Source of the DNA: Bacteroidaceae bacterium
Lineage (GTDB): Bacteria; Bacteroidota; Bacteroidia; Bacteroidales; Bacteroidaceae
Assembly (NCBI GenBank): GCA_017647725.1
Contig: JAGCKB010000176.1
Location: 1-58,328, forward strand
Reading direction: 5' to 3'
DNA: 58,328 nt
Shown here: positions 1 to 58,328 of the stretch, piece by piece
How positions within the stretch are numbered: position 1 is the stretch's first letter
How the letters are laid out: each line of letters begins with the position of its first letter
The notes under the pieces: model-generated
Databases searched by the model: none
What the model saw: the letters and a program-made list of their open reading frames with translations, nothing else
What the model was told of the DNA's origin: nothing
Translations under genes and position numbers: made by a program

Positions 1-54
1 CTTGGCGATATATATGCGCAGGGATATAATACAACTGAGGAAGAGGCGCCGGAG

Positions 55-3000
55 GTGAAAAGGGTTTTTGATGCGGAGCTCGAGAAGGCAATGGCTACTT
101 TTGACGAGGAGACGGTGCAGAAGTTGATGGATGATCCTGAAGCCGCGTTGTCGCAGATGAATGAGATTGACCGCGAAGAGGCGCAGTCCTTTGTTGATGC
201 TTTTGTGCGTTATGAGGCGATGATTGACCGCGTTAGCGATGACATTGACGAGCGCATCAAGGCGAGTGACAAAGAGATTGAGAGGCGCGTGAATAAGGGT
301 GATGGATTGATTCACCCGGCGATGTTGCGTGGTGAGAATGGCCAGCCTGCGCGCAGGGTGTATGTCGTGAGTGGCAATGTGGCGATCTCGGGTGATGGCA
401 CGATTGACAAGGCTAAATCGAGTGATTTTATAATTGTGCGCGACGCGGAGACTGGAGAACTGGACAAGGCTACGGCAAGCGACTTTGAGAGTGTTGACGA
501 GACTATTGATACTGGTGCAGAAAAACAGACCGCGGCTGATGAGATTGCGCGACAGATGGCTGAAGAAAAGGCTGCGCTGATTGAAGGTGGCTCACAAGGT
601 GAGAGCTCGCAACCGGTTAGTGGTGAGGGTGTGTCACCGGTTGCTGTGCAAGGTGAAAACTCTCCTGTGGTTGACAAGAAGGTGCGACGCGCGGAACTTG
701 AGAAGATTATCCCTGTCAAGGGTAAGAAGAAACAGTTTACGGAGGTTGAGCCTGCGGTGACAGCGGAGTATATTTCACTGCTCACTGACGATGCTGCTAA
801 ACAGGTTGCTGCGGCTGACAAGTATATTGCGATGATTCAGGAGGCGCAACAGAAGGCTGACCCTGTGGAGGCTCTTGAAATGGATGAGCAGATTGCTTAT
901 TGGGAGAGCGTGAAAGCGTTGCTTGCACCACAGGAGCAAGCGGAAAGCGCGCAACCGGTTGCGGAGACTGCTCCTGTTGTTGAGACCCCGCAGGCTACCA
1001 ATGAAATGCAGGAAGCTGATTTGACAGAAGATGTCAAGACAGAGGATGTCAACCAATCCGAGAATAACCTCGAAATGGTTGTCGAGGGTGCCGCTCCCGG
1101 CAATGGCGGTGTGTATGCTGATAATCAAGGAAACCCCGTTGATGCAGACGGCAAATTGATTATTGAAGAGGTTGCTTCTATTGACGAAATCACCGATGAG
1201 GATTTTGAAACTCCAACAAGAAATGTGCAGTTGCCGGCAATTCCTGAAAATGTGGCGATTGCGTTAGGTGCTAATGGCAGACCTGTTGTTATCAAGAAAA
1301 ATGTCTTTGAGAAGAATAGCAATACACACGTTGAATTGGAACCGGAGGACAGCAGGAATATATTGCGTTCTGCATTGTATAATCCTAACATTGTAGGTTC
1401 TACACAACCGATAAGACGACCTGACTATAAGGTTGCTATCAGAACCGGAGAGCAGAATGCAGTCGTGGTACTTGATGTGTACCAAGAAAAAGACTTTGTT
1501 GAGATTGTGGGCTGGAGAATGGTGAATGAGAAAGGTCTTGCAAAAATGCAAAGACAGGCCGAGCGTGAGGGCGGGCAATTCCTCATACTTTCTCCCAATG
1601 ATGGGTCGGCAGCAGCCCTTTCTGCTCTTCCACTCGGTCTGTCTTCTGCAAGCGAAAGTACAACACAATCTGCAAAAGAGCAAGAGAATACGCAAAAAAG
1701 TGGCGAAACTGCGGATAATGGGGGTGAAAATGCTGTTCCCGAGGGGGATATTACTGATAGCGTACTGAATGGTTTATGGGAGAGCCGCGAGGAGTATGGG
1801 TACAGCGAGGATGTGGCTCCGTTGTATGATGCTTTGTATGAAGCGTTGCCGGAAAGCCACCCTGTAAGTAAACGCGGTAAATATATACGTCAGCTTATAG
1901 AGACATCCAAGAAGTACAATCATCCTCTTGCTAAGGCTGTACTTGACAATGTTGCCGAGGGTGCGGCTCCCGGCAATGGCGGAGTGGAGGAAAACGAGGA
2001 AGTTGGCCCATTCGGTAGAATATACCGTCAGTTCAAAGGAAAGGCAAAGGAGGCTATACGGTTCTTACTTAGCAAGAAAGAGGGTGAGGCTGTAGGTGCT
2101 TTGAGCCATCCCGAGATTGGAGATATTGACCTTGTTTGGGGTGAGGAGGGCACAAGTAACAGTGATGGCTACGGCCTTGCAAAACTTGCCAAGTATCACC
2201 CCGAGGTGCTTGAGAACTTACAGGAGATTATCAATGATATGCGTGTTACAAAGCGCAGTGCTAACCGTGTGCAGTTGGAGGGCGATACTCACCAAGCGGC
2301 TGTCCGTTTGACTTGGGATAACAAGAGTAAGAATTGGTTGCTGACTGCTTTTGAAAAGAAAAACAGTGTCTCCGACAATACGACAGACACTGGCGAAACC
2401 TCTGATGGAGGCAAGCAGAATGACACAGCTACTCTGCAAAACACTGTTTCTACCGACGAAAGTACAACACAATCTGCAAAAGAGCAAGAGATTTCTGTTA
2501 AAAGTGACGAAACTGCGCAAAAAGGCAGAAAGCCGAGCGGAAAAAGCGGCCCGAAACAGATTAATGTGGAGAGCCTGATGGGTGAACTCAACAAAAAGGG
2601 CGAAGCTAAATTGAGCGACCACGTTGTTAACCCAAGCGGTAACAAACTTGTGACTGACGAGCGTTACAACGAACTCAAGGAGCGTATGCGCAAGAAGTTG
2701 GGCGGGCAGATGAACATCGGTGTTGACCCCGAGATTCTTGCTATTGGTACTGAAATGGCGGTGTATCATATTGAGAAGGGGGCGAGAAAGTTCGCTGATT
2801 TCGCAAAGGGTATGATTGCTGACTTGGGTGATGCAATACGTCCATACCTCAAGGCGTTCTATAATGGCGCGAGGGAGTTGCCCGAGATTGAAGAGGCTGG
2901 TCTTGCGAAGGATATGACTCCATACGATGATGTCAAGGCTTTTGATGTTGCAAACTTTGACAAACCTTCGGTGGACGCGATGGCTACCGCTGAAACGGTT

Positions 3001-6000
3001 ACACGCGAGGCTGAGGTTGCAAAGGATGTTGAAGCAGTGAAGGCTCCAAAGAAGCGTGAAGGCGCGGAGGGCAAGACACTGCGCAAGGCTACGCAAGAGG
3101 ATTTGGAAAGTAATCCGGAGGTTTATTACAAGGGTGAGAAGCATCGTATATTGATGCTTGTTCATCGTGGCGAGCAGGCATCAAACGGTAATTTTACAAA
3201 GCCTGTGATTGAACGTGTATATCTTGAGAATATGCAGAGTGTGAAGGTTGATGACCTTTATGTTGAAGATACCGACGTAAATGCTAGCATAAATGAAAAT
3301 GATTTTTTACCTTCACAGCAGACAAATATTAATAACTTAAAAGACGATAATAATGGCAGAAAAGAAAACACCCACACAGATAATAGCGGAGCTCAACTTG
3401 GACGAGAAGAACTTCCCGATACTGAGCAAGTGGGAGCCGGAGTACCTGTACAAGACACTGCAAGGAATAGCAAACGCAAGCGGAGGAACGCTGGAGTCGG
3501 CAGCAGTGAACTTGGAAATGGACCTCAGTATGATGTAAACAGAAACTACACCAACGAGGAGATAGAAGAGATTGTGTCGTCGGTTACTGACATTGTTGAT
3601 GGCAAGGTTGTCATTACGGGTGAGGTAACAGATGACATAAAGGCTATTGTCCGTGGATATGAGAGTGGCGGCATTGCAAAGAAGGGTCGCGGAATACTTG
3701 ACGAGTATTACACCGATGGTAAGATTGTAGATGCTGTCAATTTGCTCGTTGCGCCATACTTCAATAGCACAACACCTATAAGGGTGCTTGAGCCAAGTGT
3801 GGGCATTGGTAATTTCATTGAGGCGGTAAACAATATCCCAACATCGGAGGTTGTTGCGTTTGAAATAAACGAGACCACAGCACGCATCGCAAAGATACTT
3901 TACCCGGATGTGGATGTAAACCTCCGTTCTTTTGAGACCGAATTTATAGACGAGAGCGGCAACAAGAAACCTTTGCCGAAGAAATATAGTCTTGTAATAG
4001 GCAACCCGCCTTACGGCTCGCACAGAGGTTTGTATAAAGGACTGGGAGAGGAAAGTAAGATTGCAAGATATGAGGATTATTTTGTAAAGCGTTCTCTCGA
4101 TGTCCTCGATGAAGGCGGTGTGCTTGCGATGGTGCTGCCAAGTTCTTGGATGGACAGACATACAAAGTTTGGTGGTTATACAATAGAAAGGGCATACAGA
4201 CTCCCGAGCGGCGCGTTTGAGGCCACACAGGTAGGCACGGATATTGTCATTCTAAGAAAAGATAGCTCTGTGCCGGTAATGGAGCGTGCTCCTTACTTTG
4301 AGCAGCATCCTGAAAGGGTCCTTGGGGAGATTAAAGAACGTAAAGGTCGTTACGGAAGAACCGAAACGTTTGTTGAGGGCGATATTGATGCAGCTATTGA
4401 GGCTATCAAGAAAGAAAATGCCGAGCAAGTGGCTGAGTTGTTGAGTATCGAAAAGAACAATGATGCTCTTAACGATATTGAATCGGCTGTAGAAGAGACT
4501 GGCGGTACAGAAAAGGCTGTAGCTATAGTCAAGGAGGCGCAAGATAGCGAGAAAGCTGCGAGTAAGCGGGAACAGAGCACAAGTTCGCTTGATGCTATGC
4601 CGAGCGAGAGCGGGTTGCGCAACGCGAAAGCCGACAATAAACCCGCCACAAAGCCAAGTGGCAAGCCCGGTAAATATAAAGTGGAACTGAACAGGGGTGT
4701 GGAAACGCTACCTACAGCGCTGCAATTCACGCACGAGTTTAGCGATGGTGAGGTTGAGGCGTTTGCAGATACCGATTATGAGGGCGCATTGAGTAATCCG
4801 GCCAAGCACAAGAGGTTTGCAAACTACATCGGTGGCCAAGCTATACACGATTTCTACTATGCTGAGGGTGATATATACAGCAAACTAGCACAGCTGGAAC
4901 AGGAAAAGAACTACATTGTAGAGAACTACGGTGCTGAGCAGTATGAGAAACAGAAAGCATTGCTCGAGAGTGTTATGCCGAAGCAGAAGAGTCTGGAGGA
5001 GATAACCATTTCGCCAAACACTACGTTTGTAAAGAACTTGAATGTGTTGACAGAGGGCGGCAGGGTTTCTCTCAAGGATATGTTTGTGGAGTTTTGCCAC
5101 AAGTTGCCACGACAGGCTTTTGGCAACAGTTCGCCTTGGGAGGTTGTGGGCTATGTCAACAACGAACAGGTGCACGGCACTGACAAGCAGAGAAACGCGC
5201 TTATAAGAGAGCGCAGAAAGAGAGTTGCTAACGATTTGTTCAACAAGTTCCTTTATGAAGAACTTTCTGATAATGCTAAGAGGCAGGTTGTAGCGGCATT
5301 CAACAGGGAATATAACTCGACATATAGACCCGATTATTCTAAAGTGCCGATGTTCTCTACCATAAACAAGGATTTCAAAGGCAAGCCATTGAAACTGACA
5401 AGCGTGCAGCTCGCCGGTATTGGCCGTATGACGGTCAAGGGTGTCGGTGTTTTGGCGCACGAGGTTGGTTTTGGTAAGACTCTTTCGGGTATACTTGCTA
5501 TGCACGAGGCGATGACAAGAGGTTTTGCTGAAAAGCCTTTAATTGTGGTGCCAAATGACAACATTCTGAAACAATGGGTGGAGACTATTGGCGAGGTGTT
5601 GCCTAATGCTACGGTTAATACTCTTGGCAATCTTGGTACGGGGTATGATTTGACAAATTTCAAAGTTAACCCCGGTGAATTTACCATAGTTACATACGAG
5701 GGCCTTAAGGCGATGTCGTTTAGCGATTATACTTACAACCACTTGGCAGCAAAGTTCTCTTATATCACTGAAGATTTGAATAAGCATCAAAGCGAACGCG
5801 ATGTACAGAAGGAGATTGAGAAGAAGAATGAACTGAAGGGTAAAATGAAGCGCGGCGCAAAGCAATCGTATATGTTTGAGGATTTTGGCTTTGACTGGCT
5901 GACGGTTGACGAGGTGCACAATGCCAACCATATTGTAAGTAAAGTGAGACTTGACAAATCTGTTGCGTCGGATTTCAGAAGCCAAAGCCAAAGAACTTCG

Positions 6001-9000
6001 GATTTAGGCCTTAAAACGTGGCTTGCTGCACAATACATCCAAGAGGAAAACAATGGTAGAAATGTATTGTTGCTCAGTGCTACACCCTTTACCAACAAAC
6101 CGCTTGAATATTATTCAATACTTTCTTTGGTGGCGAATGATATGCTTGAACGCAAGGGCTTCTTTAATGTAGACCAGTTCTTTGCTACCTTTATGGAGGC
6201 TGACAATGAACTGGAGATTGGTGCTAACGGCAGACCGACGCAGAAAACAAATGTGCGCAGATTCAGGAATAATGGCTTGTTCCAGCAGTTGCTTAGTGAG
6301 TTTATAGACATCAAGGGAGAGGAGGACAATCCCGAACTTGTGAGACCTGAAAGACTTAATAAGGAGTATAAGATTGCGCAGAACGATTTGACAGCCGAGG
6401 CTATGGCTGCCGCACAAGAGTTATTGAGTGATAACGATACTGTGTTGCAGGGTATTACTCACGCAAGAGCTGCGGCGTTCTCGCCCTATGCTACATCATT
6501 GCTTGGCACGCTGCCTAAAAATCACAAGGAGTTTGTAAAGAACTCGCCAAAGATTGATGCTACTATCAAGATGATTGAACAGAATATCAAGGATAGACCC
6601 GATGCCGGACAGATTATTTATTCTGAGGTTGGCGTGGAGTATTTTCCTCTGATACGCGATTATCTTGTAAAGGAGAGTGGTTTAAAGCCTAGTGAGGTGC
6701 GTATAATCACCGGTGCGACATCGAACAACGAGCGCGTGAATATTCAGTCGGCCTTCAACGATGGCGAGGTTAAGGTTGTTATTGGTAGCCCAGCCATCAA
6801 GGAGGGTTTGAACTTGCAGGGTAACACGACTGATATGTATATACTTTCACTGCCTTGGAACTTTACACAGTTGCGACAGATTGAGGGACGCGGCTGGAGA
6901 CAAGGCAACAGATGGGAGAATATACGTATCAACTATATGCTGACCAATGATAGTGTAGATGTGTTTATGTTGCAAAGACTACAGCTGAAGCAGGGCTTGT
7001 ATAATGAGGCTATGAAGAGCGGTGCAGAGAGCTTGGACGTGAGCGACATTGACACCGCGGAATTGAAAACAGCCTTGATTACTGACCCTGCTGTGCGTGC
7101 CGAGATTGTGACCATACAGGAGAGGGCGAAACTGCAACAGGAGAAAACGCAGATAGAGGCTGACCTGTCTTTTGTTATGCGCAAGTATGAGGCGTATAAC
7201 AAACTGGTGGAAAAGCTAGAAAGCCAAAAGGGCTCTATCAAAATGTATAGAGAATGGGCAAAAAAGGGAGACGCATATTGGGCGCAGAGAGCCGAGCAAG
7301 AAGAGGCGCTGCTGCCGAATATAGAAAACGAACTCGAGGCTGAGAAGCAGAACCTCCTCAAGAAGGGCGTGAATGTTGATGACATTATAAGCCAAACTCA
7401 GCAGGCGCAGAGTGCCATCGCAGCTATTGAAGCGAAGATTGACAACCTTAAAGAGTTTCAAGAGGAACTGACGCAGAAATACCGTGAGGAGAATGAGGCT
7501 AAAGAGATGGAGCGGGGCGACTTGGTTTCTACCTATATAAAGGAACGCAGGGCTGAAAACAGAGGCAGTTTCTACAAGATTCGCCCGAAAGAGAGTGAAA
7601 CCAAGGTCACTGATGAGAACGCTGAGGATGGGGTGTTGTTCCGCGGGGTGAACAAGCAAGCCGAGGAGTTTAATAAGACACATAAGGGCGGTGTTCCGGT
7701 TGTTGAGATTGATCCCAATAATATGGAAGCGGAGCTTGCTGAAGAAGGGTTTGCGACCGAAGAAATAGAAGAACTAAAGGAAAGGATGAAAAAAAGTGTC
7801 GCTGCCGTGTACCACACCGACAAAAAGATTATATATTTGCTTGTTCCCTCACAAGACAAGGAGTCGGTATATTCTATTTGTTGGCACGAAGATACGCATG
7901 CGGCGATTGATTTCCTTGGTCTTACGCCAGAAATGATGGACGAGTTCTATTCTTTTGCGCAAGGGAAAAAGAAAGAGGCGTTTGAGGCCCTTTTGGATAA
8001 GATTGGATATGAGATAGAAGAATATCCGGAGGAGAGTTTGGCCTATGGCGTACAAGCGATGCACATTCTTGATAATTGGGGCGCTGAAACGCTGTCCAAA
8101 CTGTTTGGCTCTACTGCAGAAGGTGCGCAGAGACAGATGGAAATTATTCAACCTTTAATAGATTATATCAACAATGGAAGACAAGGAACACAAAGCTCTG
8201 TTGGAGAAGTTGTCCGAGATAGGGGCATGTATAACAACACAGCAAATCAAAAGAAAACTGCAGAAACAGAAGGAACAGGAGCAACAGCAACAGGAGGACT
8301 CACAGAAGACCAAATAGACGCCATTCAGTCAGTGATGGGTATCTCCCGCAAGGAGGTAATTGAGCGCTACGGCAAGAAGAATAGAACAATGCTCCGCAAG
8401 GGTGAAGGCTCACTTACTGACCGCGAGGTGGTGATGGAGAGTGACCCGTATTCAAAGGTGCTTGGCAAGCCACGTTACTATGGCAAGCGTCAGCGTGAGT
8501 TTGTCGCTCGACAGCGCAGGAGAATGGCTGAGAAGGCTCGAGGGGTGGCTGAGAAGCTGAACCTTGACAATGTTGAGGTGCTGGAGAGCGCTAAGGGCTT
8601 GACGGGCAAGAAGGCTGCGTCAAAGGGTTGGTTCGATTCAAGGACGGGAAAGATTACGGTTGTTGTGTCTAACCACGGCAGCACAACTGATATTACCGAG
8701 ACTGTGCTGCACGAGGCAGTGGCGCATTATGGGTTGAGAAGATTGTTTGGAAATAGTTTTGATGCTTTCCTTGACAATGTGTTCCGTAATGTGACACCGG
8801 AGATTCGTGCGGAGATTACCGAGCTTGCGAAAAGGAATGGTTGGGATTTCCACACTGCGACGGAGGAGTATCTTGCAAGCCTTGCAGAGAATACGAACTT
8901 TGAGAGGGTTAACCCGTCGTTGTGGAGCAATATCAAGAGCTTCTTTATGAAGATGCTTGCGAAGGTGGGTATTACTCTTGATGAGCCTTTGGGTGACAAT

Positions 9001-12000
9001 GAGCTGCGATACATTCTGTGGAGGAGCTACAGAAATATGGCGCTCGACGGCAATCTTGACAATGTTTTTGGCTTGGCTGAGGATGTTGCCAAGCAGTATG
9101 AGCTTGGTGTGGGTAACTATGCAGAAGCGTTGCCGGAGGATAGCGAGGCTGCGGAGGATGAGAGTGGTATCCGTTTCCGTGCGGGTGAACCGGGTATGCC
9201 GGGCTCGGCACGTGAGGAGTATAACCGCAGGGTGCGCAGACCAAATAAGAGTGGCAGCGTGACGATTACCGAGAATGTTGTTGGCAGGGCGTTGGAGGCT
9301 TATCAGGATAGTATGTTTGCATTGAAGGTTTTGCAAGATGCTGTTCAGGCTGAAACGGGAAATGTGATCGCCGATAACGAGAATGCGTATATGGCGGAGA
9401 ATCGTATGAGTTCTACTAACCAAGCGCAGACCGAGGTGTATATGCGTGACTACTTTGCTCCGTTGATGGAGGAGGTGCGCGAATTGATTGGAGCGGGCGT
9501 TGAATATGTGGATGTTGTGCGATACTTGCACGCAAAACACGGTATTGAGCGTAACGAGTATATGCGACGTAAGCAGGCTGAGGAGGCAGCGCGCAAGGAT
9601 ATGGGCACTGAGCCGGTATTGCCGAAAGAGGGTGAACCGGATTACGAGGCTAAGGTAGCGGAAAAGGCGGCTTGGAGAGAGGCGCTTGAGGAACGCACTG
9701 AGCTATATGTAAAGATGTTTGCAAAGCGCGACTATTCGGGATTGACAGCGCTGACTGAGACGGCGAACGCAAAGGAGGCTGAGAAAGCGGCACAGAAGAT
9801 GGTTGACGAGTTTGAAAGAGCGCACGACACAAAACCGTTGTGGAAGGCTATCAACAGTGCTACAAAGGAGAGCTTGAAGAATAATTTTGTCTGCGGCTTG
9901 ATTGACCGCGCGACTTACGACAGCGTGAGTAGGATGTTTGATTTTTATATTCCTTTGCGCGGCTGGGATGAGAATGTCGCGGCAAATGAGTATGAGTACT
10001 TGACAAGCAATAAGCCGATGCTTTCGCCTACCTTAAAGACAATGCACGGAAGAACGAGCCTTGCGGATGACCCGCTGGCAACCATTGCTCATATGGCGAC
10101 GAGTGCGATTGTGCAGGGTAACAGAAACCTGATGAAGCAGAAGTTTATGAACTTTGTGATGAACAACCCGACAAGCCTTGTGACGGTTAGCGAACAGTGG
10201 TATGTGCTGAATAACGCTACGAAGGAGTGGGAGCCGTATACTCCTACTATCCCGGAGGATGCAACACCTGAGCAGGTTGTGAAGATTCTCGAGGATTTTG
10301 AGGATAAGATGCTTGCTGCGGAGCGCGAGGGTACAGCAACACGCAAACGTGCGGGTTTAAAGATTGGTCTCCACGCTACAAAGGCGGAAGGACAGGAGCA
10401 CGTGGTAAGGGTTAAACGCAACGGAAAGGAGTATTGCATATATATTAACGGAAACCCACGCGCGGCACAGGCACTGAATGGATTGACAAACCCTGACGCG
10501 TCTGGCAACAAAGCATACAAACGCGCGCTGGAGGTGAAGAACTTTATGGCACGTATGTTTACGTCGCAGAACCCGGCATTTATCATTACCAACCTTACGC
10601 GAGATGTTATTTGGGCGGGAACAGCGGTTGCAGCGAAGGAGAATGGCGCGTATGTGAGACAGTACACAAAGAACATAACCGGTGCATTGGTGAAGCTCAA
10701 GCTGCCGAAGCTAATCCGTAAGTTCCAAAATGGTACGCTCAATATGAATAATGAGGTTGAGAGATATTTCAACGAGTTTATGCTCAATGGTGGCGAGACT
10801 GGATTTACACAGGTGAACACTGTTGATGATTACAAGAAGAAAATCAACCGCCTTGTCGAAGAGAGTAAGAATGACGTTGGAATACCCGAGAGAGCTTGGC
10901 GAGGTTTTAGGAAGGGCGTTAAGTTTTTGGGCAGCGGCGTTGAGTTTTTGAACCGCAGCGCGGAGGATGTGACACGTTTCAATGTGTATATGACCTCGCG
11001 TCAAATGGGTAGGAGTATTGCCCGGAGTGTTTGGGATGCGAAGGAGATTACCGTAAACTTCAACAAGAAGGGTAGCGGTGGTATGCGTGCTAGATATGTG
11101 AACTTTGCCTATATCTTCTTTAATGCAACGGTGCAGAGTGCTGCGAACTTTGGCAAATTGGCGTATAACAACCCGGGCAAAATGTCGGCGGCGCTGGGCT
11201 TGACTGGAACGATAGGTTTTATGCTGCCTATAATTAATAACGCTATGTTGGCGATGTTTGGTGACGATGATGACAAAGACGCATATTGGAACTTACCTGA
11301 ATGGGTGAGAAGAAACAATATAGTGTTGTGGGTTGGCGGTGGTTTTATCACGATACCGCTACCGCACGAACTTAGACCTTTCTATGGTATGGGTGAGGCT
11401 GCATATTCAGTGCTTGCCGGTAAACAGGAGGCTGAAGATGCTATTGCCAGCGCGGCGAAGGGATTTGCCGAGTTATTGCCTCTTGACTTTACAGGTAATG
11501 GCGGTGATGCGGTTATAAACTTTACACCGACGATTGTGCAACCTATTGTGCAAATATGGAGAAACACTGATTACTTTGGCAAGCCTATTTACAGGGATAA
11601 TCCGTTCAACAAACGCGCGCCGGAATGGACTAAGGCGTATAAGGGTACAAACAGCACTCTTGTTGCTGCGACTAAGTGGCTGAATGAGCTCGGTGGCGGT
11701 GACGATGTGAAGAGTGGCGGTCTTTTGGACTGGAATCCTGCTTGGATTGAACATACTGTCGAGAGTTACTTGGGCGGTGTAGGCAAGACGCTGAATAAGA
11801 CTTATAAGACGTTCTCTATGATTTGGGATGATGAAATGCGTGAGTGGAAGAATGTTCCCGTTGTGAGCAGTTTCTACCAAAGTGAGGATGAGAAAACCGC
11901 AGACCGACATTTGAACGAGGAATATTTTGACTTGGTTGACGGTTTGGAGGAGTTTGAATATCTGCTGAATGGTTATAGGAAGCAGATTATGAAAGGAAAG

Positions 12001-12216
12001 ACCGAATATGAAGGCGCGTATGAGGAAATGATTAACGCGCCCGAGATGGAGATGTATTGGACGGTTAAAAAGTATAGCGGTAAGGTTAGTGAGCTTAATT
12101 CAATCATCAAAAGTTACCCCCTCAGTGATACTGAAAAGAAGGAGATTGAGACTGAAATAAGGAAGCTAAAACAGGAAATGTTGACCGAGGTTGATAAATT
12201 GCTACCCGAGGAGTGA
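55..12216 (+). CDS. giant polyvalent protein (>=4053 aa): N6-adenine DNA methyltransferase + SNF2/DEAD-like helicase + two zincin-like motifs + hydrophobic C-terminal region; probably virion-packaged/injected
   Basis: Single uninterrupted ORF. The same frame has no stop back to nt 1, so the real 5' end may lie outside the window (the listed start is GTG). Motifs read from the translation: EPSVGIGNF and NPPY (MTase); GFGKT, DEVH, SATP, QIEGRGWRQGN (helicase); HEDTH and HEAVAH (metallopeptidase-like). It ends ~110 nt upstream of the portal gene, followed by a hairpin terminator. Confidence 0.85.
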   Translation: MKRVFDAELEKAMATFDEETVQKLMDDPEAALSQMNEIDREEAQSFVDAFVRYEAMIDRVSDDIDERIKASDKEIERRVNKGDGLIHPAMLRGENGQPARRVYVVSGNVAISGDGTIDKAKSSDFIIVRDAETGELDKATASDFESVDETIDTGAEKQTAADEIARQMAEEKAALIEGGSQGESSQPVSGEGVSPVAVQGENSPVVDKKVRRAELEKIIPVKGKKKQFTEVEPAVTAEYISLLTDDAAKQVAAADKYIAMIQEAQQKADPVEALEMDEQIAYWESVKALLAPQEQAESAQPVAETAPVVETPQATNEMQEADLTEDVKTEDVNQSENNLEMVVEGAAPGNGGVYADNQGNPVDADGKLIIEEVASIDEITDEDFETPTRNVQLPAIPENVAIALGANGRPVVIKKNVFEKNSNTHVELEPEDSRNILRSALYNPNIVGSTQPIRRPDYKVAIRTGEQNAVVVLDVYQEKDFVEIVGWRMVNEKGLAKMQRQAEREGGQFLILSPNDGSAAALSALPLGLSSASESTTQSAKEQENTQKSGETADNGGENAVPEGDITDSVLNGLWESREEYGYSEDVAPLYDALYEALPESHPVSKRGKYIRQLIETSKKYNHPLAKAVLDNVAEGAAPGNGGVEENEEVGPFGRIYRQFKGKAKEAIRFLLSKKEGEAVGALSHPEIGDIDLVWGEEGTSNSDGYGLAKLAKYHPEVLENLQEIINDMRVTKRSANRVQLEGDTHQAAVRLTWDNKSKNWLLTAFEKKNSVSDNTTDTGETSDGGKQNDTATLQNTVSTDESTTQSAKEQEISVKSDETAQKGRKPSGKSGPKQINVESLMGELNKKGEAKLSDHVVNPSGNKLVTDERYNELKERMRKKLGGQMNIGVDPEILAIGTEMAVYHIEKGARKFADFAKGMIADLGDAIRPYLKAFYNGARELPEIEEAGLAKDMTPYDDVKAFDVANFDKPSVDAMATAETVTREAEVAKDVEAVKAPKKREGAEGKTLRKATQEDLESNPEVYYKGEKHRILMLVHRGEQASNGNFTKPVIERVYLENMQSVKVDDLYVEDTDVNASINENDFLPSQQTNINNLKDDNNGRKENTHTDNSGAQLGREELPDTEQVGAGVPVQDTARNSKRKRRNAGVGSSELGNGPQYDVNRNYTNEEIEEIVSSVTDIVDGKVVITGEVTDDIKAIVRGYESGGIAKKGRGILDEYYTDGKIVDAVNLLVAPYFNSTTPIRVLEPSVGIGNFIEAVNNIPTSEVVAFEINETTARIAKILYPDVDVNLRSFETEFIDESGNKKPLPKKYSLVIGNPPYGSHRGLYKGLGEESKIARYEDYFVKRSLDVLDEGGVLAMVLPSSWMDRHTKFGGYTIERAYRLPSGAFEATQVGTDIVILRKDSSVPVMERAPYFEQHPERVLGEIKERKGRYGRTETFVEGDIDAAIEAIKKENAEQVAELLSIEKNNDALNDIESAVEETGGTEKAVAIVKEAQDSEKAASKREQSTSSLDAMPSESGLRNAKADNKPATKPSGKPGKYKVELNRGVETLPTALQFTHEFSDGEVEAFADTDYEGALSNPAKHKRFANYIGGQAIHDFYYAEGDIYSKLAQLEQEKNYIVENYGAEQYEKQKALLESVMPKQKSLEEITISPNTTFVKNLNVLTEGGRVSLKDMFVEFCHKLPRQAFGNSSPWEVVGYVNNEQVHGTDKQRNALIRERRKRVANDLFNKFLYEELSDNAKRQVVAAFNREYNSTYRPDYSKVPMFSTINKDFKGKPLKLTSVQLAGIGRMTVKGVGVLAHEVGFGKTLSGILAMHEAMTRGFAEKPLIVVPNDNILKQWVETIGEVLPNATVNTLGNLGTGYDLTNFKVNPGEFTIVTYEGLKAMSFSDYTYNHLAAKFSYITEDLNKHQSERDVQKEIEKKNELKGKMKRGAKQSYMFEDFGFDWLTVDEVHNANHIVSKVRLDKSVASDFRSQSQRTSDLGLKTWLAAQYIQEENNGRNVLLLSATPFTNKPLEYYSILSLVANDMLERKGFFNVDQFFATFMEADNELEIGANGRPTQKTNVRRFRNNGLFQQLLSEFIDIKGEEDNPELVRPERLNKEYKIAQNDLTAEAMAAAQELLSDNDTVLQGITHARAAAFSPYATSLLGTLPKNHKEFVKNSPKIDATIKMIEQNIKDRPDAGQIIYSEVGVEYFPLIRDYLVKESGLKPSEVRIITGATSNNERVNIQSAFNDGEVKVVIGSPAIKEGLNLQGNTTDMYILSLPWNFTQLRQIEGRGWRQGNRWENIRINYMLTNDSVDVFMLQRLQLKQGLYNEAMKSGAESLDVSDIDTAELKTALITDPAVRAEIVTIQERAKLQQEKTQIEADLSFVMRKYEAYNKLVEKLESQKGSIKMYREWAKKGDAYWAQRAEQEEALLPNIENELEAEKQNLLKKGVNVDDIISQTQQAQSAIAAIEAKIDNLKEFQEELTQKYREENEAKEMERGDLVSTYIKERRAENRGSFYKIRPKESETKVTDENAEDGVLFRGVNKQAEEFNKTHKGGVPVVEIDPNNMEAELAEEGFATEEIEELKERMKKSVAAVYHTDKKIIYLLVPSQDKESVYSICWHEDTHAAIDFLGLTPEMMDEFYSFAQGKKKEAFEALLDKIGYEIEEYPEESLAYGVQAMHILDNWGAETLSKLFGSTAEGAQRQMEIIQPLIDYINNGRQGTQSSVGEVVRDRGMYNNTANQKKTAETEGTGATATGGLTEDQIDAIQSVMGISRKEVIERYGKKNRTMLRKGEGSLTDREVVMESDPYSKVLGKPRYYGKRQREFVARQRRRMAEKARGVAEKLNLDNVEVLESAKGLTGKKAASKGWFDSRTGKITVVVSNHGSTTDITETVLHEAVAHYGLRRLFGNSFDAFLDNVFRNVTPEIRAEITELAKRNGWDFHTATEEYLASLAENTNFERVNPSLWSNIKSFFMKMLAKVGITLDEPLGDNELRYILWRSYRNMALDGNLDNVFGLAEDVAKQYELGVGNYAEALPEDSEAAEDESGIRFRAGEPGMPGSAREEYNRRVRRPNKSGSVTITENVVGRALEAYQDSMFALKVLQDAVQAETGNVIADNENAYMAENRMSSTNQAQTEVYMRDYFAPLMEEVRELIGAGVEYVDVVRYLHAKHGIERNEYMRRKQAEEAARKDMGTEPVLPKEGEPDYEAKVAEKAAWREALEERTELYVKMFAKRDYSGLTALTETANAKEAEKAAQKMVDEFERAHDTKPLWKAINSATKESLKNNFVCGLIDRATYDSVSRMFDFYIPLRGWDENVAANEYEYLTSNKPMLSPTLKTMHGRTSLADDPLATIAHMATSAIVQGNRNLMKQKFMNFVMNNPTSLVTVSEQWYVLNNATKEWEPYTPTIPEDATPEQVVKILEDFEDKMLAAEREGTATRKRAGLKIGLHATKAEGQEHVVRVKRNGKEYCIYINGNPRAAQALNGLTNPDASGNKAYKRALEVKNFMARMFTSQNPAFIITNLTRDVIWAGTAVAAKENGAYVRQYTKNITGALVKLKLPKLIRKFQNGTLNMNNEVERYFNEFMLNGGETGFTQVNTVDDYKKKINRLVEESKNDVGIPERAWRGFRKGVKFLGSGVEFLNRSAEDVTRFNVYMTSRQMGRSIARSVWDAKEITVNFNKKGSGGMRARYVNFAYIFFNATVQSAANFGKLAYNNPGKMSAALGLTGTIGFMLPIINNAMLAMFGDDDDKDAYWNLPEWVRRNNIVLWVGGGFITIPLPHELRPFYGMGEAAYSVLAGKQEAEDAIASAAKGFAELLPLDFTGNGGDAVINFTPTIVQPIVQIWRNTDYFGKPIYRDNPFNKRAPEWTKAYKGTNSTLVAATKWLNELGGGDDVKSGGLLDWNPAWIEHTVESYLGGVGKTLNKTYKTFSMIWDDEMREWKNVPVVSSFYQSEDEKTADRHLNEEYFDLVDGLEEFEYLLNGYRKQIMKGKTEYEGAYEEMINAPEMEMYWTVKKYSGKVSELNSIIKSYPLSDTEKKEIETEIRKLKQEMLTEVDKLLPEE
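1084..1986 (+). repeat. 30-nt linker repeat pair inside the giant ORF (copies 1084-1113 and 1957-1986)
   Basis: GAGGGTGC(C/G)GCTCCCGGCAATGGCGG(T/A)GTG is 28/30 identical between copies. Both copies encode EGAAPGNGGV. Confidence 0.9.
1653..2491 (+). repeat. 35-nt perfect repeat pair inside the giant ORF (copies 1653-1687 and 2457-2491)
   Basis: CGAAAGTACAACACAATCTGCAAAAGAGCAAGAGA is identical in both copies, and both encode ESTTQSAKEQE. Each copy is followed a few nt later by the near-repeat AAAAGTG(G/A)CGAAACTGCG. Confidence 0.9.
3652..4315 (+). other. N6-adenine DNA methyltransferase domain of the giant ORF
   Basis: SAM-binding-like EPSVGIGNF at nt 3790-3816 and catalytic NPPY (in VIGNPPYG) at nt 4003-4014. 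Domain borders are approximate. Confidence 0.8.
5400..6930 (+). other. SNF2/DEAD-like helicase domain of the giant ORF
   Basis: Motif I HEVGFGKT (GFGKT at nt 5467-5481), motif II DEVH (5908-5919), motif III SATP (6076-6087), motif VI-like QIEGRGWRQGN (6877-6909). Confidence 0.8.
7885..7899 (+). other. HExxH zincin-like motif 1 (HEDTH) in the giant ORF
   Basis: Context is SVYSICWHEDTHAAIDF. This is a motif-only call. Confidence 0.45.
8710..8727 (+). other. HExxxH zincin-like motif 2 (HEAVAH) in the giant ORF
   Basis: Context TDITETVLHEAVAHYGLRRLFG resembles the context of motif 1: a beta-strand-like run, then H-E. This is a motif-only call. Confidence 0.4.
10570..11420 (+). other. hydrophobic (possible membrane-inserting) segments in the C-terminal quarter of the giant ORF
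   Basis: Runs such as NPAFIITNLTRDVIWAGTAVAA, YVNFAYIFFNATVQSAANFG, MSAALGLTGTIGFMLPIINNAMLAMFG and NIVLWVGGGFITIPLP were read from the translation. Confidence 0.45.
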
Positions 12217-12221
12217 CGGAA

Positions 12222-12253
12222 AGAGGGGGCACCGAAAGGTGCTCTCTCTTTTT
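12222..12253 (+). terminator. intrinsic terminator after the giant ORF
   Basis: AGAGGGGGCACC-GAAA-GGTGCTCTCTCT stem (with G-U pairs) and a GNRA loop, followed by TTTTT. Confidence 0.7.
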
Positions 12254-12325
12254 AAACAGATAAAACGGATAAAAGTTTTGTAATGGACAAGGGGTATATC
12301 TTCGCGTAGATAATATTTATTTACG

Positions 12326-14281
12326 ATGGAGAGAAAAAGACTTATTCCGAAGAGTCGCGCAGTGTTTAAGCAGAATGCTGAGCTGGACACAGTGAAGAGG
12401 GCTAAGAGCCGAGAAGGACGCGCGATGGATATTCTGATGGAGGCGCAGGTGCATTGGACGAATATGGACAAGTTCAGGCGCGACAGGGAGAGAAACAAGA
12501 GATATGCGTATGGCGACCAGTGGAAGGATATTGTGACGGTTGACGGCAAGACGATGACCGAGGAGCAGTATATCCTTGAACAGGGTAACATTCCACTAAA
12601 GAATAACCTTATACGCAGGTTGCTTAGGAATATGCTTGGTGCATACCGAATGCAGACGAAAGAGCCGTTGTGTGTGGCGCGTGACCGCGATGAACAACAA
12701 CTTGGAGAAACAATGAGCGCGATGTTGCAGTATAATGGTCAGTTGAATATGCTGCAGGGATTGTATGCGCGAGGTATGGAGGAGTTTTTGATTAGTGGTC
12801 TCATTGCACACAAGAAATGGTTTGGGTGGAATAGTAAACGTGACAAGTCGGATTGTTGGACTGATCCTGTTGACCCGAGCTGTTTCTTTGTGGATAACAA
12901 TATGAAGGACTTTCGCACGTGGGATGTGTCGTTCATTGGCGAGATACACGATGTTAGTTTTGAAGATTTGTGCGGGCAGTTCGCACATTCGCCGGGAGAC
13001 TACGCAAGGTTGACGGATATTTACCGTATGGCAAGAGATAAGGAGCTCGTGATAAATAATTATTCTGACTTTGGATATACGAAACCGAGAAATGATAGTT
13101 TTCTATTCCCTACGGACCTATCGAAATGCCGTGTTATAGAGGTGTGGAAGCTGGAGAGTAAACCGAGGATTCGTTGCCGTGATTACAATACGGGCGAACT
13201 TTACAAGATTGACATTGAGGACTATGAGGAGTTGGTGGTGAGAGAGAATGCTGAGAGACACCGACAGGCGCGTGAGGTTGGTATGCCTGATGAGGACGTG
13301 CCGGAGATTGTGCCTGAGTGGTTTTACGATAGCTTTTGGTATAGGTATTACTTGACACCATTTGGTGATATTCTTGAAGAGGGCGAGACTCCATACGAGC
13401 ATAAGAGCCACCCTTATGTGTTCAAGATGTATCCTTTTATAGACGGTGAGATACATTCTTTTGTGGCGGATGTGATTGACCAGCAGAGATACACGAACCG
13501 ATTGATTACCTTATATGATTGGATAATGCGCGCGAGCGCGAAGGGTGTATTGCTGTTCCCCGAGGAGTGTTTGCCTGACGGTACGAGTTTGGAGGATATT
13601 GCGGAGAATTGGGCTAGATTTGACGGCGTGATAGCGATAAAGGCTAAAGCGGGTGTGCCTCTGCCACAGCAGATAAGTAACAACTCGACGAATATAGGCA
13701 TTACCGAGTTGCTTAACTTGCAGTTAAAGTTGTTTGAGGATATTAGTGGCGTGAATGGTGCCCTTCAAGGTAAACAGGGTTACAGCGGTATGAGCGCATC
13801 GTTATATGCACAGCAGGCGCAAAATGCTTCGACATCGCTACTTGACCTGTTTGAGACATACAGCGAGTTCGTTATTGACGCTGCATATAAGGATGTGAAG
13901 AATATCCAGCAGTCGTATGACCGCAAAAAGATATTTAACATTGCGGGTAGGAAGGCTGAGGTCGTATACGACCCTGAGAAGATTAGGGATGTTGAGTTTG
14001 ACCTGTCTATCGTGGAGAGTAATATGACGCCGGTTTTCCGTGAACGCGCAAACGAGCTGCTTATGGAGCTGTTTAAAGCGAAGGCCATCAATGTGGAGCA
14101 GTTGCTTGAGAGTGGTAGTTTCCCATTTGCGGATGAGTTGTTGCAGAGTATACGCAATCAACAGCAGGCAGTGCAGAACGGACAGATGCCGCAGGGATTA
14201 CCGCCCGAGCTTATGGCACAGGTACAGCAAGGAGCTGATATGATGGCAGTGAACAGAGCACAGCAGTTGCTGGCGGCTTGA
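12326..14281 (+). CDS. portal protein
   Basis: A 651-aa ORF lying between the giant ORF and the terminase/scaffold/capsid genes. The N-terminal RNKRYAYGDQW-type motif is typical of portal N-termini. The call rests on size and synteny. Confidence 0.75.
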   Translation: MERKRLIPKSRAVFKQNAELDTVKRAKSREGRAMDILMEAQVHWTNMDKFRRDRERNKRYAYGDQWKDIVTVDGKTMTEEQYILEQGNIPLKNNLIRRLLRNMLGAYRMQTKEPLCVARDRDEQQLGETMSAMLQYNGQLNMLQGLYARGMEEFLISGLIAHKKWFGWNSKRDKSDCWTDPVDPSCFFVDNNMKDFRTWDVSFIGEIHDVSFEDLCGQFAHSPGDYARLTDIYRMARDKELVINNYSDFGYTKPRNDSFLFPTDLSKCRVIEVWKLESKPRIRCRDYNTGELYKIDIEDYEELVVRENAERHRQAREVGMPDEDVPEIVPEWFYDSFWYRYYLTPFGDILEEGETPYEHKSHPYVFKMYPFIDGEIHSFVADVIDQQRYTNRLITLYDWIMRASAKGVLLFPEECLPDGTSLEDIAENWARFDGVIAIKAKAGVPLPQQISNNSTNIGITELLNLQLKLFEDISGVNGALQGKQGYSGMSASLYAQQAQNASTSLLDLFETYSEFVIDAAYKDVKNIQQSYDRKKIFNIAGRKAEVVYDPEKIRDVEFDLSIVESNMTPVFRERANELLMELFKAKAINVEQLLESGSFPFADELLQSIRNQQQAVQNGQMPQGLPPELMAQVQQGADMMAVNRAQQLLAA

Positions 14282-14290
14282 TAAGATGAA

Positions 14291-14317
14291 AGCGTGACAA
14301 ATTGTCACGCTTTTTTT
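14291..14317. terminator. bidirectional hairpin terminator between the convergent portal and terminase genes
   Basis: AGCGTGACA-aat-TGTCACGCT followed by T7. It overlaps the terminase stop codon. Confidence 0.75.
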
Positions 14318-16424
14318 ATATGGTTGCTGCTGAGATAGCGCGGCGAGGTCGTAGCGCTGTGTGGCTTATCTTGACTACTCGAGGTAATTCCATCTCGTTG
14401 TAGCTGATGTGTAGACCGATAGCGCGTGTCATTAAGAGGTCGTCGTGCTTGCCGATGATAGCGCCGTAACTACCGTTTTGTTTCTTTTCGTAGGTTAGGT
14501 ATTCATCAAGGCAGCGCACGTCGCGCTCGGTGTACAGCCCTTCACGGACTATCTCGATGAGATTGGAGATAATCATTGGCTTGGTTGCGACGTTGGTGTG
14601 AAAACCGTATTTCTTTGGCGCGGGTTCTATTATATCTGCCGCATTTTGTTTGCGCGCATACAGGTTGTCATACACTCCGCTTATTTGGTTAAGGATATAG
14701 CCGGATTGGTCGCCCTCGATATTGCGCTCTCGGTCGTGGGTCTCGAGGGTATTAGATTCGATTACTAAAAGAGCGTTATCGTAATAGGTGGCTACCTGTA
14801 CTGCTTTCCACGCTAGGATGTCCATATCGATATGCCCGTACCACTGAGCAACTACTGAAGGCTTGCCGCCATCCATCATAAAGAAACGGTCGAGGACAAG
14901 GATGACGGAGTAGTCGGCTTTGCTGCTACGCCCACCAATATCGACAATGGTAAGATAGCGATTTAGCACGCGCTCATTGGGGTCTTTTTCGGGGTGTTGC
15001 CATATCCATAGTTCGCCGGTGTTGTCGGCTGTGAAACGGATGTTTTTGAGCGCGTTCTCGCCTTTGCGTTCCTTGCCGATGACGTCGCCGATCTCTTTTG
15101 GCGGACGACAGGATTTCTTAAGCTCTTCGACTTTGTATTTGTCAAAGACCTTTGCCCCGGAGTGTACAAAGGCTTCTATATCATCGCTCGGGTACTCCGA
15201 GGCCATATCACCGTGGTCGTTGTACTTTGAACGCTCTTGTATGTACCAGTTGATGGCTTCGAGGGTTGCGCCTCGTTCCCACAGCCACCATAGGTATTTG
15301 CCACTCTCCTCGCGCTTGTTGTTGACGTTGGTATTCTCGCGATTCTTGTATAGTTTGCTGGCAAAGGCTTCTACATCGTTGATGGCGAGGCTGTATTGTT
15401 CAATCTCGTACCAAGAGATAAACAGGGGTTTGAATTGCGAGCTGCCGTCTTTTGCGGCTTGGTATTCATTATGGAAGAAATTGCCTGTGCCGTTGGCGGT
15501 GGACTCGTAGACTATCATTGTGTAGGGACGGTAGAGAATACCGGAGCAGGCTGAACGTACAATATCCTCGGGGCTTCGGCCATCGGTTTTTTTCCACAGG
15601 CCTACCTCGGTGAGGTGTACTAGATTGTAGTCGCCTCCACGGGCGGAGTCGGGTTTCTCGGCTGTACCTATTTTGATTTTGCAATTTCGCTGTGGTATGC
15701 GATGGATGTTACCTCCGTTGCCGACACCGACAATCTTTGGCTCGTTGCTGGAGTATGTCTCACCGAGTTTGTGTAGCATTTCCACCGGGTATTCGGCAAT
15801 CATCTTATCGAACATATCGCGCACTTCATAGGCTGCCGCAAGAACGTGGCCCACGATGAGTGAGTTGAGACCTATGCGATGGACGAGTTGCAACCACGCC
15901 ATATATACCTGAGTGCCGGTGGAACCGCCCCATTGTCGGGCTTTGAGCACGATGATACGGATGGGCTTGCCGGCTTTGCGGTCGTCCTCGAAACTGCCGA
16001 TGAGTCTACGCTGCGGACGATTGAGACGGAAGAGTATGTCTGCTCCACCGCCTTTGGCTTTGATGTAGACGTAGAATGCCGCCCAAAAAGGAAAGTCGTA
16101 GCGGCAGCGCAAGCGTACAAATTGCTCAATGGTTTTGAGCCTTGCGTCGTCATAGTCATATTCGCTGACGTCTAATGACTGGAGGAATGAGTCTAGGCTG
16201 CCGTGGTTGAGGATTTGTTTTACTAAAGGTATCTTCATCATCTCTACCGGCAGATGCTGTACAGGCAATGGAAAGTCAGGGATTTCAACACGCTTACGTT
16301 GACCGAGCGAGCCCTCACCGGTTATGGGGTTGAAGGGCGCGCGAATAGCGTCGTTTCGGCGGTTGTTTTCCTCGAGTATTAGCCTAACTGGTGTCTTAAT
16401 CTCTTTTTCGTCTCCTCGTAGCAT
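14316..16424 (-). CDS. terL: terminase large subunit
   Basis: 702 aa. Walker-A-like VLKARQWGGSTG, and a C-terminal nuclease-like segment TIVDIGGRSSKADYSVILVLD. Confidence 0.85.
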   Translation of the reverse strand: MLRGDEKEIKTPVRLILEENNRRNDAIRAPFNPITGEGSLGQRKRVEIPDFPLPVQHLPVEMMKIPLVKQILNHGSLDSFLQSLDVSEYDYDDARLKTIEQFVRLRCRYDFPFWAAFYVYIKAKGGGADILFRLNRPQRRLIGSFEDDRKAGKPIRIIVLKARQWGGSTGTQVYMAWLQLVHRIGLNSLIVGHVLAAAYEVRDMFDKMIAEYPVEMLHKLGETYSSNEPKIVGVGNGGNIHRIPQRNCKIKIGTAEKPDSARGGDYNLVHLTEVGLWKKTDGRSPEDIVRSACSGILYRPYTMIVYESTANGTGNFFHNEYQAAKDGSSQFKPLFISWYEIEQYSLAINDVEAFASKLYKNRENTNVNNKREESGKYLWWLWERGATLEAINWYIQERSKYNDHGDMASEYPSDDIEAFVHSGAKVFDKYKVEELKKSCRPPKEIGDVIGKERKGENALKNIRFTADNTGELWIWQHPEKDPNERVLNRYLTIVDIGGRSSKADYSVILVLDRFFMMDGGKPSVVAQWYGHIDMDILAWKAVQVATYYDNALLVIESNTLETHDRERNIEGDQSGYILNQISGVYDNLYARKQNAADIIEPAPKKYGFHTNVATKPMIISNLIEIVREGLYTERDVRCLDEYLTYEKKQNGSYGAIIGKHDDLLMTRAIGLHISYNEMELPRVVKISHTALRPRRAISAATI

Positions 16425-16819
16425 TTTCGTTTTAGCCTGTAAATGATTTCGCGTACGCTCTTCGCGGCCATATAAAATCTCGGTGCCGGCTGATTGACGA
16501 TCTCACCCACAAGCAGCGAGACCGGTTGCCCGGGGCGTTGTTTGCGTAGCTCGAGATAGCGGTGGTAAATCTCTTCGTACATCTCGGCTTTCGTGCCTAG
16601 CATATTGCTGAGATGTGCGCCTTTGAGCATTGCCAACACGACAAGGGTTGCGCGTTCTTCGGTAACCCAAAAGCGCTCAGTGGGACTGTCGGCAATGCGC
16701 TGATAAAAGGAGAGATCGAGGCTGTCGCAGAGTGGAAAAAGCTCGCGAAAAGATTTAAGGAGACTGCGGTTACGCTCGGTCTCAAGAGGAAATTTACTGC
16801 CTTGTCTTTTCATAATCAC
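16379..16819 (-). CDS. hypothetical protein; positional candidate for terminase small subunit
   Basis: 146-aa ORF directly upstream of terL, overlapping it by 46 nt. No motif recognised. Confidence 0.45.
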   Translation of the reverse strand: MIMKRQGSKFPLETERNRSLLKSFRELFPLCDSLDLSFYQRIADSPTERFWVTEERATLVVLAMLKGAHLSNMLGTKAEMYEEIYHRYLELRKQRPGQPVSLLVGEIVNQPAPRFYMAAKSVREIIYRLKRKCYEETKKRLRHQLG

Positions 16820-16928
16820 GAAGTTGCGTACTACAAAGTTACAATCGGCCTCTTTAAACGGATAAAGTTACCGCTAGGCTGTTACCTCTTATTTTCGCAC
16901 TAGAGTAATTGTAAATCTTTGTTTATAG

Positions 16929-17663
16929 ATGGAAAATATTGGTAATAAGCAAGTTATGAGCCGTAAGGATAAAATGCTCGAGCGAATGCAGGCAAAATAT
17001 CCAGAGAGCAATTTCGAGGATGAAGAGGTTTTGTACGGTCGTATTTCGGACGATTTAGACGAATTAGACGAAGAGTTGTCATCGATGCGCGAGAGAGAGA
17101 AATCTTTTGTGGATATGTTCACCGGCAACCCTCGCTCGGCTGAGTTCTTGATGGCTTGGAAAAAGGGTGGTGACCCGATGGTTGAATTGGTACGAGCATA
17201 CGGTACTGATGGTCTGAAAGAGATGATTGATGACCCTGCGAAACTTGATGAGGTGGCGGAGGCTAACAAAGAATATTTGGCGCGTGTGGCTAAATCGAGA
17301 GAGCTTGAAGAGGAGTACAAGGCTAACCTCGCAAAGTCAATGGAGGATATTGCGGCTATCGAGGGTGATGACGCGAAGATTGACGAGGCGGTGGAGTGGC
17401 TGATGCGAATTGGACGCGATGCAATTATGGGAGTTGTGAATCCGAAGGATGTGCAAATCGCGATGAAGGCTCTTGCGTATGACACTGACGTGGAGACGGC
17501 AGCTATCGAGGGCGAGGTTCGAGGCCGAAATGCGAAGATTGACGAAAAGTTGAGAAAGGCTTCGGGCGGTGATGGTACTGCAAGACTTGGCGGCAGCGGA
17601 AGAATAGCGACATCGCAGAGAGCACCACAAAGCATATTTGACCTTGCAGCAGAAGCAAGATAA
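16929..17663 (+). CDS. scaffolding-like protein
   Basis: 244 aa, highly acidic with helical/coiled-coil-like composition, immediately upstream of the capsid gene. Confidence 0.6.
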   Translation: MENIGNKQVMSRKDKMLERMQAKYPESNFEDEEVLYGRISDDLDELDEELSSMREREKSFVDMFTGNPRSAEFLMAWKKGGDPMVELVRAYGTDGLKEMIDDPAKLDEVAEANKEYLARVAKSRELEEEYKANLAKSMEDIAAIEGDDAKIDEAVEWLMRIGRDAIMGVVNPKDVQIAMKALAYDTDVETAAIEGEVRGRNAKIDEKLRKASGGDGTARLGGSGRIATSQRAPQSIFDLAAEAR

Positions 17664-17689
17664 GTTTAACCTTAAATATTATAAAAAAA

Positions 17690-19237
17690 ATGGTAGAACA
17701 AAATGACAGATTAGAGATGGCGTCTGGCGAGCAGATGCAGTTGGTAAAGGGTGCAACAGATGCTGCCCCCGGTAGTGTTGGTCTTGATACTCAGGTGCCC
17801 GGTAAGGCGGCTACTGTGTCGCAGGTTGCGAGCGCTACAGGCGGTGTTGGTGCGGGTAACTTGATTGTTCCCGATATTGACGAACAGCTTTTTAAGTTCA
17901 AGAGTGAGGAAACTCCGCTTATGAGTCTTATGCTCAAGGCGAAGAAGGTGCCAGTAAAGAGTCCCGTGATTAAGCATTATATGCTTGACGAGGCACGTTC
18001 AAGCGTTACAACTATTGCGTCTATAGATGGTGGCGCTTTCCAAACAACATTGCAACTTTCACCTGAGGATCAGGAGTTATTGCGCCCACACACTACTGTG
18101 CTCGTTAAGGGCGTTGACGGCTACGACGAGAAGGGTAACCCTACTCCCGGACAGGAGTTGATGTTGTTTGTGACCGGTCACGACACGACATCTAATCATC
18201 CAATCGTGCGCGCGGTAAATGGCACAAAGGCTGCTCCTACTGATGAGTATAGCAAAGTTCCTGCTATCCCTGCCGGTACAGAGTGTGTTATTCTCGCAAA
18301 TGCTCTCTACGAGACCCAAAAGGAGGTTGACCCCGATTTGATTGTTCCACAGGGTACTGACCTTTATTTGCAGAAACGTGGTCTCAATCAGGTAGTAAGC
18401 GACTATTTCGACGCGCAGAAAAAACAGATTCCTTTCAACCAAGCTGTGATTGCAGAAGCTGCTATCCATAACTTCAAGGTGCGTGGCAACAGAACACTTT
18501 GGGGCGGACGTAAGGGTAAGATGTCGATTGACGTGCCTAAGATGGGTAAACAGGATATTTACTTTACCGAGGGTATCAAATGGCAGTTCAAGCGCGTATT
18601 GCAGCACCGTGGTGAGTGGACTATCAAGCAGCTTATCGCACTTGCGAAGATGTTCTATACAGGTGAGGATGTGCCCTCAACAGCCTTGTTGCTCGGAGGT
18701 AACAACTTTGTGGAGAATATTCAGACACTCGACTTCAAAAACTATCCTAATGTGATTATGTCAGTAAAGACTAACCCTGTAGGTTGGGAGGTGACAAACA
18801 TCCATACTATCTATGGTGACATTCAGATTAAGCGTGAGCCAGCTCTCGACAAACTTGGATGGAGCAACAGCGCTGCACTTATCGGTGAGGACAGACTCGT
18901 TCACTATACATACGCGAGTGAGCACTCATTCAACGACCGCGTTGAGGGACAGGAGGCTACACGAAAGGGTGTGCTTGTTTGGGACGGCCTTGGCTTAAAG
19001 GGTTCTTGCCACATTTGGATCGATGGCGAGGGCGAGGGCGCAAATGCCGGCGCTGTAGTTTACACTACTTGGGATAGCGAGGCAGCTCCAACAGAGACTG
19101 ACCTTGTGGATGGCAAGGTGTATTACCTCTTGAAAGATTGCCCGGGCATCAACGCTAAGGCGGTTGCCGGTGAGATGTGGCAGTACAAGGACGGTAAGTT
19201 CAGTGAGTACAACGGCGTTGTTTACGCAGCAGCCTAA
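17690..19237 (+). CDS. major capsid protein
   Basis: 515-aa ORF after the scaffold-like gene, followed by a strong terminator. The call rests on synteny. Confidence 0.7.
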   Translation: MVEQNDRLEMASGEQMQLVKGATDAAPGSVGLDTQVPGKAATVSQVASATGGVGAGNLIVPDIDEQLFKFKSEETPLMSLMLKAKKVPVKSPVIKHYMLDEARSSVTTIASIDGGAFQTTLQLSPEDQELLRPHTTVLVKGVDGYDEKGNPTPGQELMLFVTGHDTTSNHPIVRAVNGTKAAPTDEYSKVPAIPAGTECVILANALYETQKEVDPDLIVPQGTDLYLQKRGLNQVVSDYFDAQKKQIPFNQAVIAEAAIHNFKVRGNRTLWGGRKGKMSIDVPKMGKQDIYFTEGIKWQFKRVLQHRGEWTIKQLIALAKMFYTGEDVPSTALLLGGNNFVENIQTLDFKNYPNVIMSVKTNPVGWEVTNIHTIYGDIQIKREPALDKLGWSNSAALIGEDRLVHYTYASEHSFNDRVEGQEATRKGVLVWDGLGLKGSCHIWIDGEGEGANAGAVVYTTWDSEAAPTETDLVDGKVYYLLKDCPGINAKAVAGEMWQYKDGKFSEYNGVVYAAA

Positions 19238-19249
19238 CGGTAATTTGAG

Positions 19250-19285
19250 GACGAGGGGCTGATTTAAGTCCCTCGTCTATTTTTA
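19250..19285 (+). terminator. intrinsic terminator after the capsid gene
   Basis: GACGAGGG ... CCCTCGTC stem followed by TATTTTT. Confidence 0.7.
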
Positions 19286-19298
19286 AAAGTGTATTTAT

Positions 19299-19721
19299 AT
19301 GGCGAAAAAAACATACGGTGTAAAAGGATTGATTGAGTGGCACGCTCTTATTCCTTTTGGAAAATCAGCTATGAGTGTGAAATTTACCGGCGGAACTCTT
19401 TCCGGATATGGTATCTCACCCGCTAAATTCACCACAAGCGACAAGATTGCACAGAGTGTGATTGAAAATTCAGCTCTGTTCAAGAGTGGCAAAATTATGC
19501 TTATGGCAGTGTATGAGGAACCGGGCGACAAGGCAGGGGCGTTGGCAGATAAAAAAGCTGAAACAAAAGTGAAACTCTATGAGGTAAAAGTGGCTTCGAT
19601 TGACGACGCGAAGGAGTACCTAATGGAGAAGTTTAAAATAAGCTGGACAAAGTTGCGTACTCAGGATGCGATTATGCAGGCCGGTAAGGCTAATGGTGTT
19701 CAATTTATCATAGGTGAGTAA
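19299..19721 (+). CDS. hypothetical virion protein (head decoration/accessory candidate)
   Basis: 140-aa ORF in the morphogenesis block. Its stop overlaps the next start. Confidence 0.5.
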   Translation: MAKKTYGVKGLIEWHALIPFGKSAMSVKFTGGTLSGYGISPAKFTTSDKIAQSVIENSALFKSGKIMLMAVYEEPGDKAGALADKKAETKVKLYEVKVASIDDAKEYLMEKFKISWTKLRTQDAIMQAGKANGVQFIIGE

Positions 19722-20374
19722 TGTTTTATAATCTTGGAGACATAAAAGAGGCGGTGCGCATTGCGCTTGATGAGAATCGGGTGAGTGACAACTTAATGGA
19801 TATTGATACATTATCGTTGGACGAGATTATCTGTTCAAAGATTGAGGAGGCGGTGAATGATATTCACTCGCGTGCGCCTATATATATGTTGGAACCGGGA
19901 AATATCTCTGATGATGAGGTAATGTTCGCGGAGTCTATCGCGTGGGAAAAGGAGGAAGGTAAGGGTCCGGGATGGACTATTCTACCGAATGACTTTCACC
20001 GCCTTATTGGCTTCAAGATGAGTGATTGGGAGAGACCGGTATATAGTGCTATCCTCCCGGATGATCCCTTATACGCGTTGCAGAAATCGAGATTTGCCGG
20101 TGTAAGGGGCAATACACAGAAACCTGTATGCGCTATTGTGATGCGATCTGTGGGTAGAGTGCTTGAGTTCTTTTCGTGTGCTGAAGGAGAGGGCGTTTAT
20201 GTTGATATGGCTGTGTATCTCCCTGTTTCAAAAATAAAGGAAGAGGGAATAAATATCTGTGAGAGATGCTACAAGAGTGTGGTTTACAAGGTCGCAGGGT
20301 TGGCGGCAGTGAATATGGGTATGGTGGATAAGGCGAATGCTTTGTTTGAAATTTCTAATGGTTTGCTTAAATGA
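19721..20374 (+). CDS. hypothetical virion protein (head-tail adaptor candidate)
   Basis: 217-aa ORF between the capsid-side genes and the tail fibre, overlapping the fibre gene by 4 nt. Confidence 0.5.
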   Translation: MFYNLGDIKEAVRIALDENRVSDNLMDIDTLSLDEIICSKIEEAVNDIHSRAPIYMLEPGNISDDEVMFAESIAWEKEEGKGPGWTILPNDFHRLIGFKMSDWERPVYSAILPDDPLYALQKSRFAGVRGNTQKPVCAIVMRSVGRVLEFFSCAEGEGVYVDMAVYLPVSKIKEEGINICERCYKSVVYKVAGLAAVNMGMVDKANALFEISNGLLK

Positions 20375-23300
20375 AAGAATCAAAAGGTTTTATAACTGAA
20401 AATGTAAAAGGCGATTTGGCAGTTGACAGAAATGCCGTGATTGGACGTGATGCGGATATTCGAGGTAGGGCGTGCGTTGCGGGAGACTTGAAGGTTGAGG
20501 GCTACCTTGACGCACCACATATTAAGGGCGTAGCGAAAGGTTTGTTTAATTCTGTCGAGGAGCTGAAAGAAGCCTACAGTAGACCTCAATTGGGGTGGTT
20601 TGCCTTTGTGCTTGATGACACAGACAAGACTAAAGGTATTTTGTACAAAGCGGATAAGGGCGATTGGGTCGTTACCGATAATAATGGAAGTCCTTTTACG
20701 TTTGAATTGGATTCGCTAAAAGTTCTCGCATCAAAGGAAGAACTTGCGGAAGTGCAGAAAGAGTTGGACCGTTTTAGAAACAATTTGGAATTTCTTCGAG
20801 AAGAGGAGACGACCATACTTATGTTGTATGGGGCTTCCGATGGAACTCCGCGTCCGTTGGCACTTTTAGACGCGGCGACCTCGGATATGGCTGGTGTAAT
20901 GAGTGCCGCAGATAAGCAAGCGTTGGATAATGTTCCTACGTTGATTGAAGCTGAAACTACTCGTGCACAAGCTGCGGAGAACGAATTACAAGATAATATT
21001 AATTCTATCAATACTAATGCTGAAAAAGCTCAACAAGCTCTTGTTAATGGCGACACCATTGTCGGACAAGCAAGAGAAATTTATTCAAAAATAGGTAAGT
21101 TTGATAATGACACTTTCTTAAAGAGATCTACTTGCGGCGGCAACTCTATTACCGATGGTGTTGCAAGTATTAGACAAATTGGTGGTAACATTATTAAGAA
21201 TCTTGTAGATGGTTCATTTGCACAAGGTACTTTTAGCGCAGATGTATCTGCAACAAATGTTGTTGATGGGACTTGTATAATAGAAAGTATTAATCCAGAT
21301 ATTACTTATGCTGGTATAGTTTCTAAAGTGAAACAGATTAAAAATCATATCTATTATATCGGTGCTGATATATATAATGTTAATGGAAATTATATTAACT
21401 TCCTTGTTGGTAGTACAAGTGCTGGCTTATTTTATGGCAATAATGAATGGCAATATTGCAGTGGTGTTTGCACTTATACTTCAGATACTGATTATTCAAG
21501 AATAAGAATACGTTATAATACCGGTAATACTGCGACTTGCTACATTCGTAATTGGGTGCTTATTGACCTTACAGAAATGTTTGGTAACGGTAAAGAACCA
21601 ACTAAAGAAGAGTGTGATAAAATATTTAGTATTATTGACGTTATTCCGCAAGGTATTAACTTTGCTACACCGAAAGCTCTTAAATCTACTGGCTTTAATC
21701 AATTTAATCCTAATAATATTGTTGATAATAAAGCTGTTGTTGAGTGCCTACCTTGTAAAATTGGCAGTGGAGAAAACAATGGTTATGTTATTGGTTATGG
21801 TGAGGGTGATAAGTGGAGTGATGATGGAGTAGAGGTTTATTTTACACCTCTTAATCCAATGACTACAAACGGTGAGCTTTATTTACAAAAACTTGAAAAA
21901 GATTCTACTTATGGTACTTATCTCCCTCATATTAAAGGTTATCTTTTAATTACTACACCAACTTTTGATAAGCTATGCGCTCATCTTCATTGGAGTGATA
22001 GAGCAAAAACCGATTATGAAGAATATATTGAGAGTGTTGCTGAAATACCACAAATGAGTGAGTGGGGACTTGCTGGTATTTCATCGAGTGGAATTGATAT
22101 CCAAGATACTATAGACCTTGAGAATAACAAGTTTATTAAAAGGATTGGTAAAGTTGATTTAGGTGAGCTTACTTGGTCACCACAAACAATGACTTGGTGT
22201 AAATATGTATGCGGAGAGAAAGTTGCATATGTGCCCAAAACAATAGTTGGTAAATTCAACGGCAGTTTTGTTTTTTTATTTCCTACATCGGAGTATATGG
22301 AATATAGAATGTTCCCAATTAAATCAACTTATAATGCTGATGCTGACACTTATACTATTACACAAGAAACTAGTGGGTATAATGTAGGAGAGGTATTTAC
22401 AAAAGATAGCGAGTTTGTCAGATATTGTGCCACTGCTACTAATTTAACAACTGGCAGTGTAGGTTCAGATTACGTTTTTTCAGGAGTCATATCTAGCGAC
22501 TACAACACAACAACTGCTGCTAGAGGATATTATGGTACTAGTTTTAAAAGTATAACAACAAACAGTAAAGGGCAATTTAGACTTAATGATAGCAATTTAG
22601 CTAATAAAACATCTGCTGAAATTAAAGAATATCTTAAAGGTCAGATTGCTTACTACGCATTATTAGAGGAGGAGAAATATCCAATAGTAACTAAAACTGC
22701 TCCTAATTATATTGCTAGTGATTATGGTGTTGAAGAATTTGTAAACAGTGCAATTCCTGTTGGAACTAACACTTTATATTATATGCGTAGTCTTGTTGGA
22801 GAAACAAGGAATTTCTTAGATAAGATGTATGCTAATACTGGTAAAAATAGCAGCAAGGATGTGGCAGATTATATTACTGATGCTATAAATTCATTAGATA
22901 ATCAAGGTATTAAAAAAGATATTGTTTTACCTACTGCTAATGGTACACCACAAAATGGGGCAAATCAAGTTGCTGTGAGAACCATCAAAGCTATACCTGC
23001 TCAAAAAGGAGACAAGGTTGTTGTGGGTGTTAAGGGTGATATTCCCGAGGGGTTGGAGTTAAGATATAGCTACGATGGTGTGAACTCTCTCGATGCAACG
23101 GGGGCTACCGGCTCCAGCGGTTACAGAACTGAGGGTGTTGGCTATTCTACAGCTAAAGGTGCATATAATTATTATGTCGTTACAAAAGACGACACCGTTG
23201 GTTTGTTGTTTGCAGCGGTGCTTTATAATCCAGCTTTAGACCCATCGGACACTAACGCTTATGTTACGCTTCAAGATAAGAATGTAGAACTATATGCAAC

Positions 23301-25134
23301 AGTTGTTCCAAAAGAGTTTTTAACAGAAGGATATGACGATGTGCGCTTTATCTGCTCTTCAAGTAGTGTACCTATTGTGGATGCTACCGCAAGAACTATT
23401 GATTTAGGTTCAGATGCTGTACTATTAATAGGCAAAAAGAACTATATATTATCCGAATACGGAGATGGGCATAGAAACATATCGTTAGAATGTTCAACTG
23501 GTTCATCTGCTACTAAAACAATTTTCAACACCGAGAAGCACACTTTTAGAACCGAGATTTACAACTATGCTTTAGCTGAGAATGAGGTTGTGATTTTTAG
23601 TACTCGATTAATTGTGGGTGGTAAAATCCGTGATATTAGTGCACCATTCAATTATAAGGTGATTAATGGAGAGTATGAATATATTGGTGGCGATGTTACA
23701 TTGATACAGTCGTTGAATAATAAAGATGATATTGTAACCATCGACCCTGTTAATACTACTATTGATTTTGGTGCTGACCCTGTACTCATTATAAAAGGAA
23801 CATCTTATATTTTAAAGAATGTTTGTGCTAATTGGCGAACACTGAACTATAAGGCGAATACAGTATCATCTGCCATCAAGATTATCTTCAACACCGAGAC
23901 TAAATTGCTGCGTGGCGAGATATATGGCAAGGCTTTAGGCAGTGGCGATGTGGTTATTGGTTCAATCAGGCATTGGGCTGCCGACAGGGTTATTGCATCG
24001 TTCCCATTTGATTACAAGATTAAAGGTGATGTGGCAAATGAAAATGTGGGGCAGATACAGGCTCGCACTGGTATTGATTTTATAGCTCACAGAGGAATTG
24101 CACAAAATGGTATTCCCGAAAATTCGCTGGATGCTTACAGATATGCCGGGTATTGTGGATTTAAATATGTTGAGACTGATTTTTGTCCTACAAAAGATAA
24201 TGAGCTGGTGCTGATGCACGATGCAAGCATCAACAGAACAATGATGAACAAGAGCGACTACTCCACAATAGCAGATACTATTAATGTTGCCGACAAGACA
24301 CTGCAAGAGCTGCGCGACAATTATGTTCTAAAAAGCTCCGATGTAAGGTTCAGGCGCGAGATTCCAACGCTTGCCGAGTTCTTTAATACTTGCAAGCACA
24401 GCGGGGTGTTTCCAATAGCTGAAATCAAGACAAGCGGAACAACACAAGAGCACGTTCTTCAAGCCTATGAACTTGGCAAGAGTATTCTTGGTGAGGGTAA
24501 CTTTGGTTTTACATCATTCTCAAATGAGTTGTTGGACTATGCGAGAAGTCTATCGGAAAAGACTCCTCTGTGGTATATCAGCACACAAATTGTTGGTACT
24601 ACAAATTCAATTACAGGTAAGTCCAGAGAGAGTGATGCTACTTGGTGGTATCCAAGCTACTCTACATTGACCGAGGAGGATGTTAAGGCTCATAAGATGG
24701 CTGGTATAAAAGTTGCTGCTTGGACTGTTCCTGTTGCCAGTGTTGACAAGCTCATTAAACTGAATATTGATAGCATTGCTGGCGATTATCTATCTTCAGA
24801 TATTTGTGGCTTGGTTGGAAAGGTGGCAAAATCGGCAAAGGGTTTTAGTGATTTTGCTACTAATGGAGCAGTTGCCAATAATATACTTTCTTTAACAAGT
24901 GGGCAGACTCTAACATCTACAATGGATGCTGGGTGGCTTGGTGGTTATTTCTTCAGCATTATTGCAAAGGGTAATTTCAAGGTAACTGCAAAGAATTTGT
25001 CAACTACTCTTGTTGCTGATAAGCCCGAGAGGTTTATCTATCAAGGTTTGGCAATGGGTGTGACTACTTTTAAGATTGAGGCTGTTGGTGATACACAGAT
25101 TGAATTTGTTGAGATTGGTGTTGTAGAGTTTTAA
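20371..25134 (+). CDS. tail fibre/spike protein with C-terminal glycerophosphodiester phosphodiesterase (GDPD) domain
   Basis: 1587 aa. The central part is A/T-rich. There is an internal duplication of a ~95-aa module (about nt 23389-23670 and 23752-24027). The C-terminal GDPD motifs are listed in the next feature. Confidence 0.8.
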   Translation: MKESKGFITENVKGDLAVDRNAVIGRDADIRGRACVAGDLKVEGYLDAPHIKGVAKGLFNSVEELKEAYSRPQLGWFAFVLDDTDKTKGILYKADKGDWVVTDNNGSPFTFELDSLKVLASKEELAEVQKELDRFRNNLEFLREEETTILMLYGASDGTPRPLALLDAATSDMAGVMSAADKQALDNVPTLIEAETTRAQAAENELQDNINSINTNAEKAQQALVNGDTIVGQAREIYSKIGKFDNDTFLKRSTCGGNSITDGVASIRQIGGNIIKNLVDGSFAQGTFSADVSATNVVDGTCIIESINPDITYAGIVSKVKQIKNHIYYIGADIYNVNGNYINFLVGSTSAGLFYGNNEWQYCSGVCTYTSDTDYSRIRIRYNTGNTATCYIRNWVLIDLTEMFGNGKEPTKEECDKIFSIIDVIPQGINFATPKALKSTGFNQFNPNNIVDNKAVVECLPCKIGSGENNGYVIGYGEGDKWSDDGVEVYFTPLNPMTTNGELYLQKLEKDSTYGTYLPHIKGYLLITTPTFDKLCAHLHWSDRAKTDYEEYIESVAEIPQMSEWGLAGISSSGIDIQDTIDLENNKFIKRIGKVDLGELTWSPQTMTWCKYVCGEKVAYVPKTIVGKFNGSFVFLFPTSEYMEYRMFPIKSTYNADADTYTITQETSGYNVGEVFTKDSEFVRYCATATNLTTGSVGSDYVFSGVISSDYNTTTAARGYYGTSFKSITTNSKGQFRLNDSNLANKTSAEIKEYLKGQIAYYALLEEEKYPIVTKTAPNYIASDYGVEEFVNSAIPVGTNTLYYMRSLVGETRNFLDKMYANTGKNSSKDVADYITDAINSLDNQGIKKDIVLPTANGTPQNGANQVAVRTIKAIPAQKGDKVVVGVKGDIPEGLELRYSYDGVNSLDATGATGSSGYRTEGVGYSTAKGAYNYYVVTKDDTVGLLFAAVLYNPALDPSDTNAYVTLQDKNVELYATVVPKEFLTEGYDDVRFICSSSSVPIVDATARTIDLGSDAVLLIGKKNYILSEYGDGHRNISLECSTGSSATKTIFNTEKHTFRTEIYNYALAENEVVIFSTRLIVGGKIRDISAPFNYKVINGEYEYIGGDVTLIQSLNNKDDIVTIDPVNTTIDFGADPVLIIKGTSYILKNVCANWRTLNYKANTVSSAIKIIFNTETKLLRGEIYGKALGSGDVVIGSIRHWAADRVIASFPFDYKIKGDVANENVGQIQARTGIDFIAHRGIAQNGIPENSLDAYRYAGYCGFKYVETDFCPTKDNELVLMHDASINRTMMNKSDYSTIADTINVADKTLQELRDNYVLKSSDVRFRREIPTLAEFFNTCKHSGVFPIAEIKTSGTTQEHVLQAYELGKSILGEGNFGFTSFSNELLDYARSLSEKTPLWYISTQIVGTTNSITGKSRESDATWWYPSYSTLTEEDVKAHKMAGIKVAAWTVPVASVDKLIKLNIDSIAGDYLSSDICGLVGKVAKSAKGFSDFATNGAVANNILSLTSGQTLTSTMDAGWLGGYFFSIIAKGNFKVTAKNLSTTLVADKPERFIYQGLAMGVTTFKIEAVGDTQIEFVEIGVVEF
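24070..24790 (+). other. GDPD (GlpQ/UgpQ-like) phosphodiesterase domain of the tail fibre
   Basis: AHRGIAQNGIPENSLDAYRYAGYCGFKYVETDFCPTKDNELVLMHDASINRT matches the HRG..PEN(S/T)...E.D...TKD..LV..HD signature of the GDPD family. Confidence 0.8.
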
Positions 25135-25149
25135 ATAGTATAAATAATT

Positions 25150-25746
25150 ATGATATACGGAACACATAATTCAGCCACAGGAGGTAAGCTCCTGTGGTGG
25201 TTAAAACCTCTTGCTTGGCTGATTAATCCCACGTCAAAATGTCAAGATAGAACCATCGCCGACCAGCTCAGTGATGGTGTTAAGCTATTCAATCTGCAAG
25301 TTGCCTACGTTGGTGGCAAGTGGAGATTTAGTCACGGGTTAGCTATCTACAAAGAAGATGTCATTGAGACGCTTGCAATGATGAAGGCTTGTGCTACAAA
25401 GGATGAGCCGATATATGTTCAGCTTTACCTTGACAGGTGCTTTTGGTGCAAGCTGGATATTGAGGAGTTTGAGTTCTTGATTGAGCAGCTTAAGGTTGAG
25501 CTATGCAGTGATGAATTTATAATGCTTGATAGTTGGGTTGAAGGCACTAAATATCACCCATATTGCAGTGGGGTGAGGATAAGCCTTGAGGAGCATTATT
25601 GGAGTCTTGGCTGGGGTAAAATGTTTGGAAAGACTTGGTTGGATAAGTTGCCTTTACCGAAGAGGCACGCTAAAAAGTATAATGCTAAATACAAGAGTGA
25701 GTGTGAGAAGGAATATTTAATGTTGGATTATTACAATTATGAGTGA
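25150..25746 (+). CDS. PLC-like (PI-PLC X-domain-like) phosphodiesterase fragment, tentative
   Basis: YGTHNSAT, CQDRTIADQLSDGVKLFNLQV and RFSHG resemble the PGTHDS / Q...QL..G.R.(F/L)D.R / HHG motifs of bacterial PI-PLC. The ORF is only 198 aa, and the FD.R positions read FNLQ. Confidence 0.45.
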   Translation: MIYGTHNSATGGKLLWWLKPLAWLINPTSKCQDRTIADQLSDGVKLFNLQVAYVGGKWRFSHGLAIYKEDVIETLAMMKACATKDEPIYVQLYLDRCFWCKLDIEEFEFLIEQLKVELCSDEFIMLDSWVEGTKYHPYCSGVRISLEEHYWSLGWGKMFGKTWLDKLPLPKRHAKKYNAKYKSECEKEYLMLDYYNYE

Positions 25747-26197
25747 TTTTAGCTTTCACCTGAATATCACGCAGGATATCGGACACGGAATGACGCTGAT
25801 ATTCATATGTGCAGTGGCGATATTGCTTGCTGTGTTGATTGATCTCTCTACCGGTGTGGAGCGGGCGAAGAAGTGCAAAGAAAGAATCAAGAGCCACATT
25901 CTGCGAAGAACCATAAGCAAGGTGGTGGACTACTATAGGCTGTTGTTTTTTGGTGTGATTATAGACGTTCTTGGGCTTGCTTTCGTGTGGTATAATATGC
26001 CTTACTGCGCAGTGGTGGTTGCTGTGGGCGTAGTACTCATCGAAGCCAAGAGCGTGCTCGAGAATTACCACAAAATGAAGAGTGCGGCAAGGGATATGCC
26101 GGCTGTGGTGAAGCAGATAATTGACGCGGTGACCGACAAGGATGCGGAGAAGATAATCGAATTGATTAAGGACAATGACAAGAGAGAAGATGAATAA
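25739..26197 (+). CDS. holin
   Basis: 152 aa with three hydrophobic helices and the LIEAKSVLEN motif typical of phage holin families, just upstream of the lysin-like gene. Confidence 0.6.
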   Translation: MSDFSFHLNITQDIGHGMTLIFICAVAILLAVLIDLSTGVERAKKCKERIKSHILRRTISKVVDYYRLLFFGVIIDVLGLAFVWYNMPYCAVVVAVGVVLIEAKSVLENYHKMKSAARDMPAVVKQIIDAVTDKDAEKIIELIKDNDKREDE

Positions 26198-26591
26198 GCC
26201 AAGAGGACTGAAGAATAACAACCCATTGAATATTCGCAAGAATAATACAAAATGGCAGGGGCTTGCCGAGGTGCAGAAAGATAAGGCATTCTTTACTTTC
26301 GTTGCACCTGAATGGGGCTACAGGGCCGCCTTGAGAACATTGCAAAACTACAATCGCGTGCACAGGCTTGGCACTATACGCGAATGGATTTATCGTTGGG
26401 CACCGCCTTGCGAGAACCCCACGGAGAATTATCTTAATTTCGTGTGTCAGAAGGTGGAGATGCCGGCTGATGCTTGCCCGAGGATAAGCAACAAGAAGAT
26501 AATGTGCGATATTGTGGCGGCAATGAGCCACTTTGAGAATGGTGTGCCGGCAGTGATGGGGGATGTTTGTAAAGGTTGGGAGTTGCTATAA
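26175..26591 (+). CDS. putative endolysin / cell-wall hydrolase
   Basis: NNNPLNIRKNNTKWQG ... YRWAP motif pattern as I recall it from small phage muralytic proteins, plus its position between holin and spanin-like genes. The alternative start at 26190 overlaps the holin stop. Confidence 0.45.
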   Translation: MTREKMNKPRGLKNNNPLNIRKNNTKWQGLAEVQKDKAFFTFVAPEWGYRAALRTLQNYNRVHRLGTIREWIYRWAPPCENPTENYLNFVCQKVEMPADACPRISNKKIMCDIVAAMSHFENGVPAVMGDVCKGWELL

Positions 26592-26592
26592 T

Positions 26593-27021
26593 ATGAAAAT
26601 GCTTATTCGCATATCGGAGATGTTGTTGCGCATTTTGTTTTGGGCAGTGGTTGTCACTGCCTGCTGTGCGCTGTTTTCGTGCCGCACGGTGCAGTATGTA
26701 CCGGTGGAGACGATTAAGACCGAGACAGAGCGCGTGGTGGATATTCAGCGCGACTCTATCTATATTCTTGACTCTGTGTTCGTGCGCGAGGCTAATGACA
26801 CGATCTATATCACCAAATGGCGCGTGGAGTATAAGGAGGCGCTGAGGGTGGATACGCTCAACGTGGAGCGCATTGATACACTGATTACTATCGTGGAGGT
26901 GGAGAAGAGACTCACCAAGTGGCAGCAGACTAAGATGGATGTTGGCGCAGGAGTGCTCTATGCTGTGTCTATTCTTACCGCGGTGGGGCTGTTCGTTCTA
27001 TATCGTAAATTGAAAAAGTAA
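26593..27021 (+). CDS. unimolecular spanin-like protein (N-terminal lipoprotein signal + C-terminal TM anchor)
   Basis: MKMLIRISEMLLRILFWAVVVTACCALFSC resembles a lipobox. The C-terminal segment GAGVLYAVSILTAVGLFVLYRKLKK is hydrophobic. It is the last gene of the lysis cassette. The track ORF starts at 26563, inside the lysin gene. Confidence 0.5.
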   Translation: MKMLIRISEMLLRILFWAVVVTACCALFSCRTVQYVPVETIKTETERVVDIQRDSIYILDSVFVREANDTIYITKWRVEYKEALRVDTLNVERIDTLITIVEVEKRLTKWQQTKMDVGAGVLYAVSILTAVGLFVLYRKLKK

Positions 27022-27108
27022 TCACATTACATACAATCTAATAGCGCGGCTTATTGGTAGTCGTGCTATACTTATATATGCTTATAATTAACTTAACTTT
27101 TTAAATGT

Positions 27109-27411
27109 ATGAACAAGAATGCTAAAGAGGTATATGACCGAGTTCTCGCGGTTGTGCTCGATGACTTTGGATTGACCGCGGAAAAAATGTTTAACTCAAA
27201 CGAACCTGACTGTGTAAATGCCAGAGCGTCGTTGATTATATCTTTACGCGATGAGGGGTTGAGCGATAAAGAGATCGCCGATTGCACACAGAAAATGAGA
27301 CGTTGCAGCGTGTGCCTCATCCGTAATAGATATAGTGACAAAACGGCGCACTGGGAGGTTAAGATGTGCATTGAACGAATTAAAAAGCTGAAAGGTGGGG
27401 CTAACTCATAA
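27109..27411 (+). CDS. hypothetical protein with possible HTH segment
   Basis: 100 aa. LSDKEIADCTQ resembles an HTH. It converges on, and overlaps by 11 nt, the integrase 3' end. Confidence 0.45.
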   Translation: MNKNAKEVYDRVLAVVLDDFGLTAEKMFNSNEPDCVNARASLIISLRDEGLSDKEIADCTQKMRRCSVCLIRNRYSDKTAHWEVKMCIERIKKLKGGANS

Positions 27412-28570
27412 TCGCATCGATTACTTTCCGAGCAGCTTCATCCATAGCTTTCTCACTTTTACGAATGTATATGTTGGTCACTTCATTTCCATTCGAGTGA
27501 CCGAGTAAGTCGGCTACCATATCGATTGGTATTCCGCATTCGACGTGCGCTATAGTGGCGAATGTGTGGCGTGCCCAATAGGTTGATAGGCCGGGGAATA
27601 GTGGGGTTATGACCTTTTTACCTCCTCGGCCGACTCTGTTGATTGAGCCAATCCTCTTTAAGCCATCATTAATGTGCCCGATAAAATCATTGTACTTTTT
27701 GTAACTGTCGCAAGGATTGAGTAGGTACTCTTTGCCTCGATACCGGTTGATGATTTCCATTATCTTGGGTTCTATTTTTATGGAATATGGCTTGTGCGTT
27801 TTTTGTCTAACGTATTCAATTCTGCCATTGATGATATTCTCTTCTTTCAATAAACATAAATCACCGATATTGATACCCCGCATAAGAACCATAAGAACGA
27901 ATAGGTCTTTATATCTTTCCTGATACTCCTCAACAGGGTAGTCTCTTAATATCTTTAGATCTTCTAGAGATAGCGATCTTTTTTGCGTTGGCTCTTCCTT
28001 TATTTTAAACTTGCGGAAAGGGTAATTCGTAATCACTTCGTCATCGAGTGCGTCATTGAATACCGCTCGTAGGGTTCGCATTATGATGCTTCTCGTATTA
28101 GGTTTCATCGTTTTGGCCATATAGGCATCAAAACTGAACAACCAATCTTTGTTTATTTTTTCAAACGATGCACGATTGTCATATTTCTCTATTATAGCCC
28201 GCGCCCGGCGGTAAACAACTTGTGTCTTTACGGATCGTCTTAGCGTGGCCTTTTCAAAGTAAGCGAAGAAATCGTTTTGTGTTTGTGTGCCCTCGAGCAT
28301 AGCTTTAATGCTCGACAAGTCGTTGGGTAAATCGCCTGTCCTTCGCAACTCGTATAACCGCATATCTACATCAGCTTTTTGAGCCGCGATTTGATTGTTA
28401 ATTACTGATGCCCGGGGGTGATTGATTACTTTAACGCCATCCCATTGTTCTGGGTTTAGTTTTATATTCAGCATTAAATACGTGCTTTTGCCTTTGAGGT
28501 TGAGACGTAATTTAAGTGGGTAGGGGGCATTGCCCTTGCGACAATCGAGAAAAAATTTAGTTGTAACCAT
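27401..28570 (-). CDS. int: tyrosine recombinase / phage integrase
   Basis: 389 aa. C-terminal YWARHTFATIAH ... LLGHSN ... TNIYIRK (R, H-x-x-R, H, Y catalytic pattern). It lies adjacent to the attP-like site. Confidence 0.9.
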   Translation of the reverse strand: MVTTKFFLDCRKGNAPYPLKLRLNLKGKSTYLMLNIKLNPEQWDGVKVINHPRASVINNQIAAQKADVDMRLYELRRTGDLPNDLSSIKAMLEGTQTQNDFFAYFEKATLRRSVKTQVVYRRARAIIEKYDNRASFEKINKDWLFSFDAYMAKTMKPNTRSIIMRTLRAVFNDALDDEVITNYPFRKFKIKEEPTQKRSLSLEDLKILRDYPVEEYQERYKDLFVLMVLMRGINIGDLCLLKEENIINGRIEYVRQKTHKPYSIKIEPKIMEIINRYRGKEYLLNPCDSYKKYNDFIGHINDGLKRIGSINRVGRGGKKVITPLFPGLSTYWARHTFATIAHVECGIPIDMVADLLGHSNGNEVTNIYIRKSEKAMDEAARKVIDAIMS

Positions 28571-28587
28571 AATTATTTATTTCAGTC

Positions 28588-28607
28588 GGAGCAAGTATGG
28601 AGCAAGT
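28588..28607 (+). repeat. arm-type direct repeat pair GGAGCAAGT x2 (11-bp period), int-proximal arm
   Basis: Copies at 28588-28596 and 28599-28607. Confidence 0.85.
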
Positions 28608-28665
28608 ATTTTGTCGCAATTTGGCACTTTTTTGCCTATTTTTGCGTTAAAATATGTTAAAAAAT

Positions 28666-28734
28666 AAACGAATATCAATCTTTTTAGGGCCGCTTTTAAT
28701 GGTTTTTAAGCACCTAAAGTGTTGATATTCGTTT
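28666..28734. repeat. 13-bp perfect inverted repeat AAACGAATATCAA / TTGATATTCGTTT
   Basis: 28666-28678 and 28722-28734, just beside the tRNA-derived core. Confidence 0.85.
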
Positions 28735-28748
28735 TGTTACGTCTTTTG

Positions 28749-28795
28749 AGCGGTAGACGGGACTCGAACCCGCGACCCTCGGCTTGGGAAGCCGC
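28749..28795 (-). other. 3' portion of a tRNA-Gly(CCC)-like gene (anticodon arm to discriminator); not a complete tRNA
   Basis: The minus strand reads GCGGC-TTCCCAA-GCCGA GGGTC GCGGG-TTCGAGT-CCCGT CTACCGC T: anticodon loop with CCC, T-arm, 3' acceptor strand and U discriminator. The sequence 5' of it cannot form a D-arm or the acceptor 5' strand. Confidence 0.7.
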
Positions 28796-28850
28796 TTTAG
28801 GGTGGGGTTAAGTTGTTGATATACTTTGGTTTATACTCGGCTTGTTTTTT

Positions 28851-28870
28851 GGAGCAAGTGTGGAGCAAGT
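28851..28870 (+). repeat. arm-type direct repeat pair GGAGCAAGT x2 (11-bp period), distal arm
   Basis: Copies at 28851-28859 and 28862-28870, in the same orientation as the proximal pair. Confidence 0.85.
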
Positions 28871-29139
28871 CTTGTAGCACGCTTGTGGGGTTTTGCTTGG
28901 GTGAAGTTACTAATTTTTAAGTGATGATAAAAGTTTTCTTTGAGTAATTTCTAAGTGGGCAAGTGTTTGCGAAATGCAAGGCTTGCTTTTTGTTTTGCGC
29001 TTCTGTTGCAAGGGTGTTGCGAAGTTATTGCAACGACGTTGTGTGGGTGTTGAGAGATGCTTTGCGCTGAACACGATAGTATAGAACTTTGCGGTGCTTG
29101 GCAATGGTGCCAAGTACAACAATTAAAAACTATACTATT

Positions 29140-29649
29140 ATGAAAGTAAAAGGTTCAGATGGTTACGAACACAGCGTAACATCACAGGGTCAAGGTGCAC
29201 TGAACAGCGTGCTCGGTGGCTTGGGCACAGCGTCGTTTTTTGGTGTGAATGCCGGCAACTTACTGGGAGGCATTGGCCGCAACAATGCCGGTTGCCCTAA
29301 CCCACAGGACACACCCGTCAGCCGCTATGAGGCGGCGATGATGCAGGAACTCGCGGCTAAAGACGGCAAGATTGCTCTGTTGGAGTCGAATATCTACACA
29401 GACCAGAAGATTGCGGATGTGTACGAAAGACTGAACAAGAAGATTGACCGCAACCGCGACGAACAGAATGCTATCAACTTGCAGCAGGCTGTTTACAACG
29501 GCGTGAACACTGCGGCGGTTGAGTGCATCAAGGGACAGGTGGCACAGCTTATGGGCTTGACTAAACTTGTGGTGCCAAACGCAAGTATCTGCCCGGGTTG
29601 GGGTAATGTCACAGTAACTCCTGCGGCTGCTCCTGCAACAGGTGCGTGA
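29140..29649 (+). CDS. hypothetical protein (Gly-rich N-terminus, coiled central part)
   Basis: First ATG of the track ORF 29089..29649, whose listed start is TTG. No motif recognised. Confidence 0.5.
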   Translation: MKVKGSDGYEHSVTSQGQGALNSVLGGLGTASFFGVNAGNLLGGIGRNNAGCPNPQDTPVSRYEAAMMQELAAKDGKIALLESNIYTDQKIADVYERLNKKIDRNRDEQNAINLQQAVYNGVNTAAVECIKGQVAQLMGLTKLVVPNASICPGWGNVTVTPAAAPATGA

Positions 29650-29733
29650 GTGAGGTGAGTGGGGCTTAAAGCGGAAAGGTTTGGCTCCCCAAGTGGGAGC
29701 GCCTTTCCCTATTAACAACAAAACTAAACAACT

Positions 29734-30156
29734 ATGTATACTAACAGTCAGATATTAGCGGCGGTGGTGAGCCAGTGGATGCAACCATTGATTGGCTCTT
29801 TTGTGGGTAGCAAGATTGGGAATATCCCTATGCTGGGCGCTGCGGAAAACTGGATCAAGAACCTTGGAATTGTTTCTCCCAATTATTCAATTATCAAAGA
29901 TTTGATGCCGATAATAGGCGGCGCGAGCGATGTGCTTGTTATTCCTATATTGAACAGATATCTTTCGATGGTGGATGATGCTTCGCTGCCGGCGATGGCG
30001 CACGGAATTATCGACAAAGCTATCGAGAATGGTGAACTATCGCTTGCGGAAGGGTTTATAACCTTCGAGGAGGCCGACCTTAAAAAACTCAAGAGATTGC
30101 TCGAGCTGAACTTGCCACTGCCTGCCGATAGCGGCTATGTTGTAAAAACCGAATAA
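29734..30156 (+). CDS. hypothetical protein
   Basis: 140-aa ORF in the same-strand array. Confidence 0.5.
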   Translation: MYTNSQILAAVVSQWMQPLIGSFVGSKIGNIPMLGAAENWIKNLGIVSPNYSIIKDLMPIIGGASDVLVIPILNRYLSMVDDASLPAMAHGIIDKAIENGELSLAEGFITFEEADLKKLKRLLELNLPLPADSGYVVKTE

Positions 30157-30158
30157 CT

Positions 30159-30674
30159 ATGAATGAGATATTAGAGAGATATGAGGAGCTGTATGAGGAT
30201 ATGGCGACCTCAGGAAATAAGGAGAAGATGATTGCCTTTGGCGAGGCTGAGAAATGTATATTCCATAAGCTGGCAAAAGAGCACCCGGCTATTGCGCAGA
30301 TGTGGCTGGACAAGTTGGAGGCGATGCATTGGAAGAACTACCTATCGAAGCAGGAGGCGGAGGAGATTGCGAATCGCCTTGTTAATCAGAACGGCAGGAT
30401 GGGTGCGCATTGGGGTTATGAGACATTTAAAGCGGCGGTGGAGTCGCTTGGTGGGAAGATGAGCGATAAGCCTTTCTATAACTGCTATGCGCTGTGGATT
30501 ACCGCGAATATGATTTATAGCGACCACGCACAGAGTGTTGCGGAGGATATGGGCGCGAGCACCCCAGAGGCTGTGCCGGGTGAGAAGATGGCTTTGTCGA
30601 TGTACAAGAAGGCGGTGGAGAAGCTGAAGGACACTGACAGACCAAAGTTTGTGAGGGGGTATTTTGGTGTGTGA
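30159..30674 (+). CDS. hypothetical protein
   Basis: 171-aa ORF starting 2 nt after the previous stop, followed by a terminator. Confidence 0.55.
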   Translation: MNEILERYEELYEDMATSGNKEKMIAFGEAEKCIFHKLAKEHPAIAQMWLDKLEAMHWKNYLSKQEAEEIANRLVNQNGRMGAHWGYETFKAAVESLGGKMSDKPFYNCYALWITANMIYSDHAQSVAEDMGASTPEAVPGEKMALSMYKKAVEKLKDTDRPKFVRGYFGV

Positions 30675-30696
30675 GGTGGATGCCTTTATGTTTGTG

Positions 30697-30737
30697 ATTG
30701 GTGGGTTTAAATGGATAAATCCACCAATCTTTGTTTT
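30697..30737 (+). terminator. intrinsic terminator
   Basis: ATTGGTGG ... CCACCAAT 8-bp stem followed by CTTTGTTTT. Confidence 0.6.
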
Positions 30738-30754
30738 GGGTGCATATTTGCGGT

Positions 30755-31189
30755 ATGATGACTATTGAATTTATTATACCGAAAGATAGGGTGCTTGAGG
30801 AGGTTGCCAAGAGCACTGCCTATGTGGGTGTTGCGGTGGATGCCCACGAGAAGATTGCAACTGTGGATGCGAACGAGGAGATTCTTGGTTCGTTCATTGA
30901 GGTTGCTTGTAATGACTTGTTACTTGCGTTTGGGGCTTATGACCCAAAGGTTGAGGAGCTGGCTTTTGAACTGACAATGCCTGATGGTTTTGATGGCGCT
31001 AGGGCGGTTGTGCTTGAGCGACTTGTGTTTGAGTATATTGTGTCGGCGGTGATTTGGAGGTGGTTGTTTATGTTCTTTCCGGAGAAAGCGGTGATGTGGG
31101 AGCAGCGTGCTACCGAGGTGATGACGCGAATCAAGTCAACGGTTAATTCAAGGAGTAGGGTCTTGCGCAGAGTGCAGAGGCCGTTTTAA
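30755..31189 (+). CDS. hypothetical protein (head-tail connector-like by composition and position)
   Basis: First ATG. The track start at 30731 is TTG and lies inside the terminator T-tract. Confidence 0.45.
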   Translation: MMTIEFIIPKDRVLEEVAKSTAYVGVAVDAHEKIATVDANEEILGSFIEVACNDLLLAFGAYDPKVEELAFELTMPDGFDGARAVVLERLVFEYIVSAVIWRWLFMFFPEKAVMWEQRATEVMTRIKSTVNSRSRVLRRVQRPF

Positions 31190-31210
31190 TACTCTTACCA
31201 TATTAAAATA

Positions 31211-31241
31211 AAAAGGGGCAACCGTGATGGCTGCCCCTTTT
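31211..31241. terminator. bidirectional terminator between convergent genes
   Basis: A5-GGGGCA ... TGCCCC-T4. Confidence 0.7.
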
Positions 31242-31242
31242 G

Positions 31243-34200
31243 TTATCGTAACTTGTTGTTCAAGCGTGGTTCGAAGTCTATGCTACAGCCTGTAATACTT
31301 TCGTCTTTGCCTAAGGTGAATGTTGAGGCGAGGCGGAAATATTTGTAGGGTGTTCCGCGCATACCACGCAGGATGTGGTCGGTGGAGCCGTAAACGGGGT
31401 GCCACGTTTCCAAATCGCGTGAACCGTAGAGCATTGTGTTGACGTGGCCTTTCTTGAACTGCCCGCGTTGGATGATGGAGGTGATGGTTTTGTGTACATC
31501 GGGTGCGCCAAGTTTTATTGGGCGTGTGATGTAGTGGCCTTTAGCCTCGGTGTCGTCGGTGGCGGAGTAATCGACAAGTGTGCCATCGCTTGTCATTGCA
31601 TAGGCTTGTGGGTAGTAGTCTATAGTGGATTGTATGCTGTTCACCGTTATGCCCCACTGCTTGCTATCCAATGAGAATACGTAGGAGTAGCCGTAGTCGG
31701 GGTTGAATACTATTATGCGCTGACCTGTGTAGTCGTAAAGCATTTGGATGTTAGCCTTGTAGGTGTCCCACGATACGATGTTGAAGTCTTTGTGGTCCTT
31801 ACTGATTTTATCATATGCGAATTTAAGCTGCGTAATGTCAAAGGTCGTGCCGTCAAGCGCTTCGGTGATGCACTGCACTTGTGAGCCGGCAAGGAGCATT
31901 ATGCCTCGATCGGTGGAGAAAAGTACGGCATCGTCGATTTGCGTGACTGACTCGGGCGTCAAGGCGACATCTCTTGTAATGACCTGACGGGCTGAGTAGG
32001 TTCCGGTGCCTGTGACTTCGAGTGCCCAAATGCCTTTGTCGGTGAACGCGTACAATGGGAACTGACCGAACTGTCCCTGTGACAGGGCTTTGGCGGCAGT
32101 GCTCAGCGCGTGGATTTTGCCGACGGGCAACTCGCTTGTGTTTTCCTCACTGAAGATAAAGGGGTTGTTGACATTGCTTGTCTTTATCTTGTTGCCGTAG
32201 AGGATGGGGGTCTGTGGGTAGTTGGGGATTTTATCTACCATTGTTTGCTCTCCTCTTATATCATCAAACATATTAAAGACATAAGCGAGGTTGAGAAATG
32301 GGTGGCGAGTGAGTTTTATGGTTTCGGTGCTGTAGTGGCCATCGTATTCCCAAATTAAAATCAGCTCAGTTGCTGTTGCACGCGGGTATGCGAAATAGAT
32401 AAATTTAGTGTCTATATAGCTGTCGGGATTTGACAATAAATGATAGGTTACTTGTGAATTTTCATTTACCTTAACATAGGTTGCTATCAATTTCCAATTT
32501 GATTCTGTTTCACTCGTCGGGTTTTGTTTTTCAATATCGGGACAATCAGGCAGACTCTCGCCTTTGATTATTGCATTTAAACGATTGTTATATGCAAAGG
32601 TTTGTGATACTATGTCTTTCGATTGTCGCTGTGTGAGTTCTGATAATGTTACAGAGGTTGTGATGTCTATAAGTGCATTTTCTTTTAACGGTAGCACTCC
32701 TGATATTCCGGTTTTATAATCACTTATGGGCAGCTCGCAGATACGATAGAAATTGCTATAATCAGTGATTAGGTCTTTATATTTTTTACCATCTACGCGT
32801 TTTAATTCTATATAATGGTGGATGTCTTCGAACTCGGATTTTGTTTTTTTAGTGTATTGTCTAATAAAAGCATCTCCGCCCTTTATGTGAACGGTCTTGT
32901 TTTTCGCGAAGCTATACACATTGTAACTCCCCTCTTCGGGAAGCGGGAGATTAATTTTTTCTACCTCCTCTGGTGATAGTGGGTCTATATCGTAATAGTA
33001 TGGGACAAACGCTTCCCACTCTTTTTGGGTTAGTTTTACTTGTGCGTTACTAATATCTACCGCGTAATATGTATTTGCTTCCGCAACGAAAGAAGCGTCC
33101 TTCTTCACGCTAAGGGTTTTATATAATTTATAGTTATAATCACTATCAGTGCTTGATACTGCTTGGGATATTGGCATCCATTGCTCGCCATCCATTAACT
33201 CGGGCTCATCTGAGCCGCCGTACGCCCATTTCTCAATTTCCTGCCCGGATTCATTTACCACTTTCTCTCGGTTCCAATAGGGGAGTTGAGAGAGTGATAT
33301 AACAGCATTAGCGTCATCGGTGTAATTCTCTATTTGCGGGGTAATGAATACATCTATGTGAGAGATCAAGTCGCCCCAGTCTGATATATTTTCGGGCAGT
33401 TTAATCTCGGCTAAAATTTCGGAGCCCGAAAATAGGGGGTTAAATGTCACCTTACCTTCAGACGATATTTTAGCCCCCGTTACAGGTGTTCCCCAAGTGG
33501 TAGGTACTAATAGAACAGGAATTGTGTGCTGTGCGTGCGTATTATCGTAGAGCCTGTAAGCAAAACGGATGTAAAACGGGGAGGTTAAAAAACCGTTTTT
33601 TTGTAGCAGGCGTTTAACAGCATTTAGTTTTGCGAATACTTTGTTATATACGTTTTGTCGGGTATCGCCGTAGAGATTTATTTTGTGCTCTGCGCCGCTG
33701 TAGAGTTTTTGGGCTTCTGAGGTGTTTATTAGGTTTGTGCCACTTAATTCAACGTCTACAATAGATTGGTCGAGTTCTGTGCCGTATATGTTGTCGAGCT
33801 CGTTGTTGTCGAATATGTGTGTTTTTATATAGGGCTTTGCCTCTAACTCCGGCAACTGTGTGCCGAGGTTGGTGTAGCCATCATTCTTCCAAAGGAAGTA
33901 ATGTATGATGCCGTTGCCGTCGAGGACTGCGAGGGTGTTGCCTATGGGGGTGACGGAGATTACTCCGCCGTCATTCTTAAAGTCGTATAGTTCGCCTGTT
34001 ATGCTGTAATCCTTTACATCTTCCCAAGTTAACTTGTTTCCGTCATAAATGAGATAGTGTTCGCGATCGGATACTCGGTGGATGGCGAGTACTGCTGCGT
34101 CTTTGCTAAAGGATTTGACCCTCTTGGGTGGCAGTATGGGGCGCAGTGCTCCACGATGGGGGATGCAGTTAAGCATACTTGCCATATCTCCGTCCGGGCT

Positions 34201-34254
34201 TTGGTAGTCGGACGGAGAGGCTGAATAACCGTTGTATTTGATTTCTGTTATCAT
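31243..34254 (-). CDS. large hypothetical protein (1003 aa), candidate virion tail/nozzle component
   Basis: Long ORF with beta-rich repetitive composition, and the last gene of the minus-strand transcription unit. The function is inferred only from its size and the absence of other tail genes. Confidence 0.6.
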   Translation of the reverse strand: MITEIKYNGYSASPSDYQSPDGDMASMLNCIPHRGALRPILPPKRVKSFSKDAAVLAIHRVSDREHYLIYDGNKLTWEDVKDYSITGELYDFKNDGGVISVTPIGNTLAVLDGNGIIHYFLWKNDGYTNLGTQLPELEAKPYIKTHIFDNNELDNIYGTELDQSIVDVELSGTNLINTSEAQKLYSGAEHKINLYGDTRQNVYNKVFAKLNAVKRLLQKNGFLTSPFYIRFAYRLYDNTHAQHTIPVLLVPTTWGTPVTGAKISSEGKVTFNPLFSGSEILAEIKLPENISDWGDLISHIDVFITPQIENYTDDANAVISLSQLPYWNREKVVNESGQEIEKWAYGGSDEPELMDGEQWMPISQAVSSTDSDYNYKLYKTLSVKKDASFVAEANTYYAVDISNAQVKLTQKEWEAFVPYYYDIDPLSPEEVEKINLPLPEEGSYNVYSFAKNKTVHIKGGDAFIRQYTKKTKSEFEDIHHYIELKRVDGKKYKDLITDYSNFYRICELPISDYKTGISGVLPLKENALIDITTSVTLSELTQRQSKDIVSQTFAYNNRLNAIIKGESLPDCPDIEKQNPTSETESNWKLIATYVKVNENSQVTYHLLSNPDSYIDTKFIYFAYPRATATELILIWEYDGHYSTETIKLTRHPFLNLAYVFNMFDDIRGEQTMVDKIPNYPQTPILYGNKIKTSNVNNPFIFSEENTSELPVGKIHALSTAAKALSQGQFGQFPLYAFTDKGIWALEVTGTGTYSARQVITRDVALTPESVTQIDDAVLFSTDRGIMLLAGSQVQCITEALDGTTFDITQLKFAYDKISKDHKDFNIVSWDTYKANIQMLYDYTGQRIIVFNPDYGYSYVFSLDSKQWGITVNSIQSTIDYYPQAYAMTSDGTLVDYSATDDTEAKGHYITRPIKLGAPDVHKTITSIIQRGQFKKGHVNTMLYGSRDLETWHPVYGSTDHILRGMRGTPYKYFRLASTFTLGKDESITGCSIDFEPRLNNKLR

Positions 34255-34625
34255 TATAGTTTGTTTTTGGTTATCACTGGAATTGCGGTGCCAAAGGATT
34301 GCTCGCCGGGAGTGCCACAGGGCAGGCTGGCTTTAGTGTTGCTGCCTGTGAGTGCGAGTATTGCGCGGCAGAGACGCGTGCTGTATGCACGGAGAGAGTG
34401 GCAGTGTTTTGCACGGTTATTGGTGACGAAGCACTGCGCCTCGTGGCGACCGATGGCAGCGCGCGTGCGAACGTAGAGGTAGTACTCTCCGCGATCGGCC
34501 ATAATGTCGATTACATCGCCACTGCGTATGTTGAGCTGCTTTGCGATGTGTGCCGATATGTCGATACGTCCACTGCTGTGGAAGATAATATCGGGTCGAC
34601 GGGTGTTTGGTAGTAGACTTGTCAT
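34254..34625 (-). CDS. AbrB/SpoVT-like small DNA-binding protein, tentative
   Basis: GRIDISAHIAKQLNIRSGDVIDI resembles the swapped-hairpin AbrB/MazE motif. It overlaps the downstream ORF by 1 nt. Confidence 0.45.
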   Translation of the reverse strand: MTSLLPNTRRPDIIFHSSGRIDISAHIAKQLNIRSGDVIDIMADRGEYYLYVRTRAAIGRHEAQCFVTNNRAKHCHSLRAYSTRLCRAILALTGSNTKASLPCGTPGEQSFGTAIPVITKNKL

Positions 34626-34726
34626 AGGGGCAAATATAAGGCTTGGGGGAATTTGATGGGGTTTATCTGTTTTATGGGGCTAAGCCCCCGGCCGTCCGTG
34701 AGGATAGTCGGGGGTTGAATGTAGGG

Positions 34727-35230
34727 TTATTTCGTATTCGGAAGCGGGTATGCGTTATGTTCAAGCGTCACCCAAAGACATTCGTTAATTCCTTCAAGAA
34801 GAAAAGTTTGCTTCGTGTAATCAGGAGATGCCTCACCTCTATAAGGCTTCAGTCCCAGAGACTTGATGTATGCCTCGATGCGTAAGTACTGATTCCATAA
34901 CTCAGTACTACAGGGACGACGCACATCTTCTTTTACCGGTCCCTCACCTTCCCCGGCAATCTCCATCTTCTTATCTTGAGTCTCCTCGTCCTTCTTACTC
35001 AATTTCTCCATTAGTGAAGTAAAACCGCTCAAAGAGTTCGAGAGCTGGTCCACCTCAACATCCGGCAGTTTTACATTCTCGCAGATAAAATCAAAGAGTT
35101 CTTTCGCCCTCCTCATATTGTATTGGTGGTTGGGATACTCACCGGTGCTGGTGAACTCAATTGCATACTTCAAGGCTTCTGCCTTGCTCTTAAGGCTCAA
35201 CGTTGGTGAGCCAGAAATTCTTAAACACAT
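34727..35230 (-). CDS. hypothetical protein
   Basis: 167-aa ORF in the minus-strand array. Confidence 0.5.
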   Translation of the reverse strand: MCLRISGSPTLSLKSKAEALKYAIEFTSTGEYPNHQYNMRRAKELFDFICENVKLPDVEVDQLSNSLSGFTSLMEKLSKKDEETQDKKMEIAGEGEGPVKEDVRRPCSTELWNQYLRIEAYIKSLGLKPYRGEASPDYTKQTFLLEGINECLWVTLEHNAYPLPNTK

Positions 35231-35254
35231 AAGTTTAAATTTAAAGGTTAAACA

Positions 35255-35689
35255 TTATTTCTCGTCAATTATCAGTTTGCGTTCCCAGAGGCGGCGTTCA
35301 GCATTAAAGATTTTAATGCGATTACGGAGTTCGGCGACTTCGCATTTTAACTTGTAGCGTTCATCCTCTTTCGTAATAAGTTTTTCTGTTAGTTGGTTCT
35401 CTGTATTATCGCACTTTTTTCGGAGCATATTTGTTTCTTCAACTAATGCCTTTACAGCCTCATCACCCGATATGATGCGGGTTATGCCGTAAGAACCGTA
35501 GCATACAGACTTGCCTGCCAGCGCGGCAGTCAATAGCGCTACATTTGATGAGCTAATAGTGAACTCCCCTTCAATTAGGACACTTTCCTTGCCATTCTCT
35601 ATAGTGCCGTTTTGTGTCTTAATGATTACCCCGAGTTCAGGAGTGATAATTACGCGCTGCTTTGCAGCTTCTTTGTTTTCTTTTTCCAT
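35255..35689 (-). CDS. hypothetical protein with C-terminal coiled coil
   Basis: 144-aa ORF in the minus-strand array. Confidence 0.5.
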   Translation of the reverse strand: MEKENKEAAKQRVIITPELGVIIKTQNGTIENGKESVLIEGEFTISSSNVALLTAALAGKSVCYGSYGITRIISGDEAVKALVEETNMLRKKCDNTENQLTEKLITKEDERYKLKCEVAELRNRIKIFNAERRLWERKLIIDEK

Positions 35690-35828
35690 AATACGTTTTT
35701 AAAAATTGTTTGGCTAATGTTGTTAATACTTCAAATGTTAACGGCGGAGGTCTCATCCGCTTTGAGATTGTTCTGTACTTGCTACTCATAATTATTTTGC
35801 TGTACGCGGTAAGGGTTTGTTTCGATTG

Positions 35829-36068
35829 TCATAATCCTGTCACTCCTAAACAATGATAATTATTATCCCACCATTCTTTGTACTCTTCGTATGGTATTTC
35901 CATAACATCGCCATCAAGTTGGTTGATGTCGATTACCGCGGTACACTCTGAATAACGCAACACTCTTTCATATTCTCTTGTATTCGGGTTCATTACCCAC
36001 TCATACCACTTCAAGGATTTACCTTTATCTGCGGTGTATCTTTTTAATGCTATATCACTTGCTTTCAT
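35829..36068 (-). CDS. hypothetical protein
   Basis: 79 aa, 4-nt overlap with the upstream gene. Confidence 0.5.
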   Translation of the reverse strand: MKASDIALKRYTADKGKSLKWYEWVMNPNTREYERVLRYSECTAVIDINQLDGDVMEIPYEEYKEWWDNNYHCLGVTGL

Positions 36069-36262
36069 TTCTCAAACTTTTTATTGGATTTCTTAAAAAT
36101 ACCACCTACACCGATAAGACGCGCGCAGGAGTGTATTCCAATTAAACAATTTTGGCAACCATTTATTTGGTCATATAGGTCGCAATTACTACTATATGAG
36201 AAGGGTTTATCATCCACCGCATCATACCTCACTCCGTTGATTATTATGCTTACTTCGTTCAT
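36065..36262 (-). CDS. hypothetical Cys-containing small protein
   Basis: 65 aa with four Cys (C-x8-C-x2-C-x6-C). Confidence 0.45.
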   Translation of the reverse strand: MNEVSIIINGVRYDAVDDKPFSYSSNCDLYDQINGCQNCLIGIHSCARLIGVGGIFKKSNKKFEK

Positions 36263-36269
36263 ATTTACA

Positions 36270-36566
36270 TTATTTTTTCAATTCTTTAATAAGTGCATCG
36301 GCATATCCTACTGCTTGTGCTGCAATATCTTTATATGTGTCGTAGTTATTCTTGCCGAGTATAACTTGCATAGCACCGATAGAGGCTTGCACTCTTGCTT
36401 GATTCCAGTCTGTTGTTGAGGTATCTCCATTGTCATCTGAAATAAGCTCTACATCTTCGGGTTTCAATTCAATAGGATTTCCGTAACTATCACACATATC
36501 CAATGTAATCTTTGCATACTCAGCAAGTTTCACTATTTCTCCTGTTGCTTTAATTCTTGCTTTCAT
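36270..36566 (-). CDS. hypothetical protein
   Basis: 98 aa, 4-nt overlap with the upstream gene. Confidence 0.5.
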   Translation of the reverse strand: MKARIKATGEIVKLAEYAKITLDMCDSYGNPIELKPEDVELISDDNGDTSTTDWNQARVQASIGAMQVILGKNNYDTYKDIAAQAVGYADALIKELKK

Positions 36567-36910
36567 TGCTTTAAGTATTCTTTGTTAAACGCTCCACAAC
36601 CAATTCTCAAACTAATAGTCGCTATTACATCTTCGTATGCTAAATTGGGCATAATGTTGAACGTGTCGGCATTATCGTAATTAAGCATACACAGCAACCT
36701 GTGCAGACTCCAAGCGGGGATATAATCTGGAAACAATATATTATCACGTTCCGTTCTTATATTGCGATGATACTCTATATTACCCGCTCCATCTTCACTG
36801 CCTTCGTGGTAATACATATCTGCTGTTTCGGGTTTCAATCCCAACTCCAAAAGTCGTTGGCTCTGATTTATGTCGGTGCAGACTTGGCTGTTAAATTTTA
36901 GTTCGTTCAT
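36563..36910 (-). CDS. hypothetical protein
   Basis: 115 aa in the minus-strand array. Confidence 0.5.
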   Translation of the reverse strand: MNELKFNSQVCTDINQSQRLLELGLKPETADMYYHEGSEDGAGNIEYHRNIRTERDNILFPDYIPAWSLHRLLCMLNYDNADTFNIMPNLAYEDVIATISLRIGCGAFNKEYLKQ

Positions 36911-36967
36911 TGTCTATAATACTTTTAGGTAGTCTTAACCATTCTCCTTTACTATTACTTAACTCAA

Positions 36968-37090
36968 TTACAGGATAACACCTTCTATTTCGTGTTCCAC
37001 ACCTTCGTAGAAAAAGTTCATCTTAACTATCTGTCCCGTTGCTATAGCTTTACGATTCCTGTCGATAATACCTGTTAAAATGTTTGCCAT
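36968..37090 (-). CDS. small hypothetical protein (40 aa; not in the ORF track)
   Basis: My own translation gives MANILTGIIDRNRKAIATGQIVKMNFFYEGVEHEIEGVIL. Its ATG lies 1 nt after the stop of the upstream gene. Confidence 0.35.
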   Translation of the reverse strand: MANILTGIIDRNRKAIATGQIVKMNFFYEGVEHEIEGVIL

Positions 37091-37091
37091 A

Positions 37092-37286
37092 TCACTCTAT
37101 CGGTTTAAACATTTCACATTGTTCGGTCTTGGAATTGTATGCAGGGAACTCCACAAAAGGAGCAAACTTGTATGGTCGCTTTTCCCACATACAAAATAGC
37201 CTATACCGAACACAATTCTCTCGTATAGCGCAATCTTCGCCACCGCAATGCGCTACATCTGTGGTGTAAGTTATCTTATTTTTCAT
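37092..37286 (-). CDS. hypothetical Cys-rich small protein
   Basis: 64 aa. Confidence 0.45.
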   Translation of the reverse strand: MKNKITYTTDVAHCGGEDCAIRENCVRYRLFCMWEKRPYKFAPFVEFPAYNSKTEQCEMFKPIE

Positions 37287-37287
37287 A

Positions 37288-37554
37288 TTAATCTTCTATA
37301 TTAAAATGTTTTTCAATGCTCTTTCTTATTATAAAAGTTAAATAGTACAAAATGAATGCCAACAAAGTGAATATCCAGATGATAGACATAATTATCATAT
37401 CCGAGTAATAATCATCCCTATATTCCTCAAACTTATACCTCCGTTTGGCATATTCATCTTTGGAATAATTTCTTGCACACAAATAGTACAATAATAAATA
37501 CGTGAGAAAGGCTATGAAAAGATAACTACCTAATATTATTATACTCTTTCCCAT
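37288..37554 (-). CDS. small membrane protein (2 predicted TM helices)
   Basis: Hydrophobic runs IIILGSYLFIAFLTYLLLYYL and MIIMSIIWIFTLLAFILYYLTFII. Confidence 0.5.
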   Translation of the reverse strand: MGKSIIILGSYLFIAFLTYLLLYYLCARNYSKDEYAKRRYKFEEYRDDYYSDMIIMSIIWIFTLLAFILYYLTFIIRKSIEKHFNIED

Positions 37555-37784
37555 TCTTTAGTTTCAATTATTGTTAATGCTCGGTCAATTAACTCTTCCA
37601 AACGGAATGATGTTTTTAGAAGTATGCGGTCATCACTAACGCAAAATAGGTAGTTGAAGCAAGATACGCTATCAACATATTCTAATGTAATTTTTTTCCT
37701 CTCGCATTCAATATGCAAAAAATACTCTTTGCCATTATACTCTATGCTCAACGGCAACTTGTCTATTTTCTCTTGTAGGGTCAT
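37539..37784 (-). CDS. hypothetical protein
   Basis: 81 aa. Confidence 0.45.
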   Translation of the reverse strand: MTLQEKIDKLPLSIEYNGKEYFLHIECERKKITLEYVDSVSCFNYLFCVSDDRILLKTSFRLEELIDRALTIIETKEWERV

Positions 37785-37786
37785 AA

Positions 37787-38017
37787 TTATTCCTTTCCGT
37801 AATTATCCAAATAGTAAGCAAAAGACTTCGCACAATTAAGAATTTCGTTAGCGTGTGCTTTCATTTCGTGTTTTACGCCTTTCAAGCCTAACGCCCAATG
37901 TGAACGGTCTTTTACACCTAACTCGTTTATAACATCTATAAGGCGATTAAGGGAGTTTTCTATATCCTTTGTACCCTCGCCATTGCCTATAAATTCTATT
38001 GTCCTGTGTACGCTCAT
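37787..38017 (-). CDS. hypothetical protein
   Basis: First ATG; the track start at 38023 is TTG. Confidence 0.45.
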   Translation of the reverse strand: MSVHRTIEFIGNGEGTKDIENSLNRLIDVINELGVKDRSHWALGLKGVKHEMKAHANEILNCAKSFAYYLDNYGKE

Positions 38018-38019
38018 AA

Positions 38020-38160
38020 TCAATAAAGTTCAAATGAATTATCTTCGTCATCATAGACTGCTTTTGTTATACTTTCTCTGCCCGAAGCATAAGCATCTAC
38101 ATACACCTCTGCATCATCTGGCACATTCGCCAGAGCTTCTTTAAGTTCCTTTGCTGTCAT
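38020..38160 (-). CDS. small acidic hypothetical protein (46 aa; not in the ORF track)
   Basis: My own translation gives MTAKELKEALANVPDDAEVYVDAY.... It has an ATGA overlap with the upstream gene stop. Confidence 0.4.
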   Translation of the reverse strand: MTAKELKEALANVPDDAEVYVDAYASGRESITKAVYDDEDNSFELY

Positions 38161-38369
38161 TTACATTCATATATTAGACCGTTAGACAATATATAATATC
38201 CGTAAGATGCATTATAATCCTTTATTGTTAAGGTATCTCCGCATATTACAATAGTTTCTCCTATTCTCTGTTTGTTGCGAGCTGTTTCTTGCAAACCTAT
38301 TGTTACTAATATTGCAACAAGGCTTAACAAGAAAATTATCAGATATAATAAGATAAATCCTGTTCTCAT
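38157..38369 (-). CDS. small membrane-anchored protein
   Basis: N-terminal TM segment ILLYLIIFLLSLVAILVTIGL. Confidence 0.5.
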   Translation of the reverse strand: MRTGFILLYLIIFLLSLVAILVTIGLQETARNKQRIGETIVICGDTLTIKDYNASYGYYILSNGLIYECK

Positions 38370-38584
38370 ACTTCTAACTTTGGTATTGGTAAATAATGGG
38401 TGTAAGTTTTAAATTTGAATATCGCCATTTTATCACATTCAAGAGAATCTTCGGTAAGTAAATGATGATATTCTCCGAGTTCATCATATCCTCTAATTAC
38501 TATTGGAATTTGTTTCAAAGCCTCTCTTGTACACTCCTCTGTTGCAAAACCGTTCTCATCGCGGTCTATCTCTATCCAATTCAT
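38366..38584 (-). CDS. hypothetical protein
   Basis: Internal ATG (MNWIEIDRDENG...) of the track ORF 38366..38674. The upstream 30 codons look non-coding and overlap the next gene. Confidence 0.45.
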   Translation of the reverse strand: MNWIEIDRDENGFATEECTREALKQIPIVIRGYDELGEYHHLLTEDSLECDKMAIFKFKTYTHYLPIPKLEV

Positions 38585-38586
38585 AG

Positions 38587-38772
38587 TTATTTCTTTATTG
38601 TCAATTCTATAATAAAATATATAAAAGTAGCAAAGGTAATTACGCCCATAAGAAAAGCACAAAACGCTCTCCATTCAGTAATCCAATATACGGGGTTAAT
38701 ACTCCAATGAGCAAAGGCAAACAGCAGAAATATGGCTATATTGCCAAGAAGTCCTAATATTACTATTTTCAT
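38587..38772 (-). CDS. small membrane protein (2 TM helices)
   Basis: 61 aa, mostly hydrophobic. Confidence 0.5.
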   Translation of the reverse strand: MKIVILGLLGNIAIFLLFAFAHWSINPVYWITEWRAFCAFLMGVITFATFIYFIIELTIKK

Positions 38773-38969
38773 TTCCTGTGCGTTTTCTTGTTCTTATTCT
38801 TTTTTCTTCTCGCTTTAATTGCTTTGGGATTATTACCTTTCTTTGTTGAACTGCCTTTGCATAATGTGTTGCCTATATGCGAATAGGTGTTACTTAATTT
38901 ACTTGCCGTTGAGGCGTGAAATAGGTCTACATACAAAGCAGCTTCTTCCATAGCACTACCTATACTCAT
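38769..38969 (-). CDS. hypothetical protein with very basic C-terminal tail
   Basis: 66 aa ending KAIKARRKKNKNKKTHRK. Confidence 0.45.
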   Translation of the reverse strand: MSIGSAMEEAALYVDLFHASTASKLSNTYSHIGNTLCKGSSTKKGNNPKAIKARRKKNKNKKTHRK

Positions 38970-39403
38970 TCCGCACCTCCTTTCAATAGTTCAGGATTAT
39001 CAAACACGTTACCAATTACCTCTTTTCCGTATTTATCAACCCAATCTTTACGAATTTGACAAAAATCAAAATCCCAACCTTGTATTGGCTTTGCGACAAA
39101 CATTGCATTATCTTCGTTATACTCGACTTTGTGCAAGATTGCTCTGCAATCGCACTTTTGGCTAAATATTATATCTCCCTCGTATATCTCCTTTCCGTTC
39201 TTGTCAAGCAGTCCTGTGAACTGACCTATTGTCTCGGAAATAACCTCATAGCCGTCTAAACTATTACAATCGCTCGGATAATAGGTTAGATGCGGCAATA
39301 TGTAAAACTTACCTTTTTTATGTCCCATTCCCGTAAGCATATCTCCAAAAACAAAAACGTCTTTGTCAATCCTCTTACCTCTAAACTTTATTTCCCGTTT
39401 CAT
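38966..39403 (-). CDS. YopX-like protein
   Basis: IKFRGKRID ... FTGLLDKNGKEIYEGDII matches the YopX family pattern. Confidence 0.65.
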   Translation of the reverse strand: MKREIKFRGKRIDKDVFVFGDMLTGMGHKKGKFYILPHLTYYPSDCNSLDGYEVISETIGQFTGLLDKNGKEIYEGDIIFSQKCDCRAILHKVEYNEDNAMFVAKPIQGWDFDFCQIRKDWVDKYGKEVIGNVFDNPELLKGGAE

Positions 39404-39414
39404 AACTAAATCTC

Positions 39415-39783
39415 TTAATTTGTATCTTGAAAATGCTCTTTTACTCTTTGTGCAAAAACTCTTGGCTTTTCGTAGTATATATATCCTTTCCCTTTTAATC
39501 TTCTTTTATATTTATGTATAACCATACGACCACCGCAGATACCAATACAGGCTTCACCAACTTGTTTTAAGCTATATTCAAGGTTGAGGTTGCAGTATCG
39601 CAAGCTGTCATTTTGAACCCCCTCATATCCAAAAGAGCGAAGGAATAAAATGACCTCCCAGCCGTCTTTGTAGTTATCTACAACTGTAAAAATCGTTAGT
39701 CGATTTTGCTTGTTAATTAGGTCGTATAGGGATAACTTACCTTTGTTTTCAAATCTGCCAAGTTGTAAAACTCTTCGTGTCAT
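39415..39783 (-). CDS. hypothetical protein
   Basis: 122 aa. Confidence 0.5.
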   Translation of the reverse strand: MTRRVLQLGRFENKGKLSLYDLINKQNRLTIFTVVDNYKDGWEVILFLRSFGYEGVQNDSLRYCNLNLEYSLKQVGEACIGICGGRMVIHKYKRRLKGKGYIYYEKPRVFAQRVKEHFQDTN

Positions 39784-40070
39784 ACTCTTCTCTTGTTAAA
39801 TTCAATTTTCTCCTTGATAATTCTCTCTACATCCACCCCACGGCGGTGCAGCTCTGTGAGGCAACAGATAAGCACATCCGTCAACTCCTCCTGCGCCTCG
39901 GTGTACTGGGGCAGGTGCTCACTCTTTTTCACCTCACTCGCCTCGCGGAACTCCTTCAGCTCGCTGAGGATATCGAAGAACGCATCAAGGTGGCCTGCAT
40001 CCTTTTCTGTCTTGCCGCGAATAATCGCGGTATTAAATGCTGTCTGTGCTAATTGGTTAATTTCACTCAT
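39780..40070 (-). CDS. MazG-like nucleotide pyrophosphohydrolase
   Basis: 96 aa, all-alpha, with E-rich motifs: SELKEFREA ... EAQEELTDVLICCLTEL. Confidence 0.5.
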   Translation of the reverse strand: MSEINQLAQTAFNTAIIRGKTEKDAGHLDAFFDILSELKEFREASEVKKSEHLPQYTEAQEELTDVLICCLTELHRRGVDVERIIKEKIEFNKRRV

Positions 40071-40929
40071 CTATTTCAATATTAAAATAATCTTCTATGA
40101 ATTTCTTACAATCATCAAGTCGTGGTCCAAAATGTGCTGTTTTTGCTTCTACAAAACCTTTAAGACTGTCGAAAAAGACATCCTGCACAAAGAGGTCGTA
40201 TATACTTGAAAAATTTTTTTTGCTTGCCAACCCATCGTGGCTATCCCACCACTTCTTTCCTGCTCGGAGATATGCTTTCAAGAAACGAGGATTTGCCTTG
40301 AAATCCGCTAATCCTCTATCGGCAACCAAAGGACAGCCGGTACAACCCAATCTTCGTTCAACGTGGAAATTACCCTGCTCATCGTAGTACAACGGGTGGC
40401 ACTTTATTCCGCGCTCTTTGATAAACTCCTCTACATCTTTGTCAGTCCAATCCAAAATCGGCAAAAACACTTGAACGTGATTCTTCTTTGAACCGTATAT
40501 CCTGCATATCTGCGGCTCTTTATACCTCTCTGCACGTTTTACACTCTCGCTTCTCCTTATTCCTTGAATGGCAATATCGCAAATCTTGTACTCTTTCAAC
40601 TTGTCGCAACAGAACCTTGCACGAAAGGTCGGAAAACCCTTGCGCTCTATTAACTTGAAGAAGCTCTCCTTTGGCATCACAACCTCTACTCCCTTGCTCT
40701 TACAATGCGCTGTAGTGCCTTTGGGGTCTATCGTGGTACACTTGTATATGGGCCGAACTGGTATGCCGGCCATCTTTACAAGCTCTAAGATTACATCGCT
40801 GTCTTTCCCGCCGGAATAGCAAAGCTCTATCTCTTTGTCTTGTGGGATGCTCTGTAGTAGCCTTATTGCCTGACGTACTTTCTTTTCAAGTGATGACGGT
40901 TCATCTATCTTTAGGAAATTATCTCTCAT
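40063..40929 (-). CDS. PAPS-reductase-family PP-loop ATP pyrophosphatase
   Basis: PP-loop YSGGKDS near the N-terminus and C-terminal RRLGCTGCPL. Confidence 0.7.
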   Translation of the reverse strand: MRDNFLKIDEPSSLEKKVRQAIRLLQSIPQDKEIELCYSGGKDSDVILELVKMAGIPVRPIYKCTTIDPKGTTAHCKSKGVEVVMPKESFFKLIERKGFPTFRARFCCDKLKEYKICDIAIQGIRRSESVKRAERYKEPQICRIYGSKKNHVQVFLPILDWTDKDVEEFIKERGIKCHPLYYDEQGNFHVERRLGCTGCPLVADRGLADFKANPRFLKAYLRAGKKWWDSHDGLASKKNFSSIYDLFVQDVFFDSLKGFVEAKTAHFGPRLDDCKKFIEDYFNIEIDE

Positions 40930-41131
40930 TGTGTGTACTTATTAAATACCGCATCTCCTCCTCATCCGTCATATAGCGGATGGTTGGTTTACTTTTTAGC
41001 TCACTATTTAGCTTACTACTCGCTTTTGTCGTGAGTTTTGCGTATGCGGTGCATAATAAAGGACCTTTCTCTGCGATAAACTTCAAAACCTCAAGTATCA
41101 TAAAATTCTCTTCCTTAAAAATTTTGCCCAC
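40919..41131 (-). CDS. hypothetical protein
   Basis: 70 aa. Confidence 0.4.
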   Translation of the reverse strand: MGKIFKEENFMILEVLKFIAEKGPLLCTAYAKLTTKASSKLNSELKSKPTIRYMTDEEEMRYLISTHNER

Positions 41132-41514
41132 TTGTATTCAATTCTCGCACCGCGGCTTTCTTTCCAATTATCGAGCTGGTATATCTTGTCGCAGAAGGTT
41201 ATCGCCCAAAGGCACTTAATCATACAGCGGAGCCAACTCCAATTCTTCTTGCATATCTTCATCGGGTTCACAACCTCGTAACCCATCGAGGCAAGCGTCC
41301 TCTCCGCGTTACTGAAATTTCCGTATGCCACAAGATACGGTAGGTCGCTTACCCTGCCGCTGATGAATACCTTGGGACGGATGCCGTGCAATGACATCAG
41401 GCGGCAGTGCTCTTCCATCGCCCCTGTAGTATAAGCCCTCATCAGGGCGATACCATCTGCTTTGTGTCTGTGCGCTATCGCATATTCGTGAGCGCGTTTG
41501 TTGATGTTGTTCAT
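41098..41514 (-). CDS. DUF4406-like (nucleoside 2-deoxyribosyltransferase-like) protein
   Basis: VFISGRVSDLPY...NFSNAERTLASMGYEVVNP matches the ISGP(M/I)(T/S)G...N...F..A...L...G..V.NP pattern. Confidence 0.5.
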   Translation of the reverse strand: MNNINKRAHEYAIAHRHKADGIALMRAYTTGAMEEHCRLMSLHGIRPKVFISGRVSDLPYLVAYGNFSNAERTLASMGYEVVNPMKICKKNWSWLRCMIKCLWAITFCDKIYQLDNWKESRGARIEYKWAKFLRKRIL

Positions 41515-42818
41515 ATTGCTTGTCTAATTCTATACATATTGTTGTTTACAAGGTTTATTATCTCGTTGTGGCGTGGAGTGTTTTGGTTACAGACTCCACG
41601 CGACTGCACCACTTTGAAGGTTTGGGTGTTGACCTCTACTGTCTCTATACGGTTACCCAGCTTGTCTTTGGCTGAGAGTATGAGACTATGGGCTTTTTTG
41701 TAATACTCGTTGACATATACGCAGTGGTGCATTGCTGTACCTTCGTGTTCCATTTCTTCGACCGACTGTATAACAGTGACTATAATGTTTTCATTGCCAA
41801 AGCAGATTCCGAAGAACTGGCCTTTGGTCTCCCGGTACTTAACTTCCCACTTTTTCATTTCTACCCGGCGTGCTTCAAGCTCTCTCTTTTTTTCTTCACT
41901 ATGGATTTTGTTCGCTAATCTTTCGTGTTCCGCGTAAATATCTGCCGGGCATACATAATGAGCATTATGAGTATCAAGGTTCAGACGCAGGAGATTGTCA
42001 ATATGGTCCAACCATATATCAGGGTCTGCTATGCGATAGTGATTACGGTTACATATCCTAACTGCGTGCACCGGGTACTCTGTTTTGCCTGTGCGCAACA
42101 AGTGAAGAAACAATTCGCGCTGAGTCTTGGCAAGCATCTCCAATGCAGGATGCGACAAAAGAGCTTTGCAGACTTCTACCGGGCTTATGTTAGGTTTCAA
42201 GAACCGATTATCCCAACCGTTGCGCTTTAATTTTGCGGTAACAGAAACGCGAGGATAGATATAATTGCCCGTAACGTCGAACATATCATTTAAAACATAA
42301 CACCCTGTGTAGTTGGCATTGTGTTCTCTTGGCTTATTCAACGGCGTATCATATGCCCATCTCTCACCCATAAGCGGAGAGCGGGTGTAGCCTTTGGAAA
42401 GGATATATTCCTTACCGTCAGGTGCAACCCAGTTCTGATAAACCTCGTCCATATAGTAATGCGTTGGATTTCCGTAGGTATTGCAACGCTGGGCAACGAC
42501 AGTGCGAAAGACTTGCCAACCGGCAATATGGGTGATGTAGGTTATGTAATACCTCTCGGTGTGATGTTTACCTCTCCTGCGGTCTAAATTGAAATGCGCC
42601 CCACATTCGGGGCACTGACCGCCGAGTTCGAGGTCTATGTCTATCACACCCGGCAACTCGCGGTGGATGTGACCACAACATTGGCACCATATTTCACCGC
42701 CTCGTTTTAGATACGCCACACGCTCATAATGCGAGTGTGCGTATTCTATCTGCGCTTTGGTGAAGGGTTTTAATCTCTTTTGTAGAGCAAGGATTTCATT
42801 GAGGATTGCTTTTCTCAT
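41511..42818 (-). CDS. PcfJ-like protein with N-terminal zinc ribbon
   Basis: CQCCGH...CPECG zinc ribbon, and C-terminal EMEHEGTAMHHCVYVNEYY. The start is set at the ATG (MRKAILNE) 1 nt after the upstream stop; the 56-codon extension in the track overlaps the upstream gene. Confidence 0.55.
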   Translation of the reverse strand: MRKAILNEILALQKRLKPFTKAQIEYAHSHYERVAYLKRGGEIWCQCCGHIHRELPGVIDIDLELGGQCPECGAHFNLDRRRGKHHTERYYITYITHIAGWQVFRTVVAQRCNTYGNPTHYYMDEVYQNWVAPDGKEYILSKGYTRSPLMGERWAYDTPLNKPREHNANYTGCYVLNDMFDVTGNYIYPRVSVTAKLKRNGWDNRFLKPNISPVEVCKALLSHPALEMLAKTQRELFLHLLRTGKTEYPVHAVRICNRNHYRIADPDIWLDHIDNLLRLNLDTHNAHYVCPADIYAEHERLANKIHSEEKKRELEARRVEMKKWEVKYRETKGQFFGICFGNENIIVTVIQSVEEMEHEGTAMHHCVYVNEYYKKAHSLILSAKDKLGNRIETVEVNTQTFKVVQSRGVCNQNTPRHNEIINLVNNNMYRIRQAI

Positions 42819-42819
42819 A

Positions 42820-43236
42820 TCAGTCGAACAGTGATGCCATTTGAGGTTGCGGTTTCTTCTCTCGGGCTTTGGCTTTGCGTTCAATCTCTTTTTGCTTGAA
42901 CTCAGCTGATATCTGCGCTTTGTATTCTTTTTCTGCTTGCAGGCGCAGAGCCTCCTGCTGTTCCTTGGTGAGCTCAGGTTCAGCATTTATCTTTGCCGTT
43001 CTCGCATTTGGTGCTTTGCGAATGTTGATGTCTTCCTCATCGTAGTAGTGAACAGCCATTCCATACACCTCCTCGTCACTGATGACAGCACAACCATTCT
43101 TGGCTCTCGCATAAGCCTCACCGGTAATATATTTGCAACACTCGTCAATGCTCTTTTTAGGGTTTGCATACTTGGCGGCAAAGAGTTCATCAATCTTCGC
43201 CCTGTTATCGAGATATTTTTTTATTGCTTTTTCCAT
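42820..43236 (-). CDS. PcfK-like protein
   Basis: 138 aa. The N-terminal helical domain (KYITGEAYARAKNG...EVYGMAVHYYDEE) plus a basic/coiled tail, and the pairing with a PcfJ-like gene, match conjugative elements. Confidence 0.45.
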   Translation of the reverse strand: MEKAIKKYLDNRAKIDELFAAKYANPKKSIDECCKYITGEAYARAKNGCAVISDEEVYGMAVHYYDEEDINIRKAPNARTAKINAEPELTKEQQEALRLQAEKEYKAQISAEFKQKEIERKAKAREKKPQPQMASLFD

Positions 43237-43264
43237 ATCAATTTATCCATTTGATTGTTGTTGT

Positions 43265-44644
43265 TCATTGTGTGCTGTGTTTTTTGATGAGGTAATTGAG
43301 GCTGTCGAGGAGGCTTTGCTGTACGCCTTTTTTACTTTCAAGGGCTTTGCTGGCGCGTTCATCGACGGTGCCTGCTGCGATTAATTGGTAGACGGTTACG
43401 GGGTGCTGTTGGCCTTGGCGGTGGAGACGGGCATTGGCTTGTTGGTAGTGCTCGAGATTCCATCCTGTGCCGAACCATACGATGTAGTGACCGCCTTGTT
43501 GCATATTGAGACCGTAGGCGGTGCTTGCAGGGTGCGCGAGGAGTACGTCGATGTTGCCGGTGTTCCAGTCTATGAGGTCTTGCTCGCCTTGGTATGTGCG
43601 GACGCGGTAGCCTTTGAGGGCATCGGTGATACGTGGGATGTCGTGTTTGTATTGGTAGAACACGAGCACGCTTGCGCCGCTTGCGGCTTCGACGATCTCG
43701 ACAAGGCGGTCTATCTTCTCACGGTGTATCTCGTGTGCGAGGCGGTCGTCATCGTAGACTGCGCCGTTTGCGAATTGTGAGAGCTTGTTCATTAGGCCTG
43801 CGGCGGAGTTGGCGAGGATGTTGTTTGGTTCTTCGGCGTGTTCGGCTTTGAACTGGAGTACTTTCTCGCGCTCGAACTCTTGATAGGCTTTGCGTGTCTT
43901 GTCGCTCAGCGGTATGTTGATGATGTGGGTTATCATTGACGGCAGTTGCAGATAGTCCTTTGCCTGCATTGAGAGACAGATGTCGGCTATCTTACTTCGG
44001 ATAATATCCTCGCAGCTGCTCTTGATGGTGCTGCGCACTACGATGTTGTTCCACTTTTGCAGGGTGAAATAGGTCTCGCGGTACTTGGTTACTGACTTGC
44101 CAAGCCTTTCGCCTTGGTCGAGGCAGTATATCTGTGCCCAAAGGTCTATGAGACCGTTGGGGGCAGGGGTGCCTGTGAGGCCGATGACGCGCCGAATGCT
44201 TGGCAAGCAGATGCGCATTGCCTTGAAGCGTTGGCTCTTACTGCTCTTGAAGGAGGTGAGTTCATCGATTACTATGGTGTCGAAGGGTAGACGGCCTTGG
44301 TACTTGGCCACGAGCCAAGCGAAGTTGTCGCGCCCTGTGACATAGACGTCGGCGGCGGTGGCAAGTGCAGTGTTGCGCTGCTTCTCGCTGCCGAGTACTT
44401 TTATGACGCGGAGTCCGTGAAGGTGTTCCCATTTATCGGCCTCGGTGGACCAAGTTGTCTCGGCTACCTTCTTGGGGGCGATGACGAGTGCGCGGTTGAC
44501 TTCGCAGTCGTCGATGAGTTGCTGCAAGGCGGTGAGGGTGGAGACTGTTTTACCGAGGCCCATATCAAGGAATAACCCACAGCGTGGCTTGTCGATTATC
44601 CATTGTATGGCGGTGCGCTGGTATTCGTAGGGGGTGAATTTCAT
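43265..44644 (-). CDS. SNF2-family helicase
   Basis: LDMGLGKT (motif I), VIDELTSF (II), LTGTPAPN (III), QANARLHRQGQ (VI). Confidence 0.85.
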   Translation of the reverse strand: MKFTPYEYQRTAIQWIIDKPRCGLFLDMGLGKTVSTLTALQQLIDDCEVNRALVIAPKKVAETTWSTEADKWEHLHGLRVIKVLGSEKQRNTALATAADVYVTGRDNFAWLVAKYQGRLPFDTIVIDELTSFKSSKSQRFKAMRICLPSIRRVIGLTGTPAPNGLIDLWAQIYCLDQGERLGKSVTKYRETYFTLQKWNNIVVRSTIKSSCEDIIRSKIADICLSMQAKDYLQLPSMITHIINIPLSDKTRKAYQEFEREKVLQFKAEHAEEPNNILANSAAGLMNKLSQFANGAVYDDDRLAHEIHREKIDRLVEIVEAASGASVLVFYQYKHDIPRITDALKGYRVRTYQGEQDLIDWNTGNIDVLLAHPASTAYGLNMQQGGHYIVWFGTGWNLEHYQQANARLHRQGQQHPVTVYQLIAAGTVDERASKALESKKGVQQSLLDSLNYLIKKHSTQ

Positions 44645-44958
44645 TTAGTGGGTTTTAATAAAACTTGGTCGATGCTTTCACGGGTGTCGCAGACGTGAAC
44701 GGTGTGACCGATTGCGGACATTTGGCTGTGGCGGATGAGTTGCATTGTGGTAGGTTTCTCGCCTTTGCTTTTGAGTTCTATCCACACGGTGCGGCCTCCT
44801 GACAACAGGCATATTCTGTCGGGGTAACCGACCATACCGGGGTTGCTGTACTTGAGGCAGACACCACCGAGGCTCTTGACACGTTCCACAAGGTAGCGTT
44901 CAAGGGCTTTCTCGGAGGTGAGTGCGTGGTTGGTAATGCGGTCTGTTCGCGTGCTCAT
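44641..44958 (-). CDS. VRR-NUC domain nuclease
   Basis: GYPDRICLL...VWIELKS (D...E-x-K). Confidence 0.75.
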   Translation of the reverse strand: MSTRTDRITNHALTSEKALERYLVERVKSLGGVCLKYSNPGMVGYPDRICLLSGGRTVWIELKSKGEKPTTMQLIRHSQMSAIGHTVHVCDTRESIDQVLLKPTK

Positions 44959-47357
44959 AGGTCGTCATCGTCGTGGGTTACTGTTCGCTTGAAACCGCGC
45001 TGTATGCCGTAGAGGCTCGCGGCGTGGCGGGTGCTGCTGACCTTCTCCCAGCCGATATCCTCGATTGCCTTGTTGACACGGCGGGCAAGGTACTTGAAGT
45101 CCTTGTCGGTGAGGTCGCGCTTTAGCTGCTCGCAGATGAACTCGGCGGCACAGACGCGATCGCGGACGACGGTGCCTGTGGCGTCGAGAGGGTCGGGGGA
45201 GCTGAGCCATTGACGACGCGAGGCGATGTCGCGTGTTGCCCAGTCGACAGGCAGCTTGGTATCGAGGAACTTGTGCAGCATTGCTATCATTGGGTCGTCG
45301 CTGTCGTCGTTGTACTCCATCTGCCGCTGACGGGCTGCGCTCTCCATCTCGTTGTCGAGATATAATTTCTCTCCTTTATTATAATAGTGCACAGCCTCGG
45401 CCCACAGCTGATCGCGGTCGCGGTCGAGAGCTGTTACCCAGTTATGGTGCTTGCGCAGGGAGGGTACGATGTTGATGACCCAAAAACGGCGGTTACCGGT
45501 ATCGCCCTTGAGGAAATATGACTCGTTGGTTGTTCCACAGAATACGCATTGACGGGGGTACTCGATGGTGCGGCGACCGTAGGGAGCGCGGTAGATGTCG
45601 ATGCGCTTGGAGAGGTAGGCCTTGACGGTCTCGACCTCGCTGCGCTTGAGACCTGCGAGTTCGCCCATCTCTATTATCCACGCTTGGCGTAGCTGTTCCA
45701 TACCTTCTTTGCCCTCGGTGGTGGTGATGCTGTCGTTGAACCATTGACCGCCCATCTTGGCAAGGAGGGTGGATTTACCAACGCCCTCGGGGCCTGTGAA
45801 GATGAGGCATTGATCGTATTTGACACCGGGCTCGAACACGCGCGCGACGGCTGCGGTGAAGTGCTTGCGTGTCATTGTGCGGTTGAGAATGTTGTCCTCG
45901 GCGCCGATGTAGTCGATGATTAGACGCTCGAGGCGAGGAACGCCATCCCAAGTGAGCGAGTTAAGGTAGTCGCGTATGGGGTGAAAGGCGTGCTTGGTGA
46001 ACACGGCGGTGAGACCGTCGGCTATTTTCTCTTTACCTACAATGCCGTAGTGACGTTCGAACCACACACGGAGATTGGCATCGTCGGCATCGCTCCATTG
46101 GCTTGCCTGTTTGTTCCAAGGGGCACCGCCGATGATGGTGTTTGCCCCGCTGAACTGGTTGTGCACAAGGCGACCGCTGAATGCAGGGTCATTCTCAAGG
46201 ATGGTGATGATGTTGGCGATGGTGCATTGAACCTTGCCTTGTTTGGTGTAGTCGAGTGTGGCTTTCCACTCGTCGTTATAATCGGTATCTACGGCATCAA
46301 AATCCTCGGCAGCGCTGCTGCGCTCACGCGACATAAGGAGCTTGACGGCCTTGTCGCGGCTCGCAAGCTCTTGCATTGCAAGGTATGAGGGCTTGCGTGT
46401 GATGTCCTGTACCTTGCTGCCCTCGTCCTGTAGACCATAGAGGTGGAGACGGCAGAGGTCGAAGGCGTTGCAGAGCTGACGCCCGGCGGGGTCGGTCTCG
46501 TGATGCGAGTAGGCGAACTTGCCATCGTAGCACACAAGGCCACCGGCAACACTGCCGAGCTTGTATGTGTAACGCCCCGGGGTTGTGGTGGGCTCGTATA
46601 TATCGCCAAGAAATTGCTCGATGGCATCTTCTATGGTATATGCGCGGCAGAAAGCACCGATGAGACCGGGTTTTTCGGTTGGGTCACCAGCGATCTTTAT
46701 CTCGCGGGCTATGACATCGCCCGCACGGCTTGATACCGACCAGCTGCTGACGTCGCGGTAGTCTTTGTAGGTTGCAAGGATTTGGTCGACGTTGCAGGCG
46801 GGGCCGTCTTGATACTCGAAGATGTAATCGGCGTCCTTGCTGGTGCTGGGCCAGTAGAAGAGGCGTGGTAGTTCGAAGGTGGTGTCGTCGAAGAGGTCGA
46901 TGCCGATTTCGCCGGCAATGGCGCGGCACAGGGGTTCGTACTCGGCGGGCGTGACGTGACGGCTGAGAGGGAACACGAGGCGGTAACGCGGCGTAGCGCT
47001 GCTGTGCTTGTGTGTGCTGTAGAGCATAGCGGCGAAGCTGAATGAGAGTTGAAAATCGTCCCACACGGTGTGTGTGCCGTAGTCGATGTCGAGGGTGGCA
47101 ACGGTGCGGTAGAGGACGGCTGTGTTCTTGCGCACTCCACCGTTGAGGTAGCCGCCAACGAAACCGCCGACATCCTTGATGTTGCTTTGTTCCTCTTTGC
47201 TCATACGGGTGTACTCGGCAGCGGTCTCGGCTGTGCGCTGTGTGATGCTGCACCGCTCGACAAGCTCGCTCCAACGCCACTGCTTGTTGCGCCATTTCTT
47301 GCTCATACGACTGTGTGCGGTGGCTATGTCTATCAGAAAGTCGTTCTTTAGTTTCAT
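44955..47357 (-). CDS. primase/helicase (VirE-type P-loop NTPase with N-terminal primase-like domain)
   Basis: P-loop FTGPEGVGKSTL. The start is set at ATG 47357 (MKLKNDF), overlapping the polymerase stop by 1 nt (TGATG); the track extension to 47420 is Pro/Arg-rich. Confidence 0.8.
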   Translation of the reverse strand: MKLKNDFLIDIATAHSRMSKKWRNKQWRWSELVERCSITQRTAETAAEYTRMSKEEQSNIKDVGGFVGGYLNGGVRKNTAVLYRTVATLDIDYGTHTVWDDFQLSFSFAAMLYSTHKHSSATPRYRLVFPLSRHVTPAEYEPLCRAIAGEIGIDLFDDTTFELPRLFYWPSTSKDADYIFEYQDGPACNVDQILATYKDYRDVSSWSVSSRAGDVIAREIKIAGDPTEKPGLIGAFCRAYTIEDAIEQFLGDIYEPTTTPGRYTYKLGSVAGGLVCYDGKFAYSHHETDPAGRQLCNAFDLCRLHLYGLQDEGSKVQDITRKPSYLAMQELASRDKAVKLLMSRERSSAAEDFDAVDTDYNDEWKATLDYTKQGKVQCTIANIITILENDPAFSGRLVHNQFSGANTIIGGAPWNKQASQWSDADDANLRVWFERHYGIVGKEKIADGLTAVFTKHAFHPIRDYLNSLTWDGVPRLERLIIDYIGAEDNILNRTMTRKHFTAAVARVFEPGVKYDQCLIFTGPEGVGKSTLLAKMGGQWFNDSITTTEGKEGMEQLRQAWIIEMGELAGLKRSEVETVKAYLSKRIDIYRAPYGRRTIEYPRQCVFCGTTNESYFLKGDTGNRRFWVINIVPSLRKHHNWVTALDRDRDQLWAEAVHYYNKGEKLYLDNEMESAARQRQMEYNDDSDDPMIAMLHKFLDTKLPVDWATRDIASRRQWLSSPDPLDATGTVVRDRVCAAEFICEQLKRDLTDKDFKYLARRVNKAIEDIGWEKVSSTRHAASLYGIQRGFKRTVTHDDDDL

Positions 47358-49303
47358 CAGTCTTTCAAATAATATGGGGTGCTGTAGCCTGCTCCTTTGA
47401 GGGGGAGGTCGCGGCACCACTGTATGGGTTGTGAAAATATATGTTCTACATCGTGCAATGTCTGCTGTGGGGCTGCCTCGACAACGATTTCATCGTGTAT
47501 GTGAAATACGATGTCAAGACCGGCGGTGTGAGCACGGAGGATGATGCAACCGAGGATGTCACGGGCGATGGCCTGTACTACATTCTCGGTGAGCTTGCCG
47601 CCATAGGTGCGTATGCTTTCCCATTTCTTTGTGATTTGGTTGCAGCCTTCGTACTCGATTATCTCGTGGTCGCCTCGCCAACCGTCGTTGTACTCCATAC
47701 CTACTGTTGCACGGGGGTAGCAGATGGTGCGGCCGGATGGCAGGGTGATGAGGAGCAGTCCCCATTTGTGTGACACCACGATGCCGCGATGGATAGTGAC
47801 GCTCTCGCCGGTTTTGATGGCACGTTTGGCGGCGGACTCGATGATTGACCAAAAACGGACTATGTGAGGGTTGGCTGAACGCCAGCGTTGCATAATATCG
47901 CGCATCTCGGGTTGTGTCAACCCCATACGGCTACCGCCCATTGCCTCAAGGGCTGCGACACCGCCGCCGTAGCCAAGGGCGAGAACGGCGATTTTACCTT
48001 TTTGACGGAGCTCGCTGTTGGCTCCGTGTTTCTCGACCTTGCAGTTGAACATTTGCCCTGCGGTGGCGCAGTAGATGTCGCCGCCTTGACGAAAGACGTT
48101 GAGCACCCATTCTTCGCCGGCGAGCCAAGCGATTACACGGGCTTCAATGGCGGAGAAATCGCAGACGTGGAAGGTGCGGCCGTCACGCGCTATGAAGGCT
48201 GTGCGGATGAGCTCGGAGAGGACTTGTGTGGGGTTGCCGTAGTTGAGACAAAATTCTTCGAGATCGCCTTGCTTGACAAGTGAACGGGCATAGTCGATGT
48301 CTTTAAGGTGATTCTGTGGCAGATTCTGCACCTGCACAAGGCGGCCCGCCCAACGACCAGTGCGCGAAGCACCACAGAACTGCAACAGGCCACGTATGCG
48401 ACCATCATTGCAAACGCAGTCGAGCATTGCACGATATTTGCTGTTGGAGGTCTTGCCGAGCTCGCGGCGGATGGCGAGCATACGTTTGGCGCTGGGTGAG
48501 TGGCTGACGTATCGTTCTATATCGTCGAGGTCTCTTTTGCCGATGGTTGAGATGGGCATACAAGAGATGCGAGATAGATACTCTCGTAGTTGCGCAGGGG
48601 AGTTGGGGTTGTCCATACCTGTGATTTGCTTTGCCTCTTCGAGCAGATGTGCTTTGTACTCATCGTCGAAGCGGTTAGCATTCTCCGCGAGTGCGCGGTC
48701 AAGCAGTACGCCGCGGTCGTTGATGAGCTGGTCGATGGCATATAGTTCCTCGTCGAAGGGCGCGGGTTGTAGGCGGCGTACCTTGGAGAGGATGGCTTGT
48801 TCGACCTCGACATCTCGGATGCAGTATTGCTTGAAGAGCGCCCAGCGCTCGGGGGCCTCGGCAGGCATATTTCTCTTGCCCTTGACAGGGCAGGAGAAGT
48901 AGCGAATGAGGGCGCGACCCTCTTTCATCTTACCTTGCCCGATGCGCAACACCTCGGCGCATTGCTCCAAGGAGAGGGGCAAGCCCATACGTGCGGCGCG
49001 CACCATTGTGCATTGCCACTGCGCGGGGTTTATCAACGGCCAACCGAAATGGCGGCTGATGCAGACGCGCTCGAAGGCTGCGTTGAATGCTGTCTTGGTA
49101 ACTGAGGGGTCACGCAGGGCGGTCAACACCTCGGATGGCAGTTGTTCGCCGGAGGCGAAGTCGCAGATTTGCACGGGGCCGTGGTCGATGCTGTAGGCAA
49201 AGAGCAGGATGGTGAAGTCGGGGGCTTCGGTATAGCGGTAGACTCCGCAGCTCGCAAGGTCGTAACTGCTGTAGGTTTCTATGTCGATACTTAATTCTTT
49301 CAT
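47357..49303 (-). CDS. family A DNA polymerase with 3'-5' exonuclease domain
   Basis: Exo I SIDIETYS; Pol motif A DFSAIEARVIAWLAGE, motif B RQKGKIAVLALGYGGG, motif C HIHDEIVVE. Confidence 0.9.
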   Translation of the reverse strand: MKELSIDIETYSSYDLASCGVYRYTEAPDFTILLFAYSIDHGPVQICDFASGEQLPSEVLTALRDPSVTKTAFNAAFERVCISRHFGWPLINPAQWQCTMVRAARMGLPLSLEQCAEVLRIGQGKMKEGRALIRYFSCPVKGKRNMPAEAPERWALFKQYCIRDVEVEQAILSKVRRLQPAPFDEELYAIDQLINDRGVLLDRALAENANRFDDEYKAHLLEEAKQITGMDNPNSPAQLREYLSRISCMPISTIGKRDLDDIERYVSHSPSAKRMLAIRRELGKTSNSKYRAMLDCVCNDGRIRGLLQFCGASRTGRWAGRLVQVQNLPQNHLKDIDYARSLVKQGDLEEFCLNYGNPTQVLSELIRTAFIARDGRTFHVCDFSAIEARVIAWLAGEEWVLNVFRQGGDIYCATAGQMFNCKVEKHGANSELRQKGKIAVLALGYGGGVAALEAMGGSRMGLTQPEMRDIMQRWRSANPHIVRFWSIIESAAKRAIKTGESVTIHRGIVVSHKWGLLLITLPSGRTICYPRATVGMEYNDGWRGDHEIIEYEGCNQITKKWESIRTYGGKLTENVVQAIARDILGCIILRAHTAGLDIVFHIHDEIVVEAAPQQTLHDVEHIFSQPIQWCRDLPLKGAGYSTPYYLKD

Positions 49304-49435
49304 TGGTGTCGTTAGAGATTTCTCACATTGACTTTAGCCCCTTCGGGCGTCGACCGTTGGTTCGTTCGAAATGACAAGTGTGATAAATATTTGTGCCCGT
49401 GAAAGCGGTCAGACTCGCACGGGCTTGGGATGATG

Positions 49436-49996
49436 TTACAGATCGTCGTCATCCTCGGTGTCAAGGTCGGCAAAATCGTTCTCGGCCGAAGCGCGGCCGC
49501 CAAAGCGTTCATCGTCCTTGAATTTCATTATGTTGTTGAGACCGCAGGCTATACCGCGATTGCCGTTGACATCGTAGCCGTAGAAGGTTACGCTGACGTA
49601 TGCCCACACACCGCTGTAGATTTCATCCTCGTCAACGATGGGTGCTTTGTTCTTGTCGACGATGCCGGGGCGGGTGCTTGACTTGGCATTAACGTAATAC
49701 TGATTCTCATATACTGCGTCGTCGTCTTTGTCGTCGCCATCGCGGAGGGGGAGGTCAATCTTCTTGGGTTCTTTACCTCCCCACTTGGATGTGATGGACT
49801 CTTTCTTGGCTGCTTCGATGGCGGCCTCAATAGCCTTGATGGTTGCCTTCTCTTTCTTTGGAATGAGTACATTGGTCATATACTTGCCACGAGAGGCATC
49901 TTCTCCGTCGGGCACATACTTGGAAAAGAGGTGTGTGTAACTGAGTCGGCAGGGACCGAATACGACTTTAGTTCCTTTTACAATAGGTTCAATCAT
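49436..49996 (-). CDS. DUF2815-like ssDNA-binding protein
   Basis: Position between the nuclease and the polymerase as in known DUF2800/DUF2815/PolA modules, plus an acidic C-terminal tail DLDTEDDDDL like SSB tails. Confidence 0.6.
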   Translation of the reverse strand: MIEPIVKGTKVVFGPCRLSYTHLFSKYVPDGEDASRGKYMTNVLIPKKEKATIKAIEAAIEAAKKESITSKWGGKEPKKIDLPLRDGDDKDDDAVYENQYYVNAKSSTRPGIVDKNKAPIVDEDEIYSGVWAYVSVTFYGYDVNGNRGIACGLNNIMKFKDDERFGGRASAENDFADLDTEDDDDL

Positions 49997-50015
49997 AATT
50001 TATAATGTTTAATGG

Positions 50016-51161
50016 TTAATGAATGTCTGCGAAATCATCTTCGACAGTGTTGATTGCCTGTCGCTTGTCGGTGTTGGGGACAAGTGTGGGCTTGCCTTGT
50101 GGTTTGCTTATCCACTGGGCGCAGAGAGCGGCGAACTGTTTGCGACCGACAAGACGCTCGAGCTCGGTAATGGCAAGGAGTTCTTGTGGCTTATATATGG
50201 TGTCGCGCGCTATGCCAGCGCTGGTGAGCGCATCGCTGACTGCTGAGGGGTTGGTTATCTTGCGAGTGCTGCGGCCTTCGACGACTTTCCAACCGGGAAT
50301 GATTGTGCCTGACAGGGCTGTGTGCAGTGCATAATCTTCGATGCCGGCGATCCACAGCTTGATGGTGTCGAGCTTGGGGAGTATGTCGGCGAGTTCGTCG
50401 GGGGCGAGGAGCTGCGGGTTTGATTCCGAGAGCGCGGTGTTGAGGCTCTGCTCGGAGAGAGCACGGCAACGGCACTTGACCTTGCAGAAGCGACACCACT
50501 CGCCGGGATTCTGCGTTCCCTTACCACTAAAAGCCTCTTGTGCTTTGGGGGTAAGGGTGTCTTTAGTCCAGCGCAGGAGATCGAGAGCGGTGATCTCGTA
50601 CTCGCTGAGGTTGTCGATGCGGGGTTGCACGATGGTCATTCGCACGCGCTCGATGCGGTACTCGAAGTTGAACTTGTCGTATGCGCCGAGAGCGTAGATT
50701 TGCATCTGTGGGTTGCCGACTGCCGAGACCTTGACTCCTTTGCCGTATTTGAAGTCGATGACCTCCATTGTGCCGTCGGCTATGATGATGGCATCGGCGG
50801 TGCCGAAGCTGTAGGGGATGTGTTCGCTGAAGTCGAGACGGGTCTCGACGAGGAGCTGGGCATCGGGGGTGAGGGCGAGGGCGGCATTGTACTTTTCGAT
50901 GACTATGCTGGCATAGGTGTCGGTGTACTCGTTCATCTCGCCTGTATAGTAGTCGGAAAGTTCGGCGATTTCTTTGTCCTCGAGCTCGGTGGGGAGGCCG
51001 AGGAAGGTTTTTAGTTTCTTGGCGCAGTAGGCGTGTGCGAGTGTGCCTTCAACGGCAAAGTCGCTGCTTACATCGGGCATATTGGCCTCGAGGTGTGGGG
51101 CGGCGGTGCAGTTGAGCCAACGTGACGCGCTGGAGGGTGATAGTAGGGCGTGTGCTCCCAT
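50016..51161 (-). CDS. DUF2800-like PD-(D/E)XK (Cas4-like) nuclease
   Basis: N-terminal LLSPSSASRWLNCTAAP and a C-terminal Cys cluster CRFCKVKCRC. Confidence 0.65.
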   Translation of the reverse strand: MGAHALLSPSSASRWLNCTAAPHLEANMPDVSSDFAVEGTLAHAYCAKKLKTFLGLPTELEDKEIAELSDYYTGEMNEYTDTYASIVIEKYNAALALTPDAQLLVETRLDFSEHIPYSFGTADAIIIADGTMEVIDFKYGKGVKVSAVGNPQMQIYALGAYDKFNFEYRIERVRMTIVQPRIDNLSEYEITALDLLRWTKDTLTPKAQEAFSGKGTQNPGEWCRFCKVKCRCRALSEQSLNTALSESNPQLLAPDELADILPKLDTIKLWIAGIEDYALHTALSGTIIPGWKVVEGRSTRKITNPSAVSDALTSAGIARDTIYKPQELLAITELERLVGRKQFAALCAQWISKPQGKPTLVPNTDKRQAINTVEDDFADIH

Positions 51162-51167
51162 AGGCGG

Positions 51168-51764
51168 TTAGAATGGAACGGCCTCGACGAGAGCACCGTT
51201 GGAGATTTCAACATCGTCGCAGCAACGGATGAAGTTCATACGACTGCGGCTGTCGGGGAGTTCGCTGGGGCGATCGGCACCGAAGAGGGCGGCGGTTACT
51301 TTGAACCAAGAGGTCATTGCGCGATGCCATTTTTTATAACCCTCGCCATCGGGGTTGTCTTTCCAGTCATTGCCTTCGATGCGGCAGCGAGCGCGGTCGA
51401 TGGCGGCGCGGACGTCGGCCTCGGTGTATTCGCGTTCTTCTTCTACTGCGGTAGAGGGTTCTTCGGCTGCTGTGGGTGGGGTGGCGACGGGGACAATGGT
51501 GGGTGGGGTGTATTCGCGCTCTTCGAGAGCGGTTTCAGCGGTTGCCGGTTCTGGGGTTACCTCTGTTGCGGGCTCGACCGCAGCGACTTGTGCGGGCTTG
51601 ACCGCAGCGACTTGTGCGGGCTTGACTGCATCGACGGAAAAATTAGATACTTGCTCGCGCGCTTCGATGGGCTGCGCTGTCTGTGGCTGACTGCCGAGGA
51701 TGGCAGAGAGGAAGCCTGCGAGCTGTGGCGACAGCCCGATGTTTACGTTTAATGTGAATGTCAT
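51168..51764 (-). CDS. hypothetical protein with tandem VKPAQVAA repeats
   Basis: 198 aa. A 24-bp tandem DNA repeat (about 2.5 copies) lies near 51575-51640. Confidence 0.55.
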   Translation of the reverse strand: MTFTLNVNIGLSPQLAGFLSAILGSQPQTAQPIEAREQVSNFSVDAVKPAQVAAVKPAQVAAVEPATEVTPEPATAETALEEREYTPPTIVPVATPPTAAEEPSTAVEEEREYTEADVRAAIDRARCRIEGNDWKDNPDGEGYKKWHRAMTSWFKVTAALFGADRPSELPDSRSRMNFIRCCDDVEISNGALVEAVPF

Positions 51765-51791
51765 ACTATATTTATTTAAAAGGTTTAGTAG

Positions 51792-51980
51792 TTAGTTGGC
51801 ACGCCAGAAGATGATGAGGTCGCGGCCGAATACGCGGTAGGAGTTGCCGACGAGGTGGGCTTTGAGCTTACCGGCGGTGATGTAGCGTTGCACGCTGCGC
51901 TTGCTCATCTGCAATATCTGTGCGCAGTCTTTTACTTTGAGCCTCGCGGTGAGGCTGATGTTGGGTTGTTCTTGGCACAT
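51792..51980 (-). CDS. excisionase-family (MerR-like) HTH protein
   Basis: LKVKDCAQILQMSKRSVQRYITAGKLKAHLVGNSYRVFGRDLIIF. Confidence 0.6.
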   Translation of the reverse strand: MCQEQPNISLTARLKVKDCAQILQMSKRSVQRYITAGKLKAHLVGNSYRVFGRDLIIFWRAN

Positions 51981-51992
51981 ATTATACAGTTA

Positions 51993-52124
51993 TTAAATGA
52001 TGATGTGGTCGATGTTTTCTTCGTAGTCGATGTTTTCTTCGTCGTCGTAATAGTAGGTTAATCCGCAGTGGGGGCAGGTGCCGCCCTCGGGGTCGCCTAA
52101 GCAGTAATCGCATCCGTGGCTCAT
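51993..52124 (-). CDS. small zinc-ribbon protein with acidic repeat tail
   Basis: Internal ATG (MSHGCDYCLGDPEGGTCPHCG...) of the track ORF 51993..52301. The upstream 59 codons are His/Arg-rich and look non-coding. An 18-bp tandem repeat encodes EENIDY/EENIDH. Confidence 0.45.
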   Translation of the reverse strand: MSHGCDYCLGDPEGGTCPHCGLTYYYDDEENIDYEENIDHIII

Positions 52125-52303
52125 AGTTGTTCCATTTTGTTTAGTTTCCACTGGCAACAACCGGCTGTGGCGGCAGATATGACTGTTGCGATGAGGTTGG
52201 CTGTTGTGTCGCCACTTGCGAAGATGATTGTTGCGATGAAGGACACGGCTAGCAATCGCTGAAGAAAAGTTCTCATAATTATATAGTTTTAGAATTTCCA
52301 ATT

Positions 52304-52335
52304 AAAAAACTCCCGGAGCTTCGCAGCGGCGGGAG
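52304..52335 (-). terminator. intrinsic terminator (minus-strand sense)
   Basis: The minus strand reads CTCCCG-CC-GCT-GCGA-AGC-TC-CGGGAG followed by TTTTTT, a GNRA-capped hairpin plus U6. On the plus strand no T-run follows. Confidence 0.65.
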
Positions 52336-53048
52336 GAGTAATTTTACTATGAAAAAAATTTATTTCCGCTCGCTTGCGGAGTGGATGCCGAGGACTCGAA
52401 CCTCCTGATTCTTTTTGGCGGGGTTAAACTTGGTGCCTCCAACAGGCGCTGCATCCGTGTGGAGGCCGATGGCCTCCGGATAATTTAAAAATCAATACAT
52501 TGTAATAGCTATATGACCGAGCCTCACGGCTTGAGTTTTGGGGGCGCACCGGCGGGTGATAAAATTTAAACATAACCATAATAAACTCAAAATGAAAAAG
52601 ATTTGTGCCGGTGCGCTGTGTGCCCTTGCGTGTTCCGATGTGTACGCTTGCCGAGGTTTATGGCGCATCTGTAATCGTTGTGGATGCGCGGTTGCTCAAG
52701 GGCTGTGCCTCGCTCGTTCAACTGCAAGGCGTTATAAAGGTGCTCGTTCCAACAAGACTAAAATTTAAAAGCAAATCAAAGGTTTATTCACAACAAATGG
52801 TGTTGGAACGAGCTGTTTAATCGTTATTATACTCTGCGGTGCTCTTTCCCTGCACCGCTTCAAGGGTGGGCTGTGCTGTCGCGGGTGCCCATCCCCGGGG
52901 ATTGCTTCGGCCTCGCTCGATGACGCGGATGTTACTCTTATTGTCAAGGGCTTTCCGGTATATCCCTGTATTGTATCAATATGTCAAAAATCTCTTTAGT
53001 TCCCCGATGCCCGTTCGACGCGGCCGCTCTTGCTCTTATCGAGGGGTC
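52336..53048 (-). ncRNA. candidate large structured non-coding RNA or structured regulatory DNA (strand assignment tentative)
   Basis: No credible ORF, at least 7 perfect complementary stems of 7-13 bp including long-range ones, and a minus-sense terminator at its end. See findings. Confidence 0.3.
52382..52457 (-). ncRNA. 76-nt tRNA-like element (acceptor + D-like + T-arm) lacking a foldable anticodon arm
   Basis: Minus strand: CGGATGC AG CGCC-TGTTGGA-GGCA ... GGAGG-TTCGAGT-CCTCG GCATCCA. The acceptor pairs 6/7, and the T-loop is the canonical TTCGAGT. The 28 nt between the D-arm and T-arm contain no 5-bp stem. Confidence 0.35.
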
Positions 53049-53210
53049 TTAATTTTGCTGCGCCAAATCAACAAATAACTCTTCTCTGCTGTAAATCTTT
53101 ATCCCGAACAGCCGTATCGTTGTGATGCGGCTTTTGGTGTTTTGCCACTCGGTGAGTCCAATCCTGTTGGTGCGCTCTATGGTCACCTCTTTCTGTATAA
53201 TTGCTTTCAT
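53049..53210 (-). CDS. small hypothetical protein (53 aa; not in the ORF track)
   Basis: My own translation gives MKAIIQKEVTIERTNRIGLTEWQNTKSRITTIRLFGIKIYSREELFVDLAQQN. It has an ATGA overlap with the cro-like gene. Confidence 0.45.
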   Translation of the reverse strand: MKAIIQKEVTIERTNRIGLTEWQNTKSRITTIRLFGIKIYSREELFVDLAQQN

Positions 53211-53380
53211 AGGCTGTATTTCTTTAGCGCAAGGCGGCGGACGGCGTCGGCCTTGGGGGTGTTGTACTTGCCGATGAGGCAGTCGCTGACGTAGTTCCAG
53301 TTGCAGCCGAGTTCTTTGGCGAGCTTGGTTTTTGCGCCGTGGACTACGTGAATTATTGTTACTTCTTTGGTTGTTTTCAT
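53207..53380 (-). CDS. Cro-like HTH regulator (57 aa; not in the ORF track)
   Basis: My own translation gives MKTTKEVTIIHVVHGAKTKLAKELGCNWNYVSDCLIGKYNTPKADAVRRLALKKYSL. It contains an HTH-like core and is divergent from the cI-like gene. Confidence 0.55.
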   Translation of the reverse strand: MKTTKEVTIIHVVHGAKTKLAKELGCNWNYVSDCLIGKYNTPKADAVRRLALKKYSL

Positions 53381-53582
53381 ATATTTTTTAGCTTTTCTTG
53401 TTGCTTGTGTTGTTTTATTGTTATATTTTTACCATCTTTATTTCGGTAGTGAAATCAATAGTGGAACTTGTACAGGTATCGCTATTGAGAACCACGAGGG
53501 CAAAGATAGAGGATAGTCGTAGAATATGCAAATATTTTTATAGAAAATTTACAAAATTCTTCGACCTCGCTCTTTATTTAGA
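53381..53582. promoter_or_regulatory. divergent switch region between the cro-like and cI-like genes
   Basis: A 200-bp A/T-rich intergenic region containing a 7-bp inverted repeat TCAATAG / CTATTGA (53455-53461 and 53482-53488). Promoters are not mapped. Confidence 0.45.
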
Positions 53583-54380
53583 ATGAATCTAAACACTTGT
53601 GTTATGGAAAAGACTGTAAAACAAAGGCTTATGAAGTTTGCAGAATTTAGAAATTTAAGCATTTCTAAATTTGAAAGTTTATGCGGGCTTGGGAATGGCT
53701 ATGTCGGCAAGTTAAAAAGCGAGCCGGGGAGTAGAAAATTAGAGGATATTCTAAAAGCATTTCCAGAACTTAATAGAGCGTGGCTTTTATTTGGCGAAGG
53801 AGAGATGCTAAAGAGTGATATTACTATTTCCGGCGACATCACCGTCAATGGGAATGGTAACAGCCACATAGGTCACGGGCAACACGGTGTGCCTGCAATA
53901 ATAGAAATAAAGGAAAACGGTGTAGAGGTAGAATGTCCCAACTGCGGCGAGGTGATAGAAGTCGCAAGCAGTGCAGTTATCCCCCTCGTTCCGCCCGAGA
54001 TAGCAAAGAAACCCGACCTTAATCTTGAGAGTTTTCGCCACAACTGCCCCCAGCAGATGGAAGAAGTAGACCTCCGTCAAGTATGGGGTAAAGGTGTATT
54101 CCTTATGAAAGTCGATACCCGAGCAATGGAACCCGAATACCGCGAAGGTACATTCCTTGTCCTGCGTCGGCTTAAAGACCTCTCCTATGCACGCCCCGAT
54201 GGCAGCGCATACGTCATCGACACAATGCGCCCACACACCCTGTTTAGGTATCTATCAAAAGAGCGCGACGGCACCTACGTCCTCTCTGCAGAGAGCGACA
54301 AGCGCGGACCAATATACCTCAACGCTGAGGATATAATAAATATATACGATGTAGTAGGAAGTTTCAGAATTGGAAGATAA
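53583..54380 (+). CDS. cI-like repressor (XRE-type HTH + S24/LexA-like C-terminal domain with substituted catalytic residues)
   Basis: N-terminal LSISKFESLCGLGNGYVGKL is an HTH. The C-terminal FLMKVDTRAMEPEYREGTFLVL ... LFRYL aligns by eye to V.GDSM.P....GD...V ... KRL. An alternative start is at 53604. Confidence 0.7.
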   Translation: MNLNTCVMEKTVKQRLMKFAEFRNLSISKFESLCGLGNGYVGKLKSEPGSRKLEDILKAFPELNRAWLLFGEGEMLKSDITISGDITVNGNGNSHIGHGQHGVPAIIEIKENGVEVECPNCGEVIEVASSAVIPLVPPEIAKKPDLNLESFRHNCPQQMEEVDLRQVWGKGVFLMKVDTRAMEPEYREGTFLVLRRLKDLSYARPDGSAYVIDTMRPHTLFRYLSKERDGTYVLSAESDKRGPIYLNAEDIINIYDVVGSFRIGR

Positions 54381-54397
54381 TTTAAAAAAATATAATT

Positions 54398-54793
54398 ATG
54401 ATTTACATTATTTCGATTGTTACGATCGCAGTCGTAGTGGTTTTGTGGTTTATGTTCAACCCTACAGCAAAAAGAATTAGAGAGATTAATGCCTTAATTG
54501 ACAAAGATAGGTCGGTGTGTGATGTTATAACGAGTCTTGAAGATTGGGCGGTAATTCCGGTCGATACAGGCGGTTTGAAAATCGTTTTGCCTTCAAGTCT
54601 AATAATAAAAGAATTGTACATCACCTACAAGGGGGAGAGGCCTACAAATGCGGATATCAAATACTTACATTGGGAACTTACCAGAGAAGATTCTGTAGTG
54701 ACAAAAGCGCACAGGGTTAATATGCCGGTGGAGGCGTATATGGCGGGGGTGGCAAACTCTTTTGAGGATTTTTTAAGGAGTAAAATTAAATAA
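54398..54793 (+). CDS. membrane-anchored hypothetical protein
   Basis: N-terminal TM segment MIYIISIVTIAVVVVLWF. Confidence 0.5.
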   Translation: MIYIISIVTIAVVVVLWFMFNPTAKRIREINALIDKDRSVCDVITSLEDWAVIPVDTGGLKIVLPSSLIIKELYITYKGERPTNADIKYLHWELTREDSVVTKAHRVNMPVEAYMAGVANSFEDFLRSKIK

Positions 54794-54794
54794 T

Positions 54795-55118
54795 ATGACA
54801 ACGCTTATTTTTATTTCGTGTGTTTATATCTTTGCATATAATTGCGTAGAGATTGACAAAAATTTTAGAGGCTCTTCGCAAGGGATAAAGCTATGGATTG
54901 GTTTGACAGGGCAAATATGTCATATTGCCTCGTGGGTGTTATTCATATGGAGTTTTTGGCATTATGATTGGTGGAAACCAATAGTGGCATTTATCGCAAG
55001 CACGATAATAGGTGGAATCTTGGGGGTGTTTTTCCAGCGCAATCTAATAGGGATGTTTGCTTCTCCGATATTAGCTTGGCTGTTTGTCGCATTATCGGTA
55101 ATTGGGTTGCTGAATTGA
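54795..55118 (+). CDS. integral membrane protein (3-4 TM helices)
   Basis: 107 aa, mostly hydrophobic. Confidence 0.55.
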   Translation: MTTLIFISCVYIFAYNCVEIDKNFRGSSQGIKLWIGLTGQICHIASWVLFIWSFWHYDWWKPIVAFIASTIIGGILGVFFQRNLIGMFASPILAWLFVALSVIGLLN

Positions 55119-55124
55119 AAGCAG

Positions 55125-55373
55125 ATGAAACGCATAATACTACTCTTCGTACTGCTTGCGATAGTGAGCTGCGGAGGTTTTAAGGAGAAGGGGAAAGAGA
55201 GTGTGCGGGCGCTCCACGATGATAGGGTATATGTCTGCACAGGTAGGTATGCCAAGAGGTTTCACTGCGACGAAGATTGCAAGGGATTGCGGAGCTGTCG
55301 AAGTGAGATTGTGTTGATGAGTGTTAAGGAGGCGGAGGACTGCGGTTTGACGCCTTGCGGATACTGTTACTAA
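55125..55373 (+). CDS. small lipoprotein with C-terminal Cys cluster
   Basis: MKRIILLFVLLAIVSC is a lipobox-type signal. The C-terminus reads CDEDCKGLRSC ... CGLTPCGYC. Confidence 0.55.
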   Translation: MKRIILLFVLLAIVSCGGFKEKGKESVRALHDDRVYVCTGRYAKRFHCDEDCKGLRSCRSEIVLMSVKEAEDCGLTPCGYCY

Positions 55374-55390
55374 CCAAGCGATAAAAACTC

Positions 55391-55430
55391 TATATAATAT
55401 ATACTACTATGTTGTAGTATATATTATATA
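55391..55430. repeat. perfect 17-bp-arm inverted repeat
   Basis: TATATAATATATACTAC - tatgtt - GTAGTATATATTATATA. Confidence 0.9.
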
Positions 55431-55453
55431 GGCGGAAAATAGGCTATTTGGGA

Positions 55454-55505
55454 TTACCCCTATACTATATAAATAAAAATTTTTATTTATATAGTATAGG
55501 GGTAA
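55454..55505. repeat. perfect 52-bp palindrome (26-bp arms, no spacer)
   Basis: TTACCCCTATACTATATAAATAAAAA / TTTTTATTTATATAGTATAGGGGTAA. Confidence 0.9.
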
Positions 55506-55870
55506 AAGTTTGTAGGGGACGCGGGCTTGGTGGGTGGTTCCAAAGGTCTAAAAGGGCATAGAGGGCTACAAGGGAAAGCTGAGAGCGAAATTAGGCACGG
55601 TGTAAAATAGCCTCTCTGCGCGGTTTTCTTGATGCGGGGTAAGGATTTTATCAGCAGGAGGGGTGAAAACGCAAGAGAGGGTGAATTATGGGGCAATGCG
55701 AGGGTTTTAAGTGGCAAGGTGTCTCGCGTGTGCGTAAGTGGGCGCTGGGCGGGTGTGGTGCATCGGGGGGAGCGGGCGTACCGGGGGGAGCGGGCGTGCC
55801 GGGAGCGAGAGCATAGAAGGGTGCCGAGGGCAAAAGGATTATGGCTTGGGAGGCGGACCAAAAATGGGTG
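55506..55870 (+). other. strongly G-rich, C-poor tract with more than 20 runs of G3 or longer
   Basis: Composition read by eye. It includes the 16-nt direct repeat CGGGGGGAGCGGGCGT at 55764-55779 and 55782-55797. The only ORFs are low-complexity artefacts. Confidence 0.8.
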
Positions 55871-55872
55871 GT

Positions 55873-56252
55873 GTAAACGATGTAAACAAAACTCTCGCGC
55901 GCGTATACTTTCCCGGGCAGAGGAGTTGCGTGCGTTTTTTATAAAAAAAGTGTGTTCTCAACTATTTTTTAAATCTTTTATAGGGAATTTTCCGTTTACT
56001 CCGTTTACATTGGGGTTTATTTATTGATTATTAAATAGTTAAGTGTAAACAAAGTGTAAACAAAGTGTGTTTTTTTCCGTTTACATTTGCAACTCCGTTT
56101 ACAAAATAGCTATAAAAGGCTAATTTTTTGTCGAAAAAAAAGTGTTCACAACTCAGTGGGGGGTCAAAAGTTGAAAAATTTTTGTTTACATTGTTTACAA
56201 ATTTTTCGCCGTTTTGTTTACAAATCTTGTTTTGTTTACAGGTTTTGTTTAC
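55873..56252. repeat. iteron array: 13 copies of YGTTTACA (9 forward, 4 reverse) interspersed with A/T-tract palindromes
   Basis: GTTTAC at 55994, 56003, 56079, 56097, 56184, 56193, 56216, 56234, 56247. GTAAAC at 55873, 55882, 56045, 56056. Palindromes: T6-AT-A6 at 55935-55948 and A5T5 at 56174-56183. Confidence 0.85.
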
Positions 56253-56340
56253 AATTTCTTGCGGTTTGTTGACAGGGATTTGGGAAGAAGAAGGGGAAAA
56301 GAAAAGTGCGGAGGTGTCCTACCACGACCGCACTAATGGA

Positions 56341-56472
56341 TTACGCTGCTACTGGGACGTAAAACTTGAACGCTTTACCATTCTTGGGGTAAATCACTTT
56401 GCCATTCTTACGAATATACTTCGCAAAAATTACCTTGTAGGGCTTACCATTTACGACTTTAAATTCATTCAT
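56341..56472 (-). CDS. small Lys-rich protein (43 aa; not in the ORF track)
   Basis: My own translation gives MNEFKVVNGKPYKVIFAKYIRKNGKVIYPKNGKAFKFYVPVAA. It is preceded by GAAAGGAGGTGTAT 7 nt upstream of the ATG. Confidence 0.4.
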   Translation of the reverse strand: MNEFKVVNGKPYKVIFAKYIRKNGKVIYPKNGKAFKFYVPVAA

Positions 56473-56479
56473 CTGCTCA

Positions 56480-56610
56480 ATACACCTCCTTTCTTTTTTT
56501 GACCTTGCGGTCTATGATGTCTTGCTTCCTACGGCAAGACAAAACCCCAGTGGTAGGACACCGGGGTTTATTCTCTCGAGAGTGGTGATGTTGCCTGAAA
56601 GGAGGTGTAT
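56480..56610. repeat. 14-bp perfect inverted repeat ATACACCTCCTTTC / GAAAGGAGGTGTAT enclosing ~103 bp with internal hairpins
   Basis: Arms at 56480-56493 and 56597-56610. Internal stems: GTCTTGC/GCAAGAC (56519-56525 / 56534-56540), AAACCCC/GGGGTTT (56542-56548 / 56563-56569), and the palindrome CTCTCGAGAG (56573-56582). Confidence 0.85.
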
Positions 56611-56725
56611 ATCACCGAATGAATATAAAGTCACCGCAAATATACGAAGATATTTGAGAAATGGAAATGCTGAAATGATTTTTGTTTTTTTATTTGGACT
56701 TGGTCTAAAGTAGTGAATATATGAA

Positions 56726-56753
56726 AAGAGGCAGCCGTTTTGGGTTGCCTCTT
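56726..56753. terminator. hairpin terminator (T-rich on the plus side)
   Basis: AAGAGGCAGCC-gttttg-GGTTGCCTCTT followed by GTCGTTTGTTTTT. Confidence 0.6.
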
Positions 56754-56791
56754 GTCGTTTGTTTTTATTCTGTAATAGTGGTGGGATAGAA

Positions 56792-57085
56792 TTAGTCTTT
56801 GCTGTCGCCGGAAAGGTTGATGAGCTTGTCCTCTATGGTGTTCTTCTTCCTCTCGACGACGGCATCGAGATTCACGGACTGCAATTTTGGCACGGAGTAG
56901 GCGGTAAGGCGCTCCATTGCGGCGACGCGATCGCGTGGTTCAAGGGCTTCGATGTCGGCTAAGAAGGTGTCGGAGTTATAGTACTCGTTGAGTGCTTTGG
57001 CGATGACCTCGCGGACGGGTGAGGGTGTCTTGTTTGGTGTGCCTTTTTGGCGGCCACCGGTCTTGGCTCTTCCTTTTTGAAACAT
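56792..57085 (-). CDS. small protein with basic GGRQKGTPNK N-terminus (DNA-binding / small-terminase-like candidate)
   Basis: 97 aa. As I recall, the N-terminal G-R-x-K-G-x-x-N-K motif occurs in small phage DNA-binding/terminase-associated proteins. It is an isolated minus-strand gene. Confidence 0.5.
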   Translation of the reverse strand: MFQKGRAKTGGRQKGTPNKTPSPVREVIAKALNEYYNSDTFLADIEALEPRDRVAAMERLTAYSVPKLQSVNLDAVVERKKNTIEDKLINLSGDSKD

Positions 57086-57188
57086 ATACCTTATTTATAT
57101 ATAATATAGTAGTTAAACGGATAAACTCTTTGCGCGAATGTATGGGGTTAATTTTAGACCGTAATTATATGTATTTAAAATTGAGGTT

Positions 57189-57731
57189 ATGATTGGTTCT
57201 ATAGCTGGTGCTGCGCTGGGCGTAGCGGGCAACATCGCCGGCGGTGTTATGCGTGACAAGGCGATGAAGAGGGCTCAAGCGGAGCTGGAGAGAAAGGAAC
57301 GCGAGAATGCTGATTGGTATAATCGCAAGTATAATGAGGACGCGACAGCGAGGGCTGATGCGCAGCGTGCCATTACGATGACGGAGGAGGCGATGAAGAG
57401 CCGTAACCGTGCGGCGCAGGGTGCGGCGGCGGTGATGGGTGGTTCGCAGGATGCGGTAATCGCAGCGCAGAGTGCTAATGCGGCGGCGATGGCTGACACG
57501 GCGAGCAGTATTGCGGCGAGTGCGGAGGCAAGGAAGGATGCGGTGGAGGCGCAGTATCGTGCGCAGAAGGATGCGATTAGTGACCAGCGCAGAGCGAATG
57601 AGATTGCAAAGGCGAATGCTATTGCGAGCTCTATTCAGGGTGTGACACAGGCGGGTGCGTCGATTGCAGATGCGTTTGGCCAGAGTGGTGACATTACGGG
57701 TCTTGTGAAGAAGAAGGAGGATGAGATATGA
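57189..57731 (+). CDS. hypothetical Ala/Gln-rich protein with Gly-rich hydrophobic N-terminus (internal virion protein candidate)
   Basis: 180 aa, the first gene of the plus-strand late block, with an ATGA overlap with the next ORF. Confidence 0.5.
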   Translation: MIGSIAGAALGVAGNIAGGVMRDKAMKRAQAELERKERENADWYNRKYNEDATARADAQRAITMTEEAMKSRNRAAQGAAAVMGGSQDAVIAAQSANAAAMADTASSIAASAEARKDAVEAQYRAQKDAISDQRRANEIAKANAIASSIQGVTQAGASIADAFGQSGDITGLVKKKEDEI

Positions 57732-58328
57732 GCAGTGTGATGGATGATATTAACAAGAGGCGCGGGGGACAGGCGCTGGCGAGAGTTAATGGTGTGTCGG
57801 CACCGCAGCAGCCTGCGGCAAAGCCTATGGGAGACCAAGCGCTGGCGAGAGTGGCGCAAGGCGCTTCTATCCCTGCTGTGCCTGCTGGGACTGAACCGAG
57901 TGCCGGCGCAACGGCTGAACAGGTGGCGACAGCGAAGATGTTGATGCCTGCTGTGGCGGATTTTGCTCCACAGAGTGATGCACCGGCGGTGACAACTCCG
58001 GCAGCTCCCGCGGTGGAGCCTGTGACTACTTACACGGATATTGCGAAGAGGATGAGCCCTGAGTTGGATGCGGAGCAGAAGGCGGAGCGTGAGAGGCGGT
58101 TGAGGAATAAACAACAGGTGGCGGCGATTGGTGATGCGATTAGCGCACTTGCGAATATGCACTACACGGGCACGAGTGGCGTGAATGCTTATGATCCTTC
58201 GGCGGCACTGAGCACGAAGGCGAGAGCGAGATATGATAAGTTCTTGGCTGATGTCAAGGCGTATGAGGATGCGCACAAGGCGGCGATGTTGCGTGGCGAG
58301 GAACTTGATGCGGCTGCTACGGAGGCGA
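57728..58328 (+). CDS. hypothetical protein, 3'-truncated by the window edge (not in the ORF track)
   Basis: My own translation from ATG 57728 gives MSSVMDDINKRRGGQALARVNGVSAPQQ... and stays open to nt 58328. Confidence 0.5.
   Translation, partial: MSSVMDDINKRRGGQALARVNGVSAPQQPAAKPMGDQALARVAQGASIPAVPAGTEPSAGATAEQVATAKMLMPAVADFAPQSDAPAVTTPAAPAVEPVTTYTDIAKRMSPELDAEQKAERERRLRNKQQVAAIGDAISALANMHYTGTSGVNAYDPSAALSTKARARYDKFLADVKAYEDAHKAAMLRGEELDAAATEA

Follow-up and report, generated by a model that had tools for sequence, protein, structure and literature searches.

A giant polyvalent protein gene with constant ends and an exchangeable enzymatic middle in a Bacteroidales-type phage

A giant open reading frame (ORF) at one end of the window, the 58,328-nt stretch of DNA that was analyzed as a whole, probably encodes a packaged polyvalent protein of a temperate, short-tailed-type Bacteroidales phage, with constant ends that enclose an exchangeable enzymatic middle. 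Judged by its sequence, the protein is a phage “polyvalent protein” (Iyer et al. 2017), a type that is also annotated as “DarB-like antirestriction” in PHROGs. The family of giant proteins to which it belongs is large and has already been described, and the ORF adds to it a member from a gut Bacteroidales-type phage; the value of the finding is confirmatory, not new. The initial annotation, made from the sequence without database searches, had read the ORF as a modular methyltransferase-helicase-metallopeptidase-like fusion of the P1 DarB/polyvalent kind, and this reading is supported by Pfam, PHROG, and alignment evidence.

Extent and modular content of the giant ORF

The ORF had been described as uninterrupted, open at nt 1, and as long as about one-fifth of the genome, a description that is borne out: the frame is open from nt 1 to a stop codon at 12214-12216, contains 4071 codons (4053 if counted from the first GTG, at nt 55), and takes up 20.9% of the window. 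The true 5' end, which the initial annotation had asked to be checked, lies beyond the contig end. Alignment to complete relatives places aa 1-223 opposite their residues ~640-910, and thus ~640-710 N-terminal residues are missing. An exact 29-mer search of viral and metagenome contigs for the missing 5' end gave no match. Circular closure of the window was considered and rejected; its ends are in different frames and have no overlap, and by homology ~2.7-3 kb are missing. The ORF and its parts are as follows.

1..12216, + strand: giant polyvalent ORF, 5'-truncated at the contig end
1..669, + strand: conserved N-proximal segment (aa 1-223), common to complete relatives
1144..1560, + strand: LPD13 (aa 382-520; Pfam E = 1e-51), function not assigned
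2104..2367, + strand: PBECR1 (aa 702-789; Pfam E = 3e-10), predicted barnase/EndoU/colicin-E5/RelE-like RNase (Iyer et al. 2017)
2566..3090, + strand: conserved domain without a Pfam model (aa 856-1030), 65% identical to BS-TP4 gp3 residues 2317-2492
3763..4200, + strand: Eco57I-type N6-adenine methyltransferase (aa ~1255-1400), with motif I EPSVGIGNF and motif IV NPPY
5443..6906, + strand: SNF2/ResIII helicase core plus Helicase_C (aa 1815-2302), with GFGKT, DEVH, SAT, and QxxGRxxR
7663..8370, + strand: rare domain (aa ~2555-2790) with an invariant HExxH (HEDTH at 2629) and a distal invariant Glu
8428..9120, + strand: widespread HEXXXH domain (aa ~2810-3040) with HEAVAH at 2904, invariant H/E/H, GLR, and a TEEY helix
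9148..12213, + strand: conserved C-terminal ~1000-aa module (aa 3050-4071), mostly alpha-helical
11182..11256, + strand: hydrophobic helix (aa 3728-3752), the sole notably hydrophobic stretch (Kyte-Doolittle 1.4)
11278..11865, + strand: Pfam LPD38 core of the C-terminal module (aa 3760-3955; Pfam E = 7e-42)

All of the motifs cited in the initial annotation are present in the translation (EPSVGIGNF at aa 1264, NPPY at 1335, GFGKT at 1823, DEVH at 1970, SATP at 2026, QIEGRGWRQGN at 2293, HEDTH at 2629, and HEAVAH at 2904). Pfam confirms the methyltransferase and the helicase that had been claimed (Eco57I methylase, SNF2-rel_dom/ResIII, and Helicase_C), and the catalytic motifs of both are intact in the giant ORF. 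The Pfam search also found LPD13, PBECR1, and LPD38, which the initial annotation had not named. Overall, three unrelated enzymatic domains (PBECR1, the Eco57I-type methyltransferase, and the SNF2 helicase) are recognized by Pfam in a single polypeptide. The best match to the full methyltransferase-helicase block is the methylase of Leptospira phage LE1.

Of the two zincin-like motifs proposed at the outset, both are present, but HEAVAH is an instance of HEXXXH and not of HExxH. A metallopeptidase variant with HEXXXH has been described in polyvalent proteins (Iyer et al. 2017), and the topology predicted for this domain in the structural model is zincin-like. Searches with the domain against the PDB (Foldseek), PDB sequences, and Pfam gave no significant match; no Pfam metallopeptidase family was recovered apart from one weak SprT-like match in 1 of 47 members. 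Directly before the HEXXXH domain, relatives carry different domains (MuF_C, one of PBECR1-3, ART, or InPase).

Constant ends, hydrophobicity, and neighboring genes

The C-terminal module is present in 6,814 cluster representatives (50% identity), nearly all of which are giants of 2,000-7,236 aa that carry it at their extreme C terminus. It ends giant genes with different enzymes in Stx, Vibrio, Ralstonia, and Burkholderia phages, and the window giant has the layout of the group that includes phi24B gp47, Sp5 ORF80, and JC1 gp69, with the module at the extreme C terminus of a protein of >2000 aa. In the closest relatives (61-69% identity at the C-terminal end), the N-proximal and C-terminal parts are shared and the middle is different. 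Giants with the LPD38-containing module are very common in phage metagenomes, where they take up about one-fifth of each genome. A stand-alone C-terminal gene, suggested by two related contigs in which the last ~1000 aa are called separately, was rejected as both splits are artefacts: one (L005) is a stretch of N between two copies of a 30-mer, and the other (L006) is a frameshift past which homology carries on in another frame.

The AlphaFold model of the module is a confident, mostly alpha-helical fold, and the whole fold is common to 75 BFVD structures, with TM-scores of up to 0.8. Foldseek comparison with the PDB copy, ejection proteins included, gave no significant match (best E value of 0.39, TM-scores of ≤0.1), and a phmmer search of PDB sequences with the whole giant protein gave no match. 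The initial annotation had reported several hydrophobic helices in this region and had argued from them for a membrane channel. This argument fails: a Kyte-Doolittle scan (19-aa window) gives a single moderately hydrophobic stretch, and there is thus no case for a classical membrane channel. The position of the hydrophobic helix is conserved, at 338-345 residues from the C terminus in four distant homologs, and its counterpart in BS-TP4 reaches a Kyte-Doolittle score of 1.99.

Three genes adjoin the giant ORF or precede it in the conserved cassette, the latter two lying at the opposite end of the contig.

12326..14281, + strand: P22-type portal gene (phrog_156, E = 2e-84; Pfam P22_portal, E = 1.9e-37), 110 nt downstream of the giant ORF
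57189..57731, + strand: gp14-like 180-aa gene with a Gly-zipper-like N terminus, two positions upstream of the giant
57728..58328, + strand: middle cassette gene, a homolog of BS-TP4 gp2 and BKO1-TP3 gp56, which runs off the contig end

The giant ORF had been placed directly upstream of the portal gene, as the 110-nt gap confirms; the terminase adjoins the portal, and the giant ORF sits among virion genes. As to a further claim, that the genome has no tape measure or other obvious ejection proteins, a tape measure is not expected, since the structural genes resemble those of short-tailed phages, and the gp14-like gene is another candidate for an ejection protein. The product of this gene matches Pfam T7_gp14 with an E value of 0.003 and 18 bits, below the 27-bit curated cut-off, and 29 of the 31 members of the gp14-like family, collected by a scan of viral contigs, match the same model (best E = 2e-6). 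Comparison with T7 gp14 itself by hhalign was negative. The order of gp14-like gene, middle gene, and giant was found in 18/18 loci examined, in which the middle gene mostly encodes 341-418 aa (294 aa in one locus).

Giants in the LPD38-terminated group are directly preceded by a gene for a coiled-coil protein of ~340-510 aa, whose position is conserved; BLAST detected no sequence similarity of this upstream ~400-500-aa partner between phage groups. Among the middle genes and the N termini of complete giants, Pfam gave no match to gp15 or gp16 families at E ≤ 1. The cassette appears to have a gp14/gp15/gp16-like gene order, in which the gp14 match is weak but consistent.

By BLAST, the window portal has no detectable relation to those of the 933W and GP4 lineages and matches only three Bacteroides phages. 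A virion lineage in common with 933W/GP4 is not claimed, and the transfer of function from those phages is therefore made through the giant protein and not through the portal. A search for a diversity-generating retroelement (DGR) like that of BS-TP4 found no template/variable repeat pair within the window.

Proposed role and alternatives

In the pathway that we propose, the giant protein would be made late and incorporated into the capsid, as suggested by homologs found in virions: by mass spectrometry, JC1 gp69 (51 peptides; PMC9144972) and phi24B gp47 (bioRxiv 10.64898/2026.04.10.717836) are abundant in purified virions. At infection, it would leave the capsid via the portal and tail, along with the two small proteins encoded upstream. 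The LPD38 module and the missing N-terminal module may supply the packaging and/or ejection function, which would also be what makes homologs essential. The middle would deliver enzymes for the first minutes of infection: the predicted methyltransferase and SNF2 helicase would shield the entering DNA from restriction in the manner of P1 DarB, and the putative PBECR1 RNase would be co-delivered, together with domains of unassigned function. The metallopeptidase-like domains may cut the polyprotein into working units, as hypothesized by Iyer et al.

The initial annotation had likewise combined anti-defense enzymes with an ejection or membrane-channel role. Homology speaks for packaging and homolog genetics for a role beyond anti-defense, but the channel helices drop out of the argument. 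The idea is plausible but not new, and the statement that no characterized example is known is outdated: phi24B gp47 has already been proposed as an ejection protein, a dual role being published as a proposal (bioRxiv 10.64898/2026.04.10.717836), and a giant enzyme whose ejection is established is N4 vRNAP (PMC13434306). As a tentative possibility, the giant would be the gp16-position part of a three-protein, T7-like ejectosome, in which the constant ends would build or anchor a trans-envelope conduit, the exchangeable middle would deliver anti-defense enzymes, the buried hydrophobic helix would insert in the membrane, and the HEXXXH peptidase would free the cargo.

We consider it rather unlikely that the giant is purely accessory anti-restriction cargo, a large DarB that is packaged, injected, and dispensable, with the C-terminal module serving as a capsid-targeting tag. 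Such a role would fit the PHROG annotation, the homology of the methyltransferase-helicase block to DarB-like proteins and, weakly, to P1 DarB, and the non-essential nature of P1 DarB (as cited in PMC9144972); similarly, N4 vRNAP needs its C-terminal 1,400 aa for encapsidation (Iyer et al. 2017). However, Sp5 ORF80/933W L0134 keep the module without a methyltransferase or helicase and are yet essential for infectious particles, as was found for Sp5 ORF80 and its neighbor ORF79 (PMC5155283). PTXU04 gp25 is a Fit gene (PMC11879866), a homolog required for infectious particles, and the C-terminal module is far more widely conserved than any cargo domain.

The phenotype of the Sp5 mutants bears on a further reading, which we regard as improbable, that the giant or its constant modules are a tail-assembly or head-completion factor needed for building or attaching the tail and not for a conduit. 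Without ORF80 or ORF79, Sp5 packages its DNA into normal-looking heads that bind no anti-tail-fiber antibody, and its authors concluded that the two proteins have a role in tail assembly (PMC5155283). However, phi24B gp47, abundant as it is in virions, is not seen in the resolved density of tail and capsid (bioRxiv 10.64898/2026.04.10.717836), as would be expected of a disordered internal protein more than of a component of the tail. Loss of an internal core could also destabilize tail attachment indirectly.

A non-packaged cytoplasmic enzyme, such as a helicase-methylase with an epigenetic or replication role or a component of a BREX/DISARM-like defense carried by the phage, is very unlikely. 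PADLOC relates the helicase and methylase regions to DrmD, BrxH, PglX, and orphan methyltransferases, but these matches are generic and cover only the SNF2 and methyltransferase cores. The gene lies next to the portal within the virion module, homologs have been detected in the virions themselves, and LPD38 occurs only in polyvalent proteins of the phage type (Iyer et al. 2017). Least likely of all is an assembly chimera of unrelated pieces: the contig is incomplete, the middle of the ORF is unlike that of its closest relatives, and two related metagenomic loci have assembly or frameshift errors inside the gene, but the 12.2-kb frame is uninterrupted, its GC content and GC skew are even, the combination of a methyltransferase, a helicase, and an LPD38 end recurs in isolated phages of Ralstonia and Burkholderia, and a variable middle is the normal pattern of the family.

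We favor the packaged polyvalent protein, of which the window giant is a Bacteroidales example whose layout is clear, its ends being constant, its enzymes swappable, and a gene nearby gp14-like. The cultured relatives BS-TP4 and BKO1-TP3 are possible gut-phage systems for the study of ejection machinery that doubles as effector delivery, and they could also show which host defenses the cargo defeats.

Comparison with known systems

T7 gp14, gp15, and gp16 are encoded by consecutive genes of rising size, as in the window cassette, and T7 gp16 has a transglycosylase domain, as do the Ralstonia giants (that of Ralstonia phage Heva starts with SLT). The window giant is 3-4 times larger than T7 gp16, and homology of gp15 or gp16 to the middle gene or the giant was not detected. 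N4 vRNAP (gp50) is a giant (~3500 aa), beads-on-a-string enzyme that is encapsidated and expelled with the smaller gp51 and gp52; its cargo is an RNA polymerase, and its C-terminal region, which is needed for encapsidation, has a metallopeptidase-like domain. Sequence or structural similarity of the C-terminal module to N4, whose structures may postdate the PDB copy searched, was not detected.

P1 DarB, which joins a methyltransferase and a helicase in one polypeptide, is carried in the phage head and guards the DNA that enters the cell against type I restriction. Its helicase half aligns with the window ORF (23.5% identity, E = 1e-9), whereas its methyltransferase half gives no alignment at E ≤ 1e-5. 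DarB is a non-essential protein of 2255 aa, and P1 is a myovirus; in the search with the C-terminal module, P1 was not among the organism groups matched, and no P1 match was listed.

The giants of Stx phages (933W L0134, Sp5 ORF80, and phi24B gp47; ~2800 aa) share the C-terminal ~1000-aa module with the window giant (24-28% identity, E = 1e-29 to 4e-41), including the conserved hydrophobic helix. They lack a methyltransferase and a helicase, and their cargo consists of LPD5, LPD1, and MuF_C. The Bcep22 gp75, JC1 gp69, and Ralstonia “DarB-like antirestriction” proteins (~4500 aa) are giants of the virion module with an adenine methyltransferase, a helicase, and a C-terminal LPD38, and each is preceded by a virion protein of ~510 aa. 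They are ~25-27% identical to the window giant and start with an SLT transglycosylase domain; the gene ends the structural module and does not lie beside the portal, and the hosts are Betaproteobacteria.

The nearest known systems are the Bacteroides phages BS-TP4, BKO1-TP3, and BF1-TP2, whose source paper (PMC12694917) does not discuss the giant gene. BS-TP4 gp3 has 5391 aa and BKO1-TP3 gp55, annotated as “DarB-like antirestriction,” has 5553 aa; BF1-TP2 has a homolog too. BS-TP4 and BKO1-TP3 share the order of a small gene, a ~390-aa gene, the giant, and the portal, and the portals of all three phages are 49-63% identical to that of the window. Their giants are 39% identical to the window giant over the last ~1270 aa and have in common with it the N-proximal segment and a 175-aa domain (65% identity). 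The middle of the BS-TP4 giant carries DdrB-ParB, InPase, and a Strawberry-notch-type helicase, whereas that of the window giant carries LPD13, PBECR1, an Eco57I methylase, and SNF2.

Position of the giant gene in the window

From nt 1, 4071 codons are open in frame up to a stop at 12214-12216, with a GTG at nt 55 as the earliest possible start codon. This giant ORF occupies 20.9% of the window, and neither GC content (0.46-0.50) nor GC skew shifts along its length. It is followed by a portal gene in what appears to be the layout of a temperate short-tailed phage, for which the absence of a tape measure is expected; nothing similar to a long-tail module or tape measure was found among the ORFs scanned in the window.

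Features of the window (a repressor-like gene is also present)
1-12216, +, giant ORF
12326-14281, portal, next gene after the giant ORF (phrog_156, E 2e-84; Pfam P22_portal, E 1.9e-37)
14316-16424, -, large terminase
17690-19237, SU10_MCP-like capsid candidate
20371-25134, +, fibre-like protein of 1587 aa, virion gene
27401-28570, tyrosine integrase
31243-34254, -, 1003-aa ORF between the integrase region and the small-gene block (phrog_32516, E 3e-165; no Pfam match)
40063-40929, -, PAPS-reductase-like gene
41511-42986, -, 491-aa protein with a PcfJ-like domain (E 3e-35)
43265-44644, -, second SNF2-type helicase gene, 459 aa, in the early/replication region and separate from the giant (phrog_62, E 8e-160)
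43-51 kb, T7-like replication block (primase-helicase, DNA polymerase, gp2.5-like SSB, exonuclease)
57189-57731, 180-aa gene
57728-58328, gp2-like gene, open at the window end

The contig lacks about 640-710 residues at the N terminus of the giant protein, together with the C-terminal half of the gene before it, given that the last ORF is a homolog of the genes preceding the giants in the Bacteroides phages BS-TP4 (gp2) and BKO1-TP3 (gp56), the first ~200-220 residues of the giant ORF match residues ~640-910 of complete giants (BS-TP4, nine viral-contig relatives, and the four closest database proteins), and the contig ends differ in frame and do not overlap.

Several other features of the window were observed. 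GC content is strongly mosaic, from 0.54-0.56 in the replication block (44000-52000) to 0.36-0.37 in the small-gene region (36000-40000), which suggests modules of different origin. Within the structural region, GC is at its lowest (0.37-0.39) in the stretch that holds the fibre-like gene, which encodes a glycerophosphodiester phosphodiesterase (GDPD) domain (aa 1240-1473, E 1.6e-22). The PcfJ family is known from conjugative plasmids. Like the window with its PAPS-reductase-like gene, Ralstonia phage Heva has a cysH-type gene, which adjoins a virion protein gene and the DarB-like gene. The C terminus of the second SNF2-type helicase matches PHROGs in common with the helicase of the giant (phrog_11354, 11801, and 1685). 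The positional counterpart of the fibre-like gene in BS-TP4 is gp14, a DGR target (PMC12694917); no template/variable repeat pair of a DGR was found in the window.

Domains and family of the giant protein

All of the motifs that the initial annotation had named in the giant ORF were found in the translation, and Pfam places the following domains along the protein.

Pfam domains of the giant protein (aa counted from the codon at nt 1)
382-520, LPD13
702-789, PBECR1, predicted RNase
1306-1385, Eco57I-type methyltransferase
1815-1978, SNF2/ResIII
2226-2302, Helicase_C
3760-3955, LPD38

Consecutive slices match PHROG families of giant phage proteins, including phrog_10089 (“DarB-like antirestriction,” profile length 4647) and phrog_14770 (length 3427), which spans the last ~1280 residues. 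These families correspond to what Iyer et al. 2017 (PMC5512222) call “polyvalent proteins,” a group in which LPD38 is confined to the phage type. The giant protein is securely a member of the phage polyvalent/DarB-like group ending in an LPD38 module, a family that is already known and very large. A “putative methylase” of Leptospira phage LE1 aligns with the entire methyltransferase-helicase block, and DarB-like proteins of Burkholderia and Ralstonia phages align with it in part. The alignment with P1 and P7 DarB is limited to the helicase half (23.5% identity, E 1e-9).

A 175-aa segment (aa 856-1030; window 2566-3090) is 65% identical to residues 2317-2492 of BS-TP4 gp3, whereas identity outside it is far lower (35-40%). 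Pfam has no model for this segment; it matches inner parts of several giant-protein PHROGs and is a conserved domain. Two linker peptides occur twice each in alternation, and this same pair frames two different domains: EGAAPGNGGV (aa 362), LPD13, ESTTQSAKEQE (aa 552), EGAAPGNGGV (aa 653), PBECR1, ESTTQSAKEQE (aa 820).

Repeats within the giant ORF (window positions)
1084-1113 and 1957-1986, EGAAPGNGGV
1654-1686 and 2458-2490, ESTTQSAKEQE
1644-1721 and 2448-2525, 78-nt DNA repeat

Both peptides are absent from all homologs compared; they may serve as protease sites or as handles by which recombination swaps domains.

The two metallopeptidase-like motifs are of different kinds. HEDTH, a true HExxH, belongs to a rare domain that has three homologs and in which H, E, H, and a distal Glu do not vary. 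HEAVAH is an HEXXXH in a widespread domain (>100 homologs) at a fixed distance from the C terminus, with H115, E116, H120, a G-L-R, and a T-E-E-Y helix invariant; exactly such an HEXXXH variant is described for the polyvalent-protein metallopeptidase (Iyer et al. 2017, PMC5512222). In its AlphaFold model (pLDDT 78), an N-terminal helix and three strands precede the HEXXXH helix, and the Glu helix comes last; this predicted order is that of the zincin core. Assignment as a zincin is likely, not confirmed, since no significant match came from Pfam, from PDB structures searched with Foldseek, or from PDB sequences searched with a profile.

The C-terminal module, constant ends, and variable middle

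The last ~1000 residues (aa 3050-4071) form one conserved unit, far larger than the Pfam LPD38 model of 189 residues. By tblastn, this C-terminal module is present in 342 phage records, which come from three Bacteroides phages, Stx-converting and other E. coli phages, Vibrio, Ralstonia, and Burkholderia phages, a Bacillus podophage, and a Methanosarcina virus, and in all cases inspected it is the end of a giant gene.

Giants ending in the C-terminal module, with their cargo
933W L0134, 2806 aa, LPD5/LPD1/MuF_C
Vibrio 1.205.O gene 20, 3130 aa, no recognised cargo
Ralstonia Heva gp07, 4545 aa, SLT/methyltransferase/helicase/LPD3
BS-TP4 gp3, 5391 aa, DdrB-ParB/InPase/Strawberry-notch helicase
BKO1-TP3 gp55, 5553 aa

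In an exhaustive HMMER search with the module, 6,814 cluster representatives passed E <= 0.001, and 3,088 of them also passed E <= 1e-30. Among the matches listed, 138 of 144 new proteins have at least 2000 aa (median 4,465, maximum 7,236), with the match at the extreme C terminus. Separately encoded C-terminal genes, apparent on two related metagenomic contigs, were artefacts in both cases: the giant gene is broken by an N-run with a duplicated 30-mer in L005 (9930-9945) and by a frameshift in L006 (~9895-9905), and these assembly or sequencing errors therefore lead gene callers to a false stand-alone LPD38 protein of ~1000 aa. Such splitting should be considered whenever a database lists a short LPD38 “protein.”

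The AlphaFold2 model of the module is confident (pLDDT 84.6, pTM 0.81; 80-sequence alignment); it consists mostly of alpha helices and contains two small beta-sheet elements. No PDB entry matches it significantly (best E 0.39, TM-score 0.1 or less). Its matches are 75 predicted viral structures (TM-scores up to 0.8), and most of these are last segments of giants with lysozyme, RelA/SpoT, or methylase domains.

Across the last ~1030-1580 residues, the giant protein of the window has 61-69% identity to its four closest relatives. They have the N-proximal segment in common with it, and the sequence between these ends differs. The slot directly upstream of the HEXXXH domain holds MuF_C, PBECR1-3, ART, InPase, or LPD3, depending on the relative. 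An N-terminal module is common to the 933W and Vibrio giants.

A membrane channel through several hydrophobic helices had been proposed initially. This is unsupported: aa 3728-3752 is the sole outstanding hydrophobic stretch, its Kyte-Doolittle score of 1.4 falls below the usual transmembrane threshold of 1.6, and in the model it is one helix within a helical bundle. A hydrophobic segment lies 338-345 residues before the C terminus in the window, BS-TP4 (score 1.99), 933W, and Vibrio phage proteins. The position-conserved helix hints weakly at a possible membrane-active element and is not evidence for a multi-pass channel.

Upstream cassette and experiments on homologs

In the window, the 180-aa gene, the gp2-like gene, and the giant follow in this order. 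The 180-aa protein is 48% identical to BKO1-TP3 gp57, and a relative is encoded on 170 viral contigs. At all 18 loci examined, a gene of mostly 341-418 aa (294 aa at one locus) starts a few nucleotides or less from the end of the relative, and next comes a long ORF still open >900 aa on, at the locus end. The 180-aa protein of the window matches Pfam T7_gp14 over its full length (E 0.003; 18 bits, below the curated cut-off of 27 bits), and 29 of 31 family members match this model (best E 2e-6). An hhalign comparison with T7 gp14 itself was negative, and the middle gene and the N termini of the giants matched no gp15 or gp16 family. A T7-like reading of the cassette is suggestive because one weak match is consistent across the family and is joined by the gene order.

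Bcep22-like and Ralstonia phages with DarB-like giants carry tRNA-Ser, whereas ARAGORN found no tRNA genes in the whole window. The additions made here to the known family are modest: how far the C-terminal module extends and how it folds, the pattern of constant ends and variable middle in close relatives, a hydrophobic helix conserved in position, and a neighbouring gp14-like gene.

By homology, the giant protein is probably packaged in the virion. In virions purified on CsCl, the DarB-like JC1 gp69 (4515 aa) was detected by 51 unique peptides and ranked second by score; these virions likewise contained the two proteins encoded right upstream (PMC9144972). In Stx2 phage Sp5, ORF80 (2,793 aa) and the preceding ORF79 are both essential; mutants package DNA and have normal heads, with no tail-fibre antibody binding (PMC5155283). 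PTXU04 gp25 (2,198 aa), whose C-terminal part matched our module model in BFVD, scored as a Fit gene in CRISPRi-ART (PMC11879866). The constant modules may plausibly have a structural or ejection function that is required, and such a function has already been proposed in the literature for a homolog: virions contain abundant phi24B gp47 (2811 aa; LPD5, LPD1, MuF-C, LPD38), the cryo-EM map does not show it, and the authors propose an encapsidated ejection protein that is part of a transperiplasmic conduit (bioRxiv 10.64898/2026.04.10.717836). For the giant enzyme N4 vRNAP, ejection together with two smaller ejection proteins is established (PMC13434306).

Follow-up and report, generated by a model that had tools for sequence, protein, structure and literature searches.

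To our knowledge, large bacterial or phage RNAs with a complex fold are very few (GOLLD, ROOL, OLE, raiA and some others), and what they do is an open question. tRNA-like folds within longer transcripts, such as those of MALAT1 mascRNA, the CI RNA of phage P4 and the c4 RNA of phage P1, set transcript ends via RNase P or RNase Z; CI and c4 are RNase P-matured antisense immunity RNAs of about 77-79 nt, with complementary target repeats located nearby. In lambda (nutR-tR1) and HK022 (put), a non-coding stretch follows cro in the early transcript, with terminators upstream of the replication genes, and the known processive antitermination RNAs measure 70-120 nt; those of the put/EAR type are compact, consist of two stems and act on the polymerase so that terminators further downstream are suppressed. 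GOLLD and ROOL are several hundred nucleotides long, consist of many helices and junctions, are often carried by prophages, and their function is unknown. They adjoin tRNA genes, with which they are possibly co-transcribed (PMC5737381). Phages also carry solitary CRISPR repeat units: Racr small RNAs are essentially the repeat itself (Camara-Wilpert et al., 2023, PMC10651486), and rAcrIIA1, located in a 545-bp intergenic region, targets Cas9 (bioRxiv 10.64898/2026.06.03.729762).

Here, we describe an island in the early operon of a temperate phage on contig JAGCKB010000176.1 of a Bacteroidaceae bacterium, which was analyzed over 58,328 nt (hereafter, the window). The module at 52304-52990 on the minus strand, which spans ~687 nt and is delimited by a 5' boundary motif and the U-tract of a second terminator, encodes, judging from its sequence and with a probability that we put at about 60%, a large structured non-coding RNA, being neither a protein gene nor a DNA site. 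That the island contains an RNA structure under selection is very probable; whether the RNA is a processed, trans-acting species, as against a cis regulator, is evenly balanced. The transcript, its processing and any function are predicted from the comparisons described below.

All features given below lie on the minus strand unless stated otherwise, which is the direction in which the RNA is read and that of the early operon from a promoter-like site near 53500. This site is of the Bacteroidetes type (TTTG, 20 nt, TATCTTTG; 53501-53532), faces the cro-like genes and the island, and is divergent from a gene for a CI-like repressor (53583-54380). It is the only perfect -33/-7 match between 51900 and 53650, and it would presumably drive the operon. 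Two small early genes (53049-53380) are located 5' of the RNA. One of them (53207-53380) encodes a 57-aa helix-turn-helix protein with a weak match to HTH_31 (E 0.0054, below the Pfam cut-off); the other (53049-53210) encodes a 53-aa protein, whose homologues, with 72-86% identity, provided the route to related loci. Directly 3' of the latter gene lies a separate hairpin, CCCC(UC)GAU...AUCGGGG (53002-53046), which is conserved in L258, L268, L247, L256, and L251; a single pair shows a compensatory change, from U-A to G-C. This stem, which was listed with the island in an earlier description based on the sequence alone (hereafter, the original prediction), is real and conserved, but it accompanies the upstream 53-aa gene and not the RNA; in L267/L268 and L245, genes are located between a hairpin of this type and the RNA. 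On the other side, the next gene (52121-52276) encodes a 51-aa membrane protein with an FASG motif, which is conserved in six lineages and lies outside the RNA; a protein search with this product retrieved only itself. As 52121-52276 is a real gene, the segment 52125-53048 is not ORF-free over its entire length as had been proposed, and the ORF-free part is 52277-53048.

Homologous islands were reached through the neighboring proteins and a conserved motif. They were found in 10 further lineages (nine full and one, L347, partial), eight of them from ENA/Logan assemblies and two from IMG/VR; together with the window, this amounts to 11 lineages in total and nine in the ENA/Logan set. Identity over the island is 68-88% over 0.65-0.85 kb, similar to that of the flanking coding DNA. 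L259 is homologous over the full length of the module (68% over 738 nt), and L245, L248, L258, L263, L267, L251, and L265 are homologous to it in blocks. The RNA is conserved in the early operon of gut and rumen Bacteroidales phages, where it is a self-contained module occupying two different operon positions, either 5' or 3' of an excisionase-like gene. None of 50,697 GenBank phages matched the island by BLAST, and in IMG/VR no exact match was obtained for the T-arm, invariant-block, terminator 2 or 5' motif sequences. The neighboring DUF2800 nuclease led to 240 loci in IMG/VR, metagenomes, and GTDB genomes; blastn, nhmmer and the covariance model detected the island in none of them, and a comparable gap was missing from the closest relatives that were checked.

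The module opens at its 5' end with a multi-helix domain; then follow, in this order, the variable hairpin, the central domain, a GC-clamped hairpin, a tRNA-like unit and, in most lineages, two hairpin-plus-U-tract terminators. The 5' boundary motif UUUUGACAUAUUGA (52976-52989; consensus CUUUGACAUACUGA), which occurs once in the window, marks the start of conservation in the nine ENA/Logan lineages. Pairing of this motif with UCAGUA is seen in five lineages and is weak in others, and it is not claimed here. The 5' multi-helix domain (52830-52992) comprises a long-range helix, GGGAU/AUCCC, a hairpin at 52836-52858, and a helix at 52867-52891. RNAalifold on eight lineages gave 30 pairs for this domain, 12 of which show compensatory double changes; 95.4% of the cells are paired vs. 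33-43% with slid partners, and none of 500 shuffles reached the observed score. The covariance model R1 over 52830-52992 gave 161.5 bits.

Further downstream, a hairpin with the conserved loop AG-UYGA-MMG (52707-52730) has eight distinct arm pairs in nine lineages, all of them complementary. It is followed by the central domain (52622-52703), with compensatory changes in all three helices: the outer helix GCCCUU(G)/(C)AAGGGC, an inner helix UGAG/CUCG, whose tip (52663-52689) varies, and a hairpin GCGU/ACGC (52628-52647), which carries the near-invariant loop GUAAGCG...CAUCGGAAC. Within the invariant block of this domain, both variable positions covary with their partners, and L347 and L320 retain the domain with new arm sequences. 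Three copies of CAAGGG had been pointed out in the region. The one at 52622-52628 belongs to a covarying helix, and the copy at 52861 overlaps with a conserved helix in its invariant portion, whilst the remaining copy is not conserved.

The GC-clamped hairpin (52544-52616; 10 bp with an AU-rich loop of 53 nt) is present in all nine ENA/Logan lineages and in L320. In the former, its arms form eight different pairs, 9-12 bp in length, and its loop measures 47-65 nt. The motif AAAATTTAAA, reported for both large loops of the window, is not conserved in most relatives, and neither is a kissing interaction between two AAAUUU loops. A promoter inside the AU-rich loops was considered as well: -7-like boxes (TAAATTTT) are present, but the -33 element and the spacing are inconsistent among lineages, and it was not adopted. 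Next follow a small conserved hairpin with AAGC(C)GU (52517-52535), for which two alternative pairings are possible, and, directly 5' of the tRNA-like unit, a 7-bp hairpin (52461-52477) with eight distinct arm pairs in eight lineages. An alternative terminator, in which CAUCGG would pair with the big hairpin's 5' arm, was dropped, as neither L251 nor L265 has it.

The stems of the original prediction are real: seven of the eight are exactly complementary at the coordinates given, and the eighth (53002-53008/53038-53046) is bulged, as it had been described. The 13-bp and 10-bp inverted repeats are beyond chance: the 13-mer has a BLAST E-value of 0.009 within the island, and the whole window contains 13 perfect inverted repeats of at least 10 bp vs. 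3.1 expected, two of which are inside the island, and four of at least 12 bp vs. 0.25 expected. Folding is better than that of shuffled sequences on both strands (z = -3.6 for the minus strand and -2.5 for the plus strand). U-tract terminators are found in the minus sense only. Compensatory changes, for which the original prediction had proposed to search homologous intergenic regions, are widespread, and more than 10 helices stay paired through them; the sample comprises only about 11 lineages, several of which are closely related, so that the covariation counts include inherited changes. In the table of helix arms over the lineages, 489 cells are Watson-Crick pairs, 14 are G.U, and one is A.C. 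This ratio of 14:1 shows that the RNA sense is the minus strand.

The same data bear on the possibility that the island functions as DNA, i.e., as a replication origin, a recombination or attachment site or an operator cluster, in which the repeats would be protein-binding sites or cruciforms. AT-rich segments are indeed clamped by GC-rich inverted repeats beside the replication module, and the tRNA-like sequence could be the relic of an attachment site. However, the sequences of the arms differ completely among lineages with complementarity kept, which speaks against protein binding at a fixed site, and the 14 G.U vs. one A.C imply selection on one RNA strand. Moreover, the module is kept while the adjacent replication module swaps between DUF2800/PolA and FtsK-like/PDDEXK types, and the integrase gene and the likely attP repeat of this temperate phage, with the attachment site near 28.6 kb, are located 24 kb from the island. 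Thus, a DNA-level element, put forward as an alternative in the original prediction, is disfavored and has very little probability left.

Small protein genes might also have been missed in the island. The best example is a 58-aa, Cys-rich, lipoprotein-like ORF on the plus strand (52592-52768), which has a start context, AAAATGAAAAAG, and a signal-peptide-like N-terminus; an ATG is present within the big loop in all lineages. However, the ORFs starting from this ATG vary from 21 to 113 aa, and, among the lineages, three different frames are used where they pass through the invariant block; the covariation of both variable positions of this block with their RNA partners argues against coding. 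A phmmer search with the 58-aa sequence against 1.84 billion proteins returned three weak matches (E 1e-5 to 2e-4), all to proteins of 822-1032 aa that were aligned in several short stretches, and the island ORF has no match in PHROG or Pfam. Conservation of this ORF, which would have spoken against an RNA, was not found, nor were real homologues. More generally, no ORF or frame is conserved across the homologous islands, gene callers left the island empty or made only scattered, non-conserved calls in the ENA/Logan lineages, and read-through of TAG or TGA opens no long frame; codon-usage profiles are uninformative over such short stretches. The coding reading is largely refuted, and we regard it as the least probable of all.

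The RNA reading is further illustrated by the 3' part of the module. The tRNA-like unit (52382-52456) has a 6-bp acceptor stem, a D-like arm, and a T arm with GGUUCGAGUCC, whilst the conserved ACCAAGUUUAAC replaces the anticodon arm. Acceptor and T stems covary (GGAUGC/GCAUCC, GGGAGC/GCUCCC, GCGCAAG/CUUGCGC), and, in the 3' part as a whole, seven of 17 pairs show double changes and 93.3% of the cells are paired vs. 42-58% in slid controls. The unit is found, in two structural types, at the 3' end of the RNA in 10 of the 11 lineages; in the partial L347, the nearest tRNA-like unit is located 3' of the terminators, and a tRNA-Leu gene is present upstream. A tRNA-like sequence had been announced beside the island and is indeed there, as part of the RNA. 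It is not a tRNA: its folds contain no arms other than acceptor, T, and D-like ones. ARAGORN detected no tRNA gene and no tmRNA in the window and eight relatives, and the Rfam tRNA model RF00005 had no match at E up to 10 between 51900 and 53600.

Two nucleotides after the acceptor stem, a terminator scan revealed a first terminator-like hairpin, UCCGC-AAGCGA-GCGGA followed by U7 (52352-52380). Its stem covaries (ACCCG/CGGGU, UGCCAA/UUGGCA), but it is not canonical because the U-run is 6-9 nt from the stem. The second one, a GNRA-capped hairpin with U6 (52304-52335) already recognized in the original prediction, is an intrinsic terminator in which the U-tract directly follows a GC-rich hairpin. 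It is conserved in seven lineages, and L263 has the compensatory variant CCCUCG/CGAGGG. Two such hairpins with U-tracts follow the tRNA-like unit in eight of the 11 lineages. In the remaining three (L251, L265, and L320), the RNA and the tRNA-like unit are kept, the terminators are absent, and the next gene starts ~20-40 nt further on.

These terminators raise the question whether the island controls transcription in cis, like nutR-tR1 of lambda or put of HK022. In that case, the nascent RNA would either alter RNA polymerase itself or bring in a phage factor, and the polymerase would then pass both terminators and continue into the replication genes; the terminators would gate the timing between immediate-early and early genes. 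The location is similar: the island follows the cro-like genes, is on the same strand as these and the replication genes, and ends with terminators upstream of the latter. In addition, the tandem terminators are conserved with compensatory changes inside an operon, RNA and terminators move jointly as a module in L267, and the AAGCGU-like loop of the 52517-52535 hairpin recurs in terminator 1 and is found in three hairpins overall, which could represent a protein-binding motif. However, the RNA and its tRNA-like unit are kept in the three lineages lacking terminators, the downstream genes vary among lineages, and no boxA/boxB-like pair was recognized. With about 560 nt plus the tRNA-like unit, the island is also roughly ten times larger than the lambda and HK022 elements, which have no such unit, and its size does not fit an antitermination RNA. 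The antitermination alternative of the original prediction is weakened by these observations, and we consider it unlikely, yet more plausible than a DNA element or a protein gene.

Another question is whether the RNA belongs to a catalogued family. The Rfam covariance-model search that had been proposed was performed: in the window, no family of Rfam 15 reaches its gathering score, five relatives searched at E up to 1 gave sub-threshold matches only, and GOLLD, ROOL, RNase P RNA, introns, and tRNA gave nothing at E up to 10 over 51900-53600. Thus, the RNA is not GOLLD, ROOL, tRNA or tmRNA. For GOLLD (RF01998) and ROOL (RF03087), the covariance models had no match in the window or the five relatives; ROOL, in which six multistem junctions occur together with three pseudoknots, was judged by this model. 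What does hold of the comparison in the original prediction is the context, i.e., a large, phage-borne RNA beside a tRNA-like unit: the present RNA measures ~690 nt, has more than 10 covarying helices, and is located in a temperate phage with a fused tRNA-like unit. It differs from GOLLD and ROOL in that it is found in Bacteroidales phages, occupies a fixed site of the early operon, has its own terminators, and is fused to a non-canonical tRNA-like unit instead of neighboring a real tRNA (with L347 as the exception).

Two partial matches deserve comment. The tmRNA model scored 21.7 bits against a cut-off of 47 (E 3.9e-5) in L245, covering the acceptor stem and T arm only. Like tmRNA, the unit combines these two elements without an anticodon arm, but the 310 positions in the middle of the model, with the pseudoknots and the tag frame, are replaced by 19 nt, and there is no G3.U70. 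The DUF2693 RNA (RF02956) scored 17.3 bits against 81.3; this match stems from the 5' boundary motif, as the unpaired first 45 of 165 positions align and 119 are deleted. Size, phage context, the tRNA-like neighbor, and these two matches would fit a diverged member of GOLLD, ROOL, RNase P RNA, tmRNA, group I or II introns or DUF2693 RNA. Since each match covers less than a third of its model and no family reaches its gathering score, such membership is highly improbable.

A trans activity might be sought in the variable parts. The 13-bp hairpin with its 46-nt loop (52742-52813), whose stem is exact, is a variable element that is present in the window, L251, and L320, and in altered form in L259. 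The homologous stems are GCUCGUUUC/GAAACGAGC in L251 and GCUCGUUC/GAACGAGC in L320, and the loops are unrelated; in L258, L263, L245, L267, and L265, a different small hairpin takes its place. In the window, the loop contains an insert (52762-52794) resembling a type II-C CRISPR repeat: GUUGUGA (52788-52794), 9 nt, and UGAUUUGCUUUUAAAUU (52762-52778), which is identical in 16 of 17 positions to positions 5-21 of the II-C repeat of Bacteroides fragilis. The sequence of this repeat was confirmed from two sources (PMC6390457; PMC9367070). The insert is its best match in the whole window, and background windows all score lower. A search of IMG/VR with the 17-mer gave only single, unrelated matches. 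In L320, which proved to be a member of the family, the 17-mer directly follows GUUG, yielding 20/21 identity to the repeat, in a different hairpin tip. Both copies are in the RNA sense and partial, covering 17-21 of 47 nt; that of the window is interrupted by 9 nt and has a U where the IMG/VR arrays have a C.

Forty nucleotides from this insert, AGUAUAAUAACGAUUAA (52817-52833) matches, in 16 of 17 positions, the type III-B repeat of B. fragilis when the latter is reverse-complemented (sequence from PMC9367070). It is likewise the best match of that repeat in the whole window, with all background windows scoring lower. The 36-nt repeat of A. shahii and the I-B repeat of B. fragilis gave no convincing match. 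A match to CRISPR-DR6 in Rfam, whose consensus we take to be the Pyrococcus furiosus CRISPR repeat, had an E-value of 0.21 and was judged to be due to chance. A lone copy of the 21-nt II-C unit was also found in 18 other IMG/VR contigs, in one case at the contig end.

In carrying a lone CRISPR-repeat-like sequence, albeit a partial match, in a non-coding region of a mobile element without cas genes, the locus resembles Racr and rAcrIIA1. As in solitary repeat units, the Bacteroides II-C repeat is represented in the window and L320, in the RNA sense, by its first 17-21 nt. In contrast to Racr, the repeat piece makes up a small portion of a conserved 690-nt RNA, where it is inserted in a variable loop, and is absent from nine of the 11 lineages, being found in two only. 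No anti-repeat or tracrRNA-like part was recognized, and, therefore, the RNA is not an sgRNA mimic like rAcrIIA1. In the fetched loci, no tracrRNA anti-repeat was found beside the arrays, only further repeats. The conserved core gave no hint of a target. Likewise, the window contains no recognizable pairing partner of the conserved ACCAAGUUUAA and no target complementary to it, which distinguishes the RNA from P4 CI and P1 c4, and its processing is inferred.

Taken together, we consider the following mechanism the most likely. The RNA would be made early, alongside the cro-like genes or shortly after them. Its tRNA-like unit may serve as a handle for processing and stabilization, recognized by RNase P on the 5' side and by RNase Z or exonucleases on the 3' side, and processing would release a stable RNA that, as suspected of GOLLD and ROOL, acts on the host in trans. 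Its variable hairpin tips hold lineage-specific inserts. Since that of the window copies the tracrRNA-pairing part of a Bacteroidales II-C repeat, decoying CRISPR components is one plausible trans activity, although we rate it as doubtful that the RNA works against CRISPR. Equally speculative is the wider notion of a class of carrier RNAs, i.e., large, tRNA-tailed, nuclease-resistant early scaffolds that present parts of host CRISPR repeats on variable tips and act as multivalent anti-CRISPRs; the tracrRNA-pairing II-C handle and the end of the III-B repeat might then soak up tracrRNA/Cas9 and Cas6-type proteins.

The RNA adds an example from Bacteroidales phages to the few large structured RNAs, in a well-understood setting, i.e., an early operon beside a CI/Cro switch. 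A connection of ornate RNAs with tRNAs has long been noted; the fused tRNA-like unit makes it explicit, and its role as a processing handle can be tested. Several groups of Bacteroidales phages contain lone 21-nt type II-C repeat handles, and the presence of a CRISPR repeat handle on variable tips in two lineages of the present family offers a concrete, testable functional hypothesis for an ornate RNA.

The window represents a Bacteroidales-type temperate phage, which encodes a P22-like portal, a tyrosine integrase with a Bacteroidetes arm-binding domain (27401-28570) and a CI-like repressor (53583-54380). Its early operon runs leftward, divergent from the repressor gene, and is faced by a perfect Bacteroidetes promoter motif (TTTG, 20 nt, TATCTTTG; 53501-53532). 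In order, it comprises genes for a 57-aa HTH protein and a 53-aa protein, a gene-free island, and genes for a 51-aa membrane protein, a zinc-ribbon peptide, an excisionase-like HTH_17 protein, a DUF2800/PD-(D/E)XK nuclease with closest relatives from Prevotella, Alloprevotella, Duncaniella and Bacteroides assemblies, an SSB-like protein, DNA polymerase A and a VapE primase-helicase. In-frame tandem duplications were found within a 198-aa gene (51573-51620; direct repeat of ~24 nt, GGGCTTGACCGCAGCGACTTGTGC) and within the zinc-ribbon peptide gene (52005-52040; 18-nt repeat). A gene of 57-60 aa that is conserved among relatives and converges on the 53-aa gene is absent from the window, where just its last codons are left (53062-53078). 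Since the cassette with this gene is located between copies of a 17-nt direct repeat in the related contig L245 (5133-5337), its gain or loss by recombination is suggested. Elsewhere in the window, a candidate for attP or an arm site lies ~100 bp off the integrase gene, in the form of a perfect inverted repeat of 13 bp whose copies are 43 nt apart (28666-28734). The segment downstream of the lysogeny-side genes, which is AT-rich and ORF-poor (~55380-56330), contains two long perfect palindromes, with arms of 18 bp (55390-55431) and 24 bp (55454-55505). Positions 55-12216 form a single ORF of 4053 aa; in contig L267, a relative, a product of 3605 aa contains the polyvalent-protein domains LPD14, ART-PolyVal and Kinase-PolyVal.

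The island (52304-52990) appears to specify a conserved, multi-domain structured RNA of ~690 nt with a fused tRNA-like unit. The original prediction had proposed a large structured RNA at 52125-53048 on the basis of its hairpins. Seven of the eight stems proposed are exactly complementary and the eighth is bulged, as had been stated; chance is an improbable source of the inverted repeats of 13 and 10 bp, and each strand gives a better fold than its shuffled versions. The proposed range needs amending at both ends: 52121-52276 is a real conserved gene, and the hairpin at 53002-53046 goes with the upstream 53-aa gene and not with the rest of the island.

The island is very unlikely to be coding. 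Gene callers returned nothing over it or scattered, non-conserved calls, and recoding of stop codons opened no frame there. A plus-strand ATG is present in every lineage in the ~50-nt AU-rich loop of the big hairpin (52544-52616), but a protein starting there was rejected, as the frames traverse an invariant block in three registers and stop after 21-113 codons. A Cys-rich ORF of 58 aa, the coding alternative named in the original prediction, gave only three weak matches among 1.84 billion proteins, all to proteins of 822-1032 aa, and no family in Pfam or PHROG.

No island-like sequence was found in GenBank phages or at the loci of 240 homologues of the nuclease encoded nearby; at the closest nuclease loci checked, cro leads straight into the replication genes. 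ENA and Logan metagenome contigs with the island were reached via homologues of the 53-aa protein and the repressor, and the IMG/VR contigs L320 and L347, the latter partial, by scanning for the best-conserved motif in degenerate form, which gives about eleven lineages carrying the RNA in total. L259 is 68% identical to the window across all 738 nt, and other lineages are 71-95% identical to it in blocks, levels close to those of the adjoining coding DNA. The RNA forms a module that takes alternative places in the early operon of one group of Bacteroidales phages: the island is positioned upstream of the 51-aa and excisionase-like genes in the window, L245, L248, L258, L259, and L263, whereas in L251, L265, and L267 it comes after the excisionase-like gene. 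Its 5' edge is sharp, with the onset of conservation at CUUUGACAUACUGA, and the downstream replication genes vary by lineage (DUF2800/PolA vs. FtsK-like/PDDEXK protein).

Comparison of these relatives supports and extends the structured-RNA reading, as stems keep pairing through compensatory changes. In the 5' domain (52830-52992), 12 of the 30 pairs predicted with RNAalifold from eight lineages have changes on both sides that keep pairing, against 0-3 in controls with partners slid by 1-3 columns; 95.4% of the cells are paired, against 33-43% in these controls, and the covariation score was reached by none of 500 shuffles. For the pre-tRNA hairpin and the acceptor and T stems together, 93.3% of the cells are paired, against 42-58% when slid, with seven double-change pairs. 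The central domain (52622-52703) shows covariation in three helices, and the near-invariant block GUAAGCG(U/C)...CGGAAC(A/G)CGCA(A/G)GGGC has two variable positions, each co-changing with its own pairing partner. The arms of the big hairpin have eight distinct sequences in nine lineages and are nearly always perfect complements of 9-12 bp. Ten helices, read by hand, contain 489 Watson-Crick, 14 G.U and one A.C cells. Because G.U, which reads as A.C on the opposite strand, far exceeds A.C, and because of the U-tracts and the T-loop motif, the RNA is read in the minus-strand sense. Among 268 loci, matches to a covariance model of the 5' domain were confined to this phage group, and neither L320 nor L347, whose 5' parts differ, was matched.

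Repeat inserts rich in GAAA/UUUC (e.g., UUUUCACUUUUCACCUUUCACUUUUCAG) are found inside the RNA of L245 (6470-6540 and 6640-6710), L258, and L248, either separating the big hairpin from the one that follows it or contained in the pre-tRNA hairpin loop. The segment UUUUUCAUA occurs twice 3' of a GC-rich arm, in the big loop (52592-52617) and after terminator 1 (52349-52374); its plus-strand form, a repeated ATGAAAAA(A/G)ATTT, is conserved in most lineages.

A tRNA-like sequence had been noted beside the RNA, and such a unit indeed terminates it in 10 of the 11 lineages; in the partial L347, the nearest one is located 3' of the terminators. Type 1 units (window, L258, L259, L263, and L267; shortened in L245 and L248) consist of a 6-bp acceptor stem, a D-like arm and a T arm with GGUUCGAGUCC, with a conserved single-stranded ACCAAGUUUAAYC replacing the anticodon arm. 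Type 2 units (L251, L265, and L320) are four-arm cloverleafs with a 12-nt "anticodon" loop. ARAGORN called none of these units, and the Rfam tmRNA model aligns to the acceptor and T arm alone, with a score well below threshold. Two hairpin-plus-U-tract terminators with covarying stems follow the unit in seven of the nine ENA/Logan lineages, including the window, and also in L347. Such terminators might suggest that the RNA acts in cis as an antitermination element, but L251, L265, and L320 are devoid of them while retaining the RNA and its tRNA-like unit, and their next gene starts ~20-40 nt past the acceptor stem. For this reason, we favor the tRNA-like unit as a putative processing handle over an antitermination role of the RNA in cis, which is less likely. 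In L347, the RNA (5380-6120, minus strand) is a distant relative with the central motif kept and an outer helix that is now UCCCUU/AAGGGA; it is flanked on one side by a genuine tRNA-Leu(UAA) and on the other by a tRNA-like sequence that was not called and has a long insert, with two terminators between these. In L320, another tRNA-like 3' half, made up of GCGAGUUCGAGUCUCGC and an acceptor-like strand, is present just upstream of the RNA (5880-5930, minus strand).

The RNA of this phage group matches no catalogued family, i.e., it is absent from Rfam 15 and from the literature searched, in which published catalogues of phage-RNA candidates were partly covered. Rfam 15 gave no match in the window at gathering scores and only sub-threshold matches in five relatives at E up to 1; permissive thresholds gave no match to GOLLD, ROOL, RNase P RNA, introns or tRNA. 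Membership in the GOLLD or ROOL classes, which are large, complex, often prophage-borne, near tRNAs and possibly co-transcribed with them (Weinberg et al., PMC5737381), is thus not borne out, and the likeness is limited to this context.

A further feature is similarity to CRISPR repeats, the repeats compared being those of Bacteroides fragilis, which may not be those of the phage host. In the window, the loop of the 13-bp hairpin (52742-52813) contains, in the RNA sense, UGAUUUGCUUUUAAAUU, which matches bases 5-21 of the type II-C repeat (47 nt) at 16 of 17 positions, and GUUGUGA, the first seven bases of this repeat, is located 9 nt upstream; the copy is interrupted and has a U in place of the C of the arrays. 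This lead was initially dropped, since the 17-mer was single and found in unrelated places in IMG/VR, but L320, found independently via the central motif, counters the dismissal: the same 17-mer directly follows GUUG (20/21 of the II-C repeat), in another hairpin tip than in the window. The piece is absent from nine of the 11 lineages. Judged by analogy from other systems of type II-C, the 21 nt correspond to the repeat part that is retained in mature crRNA and pairs with tracrRNA. A scan of IMG/VR with this 21-mer yielded six true arrays with a 77-nt period and 18 other viral contigs (within L348-L372) with a lone copy, in one case (L364) at the contig end. The lone copies, whose contexts are of at least four unrelated sorts, in some cases with a hairpin after the copy and in some with preceding bases as a possible guide, are solitary repeat units such as others have put forward, and tested, as RNA anti-CRISPRs. 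Positions 52817-52833 are identical at 16 of 17 positions to the reverse complement of the type III-B repeat, either orientation of which may be the crRNA sense. For both repeats, the best match in the window is in the island, with a score reached by none of 27,476 background windows.

The best-supported reading of its role is that of an early RNA that would be processed and stable and would act in trans. The data allow that it may be a scaffold presenting CRISPR repeat mimics, which, if true, would be the most interesting reading of this RNA.
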